A stretch of DNA of 64,000 nt from Alloascoidea hylecoeti (GCA_001600815.1 BCKZ01000016.1:361077-425076), one strand, 5' to 3'; positions 1 through 64,000 are shown, counted from the first letter of the stretch. The notes: generated from the letters alone by a model not told the origin. Program-made: numbers and translations.

Positions 1-2878
1 TCAAATCTAAATGTTCCTGACTTCCGATTGTGTATTTTGTATGTGTAGTTTCAGATGGGATAGGCGCTGTAATATTAAAGATTCTAGATGATGGTTTATC
101 TTTTGGTTTGAATTTAAACTTTCCTGAAAAGAAGGTTTTCAAGGAATTTTTTCTTTTGTTCTTCAAATGATTCTGAGGAGAGCGAAGTTGTAATTCTTCT
201 ATTCTTGGAGGAGATTGGGAGTTTATATTATTAATATCAACAGAATTCCAATTAGTGCCAGAAGATGAGGATTTGAGCGAATGCTGCTCTTGATTGGACA
301 TCTGAGCTTTGGTTATCGATGGCGCCGCAAGCACAGGTTCAGAAGAGGTAGGGTTCTTTAATTGAGTTCTTGCCGCCTGTTTATCAAACCTGTTATGAGA
401 TGTTGGAGTTTCACCTATTAAAGTCAATTCTTTTCGATTGAAATTTGTGTTTGTGGCATGATAATGCGGTGATGTCACATTCATAGTTGTCATCGACCTC
501 GACAGAAATATTGGAGTTTGTTTAGATTCAAAGTTTCTTGTTGGTGATACTACATTTAAAGTTTCAAACTTCCTATCATCGATCATATGCCATTCATCTC
601 CCGAGATAATACTTCTTGCTGAGCTTTTTTCTGTATTTGAGCTTTTGATACTAGTAGGATTGTCTAAAGGGCCTTGCACCATTTCGTTGGCACTACAGAA
701 GACCTGTTCTGAAGTATCAGCAAATGAAGTGGCTCCTGGTGATTGGATAAAACGTCCTTTGGTAATTTCTTTATATTCTGTCTCAATCTCTCTATTTAGA
801 ATGGCGCTAGAAGGCATATACATATCATAAGCCTGTAATAACTTTGTATGAAAATTAAAAACCATGGCTACTTTCCCCGCTCTTTGTAATATCTGAGAAT
901 CATGATTTTCACTTGAAGAAAATTCATTATCCGCTGAATATTTTTTATGATTACTTCCGGTAATAAAGGTTGTGCGATCAAAAGCAGAATTTTTCAATTT
1001 ATCAATAAGATCCTTATTAGATAATTTCAAATTATCCAGCATTGCTGTTTCAACAAAGCTCTCTAATTCCCCTACAATATCTTTACATATTGATATTTTA
1101 ATATCTGCATCTTTAATAGGAACATATGGATCTGACCATATACCAATAGGTACAAATAGCTTTTGAGTTATGAATTGACCCTTAATATTGTTTTGGTGTT
1201 GCTTAGCTTGCATAAGATTTAAGAACGAATGACTCAATTCAGTATTTGGATTCATTTCAAAAGGCGAAGGTAATGTAGGATCAGAAGACTTAGCCACTCT
1301 TGTCAGAAACCATTTTGCATAATCGATTGAAGATTCAGGTAATGTATAATAAGGATGTTGTTTGGGGTCCATTTCCTTAGTGACGTCTGCAATCGTTTGC
1401 AATTGATTTGCCTTAAAGCTTAAATTAAAATTTACCCGAGAAAGATTGTGGTTAAAGTTTGAAATGTTGTTATGCGGCTGATTTGAAATTTGGCTTGAAA
1501 TTTCACTACCTACACCAGAATGTCCATCACCAATAACGCTATGTGTAATATCGATTTCTAGTTTGTGTTTTATTTGAGATTCTCTTATCGGGGATGATTG
1601 TTGTCTTGGTAAAGGAGGAATTTCTAGGTTAGTGGTGGTAGTGTTTGATCCTGATGTTGAAATCTCATGCTGAAAGAGAGTTAGATTAGGTTTCGGTTTC
1701 AAAATCTTATCTTGAATTGAATTTTCGGATTGTGAGCTAACATCTGAAATTAGGGGTATAGATTCAATATCAGCGTCAGTAGTACTCGAAAAACTGACTC
1801 CGTGAGATGTATCAACACTATTTCTCAAATCAACATTAGGGAGGGATAAATTTATTTCGTTGTCGAAGTTTATTAGTCTATCAAAAGAAGAAGCACTATT
1901 TCTATCCCCTTCAATACTGCTATAGGTTTCAGAAGCATTTGACGTTTTACGGTCCAATTTAGCATTGTCTTCTGTGATTGTTTTCCTTTTATCCTCATTA
2001 TCGGACACATCAACGAAGTTCTGAAATCCATTTAAGTTAAAAGCCAGAGAAGCATCAACGCTAGAAGAACTTTCCGGGCCTTTATAAATATTTTTTGCAG
2101 AAGGATCATCAAACACTGAACAAAAATTTGATTTACAACTCGAATCACTTGTAGTACTTTCGTAGCTATTTTTTGAAAATAACCGCAAATGAGAGTCTGT
2201 AGTTATGCCACTCTCAGGGGTTGCATGGTTAGAAGTAGCATCGAGAGATTCATGACTAGATTTTGGTTTTGGTGAAGAAGGAAGTGGATCTATGACACTA
2301 GCACTTGTGGGGTTGTAAGGGAAACCGAAATTTTCATTTGTGGTTTTTGTATCCGTATTTAGGTTAGCTATGATTTTTGCATAAGTTTCATCAGCGTTAC
2401 TAGATGGTCTTGGCAAGCTGGAGGATCGAGGGCTCGGAAGAGGTAACAATGTAGACAAAGTGCATAGAGATTCGTGCTTTGAATGTTTTGAAATTCTAGA
2501 TAGTACCGATTGACGGTTCAACTTAATACTGTTCCTGTGGTTGTAGAGATCGAATTCACGAGGGGTAAATAATGAAGAATGTCGTTTATGTTGTTTTCCC
2601 TTGTGATGAGTCAAGCTGAAATCTGAGGTCACATTGTAGCTGTTGAGAAGCATTTCCTTGGACCACGTCCTCAAGTGCAGATGAGCTCGGGGGTCTGAGG
2701 AGTCGTCTAAATCTTCGTCGTACGTATCATCCAGATCCGAAAATAGGGACAGTTCTTGATTGTGGCGATACTCCGGACGGTATTCTAGACGGTGGGACTC
2801 GCTCTGCTGTGGAGGTGTCTCATCAGTGGCCGGTACCTTGATGACGGTCTTTGATCTGGAATGGTAGGGTGCGTCCAT
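1..2878 (-). CDS. Large Ser-rich hypothetical protein (>959 aa, 3' end runs off the window); central block resembles the conserved C-terminal region of fungal MIT-domain-containing proteins
   Basis: ATG at 2878 (MDAPYHSRSKTVIKV...). The frame is open in every segment I translated and stays in phase to position 1. It is missing from the ORF track because no stop lies in the window. Segment YAKWFLTRV...GQFITQKLFVPIGIWSDPYVPIKDADIKISIC recalls the 'FWLMR...GGY.T.KLFVP..VW....VK.K..E.KI..C' block; the family call is from memory. Confidence 0.75.
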   Translation of the reverse strand, partial: MDAPYHSRSKTVIKVPATDETPPQQSESHRLEYRPEYRHNQELSLFSDLDDTYDEDLDDSSDPRAHLHLRTWSKEMLLNSYNVTSDFSLTHHKGKQHKRHSSLFTPREFDLYNHRNSIKLNRQSVLSRISKHSKHESLCTLSTLLPLPSPRSSSLPRPSSNADETYAKIIANLNTDTKTTNENFGFPYNPTSASVIDPLPSSPKPKSSHESLDATSNHATPESGITTDSHLRLFSKNSYESTTSDSSCKSNFCSVFDDPSAKNIYKGPESSSSVDASLAFNLNGFQNFVDVSDNEDKRKTITEDNAKLDRKTSNASETYSSIEGDRNSASSFDRLINFDNEINLSLPNVDLRNSVDTSHGVSFSSTTDADIESIPLISDVSSQSENSIQDKILKPKPNLTLFQHEISTSGSNTTTTNLEIPPLPRQQSSPIRESQIKHKLEIDITHSVIGDGHSGVGSEISSQISNQPHNNISNFNHNLSRVNFNLSFKANQLQTIADVTKEMDPKQHPYYTLPESSIDYAKWFLTRVAKSSDPTLPSPFEMNPNTELSHSFLNLMQAKQHQNNIKGQFITQKLFVPIGIWSDPYVPIKDADIKISICKDIVGELESFVETAMLDNLKLSNKDLIDKLKNSAFDRTTFITGSNHKKYSADNEFSSSENHDSQILQRAGKVAMVFNFHTKLLQAYDMYMPSSAILNREIETEYKEITKGRFIQSPGATSFADTSEQVFCSANEMVQGPLDNPTSIKSSNTEKSSARSIISGDEWHMIDDRKFETLNVVSPTRNFESKQTPIFLSRSMTTMNVTSPHYHATNTNFNRKELTLIGETPTSHNRFDKQAARTQLKNPTSSEPVLAAPSITKAQMSNQEQHSLKSSSSGTNWNSVDINNINSQSPPRIEELQLRSPQNHLKNKRKNSLKTFFSGKFKFKPKDKPSSRIFNITAPIPSETTHTKYTIGSQEHLDL

Positions 2879-3006
2879 TCTGCTAGGGCATGAAGATGGA
2901 GAGGATGGGATAAATGTAGAATTATATATGCATTCAGTCTGGTGCACGTGACCCTACAAGGCTATAGCTATAATTGTAAACTTAAGGCTTCAGACGAGAA
3001 CTCAAG

Positions 3007-3891
3007 ATGCCGAGCCTCACCCCAAAGTCGAAACGTCCGAGGTTCGCTCTCACCATCATCATCCACGAGCTGGCAAACATCCCACAGGTCTCTGGCTCAG
3101 TCTCCGTACGCTGGTACATAAAAGACACTACTTCAAAACAACCAACCCGTGGTAGAACATCTGTTTCTAAAATACACGACCACCGTGCCGTTTGGGACTA
3201 CACCATCTCTACCAAAATCCGCTTGTCCATTAACAGGCAAACGAAGCACCTCAATGATAAGTTCCTTGTTCTCATAGTCTACATGGAGTTCCCGAACAAA
3301 GAAAAATCTACTTTGGGGAAGGTCGAAATCAACCTGGCTGAATACGCTTCTATGGAGGACCCAACTGCGAACCGCTATTTATTGCAGGAGAGCAAGGTAA
3401 ACTGTATCATAAATGTTCTGATTGGGATGGAACTATTGAGAGGTGAAAGTGATTTTATTGTCCCGCCCATGAGAACCACACAGATCTTCAGGGGGATCAC
3501 TGGTGTCATTGATGGTCAACAGCAACCACAGTTTCAACAGAATACAATCAATAGCAATTCTCTTCATCCTACAACGGTCTTGAAAAGAGATCCCGTTATC
3601 TCTAAACTTTACTACAAAAGCTTCCAATTCCCCTGGGATCCGAGACCTAATGAATTACCTCCGGATAAATGTATAGAGGACATTTTTGCTGGTGGCGATG
3701 GCTGGATTGCCAATAAACACCAACAGAATGGGGATTCAATGATATACCCTCCAGATGTATCTCGGGCAGCTGATACGTTATCATCCGACTCCAACTCCGA
3801 TTCATTGGACCCAGGAACAAAAAAGCGAGGTCTCTTGAAAGAAGAGTCTGTGAGATCTGACCTAAAAAGCTGGACAATAAATCAATATTAA
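3007..3891 (+). CDS. NT-C2 (EEIG1/EHBP1-type C2) domain protein, YBL086C-like
   Basis: 294-aa ORF with RPRFALTIIIHELANIPQVSG...HRAVWDY...TLGKVEINLAEYA...RYLLQESKVNCII, typical of NT-C2 proteins. Confidence 0.8.
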   Translation: MPSLTPKSKRPRFALTIIIHELANIPQVSGSVSVRWYIKDTTSKQPTRGRTSVSKIHDHRAVWDYTISTKIRLSINRQTKHLNDKFLVLIVYMEFPNKEKSTLGKVEINLAEYASMEDPTANRYLLQESKVNCIINVLIGMELLRGESDFIVPPMRTTQIFRGITGVIDGQQQPQFQQNTINSNSLHPTTVLKRDPVISKLYYKSFQFPWDPRPNELPPDKCIEDIFAGGDGWIANKHQQNGDSMIYPPDVSRAADTLSSDSNSDSLDPGTKKRGLLKEESVRSDLKSWTINQY

Positions 3892-4714
3892 TAATAAAGC
3901 TTTCAACCTTTAAAATATTTTAATAGAATAGGGTTTCACTTTTCTTTTTTCTTTTAATTAACCTTATAGATAATAATTATAATTATATCTATGGTAGAAA
4001 ATCTGGCACTATAGAGTTATTGCAATTGTCTTTTAAATTTATATTTTAATTATTGGGTCAATACCTTTGCTTAATTTTGATAATAAAGATACTACTCTAT
4101 TACTAAAAATAACATCTTCCACTTATAACTTATATCTTATATAATTTACTGCATCTGATACATGGTTCTATATGTTTGAAATTTGTATGAAACTTGTGGT
4201 TGTGCAATTATGTTATCGCGATCGATTTATGGCTGACTATATTGGGAACACTGTAGAAATGAAAATCCCGCCTTAATTAAGGAATATATTAGAATACGTG
4301 TAATACTAGCTGATAACTATAGTAGATTAAGAATGATATTTAGATGATCTTTATTAGAGGAATTCGCGCGAAAGTTTACTTATTTTATTTATAAGTTATA
4401 ATCTATTTGAAGACTAGTATGACCCCAGAAGGAAGAAGTAAAAGTTATATGGTGAATAGGGATACCCGTTACTGAAGTGAGAATGGAATGTTAATGAAGG
4501 ATTAACTCATGGTTCTGCCTTATTATTTTATGTCAATTTACTATAACATACAAATATAACCTTATAATTATTATAGCATTAATATTCAAATCACCGATAT
4601 AATATCGCAAGATTATTAAGCGTTAAATAGCTAACGGGATTATTCTCTATAATTAGCAATTGTACCTGATTATAAATTAGACGTTTATTAATCACTTATA
4701 TTCATAATTAATTA

Positions 4715-5611
4715 TTATCTTAAACAGTTTGTATTTGTATCTTCTCTCAAATAGTTGATCATATACCATTTTAATTCCGCAATGCTTTCTAAGATATCGT
4801 CTTTAGCTCTGTGTTTTTGACTCTTTTTCGGTCTTTGCTTCATTAAATTATGATTATGTCTTAATCCAATCTCATTTAAAGCACTCACATCTATCATTCT
4901 CGGACCTAATAACTGAGAAGTTTTCGGCATTAGTCTATCAATAAAAGTCCGATCAAACCATATGGTATTTCCTGCTAAATTTAAATTTCTATTAACTGGC
5001 TCTGTACCGGGAAATAAGAGATTATTAATATAGATCGAAAGTTCTGCATCAGCTTGTGTCAATGTTAATTGAGAATTGAGGCATTCGTTGGTTAATCCTG
5101 ATTCTCTATGATGTGTTTCAGGCCAGAAGTCCATTTTTGAGAGAATTTCGATTGGCTGCTGTATCACGGCGTTATATCCAGCCTATCCGTTTAGAGTTAA
5201 TGAATGGTGATCTGCAATTGGAAGAGTATATCTTACATTAAAATTAATTAGCATACATCATCAATCAGGTTCAAATCTCTTGTAGTCAAGTAACAACTAA
5301 TTTCTAGGATATGATCACCTTCCTTGTTTGTTCCTGTCGTCTGATATTATCATGATATGTTAGCCATTATCAGCTCAAAATGTAGAAGGAATATCTGAAG
5401 CACATACTTCTAAATCTATCCACACCAATGGTCTGGTGTACTTTGAAGCTGCACGAATATTTTTACTATCAGTTATAGATTTTCTATATTGGTAAAACCT
5501 GCGAGTTTTTAATTGTGTCACACTCAAATTTAATGGAGCCCTAGTCAAGTTAGAACAGCTAATTAATCTATAATTGTATAGATATTGTTTAGAAATATAT
5601 TTTAATAGCAT
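4715..5611 (-). CDS. REX2: Oligoribonuclease (DEDDh 3'-5' exonuclease), 3 exons: 5611-5408, 5340-5257, 5182-4715
   Basis: Spliced product reads PLVWIDLE|TTGTNKEGDHILEISCYLT...|...H..SGLT...LAGNTIWFDRTFI...HRAKDDILESIAELKWY. Introns are GTATGT..GCTAAC..CAG and GTATGC..TAG. The basic N-terminal extension resembles a mitochondrial presequence. Confidence 0.9.
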
Positions 5612-5673
5612 AGCAATGGTATAAAGTTTTAGCCTTGTTAAGCCTTTTTTTTCAGAAGAACTGGCACACAAAG

Positions 5674-5682
5674 TCCGGGTAA
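5674..5682. promoter_or_regulatory. Reb1-type site (TCCGGGTAA) in the 118-bp bidirectional REX2/RRP45 promoter
   Basis: Exact match to the CCGGGTAA consensus between the two start codons. Confidence 0.6.
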
Positions 5683-5729
5683 TTAAATCAGATACTCAGA
5701 TTTTCATTACATTATATAATATCTTTAAA

Positions 5730-6697
5730 ATGTCCAAAGCGGTAGAATTGTCAACAGTTGAGCAAGAGTTCGGCCTGGAAATTCTAAAACAAGGTCTGAG
5801 GGCAGATGGAAGGGATCATAATCAGTTTCGGGATGTCGAGATTGAATTGGGTGAGGAGTACGGATATGTTGATGTGAAGTTAGGAAAGACAAGGTAGGTT
5901 GAAAAATACTCATTTCTAAATTATAAAATCACTAATGATATACTAGAGTGGTTGCCCGAATATCAGCAACCGTTGAAACACCGTATGAGGATAGGCCTTT
6001 TGAAGGCCTCTTTTCTGTTTCAACAGAAATAAGTCCAATGGCATCACCAATGTTCGAAAATAATAGACTCTCAGAAGATGAAATATTAATATCACGGTTA
6101 GTTGAAAAGGCTGTTCGACGTTCTGGAGCTTTAGATCTCGAAAGTTTATGCATTGTTGCCGGTCAGAAGTGCTGGTCGGTTAGGGCAGATGTTCATTTTC
6201 TCGATTATGATGGTGGTTTTATTGATGCTAGTTGTATTGCAGTGATTACAGGTTTACTATACTTTAAGAAAGCCGACATTACAGTCAGTGGTGAGACGGT
6301 TACAATACACCCAACAAGTGAAAGATCCCCCGTATCTCTGTCGGTACTCCATGTTCCAATATGCATCACTTTCTCGTTTTTCAATCCCACAGAGATGGAA
6401 GAGAATATAAAAGGAGATTCGAATCAAGAGATTTGTATTGTAGATGCAACATTACAGGAAGAGAATCTACGAAATGGTGTTTTCACGATAACGATAAATA
6501 AGAACAGAGAAATTTGTCAGATTTCTAAGGCTGGTGGTCTTCCCATCGACGCCCTCACTTTGATGAACTGTTGCAACTCAGCATATCACATTGCCACTAG
6601 ACTAACAGAACAGATCAAAGATGTTTTGAAGAAAAATGACGAAAGGAGAAATGCAGGGAATATCAGGAAACTGTTAAGCGCTGAAAACGATCGATAG
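5730..6697 (+). CDS. RRP45: Exosome core RNase-PH subunit, intron 5894-5946
   Basis: MSKAVELS...GLRADGR...FRDVEIELGEEYGYVDVKLGKTR|VVARISA...DRPFEG...SGALDLESLCIVAGQKCWSVRADVHFLDYDGGFIDA. Intron is GTAGGT..ACTAAT..TAG. Confidence 0.95.
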
Positions 6698-6830
6698 TTG
6701 TAATTATATATTTGTGCTAATTTCTCCAAAGGAGGGTAATTTATCGTTTATACTGTAAAAACATTTTCATTCTCATATATTCATGGTACATGTATTGAAT
6801 ATGTCTCTGGTTGTAGATACGGGAGCAAAA

Positions 6831-8291
6831 ATGGCAAAAAAGTTTTTAGTATCGATCATCGGAACCACTGGTGTTGGGAAATCGAAGGTAACTCTAATAT
6901 TTATATTGTGTCCTACGCTTTACTAATTTCATTTTGAAGTTTAGTATAGAATTAGCAAAAGCCATTAATGGTGAGATCATAAATGCTGACTCAATGCAGA
7001 TGTATAAAGGCCTCGATATCATCACAAATAAGCATCCGATTGAGGAACGTGAGGGTGTTCCGCACCACTTACTAGGTCATGTAGATTGGGATGAAGAATA
7101 CTATGTTCATCGATTCCAAAAAGAAAGTTTAGAAGTGGTAAGTAAATAACTACTATAGTGTACTTCATACTCAGACTCTAATCATACCTTAAGATAAATG
7201 ATATACATTCAAGAGGGAAAATACCCATTTTAATTGGAGGCACACACTATTATCTACAATCGGTATTATTCAAAAACAAAATCATTAGTGAGCAATCTGA
7301 ATTTTCTCCCTCCGAACAGGAAATACTAAATTCTGATCCGGATACCATTTTAAACCATTTAAGAAAGGTTGATCCATTAGTCGCTGGAAAGTTTCATCCA
7401 AATGATGAGAGAAGAATCAAACGAGCTTTGGAGGTTTATTTTACAACCAAGGAAAAGACTTCAACTATATACGCTAATCAGCAGAATGATTCGCATGAAG
7501 GAAGTGTTCTAAGATTCAAGTCATTGATATTTTGGGTATGGTCAGACCAGAAAGTGTTAGAGCCTAGATTGGATAAAAGAATTGATGATATGTTGGAACA
7601 TGGTCTATATGATGAAATTAGAGAAATGTATAAAATTCATAAAAGTCTCAATTTAGAAATCAAACCTCAAACACCAGAGGAAAATAAATCTGATTTGCAT
7701 GGTGTTTGGCAGGTCATCGGTTTCAAAGAATTTTTGCCCTGGCTACAAGATCCGTCGTCTTCTGTAAGTCCATGCATAGAGAGGATGAAAATAAACACTA
7801 GAAAATATTCCAAACGTCAAATAAAATGGATAAAAAAATATCTTGCTCCAAGTCTAGAAGCCGAAGAGCAACACAACTACAGTATGGGCGGACAAGTGTG
7901 TTTATTGGATGCAACAGATCTTTTGGAGTGGGAAAGTTCCGTTTCAGGAAGGGGTATTTCTTTAACAAAATCATTTCTAGAAGGAAATGCTATTCCCCCA
8001 TCTGAGTTGTATAAACCAGACCCAAAGACAGCAATATCTTGGAATGCAAAACCTCCCGAGAAGTGGTTAAACTTTACGTGTCCAGTTTGTAAGAATGGTG
8101 ATGGTACACCTCTTGTTTTGGTTGGAGAGGACATTTGGAATATTCATGAGCAGAGTAGAAGACATAGAAGTACTTATCGAGGAATTGCGAAAAAAAGGCT
8201 AAACGAGGAAAGAAGGAAGGAATCTGAACGTAAAAAGTTGCAATCAACAAGTAGTGTACGAAGTTTGGCAGAGGATCAAATTAAATTATGA
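6831..8291 (+). CDS. MOD5: tRNA dimethylallyl(isopentenyl)transferase, introns 6888-6939 and 7138-7193
   Basis: GTTGVGKS P-loop, [48 protein letters not shown], and a C-terminal CPVC...H..SRRH zinc finger. Additional in-frame ATGs lie at 6783 and 6801. Confidence 0.95.
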
Positions 8292-8680
8292 ATTTATGAG
8301 TGCTGATCTCACGATCGGGGTATATCCTCTAGCACTAGCTCATTAATTACCCATTTTAGTTTATTATTCATTGGCATTTCTACTTATGATATTTAACAAT
8401 TATGTCTCTCATCAATAATGACTATATGATTACACAATGTACACATGAGGTTACACGCAACCCACTTTTAAATTTTGAAATGATGATAGGCGAGTATTCA
8501 TTATAAGATCAACGTGGGTAAAAATTGTAAAATATATTATATCAAGCGTTTTCAAAAAAACATAATTTTAATGTGAAAAAAATATATGCATGTATGAATA
8601 GATTAGGAATATTTAATCAATTGTAAAAAGTAAAGACTTAATAGTTTCTCCTTAAGATGCATTTTCATCTCAAAATTCAA

Positions 8681-11303
8681 TCAACCAAAGCGGATACCAG
8701 ATTCCGGGGTCCAAAGCGTTTGTTCAGATGAGAACCTTGCATTTAAATTTGGAGAGGGAGGGACAGAAATATGATCATTTTCGATTGGGCTTGATGATCT
8801 AGCTTGAGCCTGTGGCAATTCTCTACTAACGCCATTCATAATATCATTTTCCAGTTCTCTTCCTTCAACTCTCCGTTCATAAACAAAATCATCACAGTCC
8901 TTCAAAATAATGTTGACACTCTTGACGAAATCTTCATAAAATTTAAGACCTTGTTGAATATTTTCAATCAATTCATTGAAACCATAGTAAGCAACTTCAA
9001 GACTTTGTAAAGCTTCTTGCCTTTTGGAGTTTCCTGATTCCGGCTTGGTCAGTTGAACGAACCTCTCGTATAATTCTTTCAAATTTGTATCAAATTGCTT
9101 TTGAATTTTCCTTTGGCTTGAAACATACTCAATATCACTATCAAAATTTGTAATATGCGAATCATAAATAGGAGAAAATTCTGATATATCAATGGACTTA
9201 AATGGATCCTGTAAACAAAGAGATTTGTACTCCGATACAAGTTTAGGTAATATATCGAAGTTTTTAGATTTGATTTGAGTTGCCTCAAGAAATTGTGACC
9301 GCTGTTGAGTTAAACGGCGGAACTCAGATAATGCATTTTGAATTTTTGCAATGATTTCAGCAGTTTCGCCATTTATTTGAACAGAAGATGAATTAGGAAC
9401 ATACTGTTCCAAGTTCTTTTTAGTGTCACATAATAATCTAATATGGCTCTCAATACCAAAAAATTGCTGTTTGATGGTACTATCTCCATTTTGAGCAACT
9501 TCTAAATACCCTTCAAACTTGTCTATTCTATCCCATAATTCAGCAGCAGCGTCAATTGAATTATCTCTTGTCCACCTCGATGACCCCTGTCTTTCTCTCA
9601 TCATATCGTCCTCTTTTGATTCAATTTCTAATCGCTCCTTAGCCCCATCCAGTAAATGTCTACTTTGTAGGTAAAGTTTTTGGATATCATTGAGAGCTTC
9701 TGTTAACTTTTTAATCCCTCCTCTGGATTTAATTTCCTCTGAATGTGTTAATAGGGTTTGAGGTAACCCTTTGGGCTTCTTTATAGCTTCAATGGAACCT
9801 GGTAATTCCAATGTCTGCAATAGATTATTTGTGGATCTTTTTAAAGAATGAATGGGTCTTACAACATGTTGCTCAATATAGCTCTCTTGTTTTTCCTTAA
9901 AGACTTGGACAGCCCTTATTACAAAAAATGGTAGCAGATCATCGAATAGTTGATTTCCATAGGTAAATTCAGCTAGAGCCTTCTTGGGGGAAGAAATTTC
10001 TTCTCCAATCAATGCTTTAACCATAGGCGCAGGATTGATTGGGGGTAAGTCAGATAAATTAGGGACGGGTTTTAAATAAATCAAATCATTGTCCTTTTCA
10101 GCTCTTTTTAAATTTTCTTTCAGAATTTTATGTAGACTTTGAATATCTTCCAACACCAATGGTCCAATAGTTGATGAGTTTTGTAATGCTTTTTCACAAG
10201 CGATTGTTGATTTCTTTAGCCTTGCAACCTCTTCACCATATTTATGAGTTCCAATTGCAACACGAGACATTCTAAAATGGGCGGCAGCTTCAAAATGATA
10301 TTTCTTGCAACTGATGTGATGGATCCAATCTGATCTGGTGACAGAACTTTTGTTAGCTTTTTCCAATGCTGAAGAATAAAATTCAGATGCCTGAATTGAG
10401 AGACGGGCGATGATTGAATCTTTTAATTTATCACTAACTGCTTTTTGCCAGTAGCTCTCCTGTGCTTGAGCAAGCATGAGATCACGAAGAAGACCTAGAG
10501 TATTTAAATCAAGGCCAATTGGAGCCTTTTCAGATAATTGGGGAATGAGAGTTGTTTGAATATGGTCAAAACAACCAGCCGCGTACTGGTACACATTTAA
10601 AGGTAGATGGTGTTAATAAATCTAAAGAGTCAAAATAGACCAAAAGGTACAATGATATATGTCTCTTACCTGAAAATAAATACACGACCTTTTCAGGCCT
10701 TCAACATCTAATCTTGATGTTGATATTCCTAGTTGAGAATACAAGGCACCAAGATTATAGAGAATATTGCATTGTTCAAAAATAATTGATTTGTTTTTCA
10801 CTAAGATTTGCATAAGGGTGTTAATAATATCCAGAAAGTTAGCCTTTCTCTCTTTTTAAACATACCTGGACCGCTTATAGAGTAACCAAGTGTTCCATAC
10901 CATGGAAATTCAATCAACTAGATGTAAAATTAATATTAGAAATTAAGATTCCCGTACGATATTAAATAGACACATACATCATCGGGAAACTTAATGGACA
11001 GGTTGAACAGCTCGACAAAGTATCTATAGCTCAGAATTAGCGTCGTAGATGATTTAAACTTAGGTGTATTCAAGGAAAAACTTGCCTTTTCAGAAGTACA
11101 ATGTTTTCAGTAGAGGCTGTTGAATTATTTTGTTCGTTTGCTAAAATGACAACATCATCTCGTAAATCAGCGACCGATTCAATATTGTCTTTGAAAACTT
11201 CAGGAGATTGAAAATATTCGCGTTTTATAATAGAATTAATAGTTTGGTTGAGTGGGACATTCTCTGATTTGCGTTGTGGGATTGACAATAGATTTGTTGA
11301 CAT
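8681..11303 (-). CDS. RIM20: Bro1-domain pH-response protein (PalA/Rim20), 5 exons: 11303-11086, 11023-10978, 10917-10866, 10800-10670, 10585-8681
   Basis: Spliced product contains KFPDD|LIEFPWYGTLG, FEQCNILYNLGALYSQLG, MLAQAQESYWQKAV, GEEVARL, AEKDNDLIYL and the C-terminal WTPESGIRFG. Confidence 0.9.
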
Positions 11304-11551
11304 TATGATATATTATGGTATTTTGGTGATGATTTTGAAGATCTAAACCAAATTTAAGGATGTTTTAAAACTCTGCAATATTAATAATATAATAAGCTAC
11401 AGAGCATACTACAATACATGTCCTTAAATATAGCAACTAACACAGCCAAACCCTTGAAGGTTTAATTATAAATATATATATATAAATATAAGAGATCAAT
11501 AAGATGAGGTTTGTCTGATTTAATATGGTAGTTTGGCGCAGATATAAGAAA

Positions 11552-12175
11552 CACAAAAACTAAAACAATTTTTAAAATTTAACAAAATTATTTATTGACT
11601 AGCTATATAAAATGTAAATATCTTTAAAGAGACACAGAAGAATCTGGGAATTTCTTTCAAACGTTTTATTAGAGTTAGTTCAGCAGGTGGAATACGTCGT
11701 AAAGATAGAGGCATGTTCTCCTTATAATTCACCATTTCTACGATTTAAGAATAGATTCTAATCTTTTAAATAATCCTCATCCTCACACTTTCGTTAACTT
11801 TAAAATAAGTCTCATTCAAGTTTTCCAGTGAATTGAGTGCTTTGTGTAGCTCTCACAAATCTATGAAGTAGAGCCGATAAGGCTCAAATTTAAACAATAC
11901 ACACACTTACAGTAAATGAACAACAATCCCATCAAAAATCGGATATTCTTCTACAAAATCGGTCAAACACTTCGTATCTTGTTTATCAGTCTCTTTAATG
12001 AGTTCTTCTTATGCAATAAATGAGGAAGTACAGTGATAGGTATGACGTATTCCACCTGCTGAACTAAAATGTCTAAAAGAAACTGCCAGATTCTTCTGTA
12101 TCTTTTTAAAGATATTCACATTTTATACAATAAATAATTTTGCTAAATTTAAAAACCGTTTGATTTTACTTTCGT
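11552..12175. mobile_element. Putative MITE/non-autonomous DNA element: ~140-bp diverged inverted repeats (about 11552-11700 and 12042-12175) around a ~340-bp non-coding core
   Basis: TTAGTTCAGCAGGTGGAATACGTC (11675-11698) pairs with GACGTATTCCACCTGCTGAACTAA (12044-12067). Pairing continues through CAGAAGAATCTGG/CCAGATTCTTCTG and AAAATGTAAATATCTTTAAA/TTTAAAGATATTCACATTTT. No clear target-site duplication. Confidence 0.6.
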
Positions 12176-12331
12176 ACAGATTCTACAGAATCTACAGATG
12201 CAGGCCACGATAAGGTTATAGCCTAGCGGTTACTATTTCCCGATCTGTCATACTGCTGCGACTGTAGATCTACTTTAAATTTTCCTCTTTTTATATCCAG
12301 ATCATTACAGAAGCAATAACATTTATTCTCA

Positions 12332-13840
12332 ATGACTTTACCACTAGAGGTTACAGTTGCTTTCCCAGATACTTCGGATTATAAACAGCCTACTGGTCTC
12401 TTCATCAATAATGAATTTGTTCCATCAACTTCAAACATCGAAATTCAAGCAATTAACCCAACAACGGGAGAAATTATCACCTCTGTCCACGCAGCTAATG
12501 AAAATGATGTCGATATTGCCGTGAAAGCTGCCAGGAAGGCTTTTACTGATGTCTGGTCACAAGTTCCTCCTACAGAAAAAGGAAAACTCTTGTTCAATCT
12601 TGCCACTTTGATTGAACAAAACGCCGAAGTGCTTGCCAAAATTGAATGCTTGGACTCAGGTAAACCTCTTTACACAAATGCTTTGGCCGATATAGAAGCA
12701 ACTGCTGATTTGTTTAGGTATTATGCTGGATGGTGTGATAAGAGCTTTGGCAAAACTATAGACATTTCACCGACTAAGTATGCCTATGTCTTATACGAAC
12801 CATATGGTGTCGTCGGACAAATTATACCATGGAATTATCCAATTGCAATGGCTGGATGGAAATTAGGGCCTGCTTTAGCTGGTGGTAATACTGTTGTATT
12901 AAAGACTGCTGAACAAACACCATTATCGATGCTTTATCTTGCCAAATTATTTGTGAAAGCTGGCTTTCCACCTGGCGTTGTTAACATCATTTCAGGCTAT
13001 GGTCCAACTGCTGGTGCCGCATTAGCTTCTCATATTGATGTTGATAAAGTTGCGTTCACCGGATCTACTGCAACAGGTAAGATAATCCAAGCGTTAGCTG
13101 CTTCTAACCTGAAAGCTGTCACCTTAGAATGTGGAGGCAAATCGCCTATGCTTATTTTTGATGATGCCGATCTAGATCAAGCTATAAAATGGACGGCATT
13201 TGGCATAATGTATAATATGGGACAGAACTGTACTGCAAACTCTAGAGTTTATGTCCAAGAAGGGGTGTATCAGAAATTTGTCGAAGGGTTTAAAGAATTT
13301 GTAATGAAGGAATACAAGGTAAACGATCCATTTGCAAAGGACACAACTATTGGCCCTTTGGTAACCAAACAGCAACAAGAGCGCGTTTTAAGTTACATTA
13401 ATATTGGGATAGAAGAAGGAGCAACACTATTTCTTGGAGGTGGTAAACCTTCTGCTTCTGAATTTTCCAAAGGATGGTTTGTTGAGCCTACTATATTTAC
13501 CAATGTTAATGATAACATGAGAATTATGAAAGAAGAGATTTTTGGTCCAGTGGTTGGAATTGCTAGCTTTAAAAGCGAGGAAGAAGTATTAGAGCGTGCT
13601 AATAAATCTAGTTACGGTCTTGGATCTGCTATTTTTACCAACGACATTAAAAGAGCGCATAATATGGCAAGAAAGATTCAAGCAGGAATGGTTTACATCA
13701 ATTCTAGTAATGATGAAGACCACAGAATTCCATTTGGTGGGGTGAAATTAAGTGGTGTTGGAAGAGAATTAGGACCCGAAGGAATATCAATGTATACACA
13801 AGCCAAATCTATTCATGTTAATCTAGGATCATCGTTGTAA
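12332..13840 (+). CDS. Cytosolic NAD(P)+ aldehyde dehydrogenase (ALD2/3-like)
   Basis: GQIIPWNYP, FTGSTATG, LECGGKSP, GQNCTA, EEIFGPV and PFGGVKLSG motifs; no presequence. Confidence 0.93.
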   Translation: MTLPLEVTVAFPDTSDYKQPTGLFINNEFVPSTSNIEIQAINPTTGEIITSVHAANENDVDIAVKAARKAFTDVWSQVPPTEKGKLLFNLATLIEQNAEVLAKIECLDSGKPLYTNALADIEATADLFRYYAGWCDKSFGKTIDISPTKYAYVLYEPYGVVGQIIPWNYPIAMAGWKLGPALAGGNTVVLKTAEQTPLSMLYLAKLFVKAGFPPGVVNIISGYGPTAGAALASHIDVDKVAFTGSTATGKIIQALAASNLKAVTLECGGKSPMLIFDDADLDQAIKWTAFGIMYNMGQNCTANSRVYVQEGVYQKFVEGFKEFVMKEYKVNDPFAKDTTIGPLVTKQQQERVLSYINIGIEEGATLFLGGGKPSASEFSKGWFVEPTIFTNVNDNMRIMKEEIFGPVVGIASFKSEEEVLERANKSSYGLGSAIFTNDIKRAHNMARKIQAGMVYINSSNDEDHRIPFGGVKLSGVGRELGPEGISMYTQAKSIHVNLGSSL

Positions 13841-13984
13841 AAAATTGTTAAATAAATGGTATATGTCATATTAAGATATAATAGTACTATTGCTCTTCAA
13901 ATTAAAAGTCAGTAAGCTCATTAGCACACGACTGCATAGTAAATAAATTATGTTAGGGCTATGTGGAAAAATAAATTTCATTTG

Positions 13985-14003
13985 TTACCCGGACGCGTAT
14001 ATA
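13985..14003 (+). promoter_or_regulatory. Reb1 site (TTACCCGG) plus TATA-like element upstream of U4 snRNA
   Basis: TTACCCGG at 13985-13992 and TATATA at 13998, followed by a T-rich tract up to the U4 start. Confidence 0.55.
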
Positions 14004-14051
14004 TGAAAGCAGTTCAACACTTTTTCTTTTCTCTTTTCCTTTTTTTTCCCC

Positions 14052-14192
14052 ATCTTTATGCTCGGGCATTACGCATATCAGTGAGGATTTGTTCCGAGAT
14101 TGTGTATTTGCTGGTTGAAAACTTTAACCTAGACCGCTCTTTATTACCGTACAGCCTCTGGCTGCGGTTTTAAAGGAATTTTTGGATAAACC
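14052..14192 (+). ncRNA. SNR14: U4 spliceosomal snRNA
   Basis: ATCTTTATGCTCGGGCATTACGCATATCAGTGAGGATTTGTTCCGAGATTGTGTATTTGCTGGTTGAAA closely matches the yeast U4 5' region (U6-pairing stems and kink-turn). Sm site AATTTTTGG at 14177-14185. The 3' end is approximate. Confidence 0.93.
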
Positions 14193-14214
14193 GATTAGTT
14201 GTGTAACTTTGGTC

Positions 14215-14266
14215 TCAACTTTTCTATGATGGGTGGCGAGGTCGTCGCACGTTTTAGAAAAGTTGA
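14215..14266 (+). other. Rnt1 (RNase III)-type AGNN-tetraloop hairpin downstream of U4
   Basis: 24-bp stem (2 mismatches, several G-U pairs): TCAACTTTTCTATGATGGGTGGCG / CGTCGCACGTTTTAGAAAAGTTGA, closing an AGGT loop at 14239-14242. Confidence 0.75.
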
Positions 14267-14306
14267 TATTAAAATATCTGTTTGCTACTTGAATCTAAAC
14301 TTATTT

Positions 14307-15998
14307 TTACCTATTTAAAATTTTAATGCTTTGTCCAGCTTCGATTACATAATAATTCAGTTGTTTAAGATTATCGTTAAGATGTTGTTCAATGATGCCC
14401 CCCGTGTTAGAAGTTGACAGAAGATAGAGATCTATGTTTTTTGGAGATAGATTAAATTGTCGTGCCACAGACGTTCGGAATTTTTGTACTGTGCTACTTA
14501 AAAGGAACCTTCTTTTCTTAACAACATTTTCATGTATCAAATTGAGTTCAATCAATCGGGATTTTAACTCATTTGTTTTCTTTTTCTGTATATTGTGTTT
14601 TCCATGTTTCTCTTCGAGCTTTTTCCATCTTGGCGTATTTAAATTGAAGTCAAACTCTCCCTGTGATACTTTAGACATGAGGAATAATTCTGCGTTTGTT
14701 CGTTCTTTATCTGTCACTGTTGTCGCATTTAATTTCGAGATATTCCCCCAGATTCCTATTAGATAAAAGGGAACATCATCAGCACTCATTTGATCAAAAA
14801 CAGGATTGCCATTTATTCGAAGATCAGTGACCTCCGGCAATAGCTCACTTAGGACTGATATTGTATTCCATTCTTTTATCAGGTTGTGTCTGATATCAAT
14901 AGATTTCAGTCCTTTCCATGATGTGATGTCAAAATCCTTTGATGTATCATAATCAGTAATTGAATTTGATGATAAATCGAGATGTTTAATTGTAGAAATC
15001 TTTGATAATGTCCAGGGAATTCGACTCAAATTATTAAATGAAATGTCTAGGATTTCTAGATGTTTTAGGTTGAAAAGTCCCTCAACAAAATCCTCGGTCT
15101 GAAGTTGGTTTGTAGCTATACTTATTTCTCTCAAATTTGGAAACGATTGTGCAAGATAAGAAAGCTCGGTTTTAGTTATTAATGTAGTTGATGATAGAAG
15201 AGTATTAAGTTGTAATACGGGCTTTAGAATCTGCAATTCGGTTGATTTCCAGAATCGATTTCCACTACGTATTGGTTAGCAAGTTAAATATTACTAATAA
15301 TACACTCCAAATAGACATACTTAATGTTTAAAGTTGATAATTTTGGTAGACTTCTGGCGATTTCAACCACTTCGGACAAATCATCGAATAGATTAAATGA
15401 TATATCTAAATCATTGGTTATTGGTATGATATCTTCTAATACCTTTTTATCGGGATTCCCATAAACACCTTTACGGCTTAAAGAGATAACTTGTAGTTGG
15501 TCATAATGACTTGAATAAATAGCTTGATTAGTTAAAAGTCAAAAAAATATTACTTTATGGTACTCACGATTGTATTTCAGATAGTTTATCAAATCCAAGA
15601 GTTTCCACGACTTTTGCACCAAATGTTATAGCTTCTAATGACTCGTCAATTTGAGCTAGGCCATATTGTTCTGTGAGTGCTTGATAAAAGGTTTTCCGTG
15701 GATCAAAGTGGCTGTTACTTTTCATAAATGATCCTGAACCAGGTATTCGGCCTATGAAATATATATCTGTTAAAATAATTCAAAAACTCATTAAGATATT
15801 TAGACATGTTAGAATAAGCATACAATTAAAGTAAGTATTTCCTTTATATGTTCCGTTATGTTTTCCTCGTGATGGATTGTCCCATTCAAGGCCATAAGTA
15901 GTGACCCCTGGCCATGCCGGTATTTCACCAATGTAATTTATTGTGCATAGTTCTCCCTTATAAGAAAGTCGTGAACCAATGCCTAAGGTGGTTGTCAT
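14307..15998 (-). CDS. PAC2: Tubulin-folding cofactor E (CAP-Gly, LRR, ubiquitin-like), 3 introns
   Basis: YIGEIPAWPG..YGLEWDNPSRGKHNG CAP-Gly motif, then C.IPGSGSF and GFDKL after splicing, leucine-rich repeats, ERTNAELF, and a C-terminal UBL. Confidence 0.9.
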
Positions 15999-16218
15999 GA
16001 TCTCCTGCTCAATCTAATGCAATTGGCTTACTGTTTTATAAATTGAAAGATATCTGTATTGGAAATCTTAGTTTTGGGTGTTGTGCAGAAATTTAAAAAA
16101 TTATATAAGCTCAAATTTAATTAACTTATATGGACATTTATAATTAAATGTTCTTTTCAGCTATTGTACAGGAAATTTGGTTACAGACTTAATTTATGAT
16201 TATATATAATCTACTATA

Positions 16219-17604
16219 TCAATCAGCCATAATCTCGTCTTCAAAATCCAAATCATTAAAAAGATCGCCTAAATCAAATTCTTCACCCCATTCTGATACG
16301 ACCTTTGCTTGTTCAGTTTTGGAAGCAGCTGCTGAAGCAGAAGTTGGTAAAGCTGGTATTATATTATCACCTTTCTTATCATCAATAACAGGTTTACTTA
16401 AGTCGGGTGTAACATAACCAACAATCCGGCCATCACGCCAATCATTTAAAATTGTCATTGCAGCAGCTTCAATATTTGGGATCCCACCTCTTCCCAATCT
16501 TCCTCGTTTGATTGCAACGTGAATCAGAAACTCCTTAGTAAAGCTATCTAAGGAAGATGTTTCAGTTGGGGTAATTTCATAAAGTTTGCAAATGTTTTCT
16601 AAAAGTTCATTGTTTTGAGCTTGTCTTTTCAAGAGCAATGAAACGGCCGAGAGAGGATCGGTAATTTGTTTTGGCGGTAGAGCATTTAGTAGAACTAAGC
16701 GTGCTTCTTCATTTATATCATCACTCTTTTCCCCTGGAAAAACTATCCCAGGTGAATCTATGATCTTTAATTTATTGTCAATTTTAACTTCTCGTAATGA
16801 TGTTGTAACTCCAGCCTGATTACCAACCGGACAGACCTTCGAGTTATTTCCATGTCTTGATATAAGAGAATTGATAATTGAAGATTTTCCAACATTAGGA
16901 TACCCTATTATACCTACGGTAATGGATCTTTTCAAGTTAGATCTATTTGCATATGTTTTCAATGCTTGTAATAAGGAGTTTGCAGTTGCAATTTGGGTCA
17001 ACTTTTTATGATTAAAAGTTGTAGCATTAGGAGCGCCAGAAGAGGCTCTTAAGGGAATTGTAGGAAAAGATGTTTTTAGATAATCTACCCATTGTTTTAA
17101 AACATTTGTAGGAATCAAATCAATTTTATTTAAAACCAGTATTAATCGTTTGTTCTTAGTAGATAATATTGCTTTCTCAACTTCTTTTGATCTTGTTGAT
17201 TCGGGATCCCTTGCATCGAGAACATAGAGAACAACATCTGCTGCATCAATCACTTCTTTGAAAACTTTGTCATAAGCTTTTCGTGATTTGTCTTGATTTT
17301 TCAAGTCATCATCATCCAAATTTTCATTATTTAAATGTATTGGATGTTCGTTTTCTACATTTTGGGGATCATCTACTGAGGCCATAATTGAAATAATAGA
17401 TTTTCCATTTGGTTCGTGCTTTTTTATATCAAAAATATTCCCATTATATTTTCCTACTGATGATGGTACAGATGATTGCTTTTTTGTGGGTTTTTTCACG
17501 GCTCCATTAGAAACCTTCTTAGTTCTTCCCTCTATGTTAAGTATTTGTCATTAGTTTAGAATTTCGATGTTAAAAGAAATTAATAACATACTTTTTCCTT
17601 TCAT
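16219..17604 (-). CDS. NUG1: Circularly permuted nucleolar GTPase, Nug1/GNL3 family; micro-exon 17604-17592, intron 17591-17532
   Basis: KSRKAYDKVFKEVIDAADVVLYVLDARDP, LNKIDL, GYPNVGKSS, AGVTT, DSPG, RGRLGRGGIP and VVSEWGEEFDL. Confidence 0.85.
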
Positions 17605-17886
17605 TATACATAGAATGAATTTTGAGCTAAAAATGAAAATATTAAACCTGATAAAAATGAAAATTTGATTAACCTGTTCACTATTAGCTAATGATTACAT
17701 AAACAACTAATTAGTGCCAGTCAGCGATAAGGAAATTAAACCTATTAATCTATCTAAATATCAGGGAATTGAGACCACTGTAGATATCCCGAGTCCTAAC
17801 GTATAACCTATGACTATATACTTCTACAATAATATCAAATATTTTGGTGTAACGAATAGCATATGAAAAACGTTAGCAGTATGTAG

Positions 17887-17899
17887 CCGGGTTACCCGG
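17887..17899. promoter_or_regulatory. Overlapping inverted Reb1-like sites (CCGGGTTACCCGG) in the NUG1/CKA divergent region
   Basis: Near-palindrome containing TTACCCGG. An RRPE-like TGAAAATTT lies at 17658-17666 near NUG1. Confidence 0.5.
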
Positions 17900-18471
17900 A
17901 CACGCCATCGTATTATTCAAACCTTAATATTTATAATAAAATGATAAAAATATGGGAATAATAATTACTACTTTTGATAAGTTGATATTAATATTAATAT
18001 CAATGAATACAATATGAAGTTTGCAACTCTAAAAAAACGGCTTGGTTACAACAAACTGCCCTAAACCTCCGGATGTGGATCTCCAAATGTATACGTAACT
18101 TATATCTTTACAGTTACATAATATCAGCATAAATTATAAGTTTAAGATGATCACCAATCGATAGTTCCACTGAAAATACATATCAATCTTTTTTTATATC
18201 TTAATTATAAAAAAGTTTCATTCCTATTTTTAAAAATGAGATATCATATATTTGCAGGTATAATTTATTAGAGATGCATTAATAATTCTTCTCCAGTACA
18301 TTTTTTCTCTTACCTCCTCCACCCAACAATTCCTCAATCTCAGATTAGATACAATCCACCAAAGACCATAACGTACTACGTTACCTAAAAGGAAAAATTC
18401 ATATCCTTTTTATAGCACGAAAGGGTTATATTTATTTATCACTCAAAGAATATTAATTTTTATTGCCCAAG

Positions 18472-19533
18472 ATGGAAAATTCTGTGTCAGTGGCGAGGGT
18501 ATATGCCGATTTTAATGAGAAAATGCCCAAAAAATATTGGGATTATGGTATGTTTTTAATTATTTATAAATACCCTCTTATCTTTAGTAGTAGTATTATT
18601 AACTTTGAATTAGAAAATGTAAATATTCGTTGGGGTAGACAAGAATCTTATGAAATTATCCGTAAAATTGGTCGCGGAAAATATTCTGAAGTATTTGAAG
18701 GAATGGATATTACAACACTGAATAAAATAATTATAAAATGTTTAAAACCTGTTAAACGGAAAAAAATTAAAAGAGAAATTAAAATTTTACAAAATTTATC
18801 AAATCAAGGTGGTCAACAAAATAATATTGTTGCTTTATTAAATGTTGTAAGAGATTCTGATTCAAAATTACCTGCTTTAGTATTTGAAAAAATTGATAAT
18901 GTAGATTTTAGAACTCTTTATCCAAAATTTACAGATCTAGAGATTAGATTTTACATGTTGGAATTATTGAAAGCTTTGGATTTTTGTCATTCAAAGGGAA
19001 TTATGCATCGCGATATTAAACCACATAATGTGATGATTGACCATAATAAACGGGTTTTACGTTTGATTGATTGGGGTTTAGCTGAATTCTATCATCCTGG
19101 TACAGAATATAATGTTAGAGTAGCTAGTCGGTACTGGAAAGGTCCTGAATTATTAGTAGATTTCAGAAATTATGATTATTCTTTAGATCTTTGGAGTTTT
19201 GGTGCAATGTTTGCAAGTTTAATTTTTAAAAGAGATCCTTTTTTCCATGGAAGTTCAAATACTGATCAATTGGTTAAGATTATCAGAGTACTTGGTATAG
19301 ATGATTTTACTAAATATATTGAAAAATATAACATAACTTTAGGTTCTGAATATGATAACTTAGATCCAAACATTACAAAGAAAAGTTGGCAAAGATTCGT
19401 TACACCAGCAAATTCACAATTTTGCAGTAAAGAAGCATTGGATTTTGTTGATAAATTACTAAGATATGATCATCAAAAAAGATTAACAGCTAAAGAAGCT
19501 ATGCAACATCCATATTTTGACCCAGTTAGATAA
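18472..19533 (+). CDS. Casein kinase II catalytic (alpha) subunit, intron 18548-18613
   Basis: [54 protein letters not shown] and [17 protein letters not shown]1 versus CKA2 is not resolved. Confidence 0.95.
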
Positions 19534-19669
19534 AGATATAAAAGTTTGTGTATCATTAATTATTTTCCCCATTTTTTTTTTTTTTTTTTTTTCATCTTAT
19601 AATCATATTTTTGCAACTATAAGAAAAAGTAAGATAAATATAGCTATAGATTTATATAATGAAATAATT

Positions 19670-20403
19670 TTAAAATTGCCATTCAATTTTTGTCATATAG
19701 AGACTTAATCTAAAAATATCACATTCGAATGCATATTTGTTAAACTCTTGCCTTTTTAGTTCAAATAATTGTTTTTGTTTGTTAATACTTGACTTATTGT
19801 TAATGTTATGATTAACATTTGGAGTTAATATTGTAAGCTTTTCTTGTGCAATTGTGTTTAAAATAGTAAGTCCATATAAAAGAACTTCATGTTTAAAATG
19901 ATTTTTAGATGATGTAAAATTCTCAAGTTTTGTTGATGTATCTTTGTTAAAAATGTCATCAATGCCTTCACCTTCAATTTGATTCTGAATTTTTTTTTTT
20001 GGCTCTAATTCGCTTTTATCACTAGCTAAAGCTTCACTAAAAGGTGTCACGCTTCTTATAGATTTCAATACTCCTAAAATCTTATCCATCAATTGTATTA
20101 AAAGTTCTTAAGATATTTCATATTAGTTTATCAAGTCAAGATTATTATAATCACAAAACATACCATAAAATAAATCTAAAAAGTTAATTTGATTACATTT
20201 AGAAATCAAATTTGCTAAAAAATTAGATATTATTAATGTTATATTAAATTCTTTTAATTTTGAATAATTAGTTGGTAATGTTCTCATTGTAAGATTATAA
20301 TGATATGCTAAAGTTTTAGGTAACATTTTTAAAAGTGTTAAGAATGTTGAATTAATTAATTCATAAATAAAAGAATTATTAACAACATATTTAAATCTTT
20401 TGC

Positions 20404-20446
<43 letters not shown>

Positions 20447-21418
20447 ATTATTATTAATATTAAATTCTTTTGATTGTGATTGAATAAGTTGTGTAAAAAA
20501 TGAAAATAAATTTATAAAACTAATATCAAAAATTGAACTTGGTGAATTTTTTAATTGTTTAAAATTATTTGGTCCTAAATTTGGTAAATTTTCACTAATT
20601 GATAATAAATTAACTAAATTTTGTGAATCTGATTTTAATTGAAATTCATCTTCTAAAATTTGAAAAAATGTATTTAATTTATTTTTAATTGTTAATTCAT
20701 CAATTTGTTTTGAAGAAAATGCAATAAAAGTTGTTATAATATAAATATCTATAATTATTATTAGTTTAATTCGATTGTAATTAATTATTAAATCCATAAA
20801 AAAATATACCTTCTAAACTAGATTTTTGTTTATATGGTTTTAGTTTTATAACTTCAGATAAATCATTATAATCATATGTATATGAATTAGTTTTTTTAAG
20901 TAAATTCTCAGAATTTTGATTTATAATAGATTCTTCCTTTGAGTTCGAGTTTGATGATGAAGAAAGTTTCTTTCTTTTAACAATATGATCCCCTTTTTTT
21001 GAAATAATACTTGAATTTTGAATTAAAGGTTCATTATTTTTAATATAACTTGACAATTTATCTAATTGTAATCTTAATTGCATAGCTTCATATAATTTCC
21101 ATTCATATTTAGTTTGCCAATATTCAGTCACATCAAATTGTTTTTTAACCAATGAATCAACAAAACCTAGAAAAATGTTGGAACTTTTGCACATATCTAT
21201 GGAAAGAGTAATCACTCACTTGAAATGGTATAAGATTCTGGTTTCATTTTGATTACAGAAACGGCCTGTTATATCAAAGGTAATAAAGAGTTAGATTGAA
21301 TCACAACATGAAGAATGTGATCATGATTAATAAATAATAATTAATGTAAGCATACAACTGTAAATTTAAACATCTCTTCTTCAGAAGAAAATAATTTCTC
21401 AAATTGTATTAAACTCAT
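19670..21418 (-). CDS. Hypothetical multi-exon protein with a poly-Asn tract
   Basis: ATG at 21418 (MSLIQFEKLFSSEEEMFKFTV|GTATGC). ORF pieces 20781-21215, 20123-20797 and 19670-20092 are separated by plausible GT..CTAAT..AG introns. No family recognised. Confidence 0.55.
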
Positions 21419-22237
21419 AATTAATAAATGTACAATTAAAAAGAAAGAAAAAAAAAAAGTAGCAAGCTTTTGTAAACTTTTTTCTTTTTGGGAATTGTCA
21501 TTTTTGAGTTACTATGTGGTCACGTGGTGTGGTGTGGAAGTGCGACAGCAAACAGTTTTGGATAATAGATTTACAATAATCTTTCTATACTGAAATAAGT
21601 TTTTGATCAGCAATTGTTTAGAATTGTATTTTTGTTATGTATGGGTATTTCGTATTTCATTGCTATTCAAATATTCAATGATTTATTAGGTTGTATGTTG
21701 TCTAGATCTCGTAAAGTTGATAAACAACTGAAATGTTGGGCCTCATGAAATAGCAACACTATAAATCTTTCCTTTCTGGTAATACTGGTGCTATTAATAG
21801 ATACTTGCTTCAAGCCACATACTACAAACTTCAAACATGAAATTTGAGCAATAAAAATTGTTTCAAATAGAGCTTGTATTGTAATGTGTAGTTTTTGAGG
21901 ATCAATCAATTACATTTTTATAATTATAGTTACAATATTGGTTTGATGAACATTTGATGAACATGCATAATAACTACAACAACACAAGAAAAAGGCTTGC
22001 TAATAGCTATTAACGTTTTAAGATACATTAGCTATAGATTTAAATAAGAAAAAAAATCACACGATTTATTGTAATCTTTCTATATTTATTTATATGTGTA
22101 TATTTATGTTGTTCAAAAAGAAAAAAAAAAAAAAAATCTTTTTTTAAAGAGCGCGCTAGCAAAATAAAGCAGAATAATAAAAATTAAAAAAAAAAATTAA
22201 AAAAAAATATGGAAAAAAAAGTGTTTATATAACCCCG

Positions 22238-22284
<47 letters not shown>

Positions 22285-22593
22285 TGAATAAAAAATGAAT
22301 AAAAAATCAAAATAATTTACAATCGCATCAAACGTATATATATATATATAGAGAGCAAGACATTGATCATGAATAAATGAGTAATGGTATTAAAAAGACC
22401 CTTTATTTGTATATGTGTACAAGAAGAAAATCAATGTGATGATTAAAACATCTAACGCTCCAGTCAAATAAATTTGAAGCTCCCTCAACAAGTATATTAA
22501 TTATAAATTAAAACTCCTCCCATGTACAGTTAAAGCTCCTTCCAAATAATTTAGTAAATTAGTAATCAAGTAAAATAAATTTAAAGTAATTAG

Positions 22594-23673
22594 TTAATTC
22601 TGACGAGCAAAAGGAACAGTTGCAGGATAAGCTTGAACGGGGATCTGCATCGGTATAGGTATAGAAGGTAATGATTCAGAATTAAAATTCAGAGAATTAT
22701 TTTCAATTTGTGGAATTATACCCATTTGACCACTACAAGCATTAATATCAAATTGTAATATTTGAATTGCTTCTTCATTTGTTTTTAATTTATCACAATC
22801 ATTCATATGAGACATTAATAATCTTTTTAATTTATCAATATGAGTATTTAATGATGATATATGAATATTTAAACCTTGAATTTCCATTTGATAGAATTTT
22901 GCGTCAGATTGAAGTTTTGATAATTCTTGTTTTCTTCTTTTACGACAATTGGAAGCGGCAATTCGATTTCGTTCGAGTATTCTTTCCTTTTTCTCAGCGT
23001 CGTTAAATTTTGACGATAAAATTGAATTATTACTTGTTGGAGAAGTACTATATTTTTCATCAGCGGTGGTATTTGTAGTTGTAGTGGCGGATGGAATTGT
23101 AGGAGAAATAGAAGAAGAATCACTATCCCTTGAATCAGAATTTAAGGATTGTCTTTTTGTGTGGACAGATAGCGGAGTCTGGTCATCTATTTCCAACTCT
23201 CTTTTAACGACGGGAACTGTTTTGGGATCGTCATTTGTTGGAGGTTTCTTTGGGTCTTCGATTTTCGTGTCCGATGGATTTGCGGCGAAAGACGCATCGT
23301 TCTCAGGAGTTCCAAAGTCGTTTAGAAACGAAAAGCCTGGGGTCAGCATTGGCTGGGCACCCGCATTGTAGGGTTTGACGTGTGCAGAGGAGGATGTCAG
23401 GGGAGGGTTGACGTTGTTCATGTCCGGGAAATAGCCCTGCGAGGTGGTGCCGTTGAGGAAGGGAGTGAGGCCCGTGTAGGGGGTGAACCCGGTCCCCAGG
23501 GTGGCTCCCGTCAGGGACGAGATGAAGCCCGGGGTGAAGAGGCCGCTGGTGACGGCCTGGGCGTCCAGGGAGGCGGCCATCGAGGCCAGGGAGGGGGCCA
23601 GTGTGGAACTGAGCGGGTCGGGAGCAGGCACGGCGGATCTTGTGGGCGACATGACGGTTCGTGTCTGGTACAT
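22594..23673 (-). CDS. ATF/CREB-family bZIP transcription factor (Atf1/Aca1/Sko1-like)
   Basis: Basic region ILERNRIAASNCRKRRKQ with a leucine zipper ending LLMSH..C. N-terminal TGFTP.TGLTP repeats resemble the Atf1 HRR region. Confidence 0.85.
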   Translation of the reverse strand: MYQTRTVMSPTRSAVPAPDPLSSTLAPSLASMAASLDAQAVTSGLFTPGFISSLTGATLGTGFTPYTGLTPFLNGTTSQGYFPDMNNVNPPLTSSSAHVKPYNAGAQPMLTPGFSFLNDFGTPENDASFAANPSDTKIEDPKKPPTNDDPKTVPVVKRELEIDDQTPLSVHTKRQSLNSDSRDSDSSSISPTIPSATTTTNTTADEKYSTSPTSNNSILSSKFNDAEKKERILERNRIAASNCRKRRKQELSKLQSDAKFYQMEIQGLNIHISSLNTHIDKLKRLLMSHMNDCDKLKTNEEAIQILQFDINACSGQMGIIPQIENNSLNFNSESLPSIPIPMQIPVQAYPATVPFARQN

Positions 23674-23994
23674 GTTGGCGACCAGAACACGGGGGGACCG
23701 AGGCTGTTATATGCGCCGGGCGAGCAACCCCAACCCCCAACCTTAATCGGCGCACGTGACGCGCCGGGTGACATCATCCTCGCGCGGACGGTCTGGGACG
23801 GTCTGGGCCTGGCTGCACCCGGGCTGCACCTGGCCTGCACCGGCTGGGCCTGCACCTGACCGATGATATCATAAACCTGCCAGCCTGTGTGTGCAGCCCA
23901 ATGTAGCGGAATGGCAGAATGGACATATATGTTGCGTCTGCACTCCACCGCTGACACCAGCCAGTATTTATCTTCTTCCCAGGCCGTCCCTCCC

Positions 23995-24061
23995 ATCCCC
24001 CCATCCCCCCGTCCACCCCGTCCACCCCCGTCCACCCCCGTCCACCCCCGTCCACCCCCGC
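23995..24061. repeat. C-rich tandem repeat, about 5 x GTCCACCCCC, directly before the SPO73-like ATG
   Basis: ccatcccccc gtccaccccg tccacccccg tccacccccg tccacccccg tccacccccg c. Confidence 0.9.
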
Positions 24062-24065
24062 GGAA

Positions 24066-25398
24066 ATGCTCCGGACTCTGTCGCTGAGACGGAAACACTC
24101 CAAATCCCAGATCCAGCCGCAAGCCATCGACATCCACTTCTCCGATGCTTCGAACACAAACAGCGCCTCCTCCTTCCTGCCGTCACACTCCTCCGACCCA
24201 TCTAAACACAAATACCACTCGTCTCACAGGTCCTTAAACCTCGATCCCTCCACCCTGAACAACCTGAACCGTTATTTCTCCACTTCTTCAAAATTGTCCT
24301 ACTTGAATACCGCCGTTCTTGACAAAAATGATGTCTCAGACCCTTCAAACCCAAAAATCCCTCTGCCAACCGTTAGTGGCCCTAACATTTCGGTGAAGAA
24401 TGATGGAAACTCCGTTTTTGAAGTCCTCATTGAAAATCAGCGGGGTTTGTTTTTTGCCGGAATCCCGCTTTTCTCTTCTCGTTCTTTGTTTCAACTAGAT
24501 CCTCCATCCTGGACTACTGCTAAAGGTCAAAAGGCTCTAGGTGATGCTAGCCTTTATCCATTACCCGATCCCTCTTGGAGGTGGAAGTGGGACAAATGGT
24601 ATGTTAATATGGCCTCAGATGTTGATCATCAAGGTTGGACTTATTCTTTACGGTTTAGATCTAAATCTTGGCATGGAAATCATCTTTGGTTTCATTCTTT
24701 TGTAAGAAGACGGATATGGGTTAGATTAAGAGTTCGTATCCAACAACAACAACAACAACCCGTTGTAGTTGATGAAAATATCCACGAAGAAATTCACACT
24801 AATATTATCAATGATGAAATTGCTAAAGATATTACCATTAAACCTGAATCAAATGAATTAATTGTAACCCCGAGTACTATTGATAGCTCTGCAACAAATC
24901 CAATCTCTCCTTCAAAATCTTTTGTTTCAAAAGCAACTACCGTTGAAACCCCAAAACCTGATGCTATTTACGATGTTCTTGATTATTTCCAACCATTAAT
25001 TGATTGTACTGATATTATTAATGATTTAAAATTAGATCTTAAAAATTCTAATATAGATCGTGAAAAAGTTGATAAAATTATATTATTTTTTGAAAAAACA
25101 ATATCTTTTACAATACAAGAATATTATGCAAAACATCAAAAATCAATTAGTATATTACATTATTTTTCTAAATCAACAAATGAAATTATAAATGAATTAG
25201 AATTTTCTGAAACTAAAAAAAATTTATTAAAAAGATTAACAACAATTTTTAATAAATTATTAAATTTATACGCTGTTATTACTTCATCTTCAAGAAGTTA
25301 TACAATGTCATCATTTGATTTTAATTCAACTGTAAATAGAAGAAAAACTGATGTTCTTTCAAAAAGATCAAATACTATGAAATCCACATTTACAAATG

Positions 25399-25450
<52 letters not shown>

Positions 25451-25697
25451 AACCACAAATAATAGAAAAAGATCTTCATCATTACCTTTTTCACCACAAT
25501 CTACAAAATCTTTTGAAAAATCTATAAATCAAATTGATAATCAAATTGATGATGATGATCAACCACCAGAAGATTATAAATTATATATTGATGCTGTTAT
25601 AACACAATTGACAAATATTATTGACAATATAATGACTAATATTTTTAAACATGGATATGAAAATCCTGACGATGATCTTTGGTTAAAAAAAAAATAA
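24066..25697 (+). CDS. SPO73: Dysferlin (DysF)-domain protein, Spo73/Mug65-like, with long C-terminal extension
   Basis: EVLIENQRGLFFAGIPLFSSRSL..LDPPSWT...YPLPDPSWRWKWDKWYV.M..DVDHQGWTYS..F....WHG......FVRRRIWVRLR. Confidence 0.75.
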
Positions 25698-25744
25698 TTA
25701 CATTACATATATATCTTTATACTTATACATTTTGAAAGTTGTTG

Positions 25745-25856
25745 TTTATATTTATGTTTATATTTATGTTTATATTTATGTTTATATTTATGTTTATGTT
25801 TATGTTCATGTTCATGTTCATGTTCATGTTCATTTTTTATGTTTATATTTATGTTT
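25745..25856. repeat. Compound microsatellite (TTTATATTTATG)n / (TTCATG)n
   Basis: Read directly from the sequence; it explains the spurious HE/HK/YK ORF 25703-25885. Confidence 0.85.
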
Positions 25857-26342
25857 TTTATATCTGAGCTAGGTGGTTGCATCAATATTTTCGAAAAGCA
25901 TATATCTTTTCCAGTATTTTAATGTTTACCATTCTAGTACTAGTTTATATCGTTACGAACGTTATGGAGGGTGTTATAGAAATTTGATAGTCAACTAATA
26001 ATCATATATGCATTTAATTTATATTTTTTAATTAACATTAATTTTTATTAAATCTTCTTTTAAAATTATGTCAATATTTATGGTGTCAATAATTTCAAAA
26101 AATTAGCTTTGTGACGTCATATTCATATTCTTTTTGAATCTTGATCATATTAGAGTTTTATCGCCGTTTCATATCAGAGTTTTGTTGTACAAAGCTATAA
26201 CGACGATAAAACTCTTTAGATACAAAAAATTATATCAAAATGAATATTGTTACAAATTCTGCTTGCTAGCAAGATATAATAAATTATATATATCTTCTAA
26301 ATATCGTATTTTTAATCCTATCCATAAGCGATAATTCATACA

Positions 26343-28531
26343 ATGATACAAGAAATTGAAATGGCTCATGTTAGCACTATAGATACAGATGATCTTCCCC
26401 CATCATATAGCCGTTTGTACAAAACCGATATGTTGTACAATACAATTGCAATGGATAATACAAATAAAAGCCTAAGGCATTATGATGTAATGACAACCCT
26501 TGGAAGCTTACGAGATAACAAAATCAATGTTAATAGATTGGGGATTGATCCGTTAGAAGAACTTGAACCGATTGAAACAAAAGAACACAATTCAATTAGA
26601 CTTTGGCAGCGGATAATTAACACCTCATTTCACAGAATCTTCATGATTATACTCTCGGTTTTAATGTTCGTTATCTTTAATAACATCGTTTATACTGGAA
26701 TAATAGATAATGAACTTTTATTGATTCAAAATAGCAAAGAACAATTGATTACCTATACCACCCCTAAAAATTCAATTTCGTCTAATTATAATATTAATGA
26801 TATTCAATATAAAGGTTTGTTAGGGTCTCTTAACTATCAATCAATTAAATATATTAATTCATCTGATCTAATAGTTAATACTTTTAATACATCAATATAT
26901 AAAACAATATCTCATACAACAAATCAATTTCAAAATTCTTTAATTCAATTAACAAATATTTCAATAAATATTTCAAACCAAACAATTTCAACTTATTCTA
27001 ATGTCTTAAACTCTACAATAACAAATATTTCAAATAATTGGAGAAATACATCTTCATCACTATTAAACTTAAAAAATGAATTACAACAAGAAGCACTTTT
27101 TGTTGGTGTTGAAGGATCTAAAAGAGTATCATTTGATGAAATGATTCTTAATTCATCTTGGATTGATAATTTAATACAAAATAATAATATTTCTTTATCT
27201 AATTTAGTAATATATAATGATTTAATATCTTCAAAACAAAATTTTATAAATCAATTATCTTTTAAAAATGAAACTGAAATTATTATTTTTAAACTTCAAA
27301 ATATTTTAAATGAGTTTTCAAATAATTATAAATCAAATGTTACAAATTTGATATTAAGTTTTAATACTTCAATGATAAATAAAAATTACACTAAAAATTA
27401 TGATTATAATGAAATGAAATTACAAAATCAAACGAAATCAACTGACAAAATTAATATAAAATATTCTACAGAACTTGAAGATTTATATTATTCAAATTTA
27501 ATTGATGCTAAAACTTCTATTAATCTATTTACAAAGGTATTTTACATTACTTGCATACCAATCATTGTAATTACAATATTATATATTTTTTACGAAAGCT
27601 TATTTCATAATAGTTGTTTAAATTTAAATTTGGATACAGATATCCATCTTGACCAAAAATTTTCTAATGATCACTCAAATGTTTACATGATAAATTCAAT
27701 ACCAAATATCATTGTAAATAAAATGAATAAAATAATTGCATATGATGATAATTCTTCAACTTATAATTATATTTATTGGTTTTCAACATTTGTATTCTCA
27801 AGATATATGCAACTTCTTTTCCAAATGACAATTTTTTCATTTTGTTTCTATCTTATACAAATACCATTTTTAACAGCATTAGAGGAGTGTAAGCAAAAAA
27901 ATGGATTGATTGATTATAACAAACAATTACAAAATAAGCGAGAATTAATTGACGATAAAGTTACTGCTACCCAGTGTATATGGTACTCTCAAGTTCTTCA
28001 AGATGTTCAGTCACAGCAACAGAAATTTAATTATCAACTTGGTCAATTAGCTAAAATAGCTATGGACAACTCCTCTAATGAAACAGATCATTTCATTGAA
28101 TCCATAACGAATAAAGTCGATGAAATGTTCACCAACACACCTAATCTATTGCAAAAGGTGAGAAGATTTACAATCAATTAATTGTAACATTTATACTAAC
28201 TTAATTTCTTTTTCTGTAGTCTGTTAAAAATATGGTTCCAAAATATATGGACATACTTAGATCCACAAATATGTTTTATGAATCCATAATTTCTAATTCA
28301 AGTATTTTGAATTTAGATTTGACCCTATCGCCTTGGTATACTACAACATGTACAATCCCAACACATCATAAAAATTCCAATCATTTAAACCCCATACAAC
28401 CCCCTAATATTCAAAAACTGGTCGATATATGTCGACAGATTATAACAATTTTGGGAATTTCCTGTAGTGTCTTTTCATGTTTGTGGCTTATTTCTCTAAT
28501 TATCTATGTGTATATAAGAGTCCGAGTGTAA
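26343..28531 (+). CDS. PRM1: Multi-pass glycosylated membrane protein, divergent Prm1-like; intron 28158-28219
   Basis: Topology of TM, long Asn-rich N-glycosylated loop, TM, loop, YWFSTFVFSRYMQLLFQMTIFSFCFYLIQIPFL (Prm1-like W..Y.....L....L....Q..L), coiled region and terminal TM. Intron GTGAGA..TACTAAC..TAG joins ORF 28232-28531 in frame. Confidence 0.6.
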
Positions 28532-28650
28532 ATATAGGCACGTATATAGACACTGGAGTGTTTTTAATTAGAAAGGACAAAAACCTTGAAGTACTAAACA
28601 AATCCTCCAAGGTACAACTTCAAAAATAAAGATCCGAAATAAAACAAACA

Positions 28651-31133
28651 ATGTCGCAAAGGAAACTCCATCAGTATGTGTTACTTGTAATACCTTTGGC
28701 TGTTATATCTCATACTTTTTTTCTTTTTCTTTTTTCTGTCAACTGTTTTTAAACTTGAATTTGTGGGGATACAATTGGTTGGATAATTATTAAAAAAAAA
28801 AAAAAAAAGAAATTTTTAACCCCTTGATAAATGTTCTCTATTAGTTACTCAACATTAGAACCTATAATTTTTTAGACTTTATGGAATAAGCTTCTAATAT
28901 TAGATCTTTATTATAATGTAGAGAAATGGACCGTGTGTTCAAAAAAGTGGGTGAAGGAATAGCTGTGTTTGACTTAATATATGACAAAATGCAAGCTTCA
29001 ACAAACCCTTCCCAGAAGGATAAATTAGAACAGGTGAGCCCGTTTTCTTTCTTTTTTTTTCATCTTTTCTTCATTTTGAAAGAAGAAAGTCCTTAATAAT
29101 TAGAATGTTTTATTAACATAATTAATGGATTGGTTGCAGGATCTAAAAAAAGAAATCAAAAAGTTACAAAGGTTACGAGATCAAATTAAAACATGGCTAA
29201 GTGGATCAGAGGTAAAAGATAAGAAACCTTTAATTGAACAGAGAAAACTAATTGAAGCGGTATGATAATATATTAGATATATATACCAATGGTCATCAAA
29301 ACTAATTACCACTTTTGATTTTGTATTTAGGAGATGGAACGATTTAAAACAACTGAAAAGGAAATGAAAACGAAAGCTTTTTCAAAAGAAGGTCTTACCA
29401 ATTCTCTCAAAGTTGATCCCCGAGAAAGAGAAAAGCAGGAAACTTGTGCTTTTGTGACGTCTCAGATAGATGAACTTGATAGACAAATGGAGTCACTTGA
29501 AGCCGAATTAGATACAATACAGTCCAGCATGAAGAAATCTCGTCGAGGGGGTGATTGGTCCAAACAAGAACGAATAAATGAAATAAATGAAGTGGTAGAA
29601 CGACATAAATGGCATCAAGGAAGACTGGAATTAATACTAAGGTTATTAGAAAATGGAAGTCTATCACCTCAGCTGGTGAATGACATTCAAGAAGATATAA
29701 GGTATTATGTAGATTCCAATCAAGATGCCGATTTTGCGGAGGATGAATTCATTTATGATGACCTAAACCTTGATAGTACGGAAGAGGTGTTTGTTCATGA
29801 AGTGTTAGAAGGAGCTGGTGCAGCCAATGCTAATGTGACGTTAAATGATGATCGTGAATCACGAAACTCTTGGGATGGTAGTAGCATAACGTTATCACCA
29901 AAAATTTCTTCACACATCAGCTCAGCTCCATCGATATCTTCACTGCCTGCGGCCTCTTCAGCTCGGAAGCATTCATTAAGTGTTAATCCAACGACTCCTG
30001 TTACACCAGGTACAAGCAACTTGAAACCCGCACCTCTGCCGACACGGCCGAACGAATTGAAGTATTCTTCAGCCGCCTCAACTACAACTAATGGGGGATT
30101 AATAAACAATGGATCATCAACTTCATCCCCAAAGTCTATAACCTCAAATACAACTGCACAGACGTCTACCATAACGGCATCGCCTCGAATAGGAAATGGG
30201 AAATCTTTTTCTTCTCCATTGCCATGGAGTGAAAAGATCCAACAGCAAACATCAATGAATGGTATTATTAACAATAATAATGATTTTACGACAGCAGCTT
30301 CGACTCCAAATAAAGGAAAAATTGCAACCCCGGTTCCAACTGCTGCAACTATAGTATCATCAAAGGTTACATCAAAGATTTCGAGTCCAATTATCAAAAC
30401 TGATAAAAAATCACTTAGTAGAGTCGAAAATGGAGTTTCGGAAAAGACATCCACACCAAAGGTCGCTACGTCAACGTTAGTAAATGGTTCTGTAATAGAC
30501 GCCACAGCCTCAGCAACAACAATTTCTAAATCCATTAACATTGAAAATCAGAAACCAAAAATTGTTTTACCTCCTGGACTTCAAGGTATGATTAACTCTT
30601 TTGAAGCAGCTAAGCAGAGGTTGGATAAACCTGAGCCCATCTCATCGATTTCAAAATTATTGGAAGTGTCATTTTTGAACTGTCCTGATTCTTATGATGC
30701 TTCAAACCCTACCCGTTATGCACCAGTAAATCCGTTTCCTACGTCTCCTTTTTATCCAACGGAGCCATTGGAAACTTTGGTATATTATGGTGATAAAGAC
30801 GGTAAGAATAATACTGATTCTAAAAAGAATTCTTTAAACAATTCCTTAGCTAAATTAATCAGTAAATTTGATATTGGTACATTATTTTATATATTTTATT
30901 ATAAGCAAGGAAGCTATGAACAACTACTTGCCTCTAAAGAATTAAAAAAGCAAAGTTGGAGATTTCACAAGAGATATTCGACTTGGTTTAAACGATTAGA
31001 AGGTCCAGAGGTTGTCAATGATAATTTTGAGCAAGGAACATATCGCTTTTTTGATTTTGAAGGACTTTGGCTTGAAAGAAGAAAGCCTGGTTTTAAATTC
31101 GAATATCGATATCTTGAAGATGAAGTTGTCTAA
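28651..31133 (+). CDS. NOT3: CCR4-NOT subunit Not3/Not5, 4 exons (28651-28673, 28922-29033, 29140-29259, 29331-31133)
   Basis: [20 protein letters not shown]...[26 protein letters not shown]...|[20 protein letters not shown], and a C-terminal NOT box [10 protein letters not shown]...SWRFHK...FEYRYLE. Confidence 0.9.
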
Positions 31134-32305
31134 TAAAATGGAATGTTTACTTTTTGAGTTCCCTTTTCATTAATGTATTGAAATAACTATCTCTGCCCTT
31201 TTGTTATGATACATTTGGGGCTATTATTGTTCTTGTTATATCTTTTACTCTTGATTTTTCGTGTTACAGAAAAATATAATATATCTAAAAAGTCTAAAAA
31301 AAGTCTTTACTACTATAACTAAATTAAAATTCTCCGTAAAGAGTTGATTGAGGCATCATATTCATATAAATAGTGGAATAGTTTAAACAGTTTGCCGGTT
31401 TACCTGAATCAGTATTTTTACAATTGGAGGATTAATTATTGCAATTGGTAAAATTCATTCCCGCAATATGCATATTAACATCTTATTTAAATTCCAGTAA
31501 ACATAATACGTATACCAGCTATTGATGTTGTAAGCTTATAATTAGATATATGGTATGATTATTATCTATATGAAGCTTTGTAGGCCTATGATGCTTTGTA
31601 ACAGATTTAATCAAATTATGATACGCACGAAATTTTGGTTTCCAGGAATAAGCATGCAACGGTATTAAGATTACGACATTAGGAAATATCGTTGTTTGTA
31701 GATACATGCACTCATCTAGATAAGGTATGTGTGATGGATGTACTCTATTTTTATTTGTATGGTGGAGGAAAAGTAGGGACAAATTTTTTGACAAAGAAAT
31801 GCAAAAGTTAATTTGAAACGACATGATTTACATTTGCAATTGATCTACCTTTCGTCAACTTTAATATATAAATGAAGTGATTCTGGTGTTGTGGTCACAT
31901 TTTACCGTTCATTTTCAGTGACGGGTATTATTACAAGGTATGTAGATCTATAGGTTATAACTTATAACTATAGCTAGGCTATTATTCTGACATTAATACT
32001 ATATTTTATGTAACTCATTATCAACAGTGAGGCCCCACCCACAGGAATTTTACCACAAGATTCAAAAATTAATGCTAGATATCAGATTTCAGTTGTAGTG
32101 ATCTACATTCTGGTCTGAATACTGTAAATCTTGAAATTGAATTGAAATGTCTTTAATAATAGTTGTTGGTGGTGAGAGATATAGTAAAAATATAATAATA
32201 AGCATATCAAACCAAGCGAAATTGAACTTATACCAATTTCAATTTAATATCTGATTAAAGACCCAAGATTCAATTTTGTGTGTATATTTCATGCCTAAGT
32301 GATCA

Positions 32306-33511
32306 CTAGTCAGATTTTGTATCTAGATCTATTTCCAACATAATATCATCTCCATTTTGATCACCCCTTTCTTGCATCAAGTTATCCTCAATATTTATTC
32401 TCTGTTTAAATCGGGATTGTCCCCTTTCAATTTCGTTAGTAGCGGTTTCTTCTATTCCAATCATTTCTTCAAGTTCAATTATTTTTAAATTTATATTACT
32501 TTCTCTAGAACTAGTAGCCACGGTCGGCGAAATATCAACATTTCCAAGATTATACCCATTACTAGCTGAACCCCCTTGGATATTCGGTTCCTCGACGATG
32601 GTTTGGTTATGTGCATCGCGCCACAAACTCGAAGTATAAGGCCCCAAATTTAAAGCGGCTTCGCGAATATCATGTTCTTCATCATTTTCAAATATATTTT
32701 CAAATACGCTTAATTTACCAGCTGGCCAACTAGAGGTTGCAAGGTTTTTGCTGGAAGAGGAAAAATGTGTATCATTTGAGTCTGCAGTTGAGGTTGATGA
32801 TGAAGAAATATAATGCATTGTAGAACGTGAATTTGATTCTGTTTCTATAGATATGGGAAGGTTTGGTTCGGCTTGAACCTTGACCCCAGGAATATAAGCC
32901 ACTGCTATTATATTCGAAGCACGGGACTCTAAATCGTCAAAAGTGTCTACTAATGATACTCGGTTGTAACTATGTTCATGTATTCCTTGGGTATTTGTAG
33001 TCTGTGCAATAGTCATCGATTCATCGTTATAGTCATCTATAGATCTACTATCCTTGCGTGAACGGTATACTGTTGATGGTTGATTGGACTTCTGTGATGG
33101 GTTTCGTTTTTTATTACCGCCTACAACTTCTTTAAGTTCATGTTCATAATCATCATAATTACCATTCCAGTCGTTGGCATTCTGGTCTTTATTCCCTGTA
33201 CCCAGTTTCTTATTGTGCTTACGGATGTACCATCGAAACAAGATGGCAAATATAATAAGCAAACATACAATTCCAGGTACTAACCCTGCAATTAAACCTA
33301 TTATCTTAGGTGAATTATTGTCTGAACCGCTCCATACCTGATTCCCAGAGGAAGGGGTAGCATCGGCACCAAAACAGAAAGCGACAGGGCATTTTTGGCA
33401 TGTCAAGAGTGATATGACACATGATGAGCCATTATAGCAAGGTGGGCATGTTGGAACTAAATCGGAGCATTTCACACATTCTCTATTATTTAAAGAATTT
33501 GTGGAGCTCAT
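32306..33511 (-). CDS. OPY2: Opy2-like single-pass membrane anchor
   Basis: N-terminal 8-Cys motif CVKC...PTCPPC...CV...TCQKCP..C, one TM (IGLIAGLVPGIVCLLIIFAILF), and ASNIIAVAYIPGV. Confidence 0.8.
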   Translation of the reverse strand: MSSTNSLNNRECVKCSDLVPTCPPCYNGSSCVISLLTCQKCPVAFCFGADATPSSGNQVWSGSDNNSPKIIGLIAGLVPGIVCLLIIFAILFRWYIRKHNKKLGTGNKDQNANDWNGNYDDYEHELKEVVGGNKKRNPSQKSNQPSTVYRSRKDSRSIDDYNDESMTIAQTTNTQGIHEHSYNRVSLVDTFDDLESRASNIIAVAYIPGVKVQAEPNLPISIETESNSRSTMHYISSSSTSTADSNDTHFSSSSKNLATSSWPAGKLSVFENIFENDEEHDIREAALNLGPYTSSLWRDAHNQTIVEEPNIQGGSASNGYNLGNVDISPTVATSSRESNINLKIIELEEMIGIEETATNEIERGQSRFKQRINIEDNLMQERGDQNGDDIMLEIDLDTKSD

Positions 33512-33990
33512 GCGTTATAAATATTAAGAGTGTTCGTTATCAAGTCTATAGATTAGTGTGCAATTGCTTTCGTAGCTACAAGAAAATAACGAATCCACAA
33601 AATTGATTAACCGGTAATGACTAATCTACTATATCCAGGGATTCACTAACTTTAGCAAGTTTCCAACGTTTAATTATATAATCTCGGACAATTATTAGTT
33701 CGCAAGATATAAATATCTCATAGGCAGAAAATCACGATTAAAGAACTAATACATGTAATTGCTCATGCCTTAGGTCGTCCTATATCTTATAGAGTTATCA
33801 ACCAGCAACCCCGCTGCTCAGATTATAGACATCATCATAATATAACAACAACTACAACAAAATAGTCTATGTAGCAGCTACGATTTCAATTACAAAGGTA
33901 TAAGGTTATAATTATATATGGACTACTTAAGCTTGCAATTAATTAATTAATTAATTATAATAAAAACTACATTTGTTATTATAATAATAA

Positions 33991-34053
33991 TTAGGGTTTA
34001 GCCCTTAATATTTATACCATTAGAAGTAACACTAAAACAGAATTACCAGTCAC
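33991..34053 (+). promoter_or_regulatory. Ribosomal-protein promoter motifs: Tbf1-like palindrome TTAGGGTTTAGCCCTTAA (33991-34008) and Homol-D-like CAGTCAC (34047-34053)
   Basis: Both motifs lie 100-160 bp upstream of the RPL5 ATG. Confidence 0.5.
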
Positions 34054-34152
34054 CTGCAGAACTGTATATTTCAGTACATGCACACCCGACTTTTCAAATT
34101 AATCAAAGAGAAATCTCAGCTTACGACAAAAGTACCATCAGCATCTTTAACA

Positions 34153-35046
34153 ATGGCTTTCAACAAAACTGTCAAGTCCTCTGCCTATACTTCTCGTTTC
34201 CAAACTCCTTTTAGAAGAAGACGTGAAGGTAAAACCGATTACTATGCTAGAAAACGTTTAATCACCCAGCACAAAGCTAAATATGCCACCCCAAAATATA
34301 GATTGGTGGTTCGTTTTACAAACAAAGATATTATTGCCCAGATTATTTCTTCTCAAATTTCTGGTGACATTGTCTTGACCGCAGCTTATGCCCATGAGCT
34401 ACCCAGATACGGAATTAATCACGGTCTTACCAATTGGTCAGCTGCCTACGCTGTCGGTCTTTTGATTGCCAGAAGAACATTGCAAAAGTTGGGATTAGAT
34501 GAAAAATATCCAGGTGTTGAAGAGGTTGAGGGTGAATACGAAATCACTGAAGCCATTGAAGATGGTCCTCGCCCATTCAAGGTTTTCCTTGATACTGGTT
34601 TACAAAGAACCACAACTGGTGCTCGTGTCTTTGGTGTCTTAAAGGGTGCCTCAGATGGTGGTTTGTATGTTCCACATTCTGAAAATAGATTTCCAGGTTT
34701 TGATATCGAAGGCAAAGAACTTGATGCTGAAGTTTTAAGAAAATACATTTTCGGTGGTCATGTCGCCGAATATATGGAAGAATTAGCTGATGATGACGAG
34801 GAGAAATTCAAGCAAATTTTCAAACGCTATTTGGATGATGATATTGAGGCTGATGCCATTGAAGATATCTATACTGAAGCTCATTCCAAGATTAGAGAAG
34901 ATCCTTCTTTCAAACCTACCGAAAAGAAATTTACTAAGGAGCAATACGCTGCCAACTCTAAAAAATACAGACAATATAAGCTCACAGCAGCAGAGAGAAA
35001 GGAGAGAATCCAAAAGAAGATTGCTGCTCTTCAACAACAAGCTTAA
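34153..35046 (+). CDS. RPL5: 60S ribosomal protein uL18/L5
   Basis: MAFNKTVKSSAYTSRFQTPFRRRREGKTDYYARKRL...; strong codon bias. The true start is the second Met of the tracked ORF. Confidence 0.98.
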   Translation: MAFNKTVKSSAYTSRFQTPFRRRREGKTDYYARKRLITQHKAKYATPKYRLVVRFTNKDIIAQIISSQISGDIVLTAAYAHELPRYGINHGLTNWSAAYAVGLLIARRTLQKLGLDEKYPGVEEVEGEYEITEAIEDGPRPFKVFLDTGLQRTTTGARVFGVLKGASDGGLYVPHSENRFPGFDIEGKELDAEVLRKYIFGGHVAEYMEELADDDEEKFKQIFKRYLDDDIEADAIEDIYTEAHSKIREDPSFKPTEKKFTKEQYAANSKKYRQYKLTAAERKERIQKKIAALQQQA

Positions 35047-35631
35047 GTGTTTTATTAAACTATTTGATAAGTTTAGAAGTTTTCATTCCTACATCTATTA
35101 AAATTTTAATATATTTTAAGTTCTAAATTTTTTAAATATAATGAACACTAATATATATATATCGTTTGTATCTTTATCAAAAGTGTCTAGTATGTTTTGG
35201 TTATGTAAATCGTAGAACAGTATGACATATTATGTGAGAGCAAAGAATAGAATCAGATTTAATATTAGTCTGTATCGCAAATATTCTCTTGGAATTGTGA
35301 GAACAATTGAGGACCGACTGTCTTAATTATACGTATAGACGGCCTATATTTTTGAGTTCATTCACTTTTTTTAAAGAATTTAGATAAAACCCATCGCAAT
35401 TTAACCGGATACACTATAGCTGATCCATTCTAAATCAATAACTATACACATATCCAAACACGAATTAATAAGAATATGAGACCAAGAGAGTTAATCTTTT
35501 ATATGCATAGAATTATTATTGTAAATGTTAAGAAGTCACAATTAAAACACCAAAAATGTCAAAATGTTTTGATAATTATATAATTATTTCACTCTCGATC
35601 TAATTTTTTTAATACACGTTATATAATTATC

Positions 35632-38600
35632 TTATGCCGTTGTTCTTGCTTTATCAATTTGCTCCAATAGTTTATCGTATGCTTCATTGACCGCTTTATC
35701 GTTGGTATCGAGTTTCTTCTCCTGAAATGAATTTCCGGAATCTCCAGGATTATCTGATAATTCATCTTTGTTGTGGTCCGTTTTTGCTGCACTAGGGTTC
35801 CTCACTGTTTTAATTCTCTCAATAACAGTAGATATATTATCAACACCTTTGATACCTAAAACGGCTTTACGAATCTCTTCTCCAGAAGGAAGGACTTTCA
35901 TAACAGGGAATTTGACCCCATTTCCGAGAGAGTTATTGTTCTCACCATCGGGTGATTGTGAAACCCCTACAGCCTGATGTTCTTCGCCATGCTTTTCAGC
36001 GTTCTCTTCGTTTTTGTTTCGTGCGCCACTAACAAATGTTCCCCATCGGTGCAATTCACCTTCCTCAATTTCCAATTTCTTAGAAAATGACAATAAAACT
36101 GATCCACTGGAAGCACGTCTGACAAGCACTGGTCTACCAGTATGTGCATCCACTACATTTCCATTTTCAGGGTCAGATTTCACCACATGTGGCTCGAACG
36201 AAGTTTCAGGTTGTATTGGTAAAGTAACCTCCGAAGTAGACTCATTAGAAACATAATTGAGATTATTAGGAGGGACTAAATTACCGGTGCTTGCCAGCAG
36301 GCGAGATTCTTTGTGAATACCATCACTATCATGCTTTTTGTTTTCTAAAATTTCTTGAGAATTTCTTTTGCCCTTATGTACATTTTCCAAGTATTTTGAT
36401 TCTTTATTTTGCTGAATTTCTTCTGAAAGATGAACCAGTTTTTCTAATGCGTTATCTAAAAAGCAAAACAGAATCAATTTTTCTTTTTCGGCTATTGATA
36501 ATAATCCTTTATCACGTAGTTCAAATAGAGCATCAATAACTCTATGAATTTTTCTTCTAACTTTCCTAGCACCATCTACCAATGCAGCAGCAATTACAGT
36601 ATCATCTTGATTTTCATTTTCGACTAGTGTCCCTACTGCTTCAGCCAATAGGCTACCATCAACCATTAATTCATCGTGGAATTCTGCATCAGTTTCATTT
36701 CCATATCCAGGGGACTTTTGTAATATATTGGATAATCTTTTTTCTGCTTCAACTTTGGATAAATTTCCCCAATTAGTGTTCACCAAACTTTCTAAATTCC
36801 TCAAACATATAATTGCAATCCTTTGACTAACTTTTTCTGGTATGTGATTATAATCAATGTCCAATTCATAAACACGGGAGTTTTTGACCGCGGCATATAA
36901 AGCAACGGCTGCAGTAAAATCCATACCTTTATTATTAACCAAACTAACATGGAATAGAGTTTTACATTTAGGGAATATTTCAGCCAGTTTAACAATATCA
37001 GTTGAAGTCAAATGATTACTATCTAAGTGAACTCTTCTCAGATCCTTGAAAATGGGTAATGATATTGATAATTGTGGAATAGTTCCTGGAAACAAATGCG
37101 GATTGGATGATATATCAAAAAATCTTAATCCATGAACTCTACTCAGTTCAACCAGAAATTGTACAAAATCATCATTATCAGATGTTAACTGAGTAGAATT
37201 CAGTGATAAAAATGTCAAGTTCAAGTCTTGAGGACTTTCTGCTTCTCTTTTCCTTAATATTTCAGTCAATGGCCCCAATTTATCACTGAGATTATTAAAC
37301 CCAATATCTATTCCGATACATGTTGAATCTTTACCAAATATCCATTCCCCTAGAACACGAACACTATGCAGAGAAAGATTATTCTCAGCATATCCCAGTC
37401 TTCTAGTCCCTAAGGCACACCCACGGGAAATTAAATCATCTAAATCCTCCTCCTTTAGACAACAGCCATGGATAACCAGTTCTTCAAGTCCACCTCTCTT
37501 AATAATTGCATTAGTGAATAATTTCCAATCCATGTCGCGTCTCACACCTTTACTTTCATCTCGAATCTTTCTTTGTGAAATGTCCAATTTGGTAACAGAT
37601 TTATTATGCGCCAAGAATGCACACAATAATCTCCAGCCTTCAGCATCCATCGCGACATTTCTCATACTTAACTTTTCCAACTGTTTTGCATTAACAATAG
37701 ATGAGAAAATAACTTGCAACATTCCACTGGATAAAGTAACATTGTCAAATCCAATAGAAAGTATTGGTACAATTGATAGAAAATCAGAGAATGACAAAAT
37801 ATCAATCATAGTAGGTCGTGGATTTAACATTTTTAGCACGGATAACGGTTTGGTTTTATTTTTAAGTTGTCGGAGTGTTATGGGAATAGGTAGTATTTCT
37901 CTTAAATGACAACATCTCGTATATATCGTTTCTAATGAAATTTCCTTTAACGCGGCTTCCCTTGAAGGATTGTTTTGATCGTCATCCGAATGAGATTTTA
38001 CCTCTTCCTCCTCAGCTCCAAAATGATGATGAAGATGAATTGGTTGATCGATATCGTTCAATTTTAAATACTTTCCTGTCGTAGGAACTTCCTCTACGGG
38101 CAGCGATTTCATAGCATCCTTCTTCTCTAGTGATTTATTCTCTTCTAAAAGAATATTATATGCTATTTTCTGAGTCGCAATAGCATTAGCATAAGCATAT
38201 TCTTGTGCTTTGGCCACTAACTCCGTAGTTAGCAAATCGTGCCTTTTTATGATTTTTCCGTTATTATCCAATAAAATATTACCTTTTTTAGGATCTCGGG
38301 CAGGGATTTGTTGAGGTGGGTCGTCAATCAAGCGTTCCAAATCAAAAGTTACACGTTTCAAAAAGATTTTGTTCAATTTGTCAAACGATTGATCATGAGT
38401 AGCGTTTTTAGCATTGCGATTAAGCTTTACAGATGTATTTGAAATCTGACCAATAGAAGTCCGCCTCGATTGGGTTAACAAACTCGGGTTACTAGAATTT
38501 TGTGATAGAGGAGGAATGCCATTTTGCTTTGAAACATTAGATGATCTTCTGGCATGGCCAATTTTTTTAATAGATCCAAAGAAACCACCAGTTTTTTCTG

Positions 38601-39636
38601 GTTTTGAAGGTGTAGGAGTGATATTTAGTACTGGTTGCAATGGTCCTTGTTCGGCGCCTACAAGGTTTACATTTCTTTTCTGTAAATCTTTAGTTTCTGG
38701 AAACCCAGCAAATGCATCGGAGATATTATAATTATAAGCTAATGGTTTGGATTGATTTGAACTGGTGAATAGATCAGAAGGTTGAGGTTCTTCTGGAATA
38801 ATAGCCGTAGTGTTCAATGAATCTGATACAACATGAGCTGTAGTTAAGCTAGATCTCCTTCTAAACCCATGATGTGTTTCATTACTAGTACTTGAAGACC
38901 CTAATTTCGACTGCAGTGAATGAAGCCAAGACTTCTTAATGGAAGGAGAAGCAGATGATGACAAGTTACTAGAATTTAGTTGTGGAGAACCAGTACTAAT
39001 AGGAAAATTTTGCTTTGATGGTAACGACGAAGATCTTTTTCGGCTTAAAATACCTGAAGTCTTTTTTTCAGGCTCTTCTGGATAAAAAGGATTATAATAA
39101 TTTGCGTTAGGTATAGGCACATTTGCTGTGGCGGGAATATTTGGGATTGTTACTTCAGTATCTATAGCCGTTTTAGCCGGCGTAATTTCCTCGGTGATAG
39201 TGGAAGAATTTAGGTTTGTAGAGGGAAGCTTATCATTGGTTTTCAGCTGTTCTGAAGGGGATGGTTTCTTTGGGTCTGTTGGGCGAGGGTCGGTTGACGT
39301 AGCATATTTAGTTTTGTTCTGTTCCGAAGTGTCTACTGTGTGAGATGAGGAGGACCTTCTGGCTGCAGAATAAGGAAGATTAGTAAATTAAGATATTAAG
39401 TGAGTAAAGGATAAGCGTGATTTCTGTATAAACATACATTTTTTCTTCTTCCCCCTGAAGACCCAATCAACATCTGTGTTAGAGACACCAGACAGAATGT
39501 CAGCATCAAGATAAGAAGATGTGTTTGTCGCAGTCTGATCTGGAATTTTCACCAGACTCTTCGTGGCATGGACACTGGTGCTGTCGGTGCCAGACACACT
39601 CTTTGTCTGTCTGTGTGTTGCACAATGCGATGACAT
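35632..39636 (-). CDS. MHP1: MAP-homologous LRR protein (Mhp1/Her1/Gip3 family), intron 39437-39363
   Basis: Exon 1 ends DVDWVFRGKKKK and splices in frame. Product contains LKRVTF (PP1 RVxF), DPPQQIPARDPKKGN, IYTRCCHLREILPI and RNI-like LRRs. Confidence 0.8.
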
Positions 39637-39793
39637 TCGGCAACAGAGAAAATACACTGAGACAGAAAAAAGAAGCTTGTTATTAGCTATAGATGTATAT
39701 ATACTGTTTGCAGTTATATATCAGCCCATTGGTATATCGTTTACCCTCTAGAACCTCCCCGTGATGACAGTTACACGCACGCACCCACGCATA

Positions 39794-40282
39794 CTATACG
39801 TGTGTATGGGAAGAAGAGCCACCGGCCAGATCTGTGGTGACATGTCTCTTAGTCCTATAATCCTTGATGGCGCTCTTTATAGCATCCTCCGCGAGCATCG
39901 AGCAGTGCAGCTTGACGGGGGGTAGTGCCAGCTCCTTCGCTATCACGTTGTTCTTGATTTTGGAGGCTTCTTCCAGCGTCTTCCCACGAACCAGCTCCGT
40001 CACATAGGAGCTCGATGCAATAGCACTGCCACACCCAAACGTCTTGAACTTGACATCTGATATTATTCCATGGTCGTCTACTCTGATCTGAAGTTTCATG
40101 ACATCCCCACAGGCAGGAGCACCCACTAGCCCAGTCCCAACATCTGCATCGTTTTTATTCATTGATCCAACATTGCGCGGATTGTTGTAGTGATCAATTA
40201 CCTTGGCGTGATATAGTCGTTTGGTGAGAACCACAGCTGGGCGTTCGTATCGTATGGCTTGTTTTAGCGAGCGAGAAAGCAT
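39794..40282 (-). CDS. ISU1: Mitochondrial Fe-S scaffold IscU
   Basis: YHAKVIDHYNNPRNVGS, GAPACGDVMKLQI, FGCGSAIASSS and LPPVKLHCSMLAEDA. Confidence 0.98.
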   Translation of the reverse strand: MLSRSLKQAIRYERPAVVLTKRLYHAKVIDHYNNPRNVGSMNKNDADVGTGLVGAPACGDVMKLQIRVDDHGIISDVKFKTFGCGSAIASSSYVTELVRGKTLEEASKIKNNVIAKELALPPVKLHCSMLAEDAIKSAIKDYRTKRHVTTDLAGGSSSHTHV

Positions 40283-40498
40283 TATTGTGGATGAAGATCT
40301 GAATTTGAGCGACTTGTAGTTTTATAAATTTATAAACTTCTCGGATGGTGGCCTGCTGACATAATCGCCTCGGCAAAAACTGCTCGGGTGTACGGATGTA
40401 TAAACACGTGTCAAATGTGTTACCCTAGTTTTCTATTTTCTCAAGTGTGCAAACAACACTTCAAGCAATAATTGCAAGATTCGTCCCATTGTCTTGAC

Positions 40499-42514
40499 AT
40501 GTCAGAATCGGAAAATACGCCCACAACTGGAGAAAATAACTTCCCAGCCGTTGAAAATTTGTCTGCCGAAGCCACTGACGCGTCTATACCAGAAACTTCA
40601 AATCTTTCGACGGTGACCACCAAAGATGAAAAACCAGATGTCAAACAAGAAGTAACAAATACATTGGAAAATAACACGTACATATCTAATGATATCGTTA
40701 ATTCATCTGAGAAAGCGTTCGCTGATGATAATACCTTAACTCCCGTGGTTGATGACGATGGTGATGCCTCAATGCGAGACGCGACGCCAACCCCCACACC
40801 TGCACCATTCACTATAAAAGAACCAACAAGTACACCACAGGCAGATCAACCTTTACCGGACCCAGAAGCCTTTTTATCTATGCAGCTAAAACCGGTTGCT
40901 CTTCCCATTTTTTCGAGATGGTTCTCATTTGACTCGATTAACGAACTTGAGAAGAAGTCTTTACCACAATTCTTTAACTCCCAATCTTTATACCATACAC
41001 CCCAAGCTTATCAAAAAATCAGAAATTTCATTATTCAGACTTGGCGTTTAAATCCAAACCAATACTTGACAATTACTGCGGCAAGAAAAAATGTAGCTGC
41101 TGATATCGAAAGTGTAGTATCAATTCATCGTTTCTTGAGTAAGTGGGGGTTGATCAACTATAATGTTGATGGGAGCACAATTCCCAGTGCTCTGGGACCT
41201 CAATCAACTAGGGGCTTCAGCATTGTTTTAGATACCCCTGTTGGTATCCAAGCTTTGGTTCCTGAAGTTAAGCAGACGGATAAAGGGAAATCATTAGGTA
41301 TAAAGAGACGGTTTGAAGAAGACCAACCGAAGCAGAATTCAGGTATGAAAGTGGAACCAGATACTATAACCAAGGATGAGGATCGTTCATTACCTTTAAA
41401 TATGGAATTGAGGAAAAATATTTATGATCCTAGTGTTGATTCTACTGCTTTGCAAGATGAAAATCAACTTCGAATAAACGATGTTAATAATAAAACATTC
41501 ACGTGTTATCTAACTGGATCACAAGTAACTGATGTTCACTTTAATTCTTTAAGGTATAAAGGCGTTAATGGACATGCTATTAATGGAAATGTGACCTCTT
41601 TGAAAAATGGGGGTTTTCCAACAGAAAATAATGCAGAAACTGGTATTGTCAATTTGGAAGATGTCTTCAAGAAAGGTGGCAAGTTATTATATCCACCTTC
41701 TATTGCTTGGACTGATCAAGAATTGGTATTACTATTGGAAGGCATTGAGATGTTTGAAGATAACTGGGAACAAATCGCAGATCATGTTGGTACAAGAGAT
41801 AAAAGTCAATGCATCACAAGATATGTCCAATTGCCCATTGATGAACAGTATATCACGAAGAAGAAAATAGAAATGGCTAAAAAAAATAAAAAAGTTGGTG
41901 GAAAATTGGAAATGGAAAAAGTTATATCTTTTTTAACTAATTATGTTGATGAAAATCTAGCTAAGAAAGTTGCACAAAAATTACGGTTAAAGCACCCTGA
42001 AAAGAACCCAGATAATTTCTTTGAGGATGGCTCTACTATGTTAACTAAAGCTTCTACTAAACTTTCTTCAAAACAAACATTTTCCGATATATCTACAGTG
42101 GAGGACCAAGCACTATTAAAACAACAAATTGAACTCACAATATCCAAATTTCAGGCAAAATTGTCGCAAATAACAGCTTTTGAGTCACAGATATCGCAAT
42201 CTTTACACACAATTCAAAAACAAAAAAGACAAATTCTTAATGATAAGTTATCATTACAGAAACAAGCGATATTAGTACTTAACTCACTCCAAAAAACCCG
42301 ACAGTTGACCCTAAACACAACTGGTAATGTTAATTCACAAACCTCACCACTGATGTCTGAGTTGAATGTAATTGTTAATACAAATACAAGGGCGTTGTTT
42401 AAAAAGAGAGATGATAGAACCAAGAAGGATAGTAAGGACAATGGGTCATCTACCAATGGAGAAATTGTTGCTGCTAAAGGAGAGAGCAAACTGTATAATT
42501 ATTGGTTTGACTGA
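40499..42514 (+). CDS. RSC8: SWIRM+SANT chromatin-remodelling subunit (Rsc8/Swi3 family)
   Basis: SWIRM (FSRWF....NELEKKSLPQFF...RNFII.TWRLNP.QYLT.TA.RKN...HRFL.KWGLINY) and SANT (WTDQELVLLLEGIEMF..NW.QIADHVGTR...QC). A degenerate ZZ-like segment favours RSC8 over SWI3. Confidence 0.8.
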   Translation: MSESENTPTTGENNFPAVENLSAEATDASIPETSNLSTVTTKDEKPDVKQEVTNTLENNTYISNDIVNSSEKAFADDNTLTPVVDDDGDASMRDATPTPTPAPFTIKEPTSTPQADQPLPDPEAFLSMQLKPVALPIFSRWFSFDSINELEKKSLPQFFNSQSLYHTPQAYQKIRNFIIQTWRLNPNQYLTITAARKNVAADIESVVSIHRFLSKWGLINYNVDGSTIPSALGPQSTRGFSIVLDTPVGIQALVPEVKQTDKGKSLGIKRRFEEDQPKQNSGMKVEPDTITKDEDRSLPLNMELRKNIYDPSVDSTALQDENQLRINDVNNKTFTCYLTGSQVTDVHFNSLRYKGVNGHAINGNVTSLKNGGFPTENNAETGIVNLEDVFKKGGKLLYPPSIAWTDQELVLLLEGIEMFEDNWEQIADHVGTRDKSQCITRYVQLPIDEQYITKKKIEMAKKNKKVGGKLEMEKVISFLTNYVDENLAKKVAQKLRLKHPEKNPDNFFEDGSTMLTKASTKLSSKQTFSDISTVEDQALLKQQIELTISKFQAKLSQITAFESQISQSLHTIQKQKRQILNDKLSLQKQAILVLNSLQKTRQLTLNTTGNVNSQTSPLMSELNVIVNTNTRALFKKRDDRTKKDSKDNGSSTNGEIVAAKGESKLYNYWFD

Positions 42515-42899
42515 TAATATTGGTTTAAGTTGTAATGTTATAAATATTAATTGAAATTGATGTAAGTATATTATACCATGAATTCCGATAACATTGGTGT
42601 GTGACGAGTTGTTTCCGTCGATATTCTCCGTAACAATCTGTATTATTAAGGTACCATGAGGAACATTATAATGCTTACCATTTGGACACCATCTGCCATC
42701 CTGTTCAATGGTTCAGTGGCAAGGGATGCTAGTGGAGACTTTTAGATTCTTTTTTGCTCTTCTACAAATAACCCTAGTATAAAAACAGATCAGATCTTTC
42801 TTGCTACCGTAAGTGTACTACTCTTCATTACAACCTGCAGCTGTGGACAGCGCGTAATTTCACGGCGATTCAGGATTTTCGAAGATCTCCTACTTCACA

Positions 42900-43796
42900 C
42901 AAATGGCTTTCGTCATACACCTTCGGCTAGAAATATTTAAGTGCAACATTAATTACAAAAACTGTAGAAATATTCCTTATAGGGAAGAAAATCCAATGAC
43001 ACCTCAATTAAGCCTAAAGGATTGGCATGTATTGTATACGAAACGAAGTTGGGCTCTCCAATTGAAGTATTTGAGAAATGATAGACGCGTCCTACAAACC
43101 AGCAATAGTTCTCCACGCGATTCAACACCCAACTGTTCCGAGGACCGAAACTTGTGTCCGAAAGTCAAATATTTTACCTAGGTGTGAATTCGAAGCACAA
43201 TTGGTACGCCTCCTGACCATAATTTGCGTCCAAATTCTCAAAAATATAATAGAAGCCTCACCTCGGCGAAATGTTTGACGAAATTTTCAGAGACACTATA
43301 ATCTTTATATGCGGCAATACTCATGTTCATAAATCTAGTGATATCATGTCGTGGTTGGAAGAGGGAGGAATTAAAGTGATTTGATAGCCTGCATAAATCG
43401 TCAGAATCAGACCCTATTGAGCAGGTCCCAAAATATTTATCGTCAAAACTAAACCAATCCCAATAAAACCATGCGGAAGCAATAAACTCAAATACCTTAA
43501 TTAGGTGAATACTTGGGAAGGTACTTCGGCAGAATTCATACAGATTTCCTCCTCGAAATTGTGTCTTGAAAGTTGAGGGTCATAAATGAGCATTGAAAAA
43601 ATGGTGCTGGTAATGTGGCAGACTAAGCGACTAATAAGCCTTACATTACACTTCAAATAACATAAATCAAAAGAGTAGAATGAGATCTTATTTTTTATTC
43701 CATACAAAGTATTTAATAAATTTTATTTAATACGTGAATATGGTTTTGAAATTTAAATTTTCCTGCAGGGGCCACTTTTTTTTCCCCCCAACTGTA
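42900..43796 (+). mobile_element. Degenerate Tc1/mariner transposon relic with one surviving terminal repeat
   Basis: PQLSLKD...KRSWAL resembles Tc1 'KP.LS......RL.WA'. Positions 43300-43425 translate, with stops and a frameshift, as GNTHVHKS..IMSWLEEGGIKVI**PA*S...DPIEQV, matching DNA..H.....W....GI.V..WPA.SPDLNPIE.VW. The end GGGCCACTTTTTTTTCCCCCCAACTG|TA at 43794 is a CAGT-type TIR plus TA. Confidence 0.7.
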
Positions 43797-44529
43797 TGAA
43801 CATCCATTACATATTGGACTCGAGGACTCTATGTAATAACTGGTCCAAAGATTCTAAATCGTTTGGGTTGGTTCTATGTCAGCCGAAACAGCCTGAACTA
43901 CACTAAATGAATTACTGGTATAATTACCAGTGGAGGTAAAGCCGGAAATGATGCTTCTTTGCTGTCACACGACTTTAGTAATGAGATTTGCCTTTTTGGC
44001 CCATAACTTCCGATTGATAAAGTGACACCTACTTATGGATGGTTGTTGTAGGCCTATAGATAGATCTAGAGTTGAAACAGGAAACATAAAGGGATCATTG
44101 CGTTAGGGAATGGGAGTTAAGAACAGAGAAGTAAGATATGGAATCGTGAGATAAGGTATGGAAATGGTGAAATAAGGATAAAGTTTTAGATATAAAAAGA
44201 TAAGATGATTTCTTAAAAGTTTAAGAAATTTCATCTGCCCATATAGGCCTGTGGCTATAGCTGGCCATGGTCAATAAATTATTATTATCTGATTACTCAA
44301 TTGCATTTTGATTTGTCATTCAGCATGAAAACTTTCCAACTGTTAACTGTCTCACAAGGGTAGAATCCAGTTGCCTTAGCGTTATGAATTTCAACTAATT
44401 TTTAGTGATGTTCGTTGATCAAACCTTCAAGTCTGGCATACCAAAATTTAAGTTCATCTTCATAGGTACAGAGAAACCAGTATTCATCCAATTTGGGAGT
44501 CTTTACATTTATTATCCGTGACAGTTTGG

Positions 44530-47430
44530 TTTCCGAGTTACAGCTACGTGCGTATATATACGAAGTCCACAACAGCCGGTTGCAACAATGTTTAACGTTA
44601 ACAGCAACAATTAACTATTGCAAGAGTAATGTTAATCGTTATATATTGTTATAAGCAATTGAGATTGAAAATCCGCATATATTAACACGCTTTAAACCGA
44701 AGTATATAAATAATAATAATAACTTTTGTAGACCAAATCGAAGTCAAAGGAACCTTAATTAATTAAAGTTATTAATTTGAAGATACAATATTTCCCTTTG
44801 AAAAGCTTTTGTTTATCAATAATAGAATCCCATGTCATACACTCAGGGATTTATACAAGTCGATTTGAATAATCATAATCTATTAGATTTATTGGGTTTT
44901 ATTGGAAGCTAGTTAAAGATATTAGATTAAATTTTATAAATAGAAGGGGGTGGCTGATTATTTTAAGAAAGGAAGGAAAAGAAATAGTTGACAATAAAGA
45001 ATAAAGATTTATTTGGGATAGTTCTACAAATGACCCGTTAGCTCTTATGGCACAAGCAACTCAAGCAATGATGGAGAGTGTCAGATTGATGAGAAGAAAC
45101 CCAACAAGAATAATCTAAAGAAATTGAGACTTTAAAGAGTAGTCAGGTAGAAGTAAACCCATATAATCCTATTATTTTTGGCCACTTTGGATTATTGAAG
45201 ATGTAAAAGAAGCTCATTAATATTGACTAATTTAAATTCGTTTAAGGGTACTCAACCCTAAACTAAAGATAATGGCAAGAATATATCTATTAAGATTGCG
45301 ATTATTTGCAGCAACATTGTAAATTATAATTGAAAATAATATTAATTTAAGTTTCAACGTAAATTTATAAACGGATATACAAATGATTATATGATTATGA
45401 ATGCTTCGGAATTTAAAAGTCCAATCTTATAATAAAGTTAATACAATTTAAAGAATCTATTTCCCCCTTATACAAATATCACTGGGTTCGCATATAATGA
45501 ATATTGGTAAAAGCGGTTCACTATAATTCAATATTTATGTTCACCCAATGTCACCCATATAAACATACAATACAATATAATATAGCTGTGACTTATCAGG
45601 CTCGTATCTGGGACCATCAATATGATACAATATGTAACACATCTTCATACTAGTTTATAGTATAAGTGAAATGGTAAGTCTAGATGTATTGTTTGACATT
45701 ACTATAGTTATATGTAGGAAGGATACTCGGAAGTATGATCATCACGAGGATAAAAAAAGTATTTCGTAATCACAATATAGGCCATATGCGCGATACGAAA
45801 ACACGCGAGTAAGCTGAGGTCAATTCAACATTTTCAATAACTGATTTTAAATTTTAACAATTATATAGCCAAATACGTTACTCTTCCTGACTCTTTATAA
45901 TCGCCATTTAATGTTGCAATGATCACACTGACACTGGTGATGTTTAAATACTAAACCATAAAGCATTTTTGTTCGATCACTTGTTTTTTCACTACTGAAC
46001 TAATTATGGCTTCTCTATTAACATTGGGGAGAGAAAGCCCGTCTACTAACTGTTTATTTGATGATTATGAGCTCTTTATCTAACACATATTGTATAAAAA
46101 TATATATTCTTGTTATTAAAATAAACAAAGTTAGTACAATATCTATATATTTAGCTCATATTTAATAATAGCTTATAGCTAGTCTTATAAATCTTTATAT
46201 GTGGTGGTTATAAATAGCAATATACGCTCTATCTGCTCATATAAGCTGATATTATCGTAGAACTGACTCTCTACTGACAGACTCTTGTTCAAAACGTATT
46301 ATATTTATTTAATGCTTCCAGAACAACTTAGTATAGGTATACTATGTACTTTATTTCTATATTTGTCTGTGGCTAATATATATAAATTGAGTTGAGCTGC
46401 AGTATAGCAACAACTGTCAAAGTATGCATATGCATGTGAGAACAAATCGCAAGTACACAACTCGAGCTCTTATAATTATTGTTGAGTTGGAAATTGTGCA
46501 ATAATTGAATATTTAATTATATTCATGAATATACTCTCTAATCTTTTAATATTTCTCTACTCCACTCAATAACATCTATAAGAGACATGACAATTGCCCC
46601 AATACCCCGATATAACATTAGAGTTCATCCCGTTGAACTTTGGAGAACCTGGTACACAAACAATAAAACGGAAATATTGGAGATGGAAGCAGACACAGAT
46701 CACTCGAGAATAATGAACGTCATCGAGCATGCTGAGAAGTACAGAGTGATACTTACTGGGGATTTGAGATTTTTAGATGAGGTTGAAAGACTGTCTCAAA
46801 GAAGATATCTTCAAAGTTATGATTATATTGATAAACTTCTCCATCCCACCACCTGGGCTCCTTTACTAACAGGTCGCGAAAGAAGCGAGTTTGACAAGCA
46901 ATTAATCAAATTCTATGAAGATCACAAAGGAGAGAGTGAAGTATTAAGACCAAACCCCCAGCCTCTTCGCAACGCTTCTCTATCTCTGATCATTATGGAC
47001 TTTGACAATAACGTACCTGCAGCTGATACTGGGATTCAGACTCAACCGACTCAGAGACCGGCCATACAGTCACTTATAGAACAGTCAGCAACTTCAAACC
47101 TAGTTCCTGATCAAGTACCTATACAGACACCTATGGATCACTTGACAGTTGTAAACACAGTTCCCTCTCAATCACGATCAGCCGAAACTTTGCAAGAACG
47201 TTTACAAAGTGCTTCTAGTAATTATCCTTGGAATGTGAATATTATTCTTGCACATTCAATGAACCAAAACTATACATACGGAGCTTAAAGAATAACATCG
47301 CTCCAATTATGACATTATTTATAGCTATGATCAAAAATATTAATGCTTGCTCTTTTGAAATTGTCTTTTAGTTTCTGTTTTCCTTTTAAAGGGTTCTCTA
47401 AGAACACTAGTAATTGTAATTATGATTATA
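44530..47430 (+). repeat. Left arm of a 2901-bp inverted repeat
   Basis: Reverse complement of 48493-51393. Paired coordinates sum to 95923 at both ends and at the ORFs, so there are no net indels. No mismatch was seen in the segments compared. Confidence 0.97.
46587..47288 (+). CDS. Orphan 233-aa protein, copy 1 (left arm)
   Basis: Intact ATG-TAA ORF, more GC-rich than its flanks, with TATATAAA about 200 bp upstream; identical to 48635-49336. Confidence 0.6.
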   Translation: MTIAPIPRYNIRVHPVELWRTWYTNNKTEILEMEADTDHSRIMNVIEHAEKYRVILTGDLRFLDEVERLSQRRYLQSYDYIDKLLHPTTWAPLLTGRERSEFDKQLIKFYEDHKGESEVLRPNPQPLRNASLSLIIMDFDNNVPAADTGIQTQPTQRPAIQSLIEQSATSNLVPDQVPIQTPMDHLTVVNTVPSQSRSAETLQERLQSASSNYPWNVNIILAHSMNQNYTYGA

Positions 47431-48492
47431 ATATAACGATTTGTATCAACAATATTTGTACTTTGATTTAATTGTAAGTCATCTTGTAAACAACGAAAAA
47501 TAAATAGATATTTTCAAACATAAGGGTATTTATACAACTGATAAGTTAAGCTTAACATTATCATATTCTATTAATACTTTACCTGAACATGAAATTAATT
47601 TTATTCGTTATAATTATGATTCTATCAAATCAGAACTATCAGTTACATATGATTATGGATTGAACTGTCAAGTATCCATATATATTGTTTTATTGGTACA
47701 AACTTGAATTGCAGCCAACCCCAATATCCAGTGGGATTTTTTAAAATATTTTCACAGCACTTTGCGATTACATGGAATAGAATGGTATTAAAATATGTAT
47801 TCACGTAGAAACGGTCTGCATCTCTAATAATTATAATCTTCCCATATATTGTACTAATATAGCTTTTATACTGACAACTCTAGCTATATAGTCATATTCA
47901 GACCATCTACAATTATATGCCAAACTTTCACTATAGCGCTCATGACTATTTACAATATATTAATATACAGTGTTGGGATTATTGAGCTACTCAATCAGTT
48001 CATTCTTGTTTTTATTCTTTCTGTCTTTTTCAGTTATAACACATTTTAAACAATTATATTTTACATTTTGAAACTGAAGTGATAGTTATACTGTATTATT
48101 TTATCGTTTGCTATGTCTGCTCATCGTAATTCATACTCATCTGGGTTCATCATTTATTAATCGCCTTCTCTAGTCTTTAATTTAAATCTTTTAAAAGTTA
48201 ATAAAAGTTTAATTAACCTACTCCTCTTTACAAAATTTACAGTTCTCGTCTCATACGCGACCATTTCTTTTTTATACTTTCGCGCTGAACTCAGTGAATC
48301 ATCTTTCAAAAGAAATTACATATCCAATGATTTGTCTCTTAAATATTAGCTCTTTTATCATTTGCATTAAGCAAACTAAACAGAGATTTGTAATTGAAGT
48401 ATTCAGATCATTTCCATTCATTATTATTCGATTCCAGTGGGTTGAATTATTTAGAAGGAAGAAGATCCACTCTGATTTAGTTCTCCTTAACC
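47431..48492. other. 1062-bp unique AT-rich core between the inverted arms (candidate centromere core or invertible segment)
   Basis: Bounded exactly by the inner ends of the two arms; no recognisable gene. Confidence 0.6.
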
Positions 48493-51393
48493 TATAATCA
48501 TAATTACAATTACTAGTGTTCTTAGAGAACCCTTTAAAAGGAAAACAGAAACTAAAAGACAATTTCAAAAGAGCAAGCATTAATATTTTTGATCATAGCT
48601 ATAAATAATGTCATAATTGGAGCGATGTTATTCTTTAAGCTCCGTATGTATAGTTTTGGTTCATTGAATGTGCAAGAATAATATTCACATTCCAAGGATA
48701 ATTACTAGAAGCACTTTGTAAACGTTCTTGCAAAGTTTCGGCTGATCGTGATTGAGAGGGAACTGTGTTTACAACTGTCAAGTGATCCATAGGTGTCTGT
48801 ATAGGTACTTGATCAGGAACTAGGTTTGAAGTTGCTGACTGTTCTATAAGTGACTGTATGGCCGGTCTCTGAGTCGGTTGAGTCTGAATCCCAGTATCAG
48901 CTGCAGGTACGTTATTGTCAAAGTCCATAATGATCAGAGATAGAGAAGCGTTGCGAAGAGGCTGGGGGTTTGGTCTTAATACTTCACTCTCTCCTTTGTG
49001 ATCTTCATAGAATTTGATTAATTGCTTGTCAAACTCGCTTCTTTCGCGACCTGTTAGTAAAGGAGCCCAGGTGGTGGGATGGAGAAGTTTATCAATATAA
49101 TCATAACTTTGAAGATATCTTCTTTGAGACAGTCTTTCAACCTCATCTAAAAATCTCAAATCCCCAGTAAGTATCACTCTGTACTTCTCAGCATGCTCGA
49201 TGACGTTCATTATTCTCGAGTGATCTGTGTCTGCTTCCATCTCCAATATTTCCGTTTTATTGTTTGTGTACCAGGTTCTCCAAAGTTCAACGGGATGAAC
49301 TCTAATGTTATATCGGGGTATTGGGGCAATTGTCATGTCTCTTATAGATGTTATTGAGTGGAGTAGAGAAATATTAAAAGATTAGAGAGTATATTCATGA
49401 ATATAATTAAATATTCAATTATTGCACAATTTCCAACTCAACAATAATTATAAGAGCTCGAGTTGTGTACTTGCGATTTGTTCTCACATGCATATGCATA
49501 CTTTGACAGTTGTTGCTATACTGCAGCTCAACTCAATTTATATATATTAGCCACAGACAAATATAGAAATAAAGTACATAGTATACCTATACTAAGTTGT
49601 TCTGGAAGCATTAAATAAATATAATACGTTTTGAACAAGAGTCTGTCAGTAGAGAGTCAGTTCTACGATAATATCAGCTTATATGAGCAGATAGAGCGTA
49701 TATTGCTATTTATAACCACCACATATAAAGATTTATAAGACTAGCTATAAGCTATTATTAAATATGAGCTAAATATATAGATATTGTACTAACTTTGTTT
49801 ATTTTAATAACAAGAATATATATTTTTATACAATATGTGTTAGATAAAGAGCTCATAATCATCAAATAAACAGTTAGTAGACGGGCTTTCTCTCCCCAAT
49901 GTTAATAGAGAAGCCATAATTAGTTCAGTAGTGAAAAAACAAGTGATCGAACAAAAATGCTTTATGGTTTAGTATTTAAACATCACCAGTGTCAGTGTGA
50001 TCATTGCAACATTAAATGGCGATTATAAAGAGTCAGGAAGAGTAACGTATTTGGCTATATAATTGTTAAAATTTAAAATCAGTTATTGAAAATGTTGAAT
50101 TGACCTCAGCTTACTCGCGTGTTTTCGTATCGCGCATATGGCCTATATTGTGATTACGAAATACTTTTTTTATCCTCGTGATGATCATACTTCCGAGTAT
50201 CCTTCCTACATATAACTATAGTAATGTCAAACAATACATCTAGACTTACCATTTCACTTATACTATAAACTAGTATGAAGATGTGTTACATATTGTATCA
50301 TATTGATGGTCCCAGATACGAGCCTGATAAGTCACAGCTATATTATATTGTATTGTATGTTTATATGGGTGACATTGGGTGAACATAAATATTGAATTAT
50401 AGTGAACCGCTTTTACCAATATTCATTATATGCGAACCCAGTGATATTTGTATAAGGGGGAAATAGATTCTTTAAATTGTATTAACTTTATTATAAGATT
50501 GGACTTTTAAATTCCGAAGCATTCATAATCATATAATCATTTGTATATCCGTTTATAAATTTACGTTGAAACTTAAATTAATATTATTTTCAATTATAAT
50601 TTACAATGTTGCTGCAAATAATCGCAATCTTAATAGATATATTCTTGCCATTATCTTTAGTTTAGGGTTGAGTACCCTTAAACGAATTTAAATTAGTCAA
50701 TATTAATGAGCTTCTTTTACATCTTCAATAATCCAAAGTGGCCAAAAATAATAGGATTATATGGGTTTACTTCTACCTGACTACTCTTTAAAGTCTCAAT
50801 TTCTTTAGATTATTCTTGTTGGGTTTCTTCTCATCAATCTGACACTCTCCATCATTGCTTGAGTTGCTTGTGCCATAAGAGCTAACGGGTCATTTGTAGA
50901 ACTATCCCAAATAAATCTTTATTCTTTATTGTCAACTATTTCTTTTCCTTCCTTTCTTAAAATAATCAGCCACCCCCTTCTATTTATAAAATTTAATCTA
51001 ATATCTTTAACTAGCTTCCAATAAAACCCAATAAATCTAATAGATTATGATTATTCAAATCGACTTGTATAAATCCCTGAGTGTATGACATGGGATTCTA
51101 TTATTGATAAACAAAAGCTTTTCAAAGGGAAATATTGTATCTTCAAATTAATAACTTTAATTAATTAAGGTTCCTTTGACTTCGATTTGGTCTACAAAAG
51201 TTATTATTATTATTTATATACTTCGGTTTAAAGCGTGTTAATATATGCGGATTTTCAATCTCAATTGCTTATAACAATATATAACGATTAACATTACTCT
51301 TGCAATAGTTAATTGTTGCTGTTAACGTTAAACATTGTTGCAACCGGCTGTTGTGGACTTCGTATATATACGCACGTAGCTGTAACTCGGAAA
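48493..51393 (-). repeat. Right arm of the 2901-bp inverted repeat
   Basis: Reverse complement of 44530-47430. Confidence 0.97.
48635..49336 (-). CDS. Orphan 233-aa protein, copy 2 (right arm)
   Basis: Translation identical to 46587-47288. Confidence 0.6.
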   Translation of the reverse strand: MTIAPIPRYNIRVHPVELWRTWYTNNKTEILEMEADTDHSRIMNVIEHAEKYRVILTGDLRFLDEVERLSQRRYLQSYDYIDKLLHPTTWAPLLTGRERSEFDKQLIKFYEDHKGESEVLRPNPQPLRNASLSLIIMDFDNNVPAADTGIQTQPTQRPAIQSLIEQSATSNLVPDQVPIQTPMDHLTVVNTVPSQSRSAETLQERLQSASSNYPWNVNIILAHSMNQNYTYGA

Positions 51394-52619
51394 ACAAATT
51401 GTAGTAAAATAAAAAAAATATCAATTCCTTTGAACTCAATTTAATAGTATTCATTTAACTTCCTTATTATTGCAAAATATCTTCCTATCTAATTTTCCAA
51501 CTCTTGGAAACTGGTATAAAATATATAGCTGCTCTAGACTGTGATCGTACGATATACCTATCCATTGCAATATTTATTATCAACTAAATGTAATCATGGT
51601 TAAATTCACCCTTAAAAATGTTGTTAACTACTATGATACTAGTACTGTAAAAAAAACACTCTATGTGTCCGACAACTGCGCATGAAGCTATATTTGGATA
51701 TTCCTACCCAGAAATCATTTAGTATATTGAACAATAAGATCAAAGATAGTATGACTTATAGCTAGCTATAGTATGATGATACTATGATCTATCGGTTTCA
51801 CTGATTGGAAAAATAATCATGTATTTCGCCCAGAACAAATAATATTTCAAATTTCCCTCCCACGTGTACAATTTTCAAATATTAATATAATTATTGGTTG
51901 TGTATTTGTTTAAAACAAAGTCTGGTATGGCAAACCACAATCTGTATCTACTATCTAGATTTATTATATGATATATCTCTATATGTCAAGACTACTACAC
52001 TTAAGAAAAAACCATAAATGTTGCTATATATGTATATAAAACTTATAATTAGGTGGTTGCAATTGTGTTAAAACAGATTCAAGATGTATTATATTACCTT
52101 AAAGTGATCATGTATTGAGTAACCTGTAACAATGTGGTCCCATTGAAATAAATTGAGGGTTGAAGATTCAAACTTAAGTTGAGTTTCCTGTGATCACTTG
52201 TTTCTAAATATAATATGGTGAATATTTTCAAATCTTCTCGTGATTTTGCGTGGGATATCGGCATACTGTACATCTATCTTAAACTTGATGTAAGACTTTT
52301 AGTTGTCATAGAACTTAGATTGATCCTGCTTATATTGTAGGGGTCTGACACCGATGCCTTTGGAGCTCTAGATGTGTTTAATATATATGATAATTATAAA
52401 CGATCAAGCTTAAGAGCGATGTTAGGGCCCCCCATTGGCATGGTTAACTGAGCATTGTATGAGGAGAAAACGGAATTGATCATCCAGGTCCAGAAATCAA
52501 TATTGGGGCTCTAGGTATATATATGGAGTTCAAATATAAGGGTTAGAGTGATTTTACGGGGTTTTACATATTTTGTGAATTTATAAGAATTTCCGAGATT
52601 TAATTTTGTTTTAGGGCTC

Positions 52620-52923
52620 AAATCAGCATAAGTGTATCAACACCATCACATTTACACTTAAATATTCTATAAGACGCATTTTTTTCTTCTTCTTCTTTTC
52701 TCTTCAACGCAAATTTAAACGATCTGAAGTTGTTGGGATTTTCCCATCAACATTTAAAGCGTGTATACGAGGGCGCCCATTGTGTGTTGCCCCATGACAT
52801 AATACATTTTTGATATTCAGATTGAGAGAGCAAATAATCGATCTTGGGTGCAGCATTTCATTTGAATAGCTTTGTCTTTTCTAAAGGTTCCCTTCGTGGT
52901 CCTGAATGAGATTTGGTGCAATG
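52620..52923 (-). pseudogene. Possible decayed coding fragment of unknown family
   Basis: About 100 codons in one frame with two internal stops (HCTKSHSGPRREPLEKTKLFK*NAAPKIDYLL...WGNTQWAPSYTRFKC*WENPNNFRSFKFALKRKEEEEK...). Confidence 0.3.
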
Positions 52924-53302
52924 ATCGGTAAAACATTTTAATTTATTTTTAACTTAAAGATAGTTTATATTTTATGTTTTGTTTTTCGTATTTGTATGAG
53001 TGTAAAATTTTTATGATGAATTTTAGGAAAACTGTTAACTTATGATAATTACAACTGAAAGATTTGTAGGTTATATTTGTAGCTCGTGTGCTCATTCAGC
53101 GAGCTGTAGTATCAATTGTAGTTAATTCAAAGGCCTTATGGTTACATTGTTTTATTATATTTGGTAGAAAAAATTGGTACGCGTATGTAAAAACTCCACA
53201 TTACACCCTTATAATTCTTTGGAATTCACCTTTCAAATCTTCATCTTGAACACACTAAAAGTTTGTTGATATACACTATAGATTATAACCATAACGACGG
53301 AA

Positions 53303-54587
53303 ATGACATCTTTAGAATATGGAATTATAGAAAATTTACAATTTCCATATGGTGATGGAATAAATACAGACACGTCTCAAAAATCTAAATACAATAAAAT
53401 TATATCTAATAGAAATAGTTTATCACGCACTCTTCTATTTGATAAACTTGTTAATGAGATGAGTAACGGGAAAATTGATAGTATGTTTTCGCAAAACCGT
53501 TTATAGATATTGAATTTTGCTAACGAAATCTGAAAAATTAGGTCAAAAATTTTATCCACCAACATCTTCGAAACAACTTATATATTTTATCAATGAAATC
53601 AATAAACAAATATCAAATACATTAAAAAAGACTTGCATTATCTATTATATCCTAAAAGATTATGGGGCTGATGATGAAGGGATAAAAGTATCTGATTATT
53701 TCAATAATAATGGGTTATTTGAACCAGAAGATATTGCGACCAACTTATTCTTTAATTCAACAAAATTACCGGAGAACTATAAAAATTTAATTGATGGACT
53801 GTATAATATTGATAACCTAGAATTTGATGTCGGTTTGAGTTATCTTATAAGGTCAAATATCCAGCCTACGTATTACGAAGAGATTATTAGCTATTTTGCA
53901 AAAGCTGATGAGTTGCATCAACCTAGACCAGCACATTATTATATTTTAACTTATATTTCAGTCACTCATCCCCCTTTAAACAATATGAATACAATTCTAC
54001 TTTATGTTGACTCGTTAATCAGTAACAATATGATTTTTGAATCTTTTAAAGAAATCCGTGCGTTGTCTGCCGATGAAAATAATAATTTAAAACAATTAAA
54101 AAATTTAGATGGAGAATCAGATGATAAAGATGATGATGAGACATCAGGGTCAATTTATGGCAGTTTGCTGCGCCATATTCTTAAAACTTTGATATTGAGG
54201 ACAATTGTCATCAAAAGTAATAATAAATATTCAAAAGACTCAAAAGATACTGAGGCATTAGGTACACCATTATTAATTGCAAATCTTTCAAGGAATTTTT
54301 TATCCGATGAAAGATTACGGGAAGTGTTGAACGATTTTATAGTTGATGATAAGAAAAGTATAGTTACACAAGACAACTTGCAACAGATTTATGGTTTTGA
54401 TATTACAAAAATTGATTCAATGAGTAATTACTTGATTGGTGTGAATAACGATTTTAAAATTATATCTAGAAATATCATCATACTACGGGGACTTCATTTG
54501 AACGAGATTGGAAAAGACTATACTGATAATAATAATGATGAGATGGAGGTGATAACAGATGTAAATAATGTATTGGTGTCAGTATAG
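53303..54587 (+). CDS. ELYS-like nuclear pore assembly protein (Ely5-like), intron 53481-53541
   Basis: FPY...I..NR..L...LLFDKL, YPPTS..QL......I......KK.CIIYYILKD and LP..Y..LIDGLY.ID..EF..GL.YL fit the ELYS domain. Intron GTATGT..GCTAAC..TAG joins the two ORFs in frame. Confidence 0.75.
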
Positions 54588-55155
54588 TTTAAATTGGTAT
54601 ATGATAATTTATTATTTTCTGATTACATGTAGAAGCAAAACTATAACATACATACATGTAGATATCGCTTTCATTAATATTCTTCTGGATCTACATTATA
54701 TGCGAAAAGTCAAATATTATGTCTCCATTAATCCGGGTGAAATTCTAACATTTGATCCATCGTATGATGATCACAAGATTGTACCCTGCCTTAAAGTTTT
54801 GTATGATATCACAAGTTAAAACAGGCCAGATCCCGAAGAATTAAAAGGAGATCTTGCAACTGTGATGGAAGTTTTTGGAATTGAATTCCAGTTTTTACTA
54901 ATACTTCCTTATAAGCTTGCAATTGAAAATTTTACAGATAATTAATATTTATATGTATAATTCCCCCTCCGCTGGTAACATGGATATATTAATACAAAAT
55001 TAATAATAAATATAGTAACAACCCAACGTTAACGGTAACAATATTACACATAGCCTTTGTCCATCCACTGACTCATTATAAATAATCGTTTCTCTCTTCT
55101 TAACCTTCTCTTTCTGAACTCATCGCTTCTACACCTGAATTATTCAAATCTAACG

Positions 55156-57037
55156 ATGATGAGACTACGGGTAATGTGTCCGAGCGAATTTCGAGCTGTG
55201 GGACGACAGAGCATGCACTTTTATGACAAATCGAAAGGCTGCAATAGGTTTAATCGATTGTTTTCGGCAGCACAGACCCCAAGATGCCTAGCTGTTGAAA
55301 CTCAAAGGATAGACAAAGAGGTGGCCGAAAGAACTTTAACAACAACCCTAAGTTCACATGAGATTCCCATGGGCAGGAAGGAGCCCACAAATGGCACACA
55401 AATTTCCAACCCCAGCTCATCTTCTGCAACACCTTCTGAAAATTTGGTACCCATTAAAAAGGTGGATGTTGAAATAAAATCTTGTGATTCTTTAGGATCA
55501 AGAGTTATGCCAGAATATATTCGTATGCACACAATTACAACGTTATACTTTTTAAATAATTCTATTTTATTGAAACTTATACTAACCTAATCATGATCGT
55601 GAACATGATCATCTCTTTATTATTTAGCTAACCATAATTCAAAATTGCACACTATGATATGGAATGCGAGTAACAGACTACGAAATATATTCATCATCAA
55701 GAAACCCTACATCCCCCATGTAAGAAATGCAATGATTACATTTATCAAGTATGTGTATTTCGGAGGTATCGCGTTTAATATACTCATGACCTAATTCAAT
55801 TTCCTTTAATTATAGTCATATTCATGCAAAATATCCTGATATAAACATTATAGTCGAGCAAGAGACGGCCAATGAACTTCAACATGAGTTCAGAATTAGA
55901 GATTATATAGAGTCAGAAATTGGAGAAATCGAAGTCAATTCTCAAGTGAAGCCATTAATAAGGACGCAATCCTTATATACAGGAACACACCAAAAAATCG
56001 CCAAGAAAGCAGACTTGATTGTGACTTTAGGAGGTGACGGAACAATTCTGAGGGCCGCCTCGTTGTTTTCAAGAGAGTTAGTACCACCGATACTAAGTTT
56101 TTCTTTGGGTACCTTGGGATTTTTATTACCATACAATTTTAAAGACCATGAGGAGGCATTTTCTCAAGTAATTAGCTCACGGGCAAAAGTTATGAATCGA
56201 ATGCGACTACAATGCCACGTCTATCGACAAGAAAAACATTATAGACATAATCACCACCCCTTTGAACCACAACACTGGACCCAGCGTTATTCAGATACTA
56301 CCCGAAAAGATCTTATAGAAACCCCACTCATGACAGGAACAGTGGAAGCCGCTCAAAGATATCACAGTCAAAAACACAGCTCTTTATCGGTATGCCATGC
56401 TATGAATGATATTAACATTCATCGTGGCTCTCAACCGCATTTAACTACACTAGATATAAAAGTCGATGGTAATTTCTTGACACGCACAATAGGCGATGGT
56501 GTTTCAATTTCAACTCCCACAGGCTCAACGGCATATTCATTATCTGCTGGCGGCTCGATTGTTCATCCTTTAGTTCCATGTATCCTTCTAACCCCAATTT
56601 GTCCGAGATCACTAAGTTTTAGGCCTGTTATTTTGCCTGCAAGATCTCGGATAGAAATTTTAGTAGCTAACCAATCAAGAAGCACAAGCGCCAAGTTAAA
56701 CATTGATGGTATATCACAAGGTGAACTTTCTGCAGGAGATGAGCTCCGTGTGATGTCTGAAGGTCATTCTTTATATTTTTCAAATTATATGAAGGATGCA
56801 GAATCTGCTAAACAGATTGGCACGAATAAATTGATTACAACATCCGATATTAACCAAAAGGGAGCTTCATCGCGAAATGCCTCGACAGATAAATTGAACA
56901 AACACATTAACTCACAGCAGCTTAATGATAAGGGAATATGGTGTGTAGCCAGGACGGAAAATGACTGGACCGGTGGATTGAATGAATTGCTTGGTTTTAA
57001 TTCTTCTTTTGGTGGTTCCAAGTCTGACCATAAATAA
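55156..57037 (+). CDS. POS5: Mitochondrial NADH kinase, introns 55523-55627 and 55749-55815
   Basis: SKLHTMIW...RNIFIIKKP, DLIVTLGGDGTILRA, FSLGTLGFL, MNDINIHRG and STPTGSTAYSLSAGGSI; Arg-rich N-terminus. Confidence 0.92.
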
Positions 57038-57268
57038 CTATTATCTCATTGTCTGTGAAGGAGAAGAAGTATAGAAAGACTTCTGAGCTTACACTTGATA
57101 ATAGCACTTATAACACATAAATATATAAATCTATAATATTAATTGCATGATTGTTTTTGGTGTAGTTTATACATAATAATAAATATCTAATATTTTCTTC
57201 CGTACAACAAAGAACACCAAACACCTTTTTCTAAATTTGTTACTATCTAACCTTATATCGGATTCACG

Positions 57269-59455
57269 ATGACTACAGCAGTCGGCCACAAATCAAATGC
57301 AAATAATCTAAAGGACCATTATGGTATTGTCATTGATGCTGGCTCAAGTGGGTCACGAATTCAGATATATAAATGGCCGGAAACTGAATATTTAAAGGCT
57401 ACCTCATCGGATCTAAAAATATTAAATTCTGTCCCTGAAATTGTTCAAGATGAAAAATGGTCGAAGAAAATATCTCCAGGTGTTTCGAGCTTTAAAGATA
57501 AACCAGGAAAGATATGGAAAAATCATTTGAAACAGCTTATTGAACATGCTAAGGAGATCATTCCAGCTGAGAATCATAAGGATACACCTATATTTGTCCT
57601 AGCCACGGCTGGAATGAGGCTACTTCCCGAAGATAAAAGAAACATAATTCTTAATAATATATGCTCAAGTTTACAAAATGATAACACCTTCTACTTACCA
57701 GATTGTACATCTCATGTTCAAATGATAGATGGCGAAACCGAAGGAATTTATGGCTGGTTAGCACTTAATTATTTAACAGGAAAGTTCAATAGTTATGGTT
57801 CCAAAGACCAAAAGCATGATTCCTATGGATTTATGGACATGGGGGGAGCTTCTACACAGTTGGCATTTGCTCCAAACTCTACTGAATCAGCAAAACATAG
57901 TGAAGATTTGTCAACAATATATTTGAGAAATGTTGATGGGGCCACACAAGAATGGAAATTGTTTGTGACAACATGGTTAGGATTTGGAGCAAATCAGGCT
58001 AGAAAAAGATATTCGGAAATGCTAATACTGCTTGGCGATTCTGATGAAACAGATGAAGTTGAAATAATTACTGATCCTTGTATGCCAGAACTTTTGGAAA
58101 GTTCATATGAGTATTCAAAGCATCGAACCTCCTTAGTTGGGGCAGGGAGGTTTGAACAATGTTTAAAAACGATGTACCCACTATTGAGAAAGCATCTTTC
58201 CTGTCAAGACGAACCGTGCCTTTTCAATGGAGTCCATGTTCCAGGTATTGACTTCAACAAAGATCAATTTGTAGGGGTTAGTGAATATTGGTATACCTCA
58301 AACGATATTTTTAAATTGAATGAATCTTTTAGTTTCCTTTCCTATAGTTTAAAAGTCAAAACTTTCTGTGAAACAAGTTGGCCACAAATCCAAAAAGATG
58401 TTAAAAATGGAATCTATGGTGATTTACCTATTGAATATTTAGAGGACGCTTGTTTTAAGGGTAGCTGGATTGTAAATGTGCTACACGAAGGATTTGGAAT
58501 GCCAAGAGGAGGTGTCGATGTTAGTGAAGATGAAGTGAAACAACAGGAAAATCAACATCATGTTTTCAAAAGTGTAGGCTCAATTGGAGGGTCAGAAGTT
58601 GCCTGGACTTTAGGACGAATGTTGCTTTATGCTTCAAGTTTAGTACCAGCTCTTCCAAATTCACCAGCAGTTGGAATTATACCTAGCAAGATATCAAGCT
58701 CAAGTGTTTTAACTGGAGGTGGGGGAGATCAAAAATCTTTGTTTGATTCCGTCACAAACAAATTGAAAAATATCGATGATGATGATTTTGAGAATCCATT
58801 TATTATATTTTTCTTAATTTTATTAGTTATTGGTTTACTATATTGCATATATCTGAGATATCCAACTGGAACGAAGCGTTCTATTGAAAAGATAAAAATC
58901 CAGTTTGGGATATATACGAGCAAAATCAGGAACTATTTCAATCATACTGGTTTGCGTAACCAATCAAGAAACACTCCTCAAATGTTTAATTTCAATGATG
59001 ATAACGAAGGCCTTGATCTTGAGGCTGGTACTACCATTAATATTGGAAATGACTACACCGATTCCCCTCGTGCATCGACTCCAAAGAATCTATCACGAGT
59101 GGATAGTTCCTCATCTCGAAGTGCAGTAGATCTATCTAATTTGCGAACTAGAAGTAGTGTCAATCTTAGTGGTACTGGAAGAACTGTTAATATGTCAACA
59201 CCAAACTTATCGAAAGTACCATCTCAGACTTTTTCTAGGATCGGGTCACCATCTTCCAATGCAACTTTCAATAATATAATGTCTTTAGGAGGAGCAAGTT
59301 CAATTCCTTTCAGTCAATTTCATTCTACAGTGGGTAACTCTTTCAACACACTCAGAAACGCCGTTGATTCGAGATTAGAGGAATGGAATCTGAACGCAAA
59401 TATAAACAATGGTCTCTCTACCCGAACACCAAATTATGACAATGAGGTTGAATGA
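57269..59455 (+). CDS. YND1: Golgi apyrase (GDA1/CD39 family)
   Basis: YGIVIDAGSSGSR, LATAGMRLL, GETEGIYGW, DMGGASTQ, WLGFGANQAR and WTLG, with a TM near the C-terminus and a cytosolic tail. Confidence 0.92.
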   Translation: MTTAVGHKSNANNLKDHYGIVIDAGSSGSRIQIYKWPETEYLKATSSDLKILNSVPEIVQDEKWSKKISPGVSSFKDKPGKIWKNHLKQLIEHAKEIIPAENHKDTPIFVLATAGMRLLPEDKRNIILNNICSSLQNDNTFYLPDCTSHVQMIDGETEGIYGWLALNYLTGKFNSYGSKDQKHDSYGFMDMGGASTQLAFAPNSTESAKHSEDLSTIYLRNVDGATQEWKLFVTTWLGFGANQARKRYSEMLILLGDSDETDEVEIITDPCMPELLESSYEYSKHRTSLVGAGRFEQCLKTMYPLLRKHLSCQDEPCLFNGVHVPGIDFNKDQFVGVSEYWYTSNDIFKLNESFSFLSYSLKVKTFCETSWPQIQKDVKNGIYGDLPIEYLEDACFKGSWIVNVLHEGFGMPRGGVDVSEDEVKQQENQHHVFKSVGSIGGSEVAWTLGRMLLYASSLVPALPNSPAVGIIPSKISSSSVLTGGGGDQKSLFDSVTNKLKNIDDDDFENPFIIFFLILLVIGLLYCIYLRYPTGTKRSIEKIKIQFGIYTSKIRNYFNHTGLRNQSRNTPQMFNFNDDNEGLDLEAGTTINIGNDYTDSPRASTPKNLSRVDSSSSRSAVDLSNLRTRSSVNLSGTGRTVNMSTPNLSKVPSQTFSRIGSPSSNATFNNIMSLGGASSIPFSQFHSTVGNSFNTLRNAVDSRLEEWNLNANINNGLSTRTPNYDNEVE

Positions 59456-59654
59456 CAATCAACAAGAGATAAATAAAATATTGTTATTTTTTATTCAAAT
59501 ATATCTTATTTAATAGGGTTGAAGGTTCGTTATGGTCTATTATTTACTAACACTATAAATATAATTATAATATAGATTTTTTTATCACTAATCGATATCG
59601 GTTTCATTCTTATATCCTATAATATATATCAAGTTCTATAATGCATTATTAATA

Positions 59655-61880
59655 TTACCATCCAAATGTTTCACAATGTATATAAATTCCCTGTGCGCCA
59701 GTTCCTTTATTAGCACCTCTTTCATCTGATATTTTGATTGCTTCATTACTTATTCTTTGATTAAAGCTTGTTGGACCACATGAAGCTATACCAGTTTCAC
59801 CCCTAGATTTTTCTATCAATGGCAAAATTAACCTTCTTATTGACTTCGGTCTTCCTGTTTTGTATATTATTTTACCACTTTTTTTCTGTTGTGCTGTTAT
59901 ATTTGTAGATGGTGATTTTTGCTTATTTTTATCTTCAATCTGGTCTTCAATATGTGCAGAATCTGAAATTTCATGTTTTTCGGTGGTTGTACTTGTAGTA
60001 GTGATAGGAAAAACATCGATATCATTTGATACACAACAACATGGCTGTTTTTTGCAGCCACAAATTTCATCGTTGCCGCATGTATTTGTATCATTTATTT
60101 CACTAATATCCTGTTCTTTTACCCCAATAAATGACTCTGATTCCGATCCTGATCTTGATGCCGCATCAACCACATTTGTTTTTACTTCTGCTTTATTTTC
60201 TTTTATCACATCCATCTCAATATCATATTTTTGTTCAAATGATTCACAGGTAGTATAGATATGAACCGTTACAACTAACTTTTTCCCCGTTTTTAAATAG
60301 ACTTCTCTTCGTGATTTCAACAATTCATCGATATAGTTATCATAATGTTTTAAATCTTTTAAGAATTGTACCACTAAGATGATTTTTAATTGTCTTGTAA
60401 CTACTTTTATTGGATCTTCTAATGCAGATCTTACTATATCAACAGCAATCGGGAATATAAAAGACATTCCAGACCCAGCTCCTAGTAGTATAGATGTATC
60501 AAATTGTTTGAAATCTCGATGACGACCATATGGACCTTCTATAACAACAGGTAGATATTGCGTTGAACCATCCAAAGATTGGTTGTTTTCCGCATACTTA
60601 TACAATTTTTTAGTAAAACCTTTTCGTTCTCTAATTGTTAATATGATTTCATTATCTGATGGTAAAGATCCAATTGTGAAAGGGTGTGATTCATGGGGTG
60701 ACAAAGTTGGAAAGTTAATGAAAATATATTGACCTGGACTCCAAGATAAGATAAACTTATTAGATTCATCTTCTAAAACTGAACGTTTATTTGGTTTTAT
60801 TTTAACAATTGAAAATCTAGAACATGAAGAATTTAAATTTGTTGAGACTGATGCATGATATCTTGTTGTTAATTTATCAGCTTTGTTAAATCTAAAGATG
60901 CCTTTATTTATTAGAAGAACACACACCAACCTAGCACATCTATCAAATAAGTAAATGGCAACGACGGGCATTAATATTTTATAAGTATAGTTTGGGCAAT
61001 GAAGACATAGCATTACGATGAAACAACAGAAAGAGATAATATGTTGAATAACAAAGAATTCATAACACATTTTCCGAAAAGGGAAAAAACTTGAAAAGAT
61101 AATCCAACATAAAATACTATAAGCACCAAGTCCTCGTTTTATCTGTGTATTTGTTTTTATCTCTGTTGAGGCATAATTTGTTAGATTCCAGTTTCTCATT
61201 GCGAAACCAAAATGTAATGACGCCGTTACAAAGAAAGCCCTGGCTACCATTTTATGAAAATAATTGAGCCTTTCTGGACTTGAACCAGTCAAATAAGCCA
61301 AAATAGATTGTCTAGTAGATAGAGCTACAAGTAGTGGAAGCTGACTTATGGCTATCCACGCAGCTCTAAAATAAAAAGTTTCATAATTGACAGATTTGTT
61401 AGGATTTAATTTTGAAAAGAAAAGGATAAGTAATATAAGATAGTATGAAATTGTTATAATCAAGTCACCAGATCTTTTGAAAGATATTGTGAATTTGAAT
61501 AATTTTGAATTTGGGAATAAATGAATTTGAGGGATATAATAGTTTGATAATTCTCTTATTGTTTGTGTCCAAGCATTATAAATCTTTGCAATTATCGTTG
61601 AACTTCTTGCAGGATCCCTTGGTTTTAACTCTGAATTTTGGGATTTATTTGTTTTTTGGATCCTTATTCTATTCCATTTAACAAAACTAGCTGATATGTT
61701 TGCAAGAAATAATACTATTAAAAATGAGCCAATAACTATCCAATAAATTCTCCCTAAAAAGCCTGGACGTGGGACTCCATTTGTGTTATAGTCACCATCA
61801 CCCATGTTTCCGTAATAAGAGGAAGTTGATCCGCCAGTCGGGAGACCTCTTTTGAAGATCAACAAATCCATCAAATTCAT
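59655..61880 (-). CDS. Ferric/cupric reductase (FRE family)
   Basis: Haem histidines (FHKMVAR..H, YEFFVIQH..H), PGQY, HPFTI, EGPYG, GAGSG, CGP and HCETFGW. First in-frame ATG at 61880. Confidence 0.92.
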   Translation of the reverse strand: MNLMDLLIFKRGLPTGGSTSSYYGNMGDGDYNTNGVPRPGFLGRIYWIVIGSFLIVLFLANISASFVKWNRIRIQKTNKSQNSELKPRDPARSSTIIAKIYNAWTQTIRELSNYYIPQIHLFPNSKLFKFTISFKRSGDLIITISYYLILLILFFSKLNPNKSVNYETFYFRAAWIAISQLPLLVALSTRQSILAYLTGSSPERLNYFHKMVARAFFVTASLHFGFAMRNWNLTNYASTEIKTNTQIKRGLGAYSILCWIIFSSFFPFRKMCYEFFVIQHIISFCCFIVMLCLHCPNYTYKILMPVVAIYLFDRCARLVCVLLINKGIFRFNKADKLTTRYHASVSTNLNSSCSRFSIVKIKPNKRSVLEDESNKFILSWSPGQYIFINFPTLSPHESHPFTIGSLPSDNEIILTIRERKGFTKKLYKYAENNQSLDGSTQYLPVVIEGPYGRHRDFKQFDTSILLGAGSGMSFIFPIAVDIVRSALEDPIKVVTRQLKIILVVQFLKDLKHYDNYIDELLKSRREVYLKTGKKLVVTVHIYTTCESFEQKYDIEMDVIKENKAEVKTNVVDAASRSGSESESFIGVKEQDISEINDTNTCGNDEICGCKKQPCCCVSNDIDVFPITTTSTTTEKHEISDSAHIEDQIEDKNKQKSPSTNITAQQKKSGKIIYKTGRPKSIRRLILPLIEKSRGETGIASCGPTSFNQRISNEAIKISDERGANKGTGAQGIYIHCETFGW

Positions 61881-61965
61881 TATGATTAGTGTTGAAGAAA
61901 TCAAAGATGTTAGCTTCACAATTGCAGCCTAATAATCATGACAAAATATATTTATTTATGTAAAC

Positions 61966-61972
61966 GAGCAAA
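61966..61972. promoter_or_regulatory. Copper-response element (Mac1-type GAGCAAA / TTTGCTC)
   Basis: Exact CuRE core in the 227-bp region between the FRE and CTR start codons. Confidence 0.6.
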
Positions 61973-62107
61973 TTAACTTTCCCTTTTGGGTTTTTAAAGT
62001 AAGAAAAATCCATCACACACATATTAATGGATAACTTATAGTTTCACTAAATTTTCTCGGATTGCAACGTATTTATCCTTTCTTTCATCTTTATTTTACA
62101 AAGTAAT

Positions 62108-62719
62108 ATGAGCCATATGGATGATATGGATGGTATGGATATGGGCTCGAGTTCCAGTTCCAGTTCCAGTTCCAGTTCCAGTTCGATGGAAATGATTATG
62201 GTTTTTCACAGCACCATGACAGATCCACTTTTCTCAGTAGCATGGACTCCAAAATCAAAGGGACAATACGCAGGCACATGTATTTTTTTAATAGTGCTAG
62301 GGATCATATACCGGGCATTATATGTCGCAAGCAGTCGGTTCTCGAAATATAATCAGCAAAAGAATGCCAGACTGGCCAATGTTCCAATAATTGATGAAAG
62401 TAGTTTTGAGGCTGCATTTGATAGTGAAGATGAGCTGGAAGGTCCCGAGACTACAAACAATGATAGTGACTTAATTACAAGTCGACAGAAACAAGAACAA
62501 GGAGTAAGAAGTACTAGATTTCCAGAAAAGACAGGTAGACTTCGGGAGGTAGCGGCGTGGAGAGCTTCGGTGGATATACCTCGGGCGTTACTACAACTGA
62601 CGGTTTCAGGGGTCGGCTATTTATTGATGATTGCGGCAATGACGTGCAATGTTGGATATTTTTGCAGTTGTTTAGGGGGAATATTCGTGGGAGAATTGTT
62701 TTTGGGGAGGTATGCCTGA
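62108..62719 (+). CDS. Ctr-family copper transporter
   Basis: Met-rich N-terminus, M.M.F, YAGTCIFL, MxxxM (LMIAAMT) and GxxxG. Confidence 0.93.
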   Translation: MSHMDDMDGMDMGSSSSSSSSSSSSSMEMIMVFHSTMTDPLFSVAWTPKSKGQYAGTCIFLIVLGIIYRALYVASSRFSKYNQQKNARLANVPIIDESSFEAAFDSEDELEGPETTNNDSDLITSRQKQEQGVRSTRFPEKTGRLREVAAWRASVDIPRALLQLTVSGVGYLLMIAAMTCNVGYFCSCLGGIFVGELFLGRYA

Positions 62720-63179
62720 GCTGTGTCGTATACTCTATTCATGAAGCACTTGATGGAGAAAATTAAAGTAATAATAGCGCATTTTACGGTGAATTCCTAT
62801 AATATATATTTTATCGTTCATAAGACTTCTTATACATTATATCCTCTCCTTTATTATACGATATTTGGCAGTATACGCTGTTTGCGATGTAGATTTTTTT
62901 AACTTTACATAGAATTCCCAATTAAAATATCTAAATAATTTGAATCTTCTAACTAAAAACTATTAAATTGGGGAAATCACTCCAAGAGTATAAAACCTCC
63001 GCTACTTTATTTCCCTTCTATTTTCTCTTTTAGTCTTCTCCTATTCATTGTATCTCTTTATCTTATCACCTTGTTATTTTTTTATTATTTTTATTTTTAT
63101 TATTTCATTTAATAAGTGGAACGACTTTCCGACCGTTAAGGTTCTACAAACAGCAGAACCGTTGAGTCCGGTGTGACGA

Positions 63180-63251
63180 TCCGAAATAGTGTAATGGCTA
63201 GCACGGTCCGCTCTCACCGGGCAGATCGGGGTTCAATTCCCCGTTTCGGAG
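63180..63251 (+). tRNA. tRNA-Glu(CUC)
   Basis: TCCGAAA/TTTCGGA acceptor stem, anticodon loop CT-CTC-AC, GGTTCAATTCC T-loop, then an oligo-T terminator at about 63255-63261. Confidence 0.95.
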
Positions 63252-63660
63252 TCCTTTTTTTCGCAGCTGTCGAATATTTTTTGAGCTCATGTTAATCCTT
63301 TCGTACATCAAATCAATAGTTCAGCCTACATATGTTGAATGGAAAAAAATGCACATGTTTTGGTGAGACATGTTTGATGCACTCCACAGTGATAGCTAGC
63401 CGTACATCTCCGACTTTTCCCGGCCGAAAATCCGGGGAAAGGGGCTCACGTGATTGATCCGCGGTTTAAAGTTTGTGCGATTGGCTGCAAAAACTGAAAA
63501 CTGAAAAAAGTCGATAAAAAGCTGTTGAAAACTGTTTTAAGTGAATAAAATATTCATTTATATCCCTCTTCCCCTGAGTTATATAAATATCTCTTATTTC
63601 TCTCTTCTTCTTCCTTTTCTTTTCCTCTTTCCCCACAAATCTTCTGAATCTTCCTTTTCA

Positions 63661-64000
63661 ATGTCTCACACTCCAAAAACTCCAAACTTTGGTCAGATCA
63701 GAACTGATAGTGTCATCTTAGGCTCCATGAACAAGGTTCTGGTCGCCAACAGAGGTGAAATAGCTATCAGAGTCTTTAGATCTGCTCACGAACTTTCCCT
63801 ACACACAATTGCCGTCTATTCACATGAAGACAGGTTGTCTATGCATAGGTTGAAAGCTGATGAAGCTTATGTTATTGGTAAAAAATCTCAATACACCCCC
63901 GTTCAAGCTTACTTACAAATTGACGAAATTATCAAAATCGCAAAAGCTCATGGTGCAAATATGATTCACCCTGGTTATGGGTTCTTGTCTGAAAATGCTG
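63661..64000 (+). CDS. PYC1: Pyruvate carboxylase (5' part, truncated by the window edge)
   Basis: [22 protein letters not shown]...[14 protein letters not shown]...[19 protein letters not shown] at about 63580 and TCACGTGA at about 63446. Confidence 0.95.

Follow-up and report, generated by a model that had tools for sequence, protein, structure and literature searches.

The four centromeres of Komagataella phaffii consist of inverted repeats (IRs) of 2012-2699 bp with 0-1 differences and mids of 883-1330 bp. They total 5354-6655 bp and lie, in an otherwise compact genome, within non-transcribed regions of 6-9 kb, and IR-mediated inversion has been documented in this species both at centromeres and at MAT regions (PMC5010909, in the part of the paper available to us). 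In Barnettozyma, centromeric IRs of 0.5-4.3 kb with 99-100% identity occur in long intergenic regions at Hi-C peaks; those of B. californica measure 2.4-4.3 kb, are 99-100% identical and show no similarity between chromosomes, and a 460-bp patch with 75% identity is common to two centromeres (PMC12711049, accessible sections). The centromeres of P. kudriavzevii have IRs of 7.9-14.5 kb and centres of 8-18 kb with tRNA genes and Ty3 pseudogenes and are described, in the portion of the source at hand, as being without protein-coding genes (PMC6053246). From Saccharomycopsis schoenii a macro-palindrome at a MAT cassette has been reported, with two arms of 8.5 kb, 99.98% identity and a spacer of 2019 bp; MAT and SLA2 lie in its arms, it lies away from the centromere and is interpreted by its authors as a putative switch (PMC13148404, as far as the available text goes).

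Our analysis revealed a candidate for a small repeat-defined (IR-type) regional centromere in the window, i.e. the whole stretch of 64,000 nucleotides of Alloascoidea hylecoeti DNA that was analysed (Table 1). Judged on structure and on likeness to described systems, we consider it about evenly balanced whether the locus is the centromere of this chromosome. The initial annotation had described two arms of 2901 bp without differences around a core of 1062 bp, which proved correct to the base: a base-by-base check of the left arm against the reverse complement of 48493-51393 gave 0 mismatches over 2901 bp. A perfect inverted repeat of 2.9 kb cannot have arisen by chance. In total the inverted repeat and core span 6864 bp within a gap of about 10 kb, and all of these dimensions, together with the 0 differences between the arms, are like those of K. 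phaffii (available part of PMC5010909). The defining features of IR centromeres, near-identical inverted copies of a few kb around a unique centre of about 1 kb, are thus found. IR size and identity also fall within the Barnettozyma range, and the patch common to two centromeres there has a possible counterpart in a 77-nt patch of the arm that recurs elsewhere in the genome here (PMC12711049, in part). A similar layout of an IR with a unique centre in a gene-free region is known from P. kudriavzevii, Candida tropicalis and Schizosaccharomyces pombe (PMC6053246, PMC5010909, both in part), although the P. kudriavzevii centromeres are much larger and those of S. pombe are, in a further difference, flanked by heterochromatic otr repeats. 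The K. phaffii centromeres have been characterized by transcription coldspots, Cse4 ChIP-seq, replication timing, Hi-C and their occurrence once per chromosome, and in Barnettozyma, where the sections seen give IRs on only 3-5 chromosomes, function is backed by Hi-C.

Table 1. Features of the inverted-repeat locus and its neighbourhood (positions counted from the first nucleotide of the window).
Feature	Position	Strand	Remarks
ISU1-like gene, just upstream of RSC8-like gene	39794-40282	-	NifU_N E=3e-53 (Pfam)
RSC8-like left boundary gene	40499-42514	+	SWIRM E=1e-25, Myb E=6e-10, SWIRM-assoc (Pfam)
Left non-coding flank	42515-44529	.	2015 bp, GC 36.4%, depth 1x
Left arm of inverted repeat	44530-47430	+	2901 bp; perfect vs right arm
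Short patch recurring elsewhere in genome	44907-45051	.	mirror copy 50872-51016
Arm gene, left copy	46587-47288	+	intact 233-aa ORF; points to core
Unique core (mid)	47431-48492	.	1062 bp, GC 28.0%
Arm gene, right copy	48635-49336	-	identical 233-aa ORF; points to core
Right arm of inverted repeat	48493-51393	-	2901 bp; perfect complement of left arm
Right non-coding flank	51394-52705	.	1.3 kb, depth 1x; no Pfam match or coding-like fragment
snR10 H/ACA snoRNA gene	52706-52938	+	Rfam RF01258, full model length
ELYS-like nucleoporin, right boundary gene	53303-54587	+	Pfam ELYS E=6e-25
POS5-like NAD kinase, downstream of ELYS-like gene	~55156-57037		Pfam NAD_kinase, NAD_kinase_C

Some long-read libraries are known to produce perfect palindromes artificially, and the concern had been raised that read coverage might reveal a single arm. 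We consulted k=31 contigs of four public runs (X1-X4) from three samples and three studies, two of the three samples being possible sources of the window itself. In all four runs the arm contig (44919-47430) was covered roughly twice as deeply as the left flank, the core and the right flank, which bore out two copies: 118.8 vs 57.6, 60.8 and 59.5 in X1, 46 vs 21.1-26.1, 21.8 and 22.6 in X2, 18.5 vs 10.4, 9.86 and 10.8 in X3 and, less clean, 12.9 vs 6.7-7.1, 10.8 and 9.1 in X4. The core formed a single 1x contig (47401-48522, 1122 nt) with an overlap of 30 nt with the arm at each end, and contig ends fell exactly on the arm ends at 44530, 47430 and 51393. Double depth together with contig breaks at the arm ends indicates a real two-copy repeat and not an assembly artefact. 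A single arm doubled by a chimeric or fold-back read is exceedingly unlikely, since the double depth comes from short-read contigs of three samples and since the arm connects at its inner end with both core ends and at its outer end with two different flanks, a set of joins that only the inverted-repeat layout fits. No variants were detected inside the arms across the four runs and three samples, and the only difference listed over 9 kb of contigs was at position 43676 in X3 and X4 relative to the window. Three samples agree on a genuine inverted repeat with two perfect copies; the k=31 contigs merge both arms and do not phase the orientation of the core.

The patch of the arm that recurs in at least one other place of the genome comprises 42 nt at 44907-44948, which are exact, and 35 nt at 45017-45051 with 2 differences; the intervening 68 nt are missing from the other genomic copy, so that 77 nt recur in total. 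Contig joints at the patch skip the 68 nt, its 42-nt contig had 3.6x flank depth in X1 (208.8 vs 57.6), and contigs of 1679-1879 nt have loose ends that continue into sequence unlike the window. The other copy was not found in the window by blastn, and the metagenome contigs scanned held 0 exact matches to the 42-mer.

The view of the initial annotation that the arms consist of decayed non-coding DNA had to be abandoned, as each arm bears an intact ORF with gene-like codon usage and homologues. An arm is composed of 2057 bp upstream, the 702-bp ORF and 142 bp between the stop and the inner end of the arm. The ORF has 248 stop-free codons compared with a maximum of 175 in 500 shuffles, and its codon log-odds are +0.27 in frame vs -0.53 and -0.41 out of frame. 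The encoded protein has 16 homologues at E<=1e-3, which form a yeast family without a characterised member; several relatives are 30-44% identical, and searches for Pfam, PDB or fold matches returned none. Two relatives of the arm gene, P0123 and P0129, come from Logan contigs 2824 and 2826 nt long, and the arm gene of the window sits in a contig of similar size (2901 nt). Gene content sets the locus apart from described IR centromeres. K. phaffii centromeres are non-transcribed, whereas here there is an intact ORF in each arm and a snoRNA gene 1.3 kb away, and a protein gene within the IR is undescribed for P. kudriavzevii, C. tropicalis and S. pombe in the parts of the sources available. A gene-free IR and centre, which is a property of K. 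phaffii and P. kudriavzevii and not a strict definition, is accordingly lacking here because of the 233-aa ORF in each arm.

The locus was also said to sit in the only long interruption of genes in the window. This stood as far as ORFs of at least 120 aa are concerned: ORF-free stretches of about 4 kb each at 42515-46586 and 49337-53302 compare with <=1.9 kb elsewhere in the window, but the interruption is not empty, as two copies of the arm ORF and snR10 (1.3 kb outside the right arm; 79 bits at a gathering score of 70, with E=1.4e-14) lie inside it. In 2-kb bins, coding-like fragments covered 0% of 44-46 kb and 50-52 kb and 33-100% of nearly all other bins, the first bin being under-counted owing to an open-ended ORF. 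No other ~10 kb of the window is so poor in genes, yet this one holds two intact ORF copies and snR10. The left flank showed no notable Pfam match and no coding-like fragment and resembled nothing else in the window. Transposon and pseudogene debris, which had been claimed for both sides, did not materialize: 0 of 53 frame fragments (>=45 aa) from the gap and its edges matched transposon or retroelement Pfam families at E<=1, and coding-potential, blastn and tblastn scans of the gap gave nothing beyond the arm ORF. What stands of the centromere reading of the initial annotation is the structure and the likeness to IR-plus-core centromeres.

Some transposons are defined by long terminal inverted repeats. 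A mobile element, either a 6.9-kb foldback or long-TIR transposon or a 2.9-kb element inserted twice in inverted orientation, would accordingly be in keeping with the long inverted ends and with the 77-nt patch that recurs in the genome. We nevertheless regard this as very unlikely: the 2x depth of the arm leaves no further copies, 0 of 36 frames (>=45 aa; left flank, left arm, which stands for the identical right arm, and core) matched transposase, reverse transcriptase or integrase Pfam families, the arm has no direct repeats within it and hence no LTRs, a TIR signal was likewise missing, no target-site duplication was seen by eye at the outer ends, and a Ty5-type tRNA-iMet PBS motif was present only with 2 mismatches, at chance level. 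The search for this motif gave three matches with 2 mismatches vs 0.82 expected, and 7 of 100 shuffles reached three matches. A centromere made of a cluster of Ty5-like retrotransposons was considered separately and judged unsupported, based on the 0 of 53 frames matching a retroelement Pfam family, the lack of direct repeats within the locus and the chance-level PBS motif, a search that highly decayed LTRs would escape.

The core had been called AT-rich. Its GC content of 28.0% indeed makes it richer in AT than any other part of the locus (31.9% GC for the arms, 33.6% for the whole window), but the enrichment is mild and far AT-richer DNA exists elsewhere: 100-bp stretches with >=85% AT are numerous at 17.9-27.4 kb of the same window and none was found in 42.5-53.5 kb. 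Within the core there was no Rfam match, the longest stop-free frame had 93 codons, and the coding-potential scan gave no more than two weak coding-like fragments (19 and 12 bits). Core frames matched neither a MAT-type domain (homeodomain, HMG, alpha-box) nor any other Pfam family. These results bear on an invertible switch, an alternative offered in the initial annotation, in which arms recombining with each other would turn the core around and alter the expression of a gene. Flip/flop switches by IR recombination operate at MAT loci of Ogataea and Komagataella. The geometry of the locus permits such an inversion, which is documented for K. phaffii (PMC5010909, in part). However, the core is geneless (<=93 stop-free codons, neither a MAT-type domain nor an Rfam match), and each arm gene with its 2 kb upstream lies wholly within an arm; since the arms are identical, a flip of the core changes nothing that either copy sees, which makes a switch highly improbable. 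The locus is neither a transposon nor a gene-controlling switch nor an artefact.

The main rival to the centromere reading is a non-centromeric palindromic duplication, in which a 2.9-kb unit carrying a member of a fast-evolving family gave rise to an inverted copy at a distance of about 1 kb; the identity of the two would reflect recency or gene conversion, and the low gene density would be incidental. It is possible, if rather unlikely. Each arm essentially is one gene with its upstream region, and relatives at 30-44% identity fit a family that duplicates. The S. schoenii palindrome provides an example off the centromere, with gene-bearing arms at 99.98% identity and a 2-kb spacer, and the locus resembles it in its near-perfect arms with embedded genes and short unique spacer (PMC13148404, available text); it differs from that palindrome in its gene-poor surroundings, in an arm gene from an uncharacterised family and in arms of 2.9 kb. 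By these features, near-identical inverted arms with a gene copy each and a short unique spacer, the locus is a macro-palindrome, a class that is compatible with a centromere. Arm identity across samples is no sign of age either, as a single difference (43676, X3/X4) in 9 kb means that strain divergence is too low for an argument for old age.

A palindromic duplication leaves unexplained, however, why the ORF in each arm is preceded by ~2 kb of non-coding DNA and why the arms are flanked by another 2.0 and 1.3 kb of such DNA, gaps between ORFs elsewhere in the window being <=1.9 kb. The dimensions, moreover, coincide closely with known IR centromeres (PMC5010909, in part). The edges of the arms also bear on it. 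A repeat search extended the arm homology by 9 nt at both ends to 2919 nt, while blastn extended it by 9 nt at the outer end only, to 2910 bp with 99.93% identity and two mismatches at 44524 and 44529. Imperfect homology thus reaches 44521, and the outermost 9 nt are complementary at 7 of 9 positions, for which a hand estimate from base composition gives a chance of ~0.003 of seeing at least 7 of 9. That the two mismatches lie only in these 9 nt, next to 2901 perfect nt, suggests a repeat that is no longer entirely new and weakly favours homogenisation of the interior with decaying edges over a brand-new duplication.

For a centromere at this locus we infer kinetochore function, homogenisation and core inversion as follows. 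Cse4 (CENP-A) nucleosomes would occupy the core of 1062 bp together with the inner portions of both 2.9-kb arms, and gene conversion or recombination within the chromosome would preserve arm identity. Such exchange would also invert the core occasionally, to no effect, and the arm gene would be either silenced by centromeric chromatin or situated at its edge. It is very unlikely that this is a working centromere, in a budding-yeast lineage far from known IR centromeres, whose arms each carry an intact gene of a fast-evolving family with paralogues in the arms of the other centromeres; the lengths of the contigs with P0123 and P0129 are the sole pointers in this direction. Were it so, a centromeric IR would be a unit that bears a gene and that duplicates and is homogenised along with it.

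With regard to the host, for which 'early-diverging yeast', the term of the initial annotation, is a tentative label, the best named RSC8 homologue is 38% identical, and the lineage is isolated and long-branched; the protein collections searched contained no relative near enough for a comparison of synteny. With no Komagataella protein among the 120 RSC8 matches listed, the host is not close to Komagataella. RSC8, ISU1, POS5 and YND1 are not named in the text or the three text supplements of the one centromere-synteny paper searched, in which gene maps are figures. Exon 1 of the ELYS-like gene starts with the ATG at 53303 and is followed by an intron at ~53482-53541 (GTATGT..GCTAAC..TAG), read by eye; short introns are common, and CTG reads as Leu.

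The inverted repeat that the initial annotation had proposed as a regional centromere was confirmed at exactly the position given there. A base-by-base comparison of the two arms found 0 mismatches over 2901 bp after reverse complementation, and the arms enclose a unique core of 1062 bp, for a total of 6864 bp within a gap of approximately 10 kb between an RSC8-like and an ELYS-like gene (42515-53302). A repeat search returned arms of 2919 nt and a spacer of 1044 nt, because its extension by 9 nt at each end crosses mismatches, while the blastn alignment of the arms (2910 bp, 99.93%) extends at the outer end only. In the outermost 9 nt of homology 7 of 9 positions are complementary (chance approximately 0.003 by hand estimate), and both mismatches are confined to this stretch. 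The core had also been described as AT-rich, which holds mildly (28.0% GC compared to 31.9% in the arms and 33.6% in the window), but no 100-bp stretch with at least 85% AT occurs in 42.5-53.5 kb, and many occur at 17.9-27.4 kb. No 7-9-mers were enriched in arm and core, where AT-rich words occur 4-7 times at most, and a search for tandem repeats yielded trivial ones only.

Features of the inverted repeat and of the surrounding gap (window coordinates)
Feature	Position	Strand	Description
Left arm	44530-47430		2901 bp
Arm ORF, left copy	46587-47288	+	intact, 233 aa
Core, unique	47431-48492		1062 bp
Right arm	48493-51393		2901 bp, reverse complement of left arm
Arm ORF, right copy	48635-49336	-	intact, 233 aa
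snR10 H/ACA snoRNA gene, full length	52706-52938	+	79 bits (gathering score 70); 1.3 kb right of the repeat

Six public sequencing runs matched the stretch or part of it, and the four containing half of its words or more (X1-X4; three samples from three studies, two of the samples being possible sources of the window) were used for depth analysis. Since these are k=31 contigs throughout, a perfect repeat is bound to appear in collapsed form, and the contig of the collapsed arm (44919-47430) was about twice as deep as left flank, core and right flank in all four runs, less cleanly in X4. Contig ends fall at 44530, 47430 and 51393, a single contig of 1122 nt covers the core with a 30-nt arm overlap at each end, and the outer arm end is joined to two different flanks in the contig graph. 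This graph fits an order of flank, arm, core, inverted arm and flank alone, and the repeat is therefore no assembly artefact; the coverage check that had been suggested against a single-arm artefact thus came out in favor of two inverted arms. At position 43676 a T>G difference is found in X3 and X4, not in X1 or X2, with arms and core there free of differences, and the repeat is therefore common to at least two genotypes. Its age is little informed by these samples, since one difference is listed across the 9 kb compared.

Contig depth of the collapsed arm and of single-copy neighbors in four public runs
Run	Arm	Left flank	Core	Right flank
X1	118.8	57.6	60.8	59.5
X2	46	21.1-26.1	21.8	22.6
X3	18.5	10.4	9.86	10.8
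X4 (less clean)	12.9	6.7-7.1	10.8	9.1

No other part of the window is as poor in genes as the gap, which is flanked by ISU1-like, RSC8-like, ELYS-like, POS5-like and YND1-like genes. In the coding-potential scan the share of coding-like fragments was 0% in both 44-46 kb and 50-52 kb, and the gap has two stretches free of ORFs, each about 4 kb long, compared to at most 1.9 kb elsewhere in the window. The long interruption of genes noted initially is therefore real, but it is not gene-free, as it holds two copies of an ORF within the arms as well as snR10. Transposon and pseudogene debris, said to lie beside the repeat, was found neither by Pfam frames and the coding-potential scan nor by blastn and tblastn. 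None of 53 frame fragments of at least 45 aa from the gap and its edges matched retroelement or transposase Pfam families at E<=1, the real matches among them being to the flanking ELYS and NAD-kinase genes only. Blastn of the gap against the window returned the repeat alone, tblastn of 77 window frames of at least 80 aa against the gap gave two trivial matches (12 and 31 aa, E 0.011 and 0.063), and a Ty5-type primer-binding motif matched at chance level only. That the repeat itself is a transposon is unlikely, given a copy number of two, arms lacking LTRs, TIRs and a transposase, and no target-site duplication seen by eye.

The arms had been regarded as decayed non-coding DNA, a view that needs correction, as they are more than that: each holds an intact ORF with gene-like codon usage and homologues. 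Both copies face the core, with their stops 142 nt short of the inner arm end. The frame of 248 stop-free codons is longer than in all 500 arm shuffles (mean 82, maximum 175), and per codon it reaches log-odds of +0.27 in frame versus -0.53 and -0.41 out of frame (window genes 0.10-0.48). While a word-indexed protein search returned the ORF itself only, exhaustive phmmer recovered 16 other proteins at E<=0.001, six of them at E<=1e-10, with homologues 31-44% identical across the N-terminal ~140 residues, and a profile search extended the family to proteins of Yarrowia and Geotrichum candidum annotated as 'hypothetical' or 'no similarity'. Two conserved N-terminal motifs, P-T-P-x-Y-x4-H-P-x-E-x-W-x2-W-Y and Y-E-Y-x-D-x-L-x5-W-x-P-x-L-T-G-x-E-R-x-E-F-D, characterize the family. 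The yeast family that the arm ORF defines is uncharacterised; neither the ORF nor 15 relatives matched a Pfam family, and the profile had no sequence match in the PDB. A single-sequence structure model was poor (pLDDT 34), and an alignment-based model predicts a confident N-terminal domain of ~125 residues (mean pLDDT 61.8), for which Foldseek gave 0 matches at E<=0.001 and VIA-align a best Z of 3.8, with no recognisable fold.

Inverted-repeat centromeres are known in few yeast groups, namely Komagataella, Pichia kudriavzevii, some Candida, some Barnettozyma and the fission yeasts. The four K. phaffii centromeres, as excerpted from PMC5010909, have inverted repeats of 2012-2699 bp with 0-1 differences, mid regions of 883-1330 bp and totals of 5354-6655 bp, each within a non-transcribed region of 6-9 kb, and the present locus resembles them nearly number for number (2901 bp, 0 differences, 1062 bp, 6864 bp, ~10 kb). 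Centromeric repeats of Barnettozyma measure 0.5-4.3 kb at 99-100% identity (PMC12711049, in excerpt). Those of P. kudriavzevii, in the excerpted text of PMC6053246, are much larger and without protein genes, whereas here the repeat is smaller and carries an intact ORF in each arm. From this resemblance and the setting only, an inverted-repeat-type centromere appears to be the best available reading of the locus, and we consider its chances of being correct to be even. The serious rival, which we hold to be possible though rather doubtful, is palindromic duplication, unrelated to a centromere, of one gene belonging to a duplicating family. A palindrome of similar kind lies off the centromere in Saccharomycopsis schoenii (2 x 8.5 kb, 99.98% identity, 2019-bp spacer, genes in the arms; PMC13148404, in excerpt). 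However, a plain duplication sits poorly with the ~7 kb of non-coding sequence that the arms and their surroundings hold, the region being compact otherwise, and with the restriction of both mismatches to the outer edge, a pattern that looks like that of an older repeat with ongoing homogenisation of its interior. Both readings could hold together, because an inverted-repeat centromere may begin as an inverted duplication. The invertible (flip/flop) switch, also raised initially, fails on logic and content and is highly improbable: the core is without a gene by Pfam frames, stop-free frames, Rfam and the coding-potential scan, and a core flip would change nothing because each arm gene and 2 kb upstream of it lie inside identical arms. 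What weight remains beyond the centromere and the palindromic duplication falls on minor alternatives.

By its genes, the host is a budding yeast. Its RPL5 is closest to chains of Kluyveromyces lactis (544 bits) and S. cerevisiae (537), with Candida albicans at 525 (organisms partly read off the entries). In ISU1, each of the five CTG codons falls on a Leu of the yeast Isu1 protein, and the code is therefore standard. The best named RSC8 homologue (Wickerhamomyces ciferrii) is just 38% identical, and in a quick RSC8 tree the branch of the window has a length of 2.89 and no placement with support, the lineage thus being isolated. If the centromere reading is true, a K. phaffii-sized inverted-repeat centromere in an isolated, intron-rich, standard-code yeast would be an independent data point, joining the K. 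phaffii type and unusual in having an intact gene per arm, which would bear on the coexistence of centromeric chromatin and transcription. Whether such centromeres are ancestral in ascomycetes or have arisen repeatedly is a question posed in the discussion of PMC5010909 and taken up in PMC12711049 (both in excerpt). Should the locus be a plain palindromic duplication of a gene, it would count as an ordinary structural variant, with the lesson that repeat-plus-core geometry is not enough by itself to identify a centromere.

Leads from gene order were followed up as well. In PMC12711049, the three text supplements mention none of RSC8, ISU1, POS5, YND1, RPL5 and NOT5, and the main text none of the first three. 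Literature searches combining these gene names, or Alloascoidea, with 'centromere' found nothing relevant. In S. cerevisiae, YND1 presumably lies a few genes from CEN5. An NTH1-UGA2 block is centromere-linked according to a 2025 bioRxiv preprint; the aldehyde dehydrogenase at 12332-13840 is probably not UGA2, being ALD4-type by its best PDB matches with no succinate-semialdehyde dehydrogenase among the best 60 chains listed, and the block is therefore not evident here.

An arm patch (44907-45051, mirrored at 50872-51016) has 77 nt recurring at one or more loci outside the window, as 42 nt exact and 35 nt with two differences, the other copy lacking the 68 nt between them. The patch stands at a depth of 3.6x, and contigs of 1679-1879 nt continue into unrelated sequence; blastn found no other copy within the window, and the exact 42-mer had 0 matches in metagenome contigs. 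The patch resembles small patches common to some centromeres in K. phaffii (PMC5010909) and B. californica (PMC12711049), as excerpted from both papers.

Short spliceosomal introns, recognised by eye, interrupt the ELYS-like gene and the POS5-like gene (53482-53541, 55524-55627 and ~55750-55826), their signals being GTATGT or GTATGC, then (T/G)CTAAC as branch site, then AG. Several other ORFs, for RNase PH, IPP transferase and a BRO1-domain protein, start well inside their Pfam models, suggesting that multi-intron genes are common in this yeast. A U4 spliceosomal snRNA gene lies at 14052-14200 (+; 100.7 bits). The most AT-rich part of the window (18000-28000, 18-27% GC) contains a GC island at 23000-24500 (55.8% at 23001-24000), which spans DNA upstream of a bZIP gene together with the Ala/Pro/Ser-rich N-terminal part of that gene. 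The AT-rich stretch at 17.9-27.4 kb is nevertheless coding, and AT-rich ORFs beside the island encode poly-Asn proteins.

What the first reader, a model, noticed from the sequence alone, without database searches (positions are those of the whole stretch)
46587..49336. Each arm carries an intact orphan gene, both pointing at the core; N-terminus weakly resembles a GCR1_C DNA-binding domain
Seen: identical 233-aa ORFs are arranged convergently and end about 140 bp from the core. The protein has a charged/aromatic N-terminal ~115 aa and a Q/P/T/S-rich low-complexity tail, a layout like a transcription factor. Inference (weak): PRYNIRVHPVELWRTWYTN...ILEME resembles the GCR1_C pattern (Y...R....V.ELW.EW..G..SI..LE) found in Gcr1/Msn1/Hot1, in the centromere protein Ndc10 and in Crypton transposons. 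The described Komagataella centromere arms are non-coding, so a DNA-binding gene within the arms would be unusual and might be a selfish, domesticated or locus-acting factor.
Basis: partly seen in the sequence, partly recalled or inferred. Interest (0 to 1): 0.75.

Follow-up and report, generated by a model that had tools for sequence, protein, structure and literature searches.

The report
Real gene inside yeast palindrome arms

Summary
Two 2.9-kb inverted arms, perfect over 2,901 nt, flank a ~1.05-kb core. Each arm carries an identical 233-codon ORF that points at the core and stops 142-151 nt from it. Independent short-read contigs support the palindrome.

The ORF is not an orphan. An exhaustive HMMER scan found 15 credible homologues:
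- a close, fast-diverging group (29-48% identity);
- a distant group that includes Yarrowia sp. B02 and Geotrichum candidum hypothetical proteins.

They share a ~125-residue N-terminal domain with 16-17 (near-)invariant, mostly aromatic positions. A disordered Q/P/T/S-rich tail follows.

GCR1_C is not supported. None of 16 family members hits PF12550. A confident AlphaFold model (pLDDT 77) matches no solved or viral fold. The domain is acidic to neutral in 10 of 13 members.

The host is not Komagataella. No protein tested has a ≥90% relative, and the best RSC8 hit is 38% identical.

The locus looks like an inverted-repeat centromere (10-kb gene-free region, K. phaffii-like geometry). This is unproven, because no genome, Hi-C, ChIP or RNA data were available. 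Whether the close homologues sit in other centromeres of the same genome is the key open question.

The parts
42515..52705 (.). About 10.2-kb gene-free region between the RSC8-like gene (ends 42514) and snR10 (starts 52706). It contains the palindrome.
   Evidence: ORF lists. Pfam on flanking ORFs. Pfam on 22 stop-to-stop frames of >=60 codons in or at the edge of this region gave no family at or above a curated cut-off. snR10 was found by Rfam.
44521..47439 (+). Left arm of the inverted repeat (perfect part 44530-47430).
   Evidence: The arm contig is at about 2x depth in X1.
48484..51402 (-). Right arm of the inverted repeat (perfect part 48493-51393).
   Evidence: The outer junction is seen as a loose end at 44521 in X1 and X2.
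47440..48483 (.). Unique core (1044 nt by the tool; 1062 nt between the perfect stretches). GC about 0.28. No ORF with a Pfam match and no Rfam match.
46587..47288 (+). Left copy of the 233-aa gene: N-terminal domain of about residues 1-125, then a Q/P/T/S-rich tail.
48635..49336 (-). Right copy of the same gene, identical in sequence.
44521..46586 (+). Outer 2.07 kb of the left arm. It is non-coding, GC 0.29-0.32, and holds the presumed promoter (mirrored at 49337-51402).
   Evidence: The promoter role is inferred only.

Best explanation
The two ORFs are the two palindrome copies of one genuine protein-coding gene. It belongs to a small, uncharacterised protein family found only in budding yeasts.

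The family is defined by a ~125-residue N-terminal alpha/beta domain. Motif 1 is P-x-Y-x4-H-P-x-E-x-W-x2-W-Y-x2-N. Motif 2 is R-x4-Y-x-Y...W-x-P-x-L-T-G-x-E-x-x-F-D, followed by R-P-x-P. A disordered Q/P/T/S-rich tail comes after the domain.

The gene lies at the inner end of each arm of a 2.9-kb perfect inverted repeat around a ~1-kb unique core, in a 10-kb gene-free region. By its geometry this is most likely an inverted-repeat ('repeat-defined') regional centromere of the K. phaffii / Barnettozyma type, in a different, AT-rich yeast that uses the standard code.

The two copies are kept identical by recombination or gene conversion between the arms (inferred, as in other IR centromeres).

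The protein is not a GCR1_C member. Its acidic, aromatic-rich folded domain plus disordered tail fits a protein-binding regulatory adaptor better than a DNA binder (inferred, low confidence).

Shown: the ORFs, the IR, the family, the fold model, and the lack of GCR1_C signal.
Inferred: centromere identity, expression, homogenisation mechanism and molecular role.
For: Gene is real:
- The frame is 248 codons, against a maximum of 163 in 500 shuffles.
- Codon usage is coding-like in the right frame, in both the domain and the tail.
- HMMER against 1.84 billion representatives gave 17 proteins at E<=1e-3. These are the query itself, one low-complexity giant (P0008), and 15 homologues down to E=2.8e-28.
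- The window protein carries the consensus residue at all invariant and near-invariant columns: Y80 W90 P92 E98 F109, and M1 P7 Y9 H14 P15 W19 W22 N26 R73 Y78 L94 R121.
- The start 'MTI..P.Y' is shared with four homologues and nearly with two more.

Named relatives: KAG5356318.1 from Yarrowia sp. B02 and CDO51760.1 from Geotrichum candidum.

Fold: AlphaFold2 with 13 sequences gave pLDDT 77.2 and pTM 0.69, with helices 15-25, 27-32, 39-52, 60-70, a hairpin at 78-81/87-90 and a helix at 96-112.

Palindrome is real: plus independent contigs and the 2x depth.

Centromere-like:
- The 10.2-kb stretch has no other gene, whereas most other gaps between the window's ORFs of >=120 aa are about 0.1-2 kb.
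- The arm and core sizes are close to K. phaffii (IR 2.0-2.7 kb, mid 0.9-1.3 kb, 0-1 differences) and to B. californica (IR 2.4-4.3 kb, 99-100% identity).

Standard genetic code: 5 of 5 CTG codons of ISU1 align with Leu in yeast Isu1.
Against: - No direct evidence that the locus is a centromere. No genome was held, so 'one per chromosome', Hi-C clustering and Cse4 binding could not be tested.
- The region is not the most AT-rich part of the window: 2-kb bins at 20-22 kb and 26-28 kb have GC 0.23, against 0.29-0.33 here.
- Described IR-centromere arms are non-coding and untranscribed in K. phaffii. An intact gene 142 nt from the core therefore fits a centromere less well.
- Purifying selection on this particular copy could not be measured, because no DNA of close relatives was available.
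- The model's middle part (residues 31-60) has pLDDT of only 59-67.
- The functional guess (protein-binding adaptor) rests only on charge and architecture.
Confidence: 0.55

Rival explanations
1. The palindrome is not a centromere. It is a gene-bearing inverted duplication: a two-copy 'gene-conversion haven' or an invertible segment. Comparable cases are the 8.5-kb-arm palindrome that holds MAT genes in Saccharomycopsis schoenii, and the palindromes that hold testis genes on sex chromosomes.
For: - The arms carry an intact, conserved gene.
- S. schoenii has many macro-palindromes, one with genes embedded in arms of 99.98% identity around a 2-kb spacer (PMC13148404, passages seen).
- AT-richness does not single the locus out.
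- No centromere assay was available.
Against: - The surrounding 10-kb region has no other gene.
- Only 0.7 kb of each 2.9-kb arm is coding.
- The arm and core sizes match known IR centromeres.
- No MAT-type domain was found in any of the ORFs scanned in or around the palindrome.
Confidence: 0.27
2. The ORF is a silent relic. A family member was duplicated into centromeric or otherwise repressed DNA, and its frame is still open only because the duplication or the last conversion event is recent.
For: - K. phaffii centromere regions are untranscribed.
- The family includes at least one N-terminally truncated member, P0009/P0148, which lacks motif 1.
- GC3 and the codon score are slightly off the reference genes: GC3 is 0.335 against 0.254, and the codon score is -4.01 against -3.69 to -3.89.
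Against: - All 17 conserved positions are intact.
- There is no stop or frameshift in 233 codons of a sequence in which shuffles reach 163 codons at most.
- The start codon coincides with that of the homologues.
- The tail also keeps in-frame codon bias.
Confidence: 0.12
3. One reading: the N-terminus is a divergent GCR1_C-type DNA-binding domain (as in Gcr1/Msn1/Hot1, Ndc10 and Cryptons). The protein would be a locus-acting or selfish factor.
For: - A short pattern resemblance exists around Y9...W19..W22.
- The architecture looks like a transcription factor.
Against: - PF12550 was not reported for the query at E<=10, nor for any of the 15 homologues at E<=1.
- The family profile against PDB sequences gave 6 hits at E<=10, all colicins or a viral VP1. 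No Ndc10/Cbf2 was among them.
- The domain pI is below 7 in 10 of 13 members.
- No target-site duplication, no recombinase or transposase ORF, and no extra copies at >=80% DNA identity over the ORF.
Confidence: 0.04

Closest known systems
Inverted-repeat centromeres of Komagataella phaffii (Coughlan et al. 2016, PMC5010909; outline and sections 5 and 9 read)
   Same: - Near-identical IR pair: 2.0-2.7 kb with 0-1 differences there; 2.9 kb here, with 6 mismatches confined to the edges.
- Unique mid region: 0.9-1.3 kb there, 1.04 kb here.
- The structure sits inside a 6-9 kb (here 10 kb) region without other genes.
   Different: - K. phaffii arms are described as untranscribed and carry no annotated gene. 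Here each arm holds an intact, conserved 233-codon gene ending 142 nt from the core.
- The host is not Komagataella.
- There are no Cse4, Hi-C or replication data here.
IR centromeres of Barnettozyma californica (Hession et al. 2025, PMC12711049; outline and sections 13 and 14 read)
   Same: IR pairs of 2.4-4.3 kb at 99-100% identity in long intergenic regions. They show that IR centromeres occur outside Pichiales and Serinales.
   Different: They are described as lying in intergenic regions, and the passages read mention no gene in the arms. Their supplementary figures were not seen.
MAT-bearing macro-palindrome of Saccharomycopsis schoenii (PMC13148404; passages only)
   Same: Protein-coding genes are embedded in nearly identical palindrome arms around a ~2-kb spacer, some close to centromeres.
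   Different: - Arms are 8.5 kb there and the genes are MAT genes.
- That organism belongs to a clade with an altered CUG reading (recalled), whereas here CTG reads as Leu.
- No MAT-type domain is present here.
Uncharacterised family: Geotrichum candidum CDO51760.1 ('hypothetical protein, no similarity') and Yarrowia sp. B02 KAG5356318.1
   Same: Same N-terminal domain with both motifs, and the same domain-plus-S/T/Q/P-tail architecture.
   Different: - Only 31-36% identical to the query over the domain.
- The Geotrichum-like gene at locus L003 is split by introns and lies in no inverted repeat.
- The query's close group has an extra helical insert (residues ~39-70 in 6 of 8 members) and is intron-less.
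GCR1_C domain (Pfam PF12550)
   Different: No profile match in 16 of 16 proteins. Motif 2 is absent from that pattern. No fold match. The charge is acidic or neutral.

Membership tests
GCR1_C (PF12550) | Significant match to the Pfam profile | tested here: not met
   The query had 0 families at E<=10. Among the 15 homologues, none hit PF12550 at E<=1. The only 4 hits were unrelated and below their cut-offs.
GCR1_C (PF12550) | Fold shared with a solved GCR1_C-containing protein (e.g. Ndc10/Cbf2) | tested here: inconclusive
   - Foldseek PDB: 0 matches at E<=0.001, best 0.24.
- VIA-align on 48,161 chains: best Z 3.0, none at Z>=5.
- No Ndc10 row was listed, but absence from a list does not exclude it.
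GCR1_C (PF12550) | Sequence-specific DNA binding | not testable with these tools
   Only indirect evidence: domain pI is below 7 in 10 of 13 members.
Inverted-repeat (repeat-defined) yeast centromere | Near-identical inverted repeats of kb size flanking a ~1-kb unique core | tested here: met
   Sizes compared with (K. phaffii; Barnettozyma).
Inverted-repeat (repeat-defined) yeast centromere | Lies in an unusually long gene-free region | tested here: met
   42515-52705 holds no gene other than the arm ORFs.
Inverted-repeat (repeat-defined) yeast centromere | Exactly one such structure per chromosome | not testable with these tools
   No whole genome is held for this window.
Inverted-repeat (repeat-defined) yeast centromere | CenH3/Cse4 occupancy or Hi-C centromere clustering | not testable with these tools
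   No such data could be reached.
Inverted-repeat (repeat-defined) yeast centromere | Arms non-coding and untranscribed (as described for K. phaffii) | tested here: not met
   Each arm has an intact family gene. Transcription is unknown.
New yeast family (Geotrichum CDO51760.1 / Yarrowia KAG5356318.1 type) | Both conserved motifs with all (near-)invariant residues | tested here: met
   E-values run from 2.8e-28 to 5.2e-4. The query carries the consensus residue at all 5 invariant and 12 near-invariant columns.
Mobile element (foldback transposon / Crypton) | Target-site duplication, transposase or recombinase gene, further copies in the genome | tested here: not met
   - The flanks TTATCCGTG and AGTAAAATA are unrelated.
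- No Pfam-bearing ORF lies in the arms or core.
- The arm contig is at 2x depth, not higher, and no >=80% paralogue was laid on the ORF.

The most novel reading that the evidence does not exclude
The seven close homologues (P0002-P0007 and P0009) would be paralogues from the same genome, each sitting in the inverted-repeat arms of a different centromere. They are 29-48% identical, form a star-like clade, are intron-less and share the 'MTI' start. Several lie on contigs of only 1.2-5.3 kb, as collapsed repeats would.

The yeast would then have a fast-evolving gene family embedded in its centromeres. The family's convergent transcription into the core, or its protein product, would take part in centromere identity or in centromere competition (drive).
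Probability: 0.12. Interest if true: 0.85.

Novelty: new variant of a known kind. Interest (0 to 1): 0.5.

Why it matters
IR centromeres described in yeasts (K. phaffii, C. tropicalis, Barnettozyma) are treated as non-coding structural elements. An intact, conserved gene 142 nt from the core would raise two possibilities. Either CenH3 chromatin can coexist with a gene, or this palindrome is a different kind of object.

The gene also defines a protein family with no Pfam model and no detectable known fold. In this lineage the family appears to have diversified faster than between Yarrowia and Geotrichum.

If the paralogues map to other centromeres, the system would make the co-evolution of centromere DNA with a linked gene directly testable. 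My three literature searches (listings only, plus the four papers opened) turned up no description of a protein-coding gene inside yeast IR-centromere arms. This is not an exhaustive search.

Tried and rejected
- Word-indexed protein search with the whole ORF: only the query itself was found.
- ESM Atlas with the query and with the Geotrichum relative: no usable hit.
- AlphaFold on the single sequence: pLDDT 34, unusable.
- Whole-genome search: no genome is held.
- Sequencing runs: 10 runs were listed and no RNA holder was among them, so expression is untested.
- X5 and X6 held 22% of the words. When laid, they proved to be low-coverage, identical sequence with 0 differences on the ORF pieces, so they are not a divergent relative and gave no dN/dS.
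- Metagenome scans:
  - The 5-sequence alignment gave 203 pattern matches, none a relative.
  - A degenerate motif-1 DNA pattern gave 3 loci, of which 1 (L003, Geotrichum-like) was real and 2 were chance.
  - The same pattern in prokaryote genomes gave 1 chance match in a bacterial MAG.
- Family profile against PDB sequences: only colicin and VP1 noise at E 0.2-1.8.
- BFVD viral folds, to test a Gag-like idea: best E 0.078.
- tblastn of 16 family proteins against the window: no third copy. All other hits had E>=0.18.
- Self-blastn of the gene-free region: no repeat other than the arms.
- Earlier scan notes: nothing on this genome or family.
- Synteny with published centromere-linked genes: none of the six flank-gene names queried was found in PMC12711049, and neither YND1 nor YER005W in the Ty5 preprint.
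- Placing the organism with an RSC8 tree failed: the window's protein sits on a 3.1-substitution branch with no supported position.


Full report
**1. The observation**

The window holds two identical 233-aa ORFs, at 46587-47288 (+) and 48635-49336 (-). They lie inside an inverted repeat that the repeat finder reports as 44521-47439 / 48484-51402: 2919 nt, printed as 100%, with 1044 nt between the arms.

A base-by-base comparison shows that the perfect part is 2901 nt (44530-47430 / 48493-51393). There are two mismatches at the outer edge (44524, 44529) and four at the inner edge (47431-47433, 47437).

The palindrome is not an assembly artefact. In Logan contigs of two independent data sets (X1, a metagenome; X2, an isolate), the arm is a separate contig set spanning exactly 44530-47430. 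Its depth is about twice that of the core and flank in X1 (18.5 against 9.9). The second outer junction appears as a loose end whose letters are the reverse complement of the window's right flank.

**2. Is the ORF a gene?**

- The stop-to-stop frame is 248 codons. In 500 shuffles of the arm the longest frame averaged 84 codons and never exceeded 163.
- Codon usage scored with the window's own genes prefers the annotated frame: -4.01 against -4.55 and -4.55. This holds in both the domain and the tail. Five reference genes score -3.69 to -3.89 in frame.
- Local GC rises to 0.36-0.37 over the ORF, against 0.28-0.32 in the rest of the arm and core.
- The decisive evidence is homology, described next.

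**3. Not an orphan**

The word-indexed search found only the query itself. The exhaustive HMMER scan of 1.84 billion representatives found 17 proteins at E<=1e-3: the query, one 3933-aa low-complexity protein that matches only the tail, and 15 homologues.

The homologues fall into two clades:

- Close group (P0002-P0007, P0009). E-values run from 2.8e-28 to 1.9e-7, with 29-44% identity to the query and 29-48% to each other. They are unnamed, from NCBI and/or Logan sources.
- Distant group. It includes KAG5356318.1 of Yarrowia sp. B02 and CDO51760.1 of Geotrichum candidum, annotated 'hypothetical protein, no similarity'.

Alignments A1, A2 and A4 give these conserved columns:

- invariant: Y80 W90 P92 E98 F109;
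- near-invariant: M1 P7 Y9 H14 P15 W19 W22 N26 R73 Y78 L94 R121.

The window protein has the consensus residue at all of them. Six of the seven close-group members start at the same position, four with the query's 'MTI'. The tails are not conserved in sequence but are S/T/Q/P-rich throughout.

None of the 16 proteins matches any Pfam family at or above its cut-off.

**4. Fold and the GCR1_C idea**

The single sequence gave an unusable model with pLDDT 34. With a 13-sequence alignment, AlphaFold2 gave pLDDT 77.2 and pTM 0.69 for residues 1-140:

- an ordered N-terminal strand-like segment;
- helices 15-25 and 27-32, which carry W19 and W22;
- a less confident helical hairpin at 39-70, which is missing in P0004, P0005 and the distant group;
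- a beta-hairpin at 78-81/87-90, carrying Y78, Y80 and W90;
- a helix at 96-112.

Fold searches found nothing:

- Foldseek against PDB: no match at E<=0.001, best 0.24.
- VIA-align against 48,161 representative chains: best Z 3.0, none at 5 or above.
- BFVD: no match at E<=0.001, best 0.078.
- The family profile against PDB sequences: six hits at E 0.2-1.8, all colicins or a VP1.

PF12550 (GCR1_C) is not reported for the query at E<=10, nor for any of the 15 homologues at E<=1. The domain's pI is below 7 in 10 of 13 aligned members, which is not what one expects of a DNA-binding module.

The better-conserved motif 2 has no counterpart in the pattern it quoted.

A very remote relation cannot be excluded without HHpred.

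**5. The host is not Komagataella**

- The arm and core sizes match none of the four K. phaffii centromeres.
- The window's GC is 33.6%.
- Six of ten window proteins were found in the 15-billion-protein collection. All six, including RPL5, are singletons at 90% identity.
- The RSC8-like neighbour's best non-self hit is 38% identical, to Wickerhamomyces ciferrii. In a tree it sits on a 3.1-substitution branch without a supported place.
- RPL5 scores best against Kluyveromyces lactis and S. cerevisiae chains (544 and 537 bits), ahead of Candida albicans (525), and far ahead of Neurospora and fission yeast. So the host is a budding yeast.
- All five CTG codons of ISU1 align with Leu of yeast Isu1. 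The standard code applies, and the two CTG codons of the ORF (residues 69 and 134) read Leu.

**6. What is the palindrome?**

It lies in a 10.2-kb stretch (42515-52705) between an RSC8-like gene and snR10 that has no other gene. I scanned 22 stop-to-stop frames of 60 codons or more in or at the edge of that stretch, and none matched a Pfam family at or above its cut-off. Most other gaps between the window's ORFs of 120 aa or more are about 0.1-2 kb.

The geometry is that of K. phaffii centromeres: IR 2.0-2.7 kb with 0-1 differences, mid 0.9-1.3 kb, in 6-9 kb untranscribed regions. It also resembles B. californica: IR 2.4-4.3 kb at 99-100% identity, in long intergenic regions.

Three points weaken the centromere reading:

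- The region is not the AT-richest in the window.
- No chromosome-wide, Hi-C or Cse4 test could be done.
- Described arms are non-coding.

A transposon is unlikely:

- The flanks show no target-site duplication.
- There is no recombinase-like ORF.
- The arm is present at two, not more, copies.

The rival I rate highest is a gene-bearing palindrome unrelated to the centromere, as seen for MAT cassettes in S. schoenii.

**7. The close group**

Its members are less alike (29-48%) than the Yarrowia and Geotrichum-type proteins are to each other (44-55%). Yet they share lineage-specific features: the 'MTI' start, the helical insert in most, and intron-less frames. The Geotrichum-like locus L003, by contrast, has its motifs split by stop-containing gaps, and its 12.6-kb contig has no inverted repeat of 80 nt or more.

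The window's organism has no close relative in the collection by the RPL5 and RSC8 tests. The simplest reading is therefore that the close group are fast-evolving paralogues of the same or a very near genome.

- The query's contig in the collection is 2901 nt, exactly the collapsed perfect arm.
- P0003 (2824 nt), P0009 (2826 nt), P0004 (1188 nt) and P0007 (5324 nt) also sit on short contigs.
- The window's ordinary genes sit on contigs of 16.7-21.4 kb.
- P0002, P0005 and P0006 are on contigs of 10.8-24.2 kb, so not all can be in collapsed repeats.
- P0009 and P0148 differ by one residue.

I give the 'one paralogue per centromere' reading about 12%.

**8. How it most likely works**

Shown:
- a real gene of a new family, present twice in a real perfect palindrome;
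- convergent copies, with their 3' ends 142 nt from a unique core.

Inferred:
- The palindrome is an IR-type centromere (about 55-60%).
- The arms are homogenised by intra-palindrome recombination, as proposed for other IR centromeres. This keeps both copies identical.
- The protein is a non-DNA-binding regulatory adaptor with a folded aromatic domain and a disordered tail (low confidence).
- If the gene is transcribed, its terminator region abuts the core from both sides.

**9. Verdict**

The gene and its unusual position are real. 'Orphan', 'GCR1_C' and 'Komagataella' are not supported. Interest is moderate (0.5). It would rise sharply if the paralogues map to other centromeres, or if Cse4 sits on this core.

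Noticed in passing
window 43123-43798: A dispersed repeat just left of the palindrome. Other contigs of the same organism (2456, 4280 and 287 nt long) align here at roughly 83-90% identity, and summed depth is about 3x the flank. Its nature (LTR or pericentromeric repeat) is unknown, and no Pfam domain was found in its ORFs.
   Followed up: partly
window 52706-52938 (+), 14052-14200 (+), 63180-63251 (+): snR10 H/ACA snoRNA (79 bits), U4 snRNA (100.7 bits) and tRNA-Glu(CTC). snR10 bounds the gene-free region on the right.
   Followed up: yes
window 40499-42514 (+): The RSC8/SWI3-like gene (SWIRM + Myb) next to the palindrome is extraordinarily diverged. Its best non-self hit is 38% identical, and its tree branch is 3.1 substitutions per site against a median of 0.43.
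   Followed up: partly
window 26343-28181 and 18000-22000: These stretches have GC of only 0.23-0.27, lower than the palindrome. They include a 612-codon ORF with no Pfam match and long ATA/TAA triplet runs.
   Followed up: no
window 34078-35046 (+): The RPL5 ORF as listed carries a 25-codon upstream extension. Homology to solved ribosomes starts at residue 26, 'MAFNKT'.
   Followed up: yes
window 53514-54587 (+): The first protein gene right of snR10 has an ELYS (nuclear-pore assembly) domain at E 6e-25, if the frame is read from 53514. The listed ATG ORF (53985-54587) alone gave no Pfam hit.
   Followed up: partly
L003 3360-4340 (-): The Geotrichum-like family member in a metagenome contig has its two motifs separated by stop-containing gaps, which are probably two introns. 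Several database 'proteins' of the distant group end in ...LRVS/LRVC, as if read into the second intron.
   Followed up: partly
window 48299-48580 (-): A 93-codon ORF straddles the core/arm boundary. It has no Pfam match and low-complexity hydrophobic content, and is probably spurious.
   Followed up: partly
window 44521-47439: the repeat finder prints '100% complementary' for the 2919-nt arms, although 6 positions near the edges mismatch. The perfect stretch is 2901 nt.
   Followed up: yes
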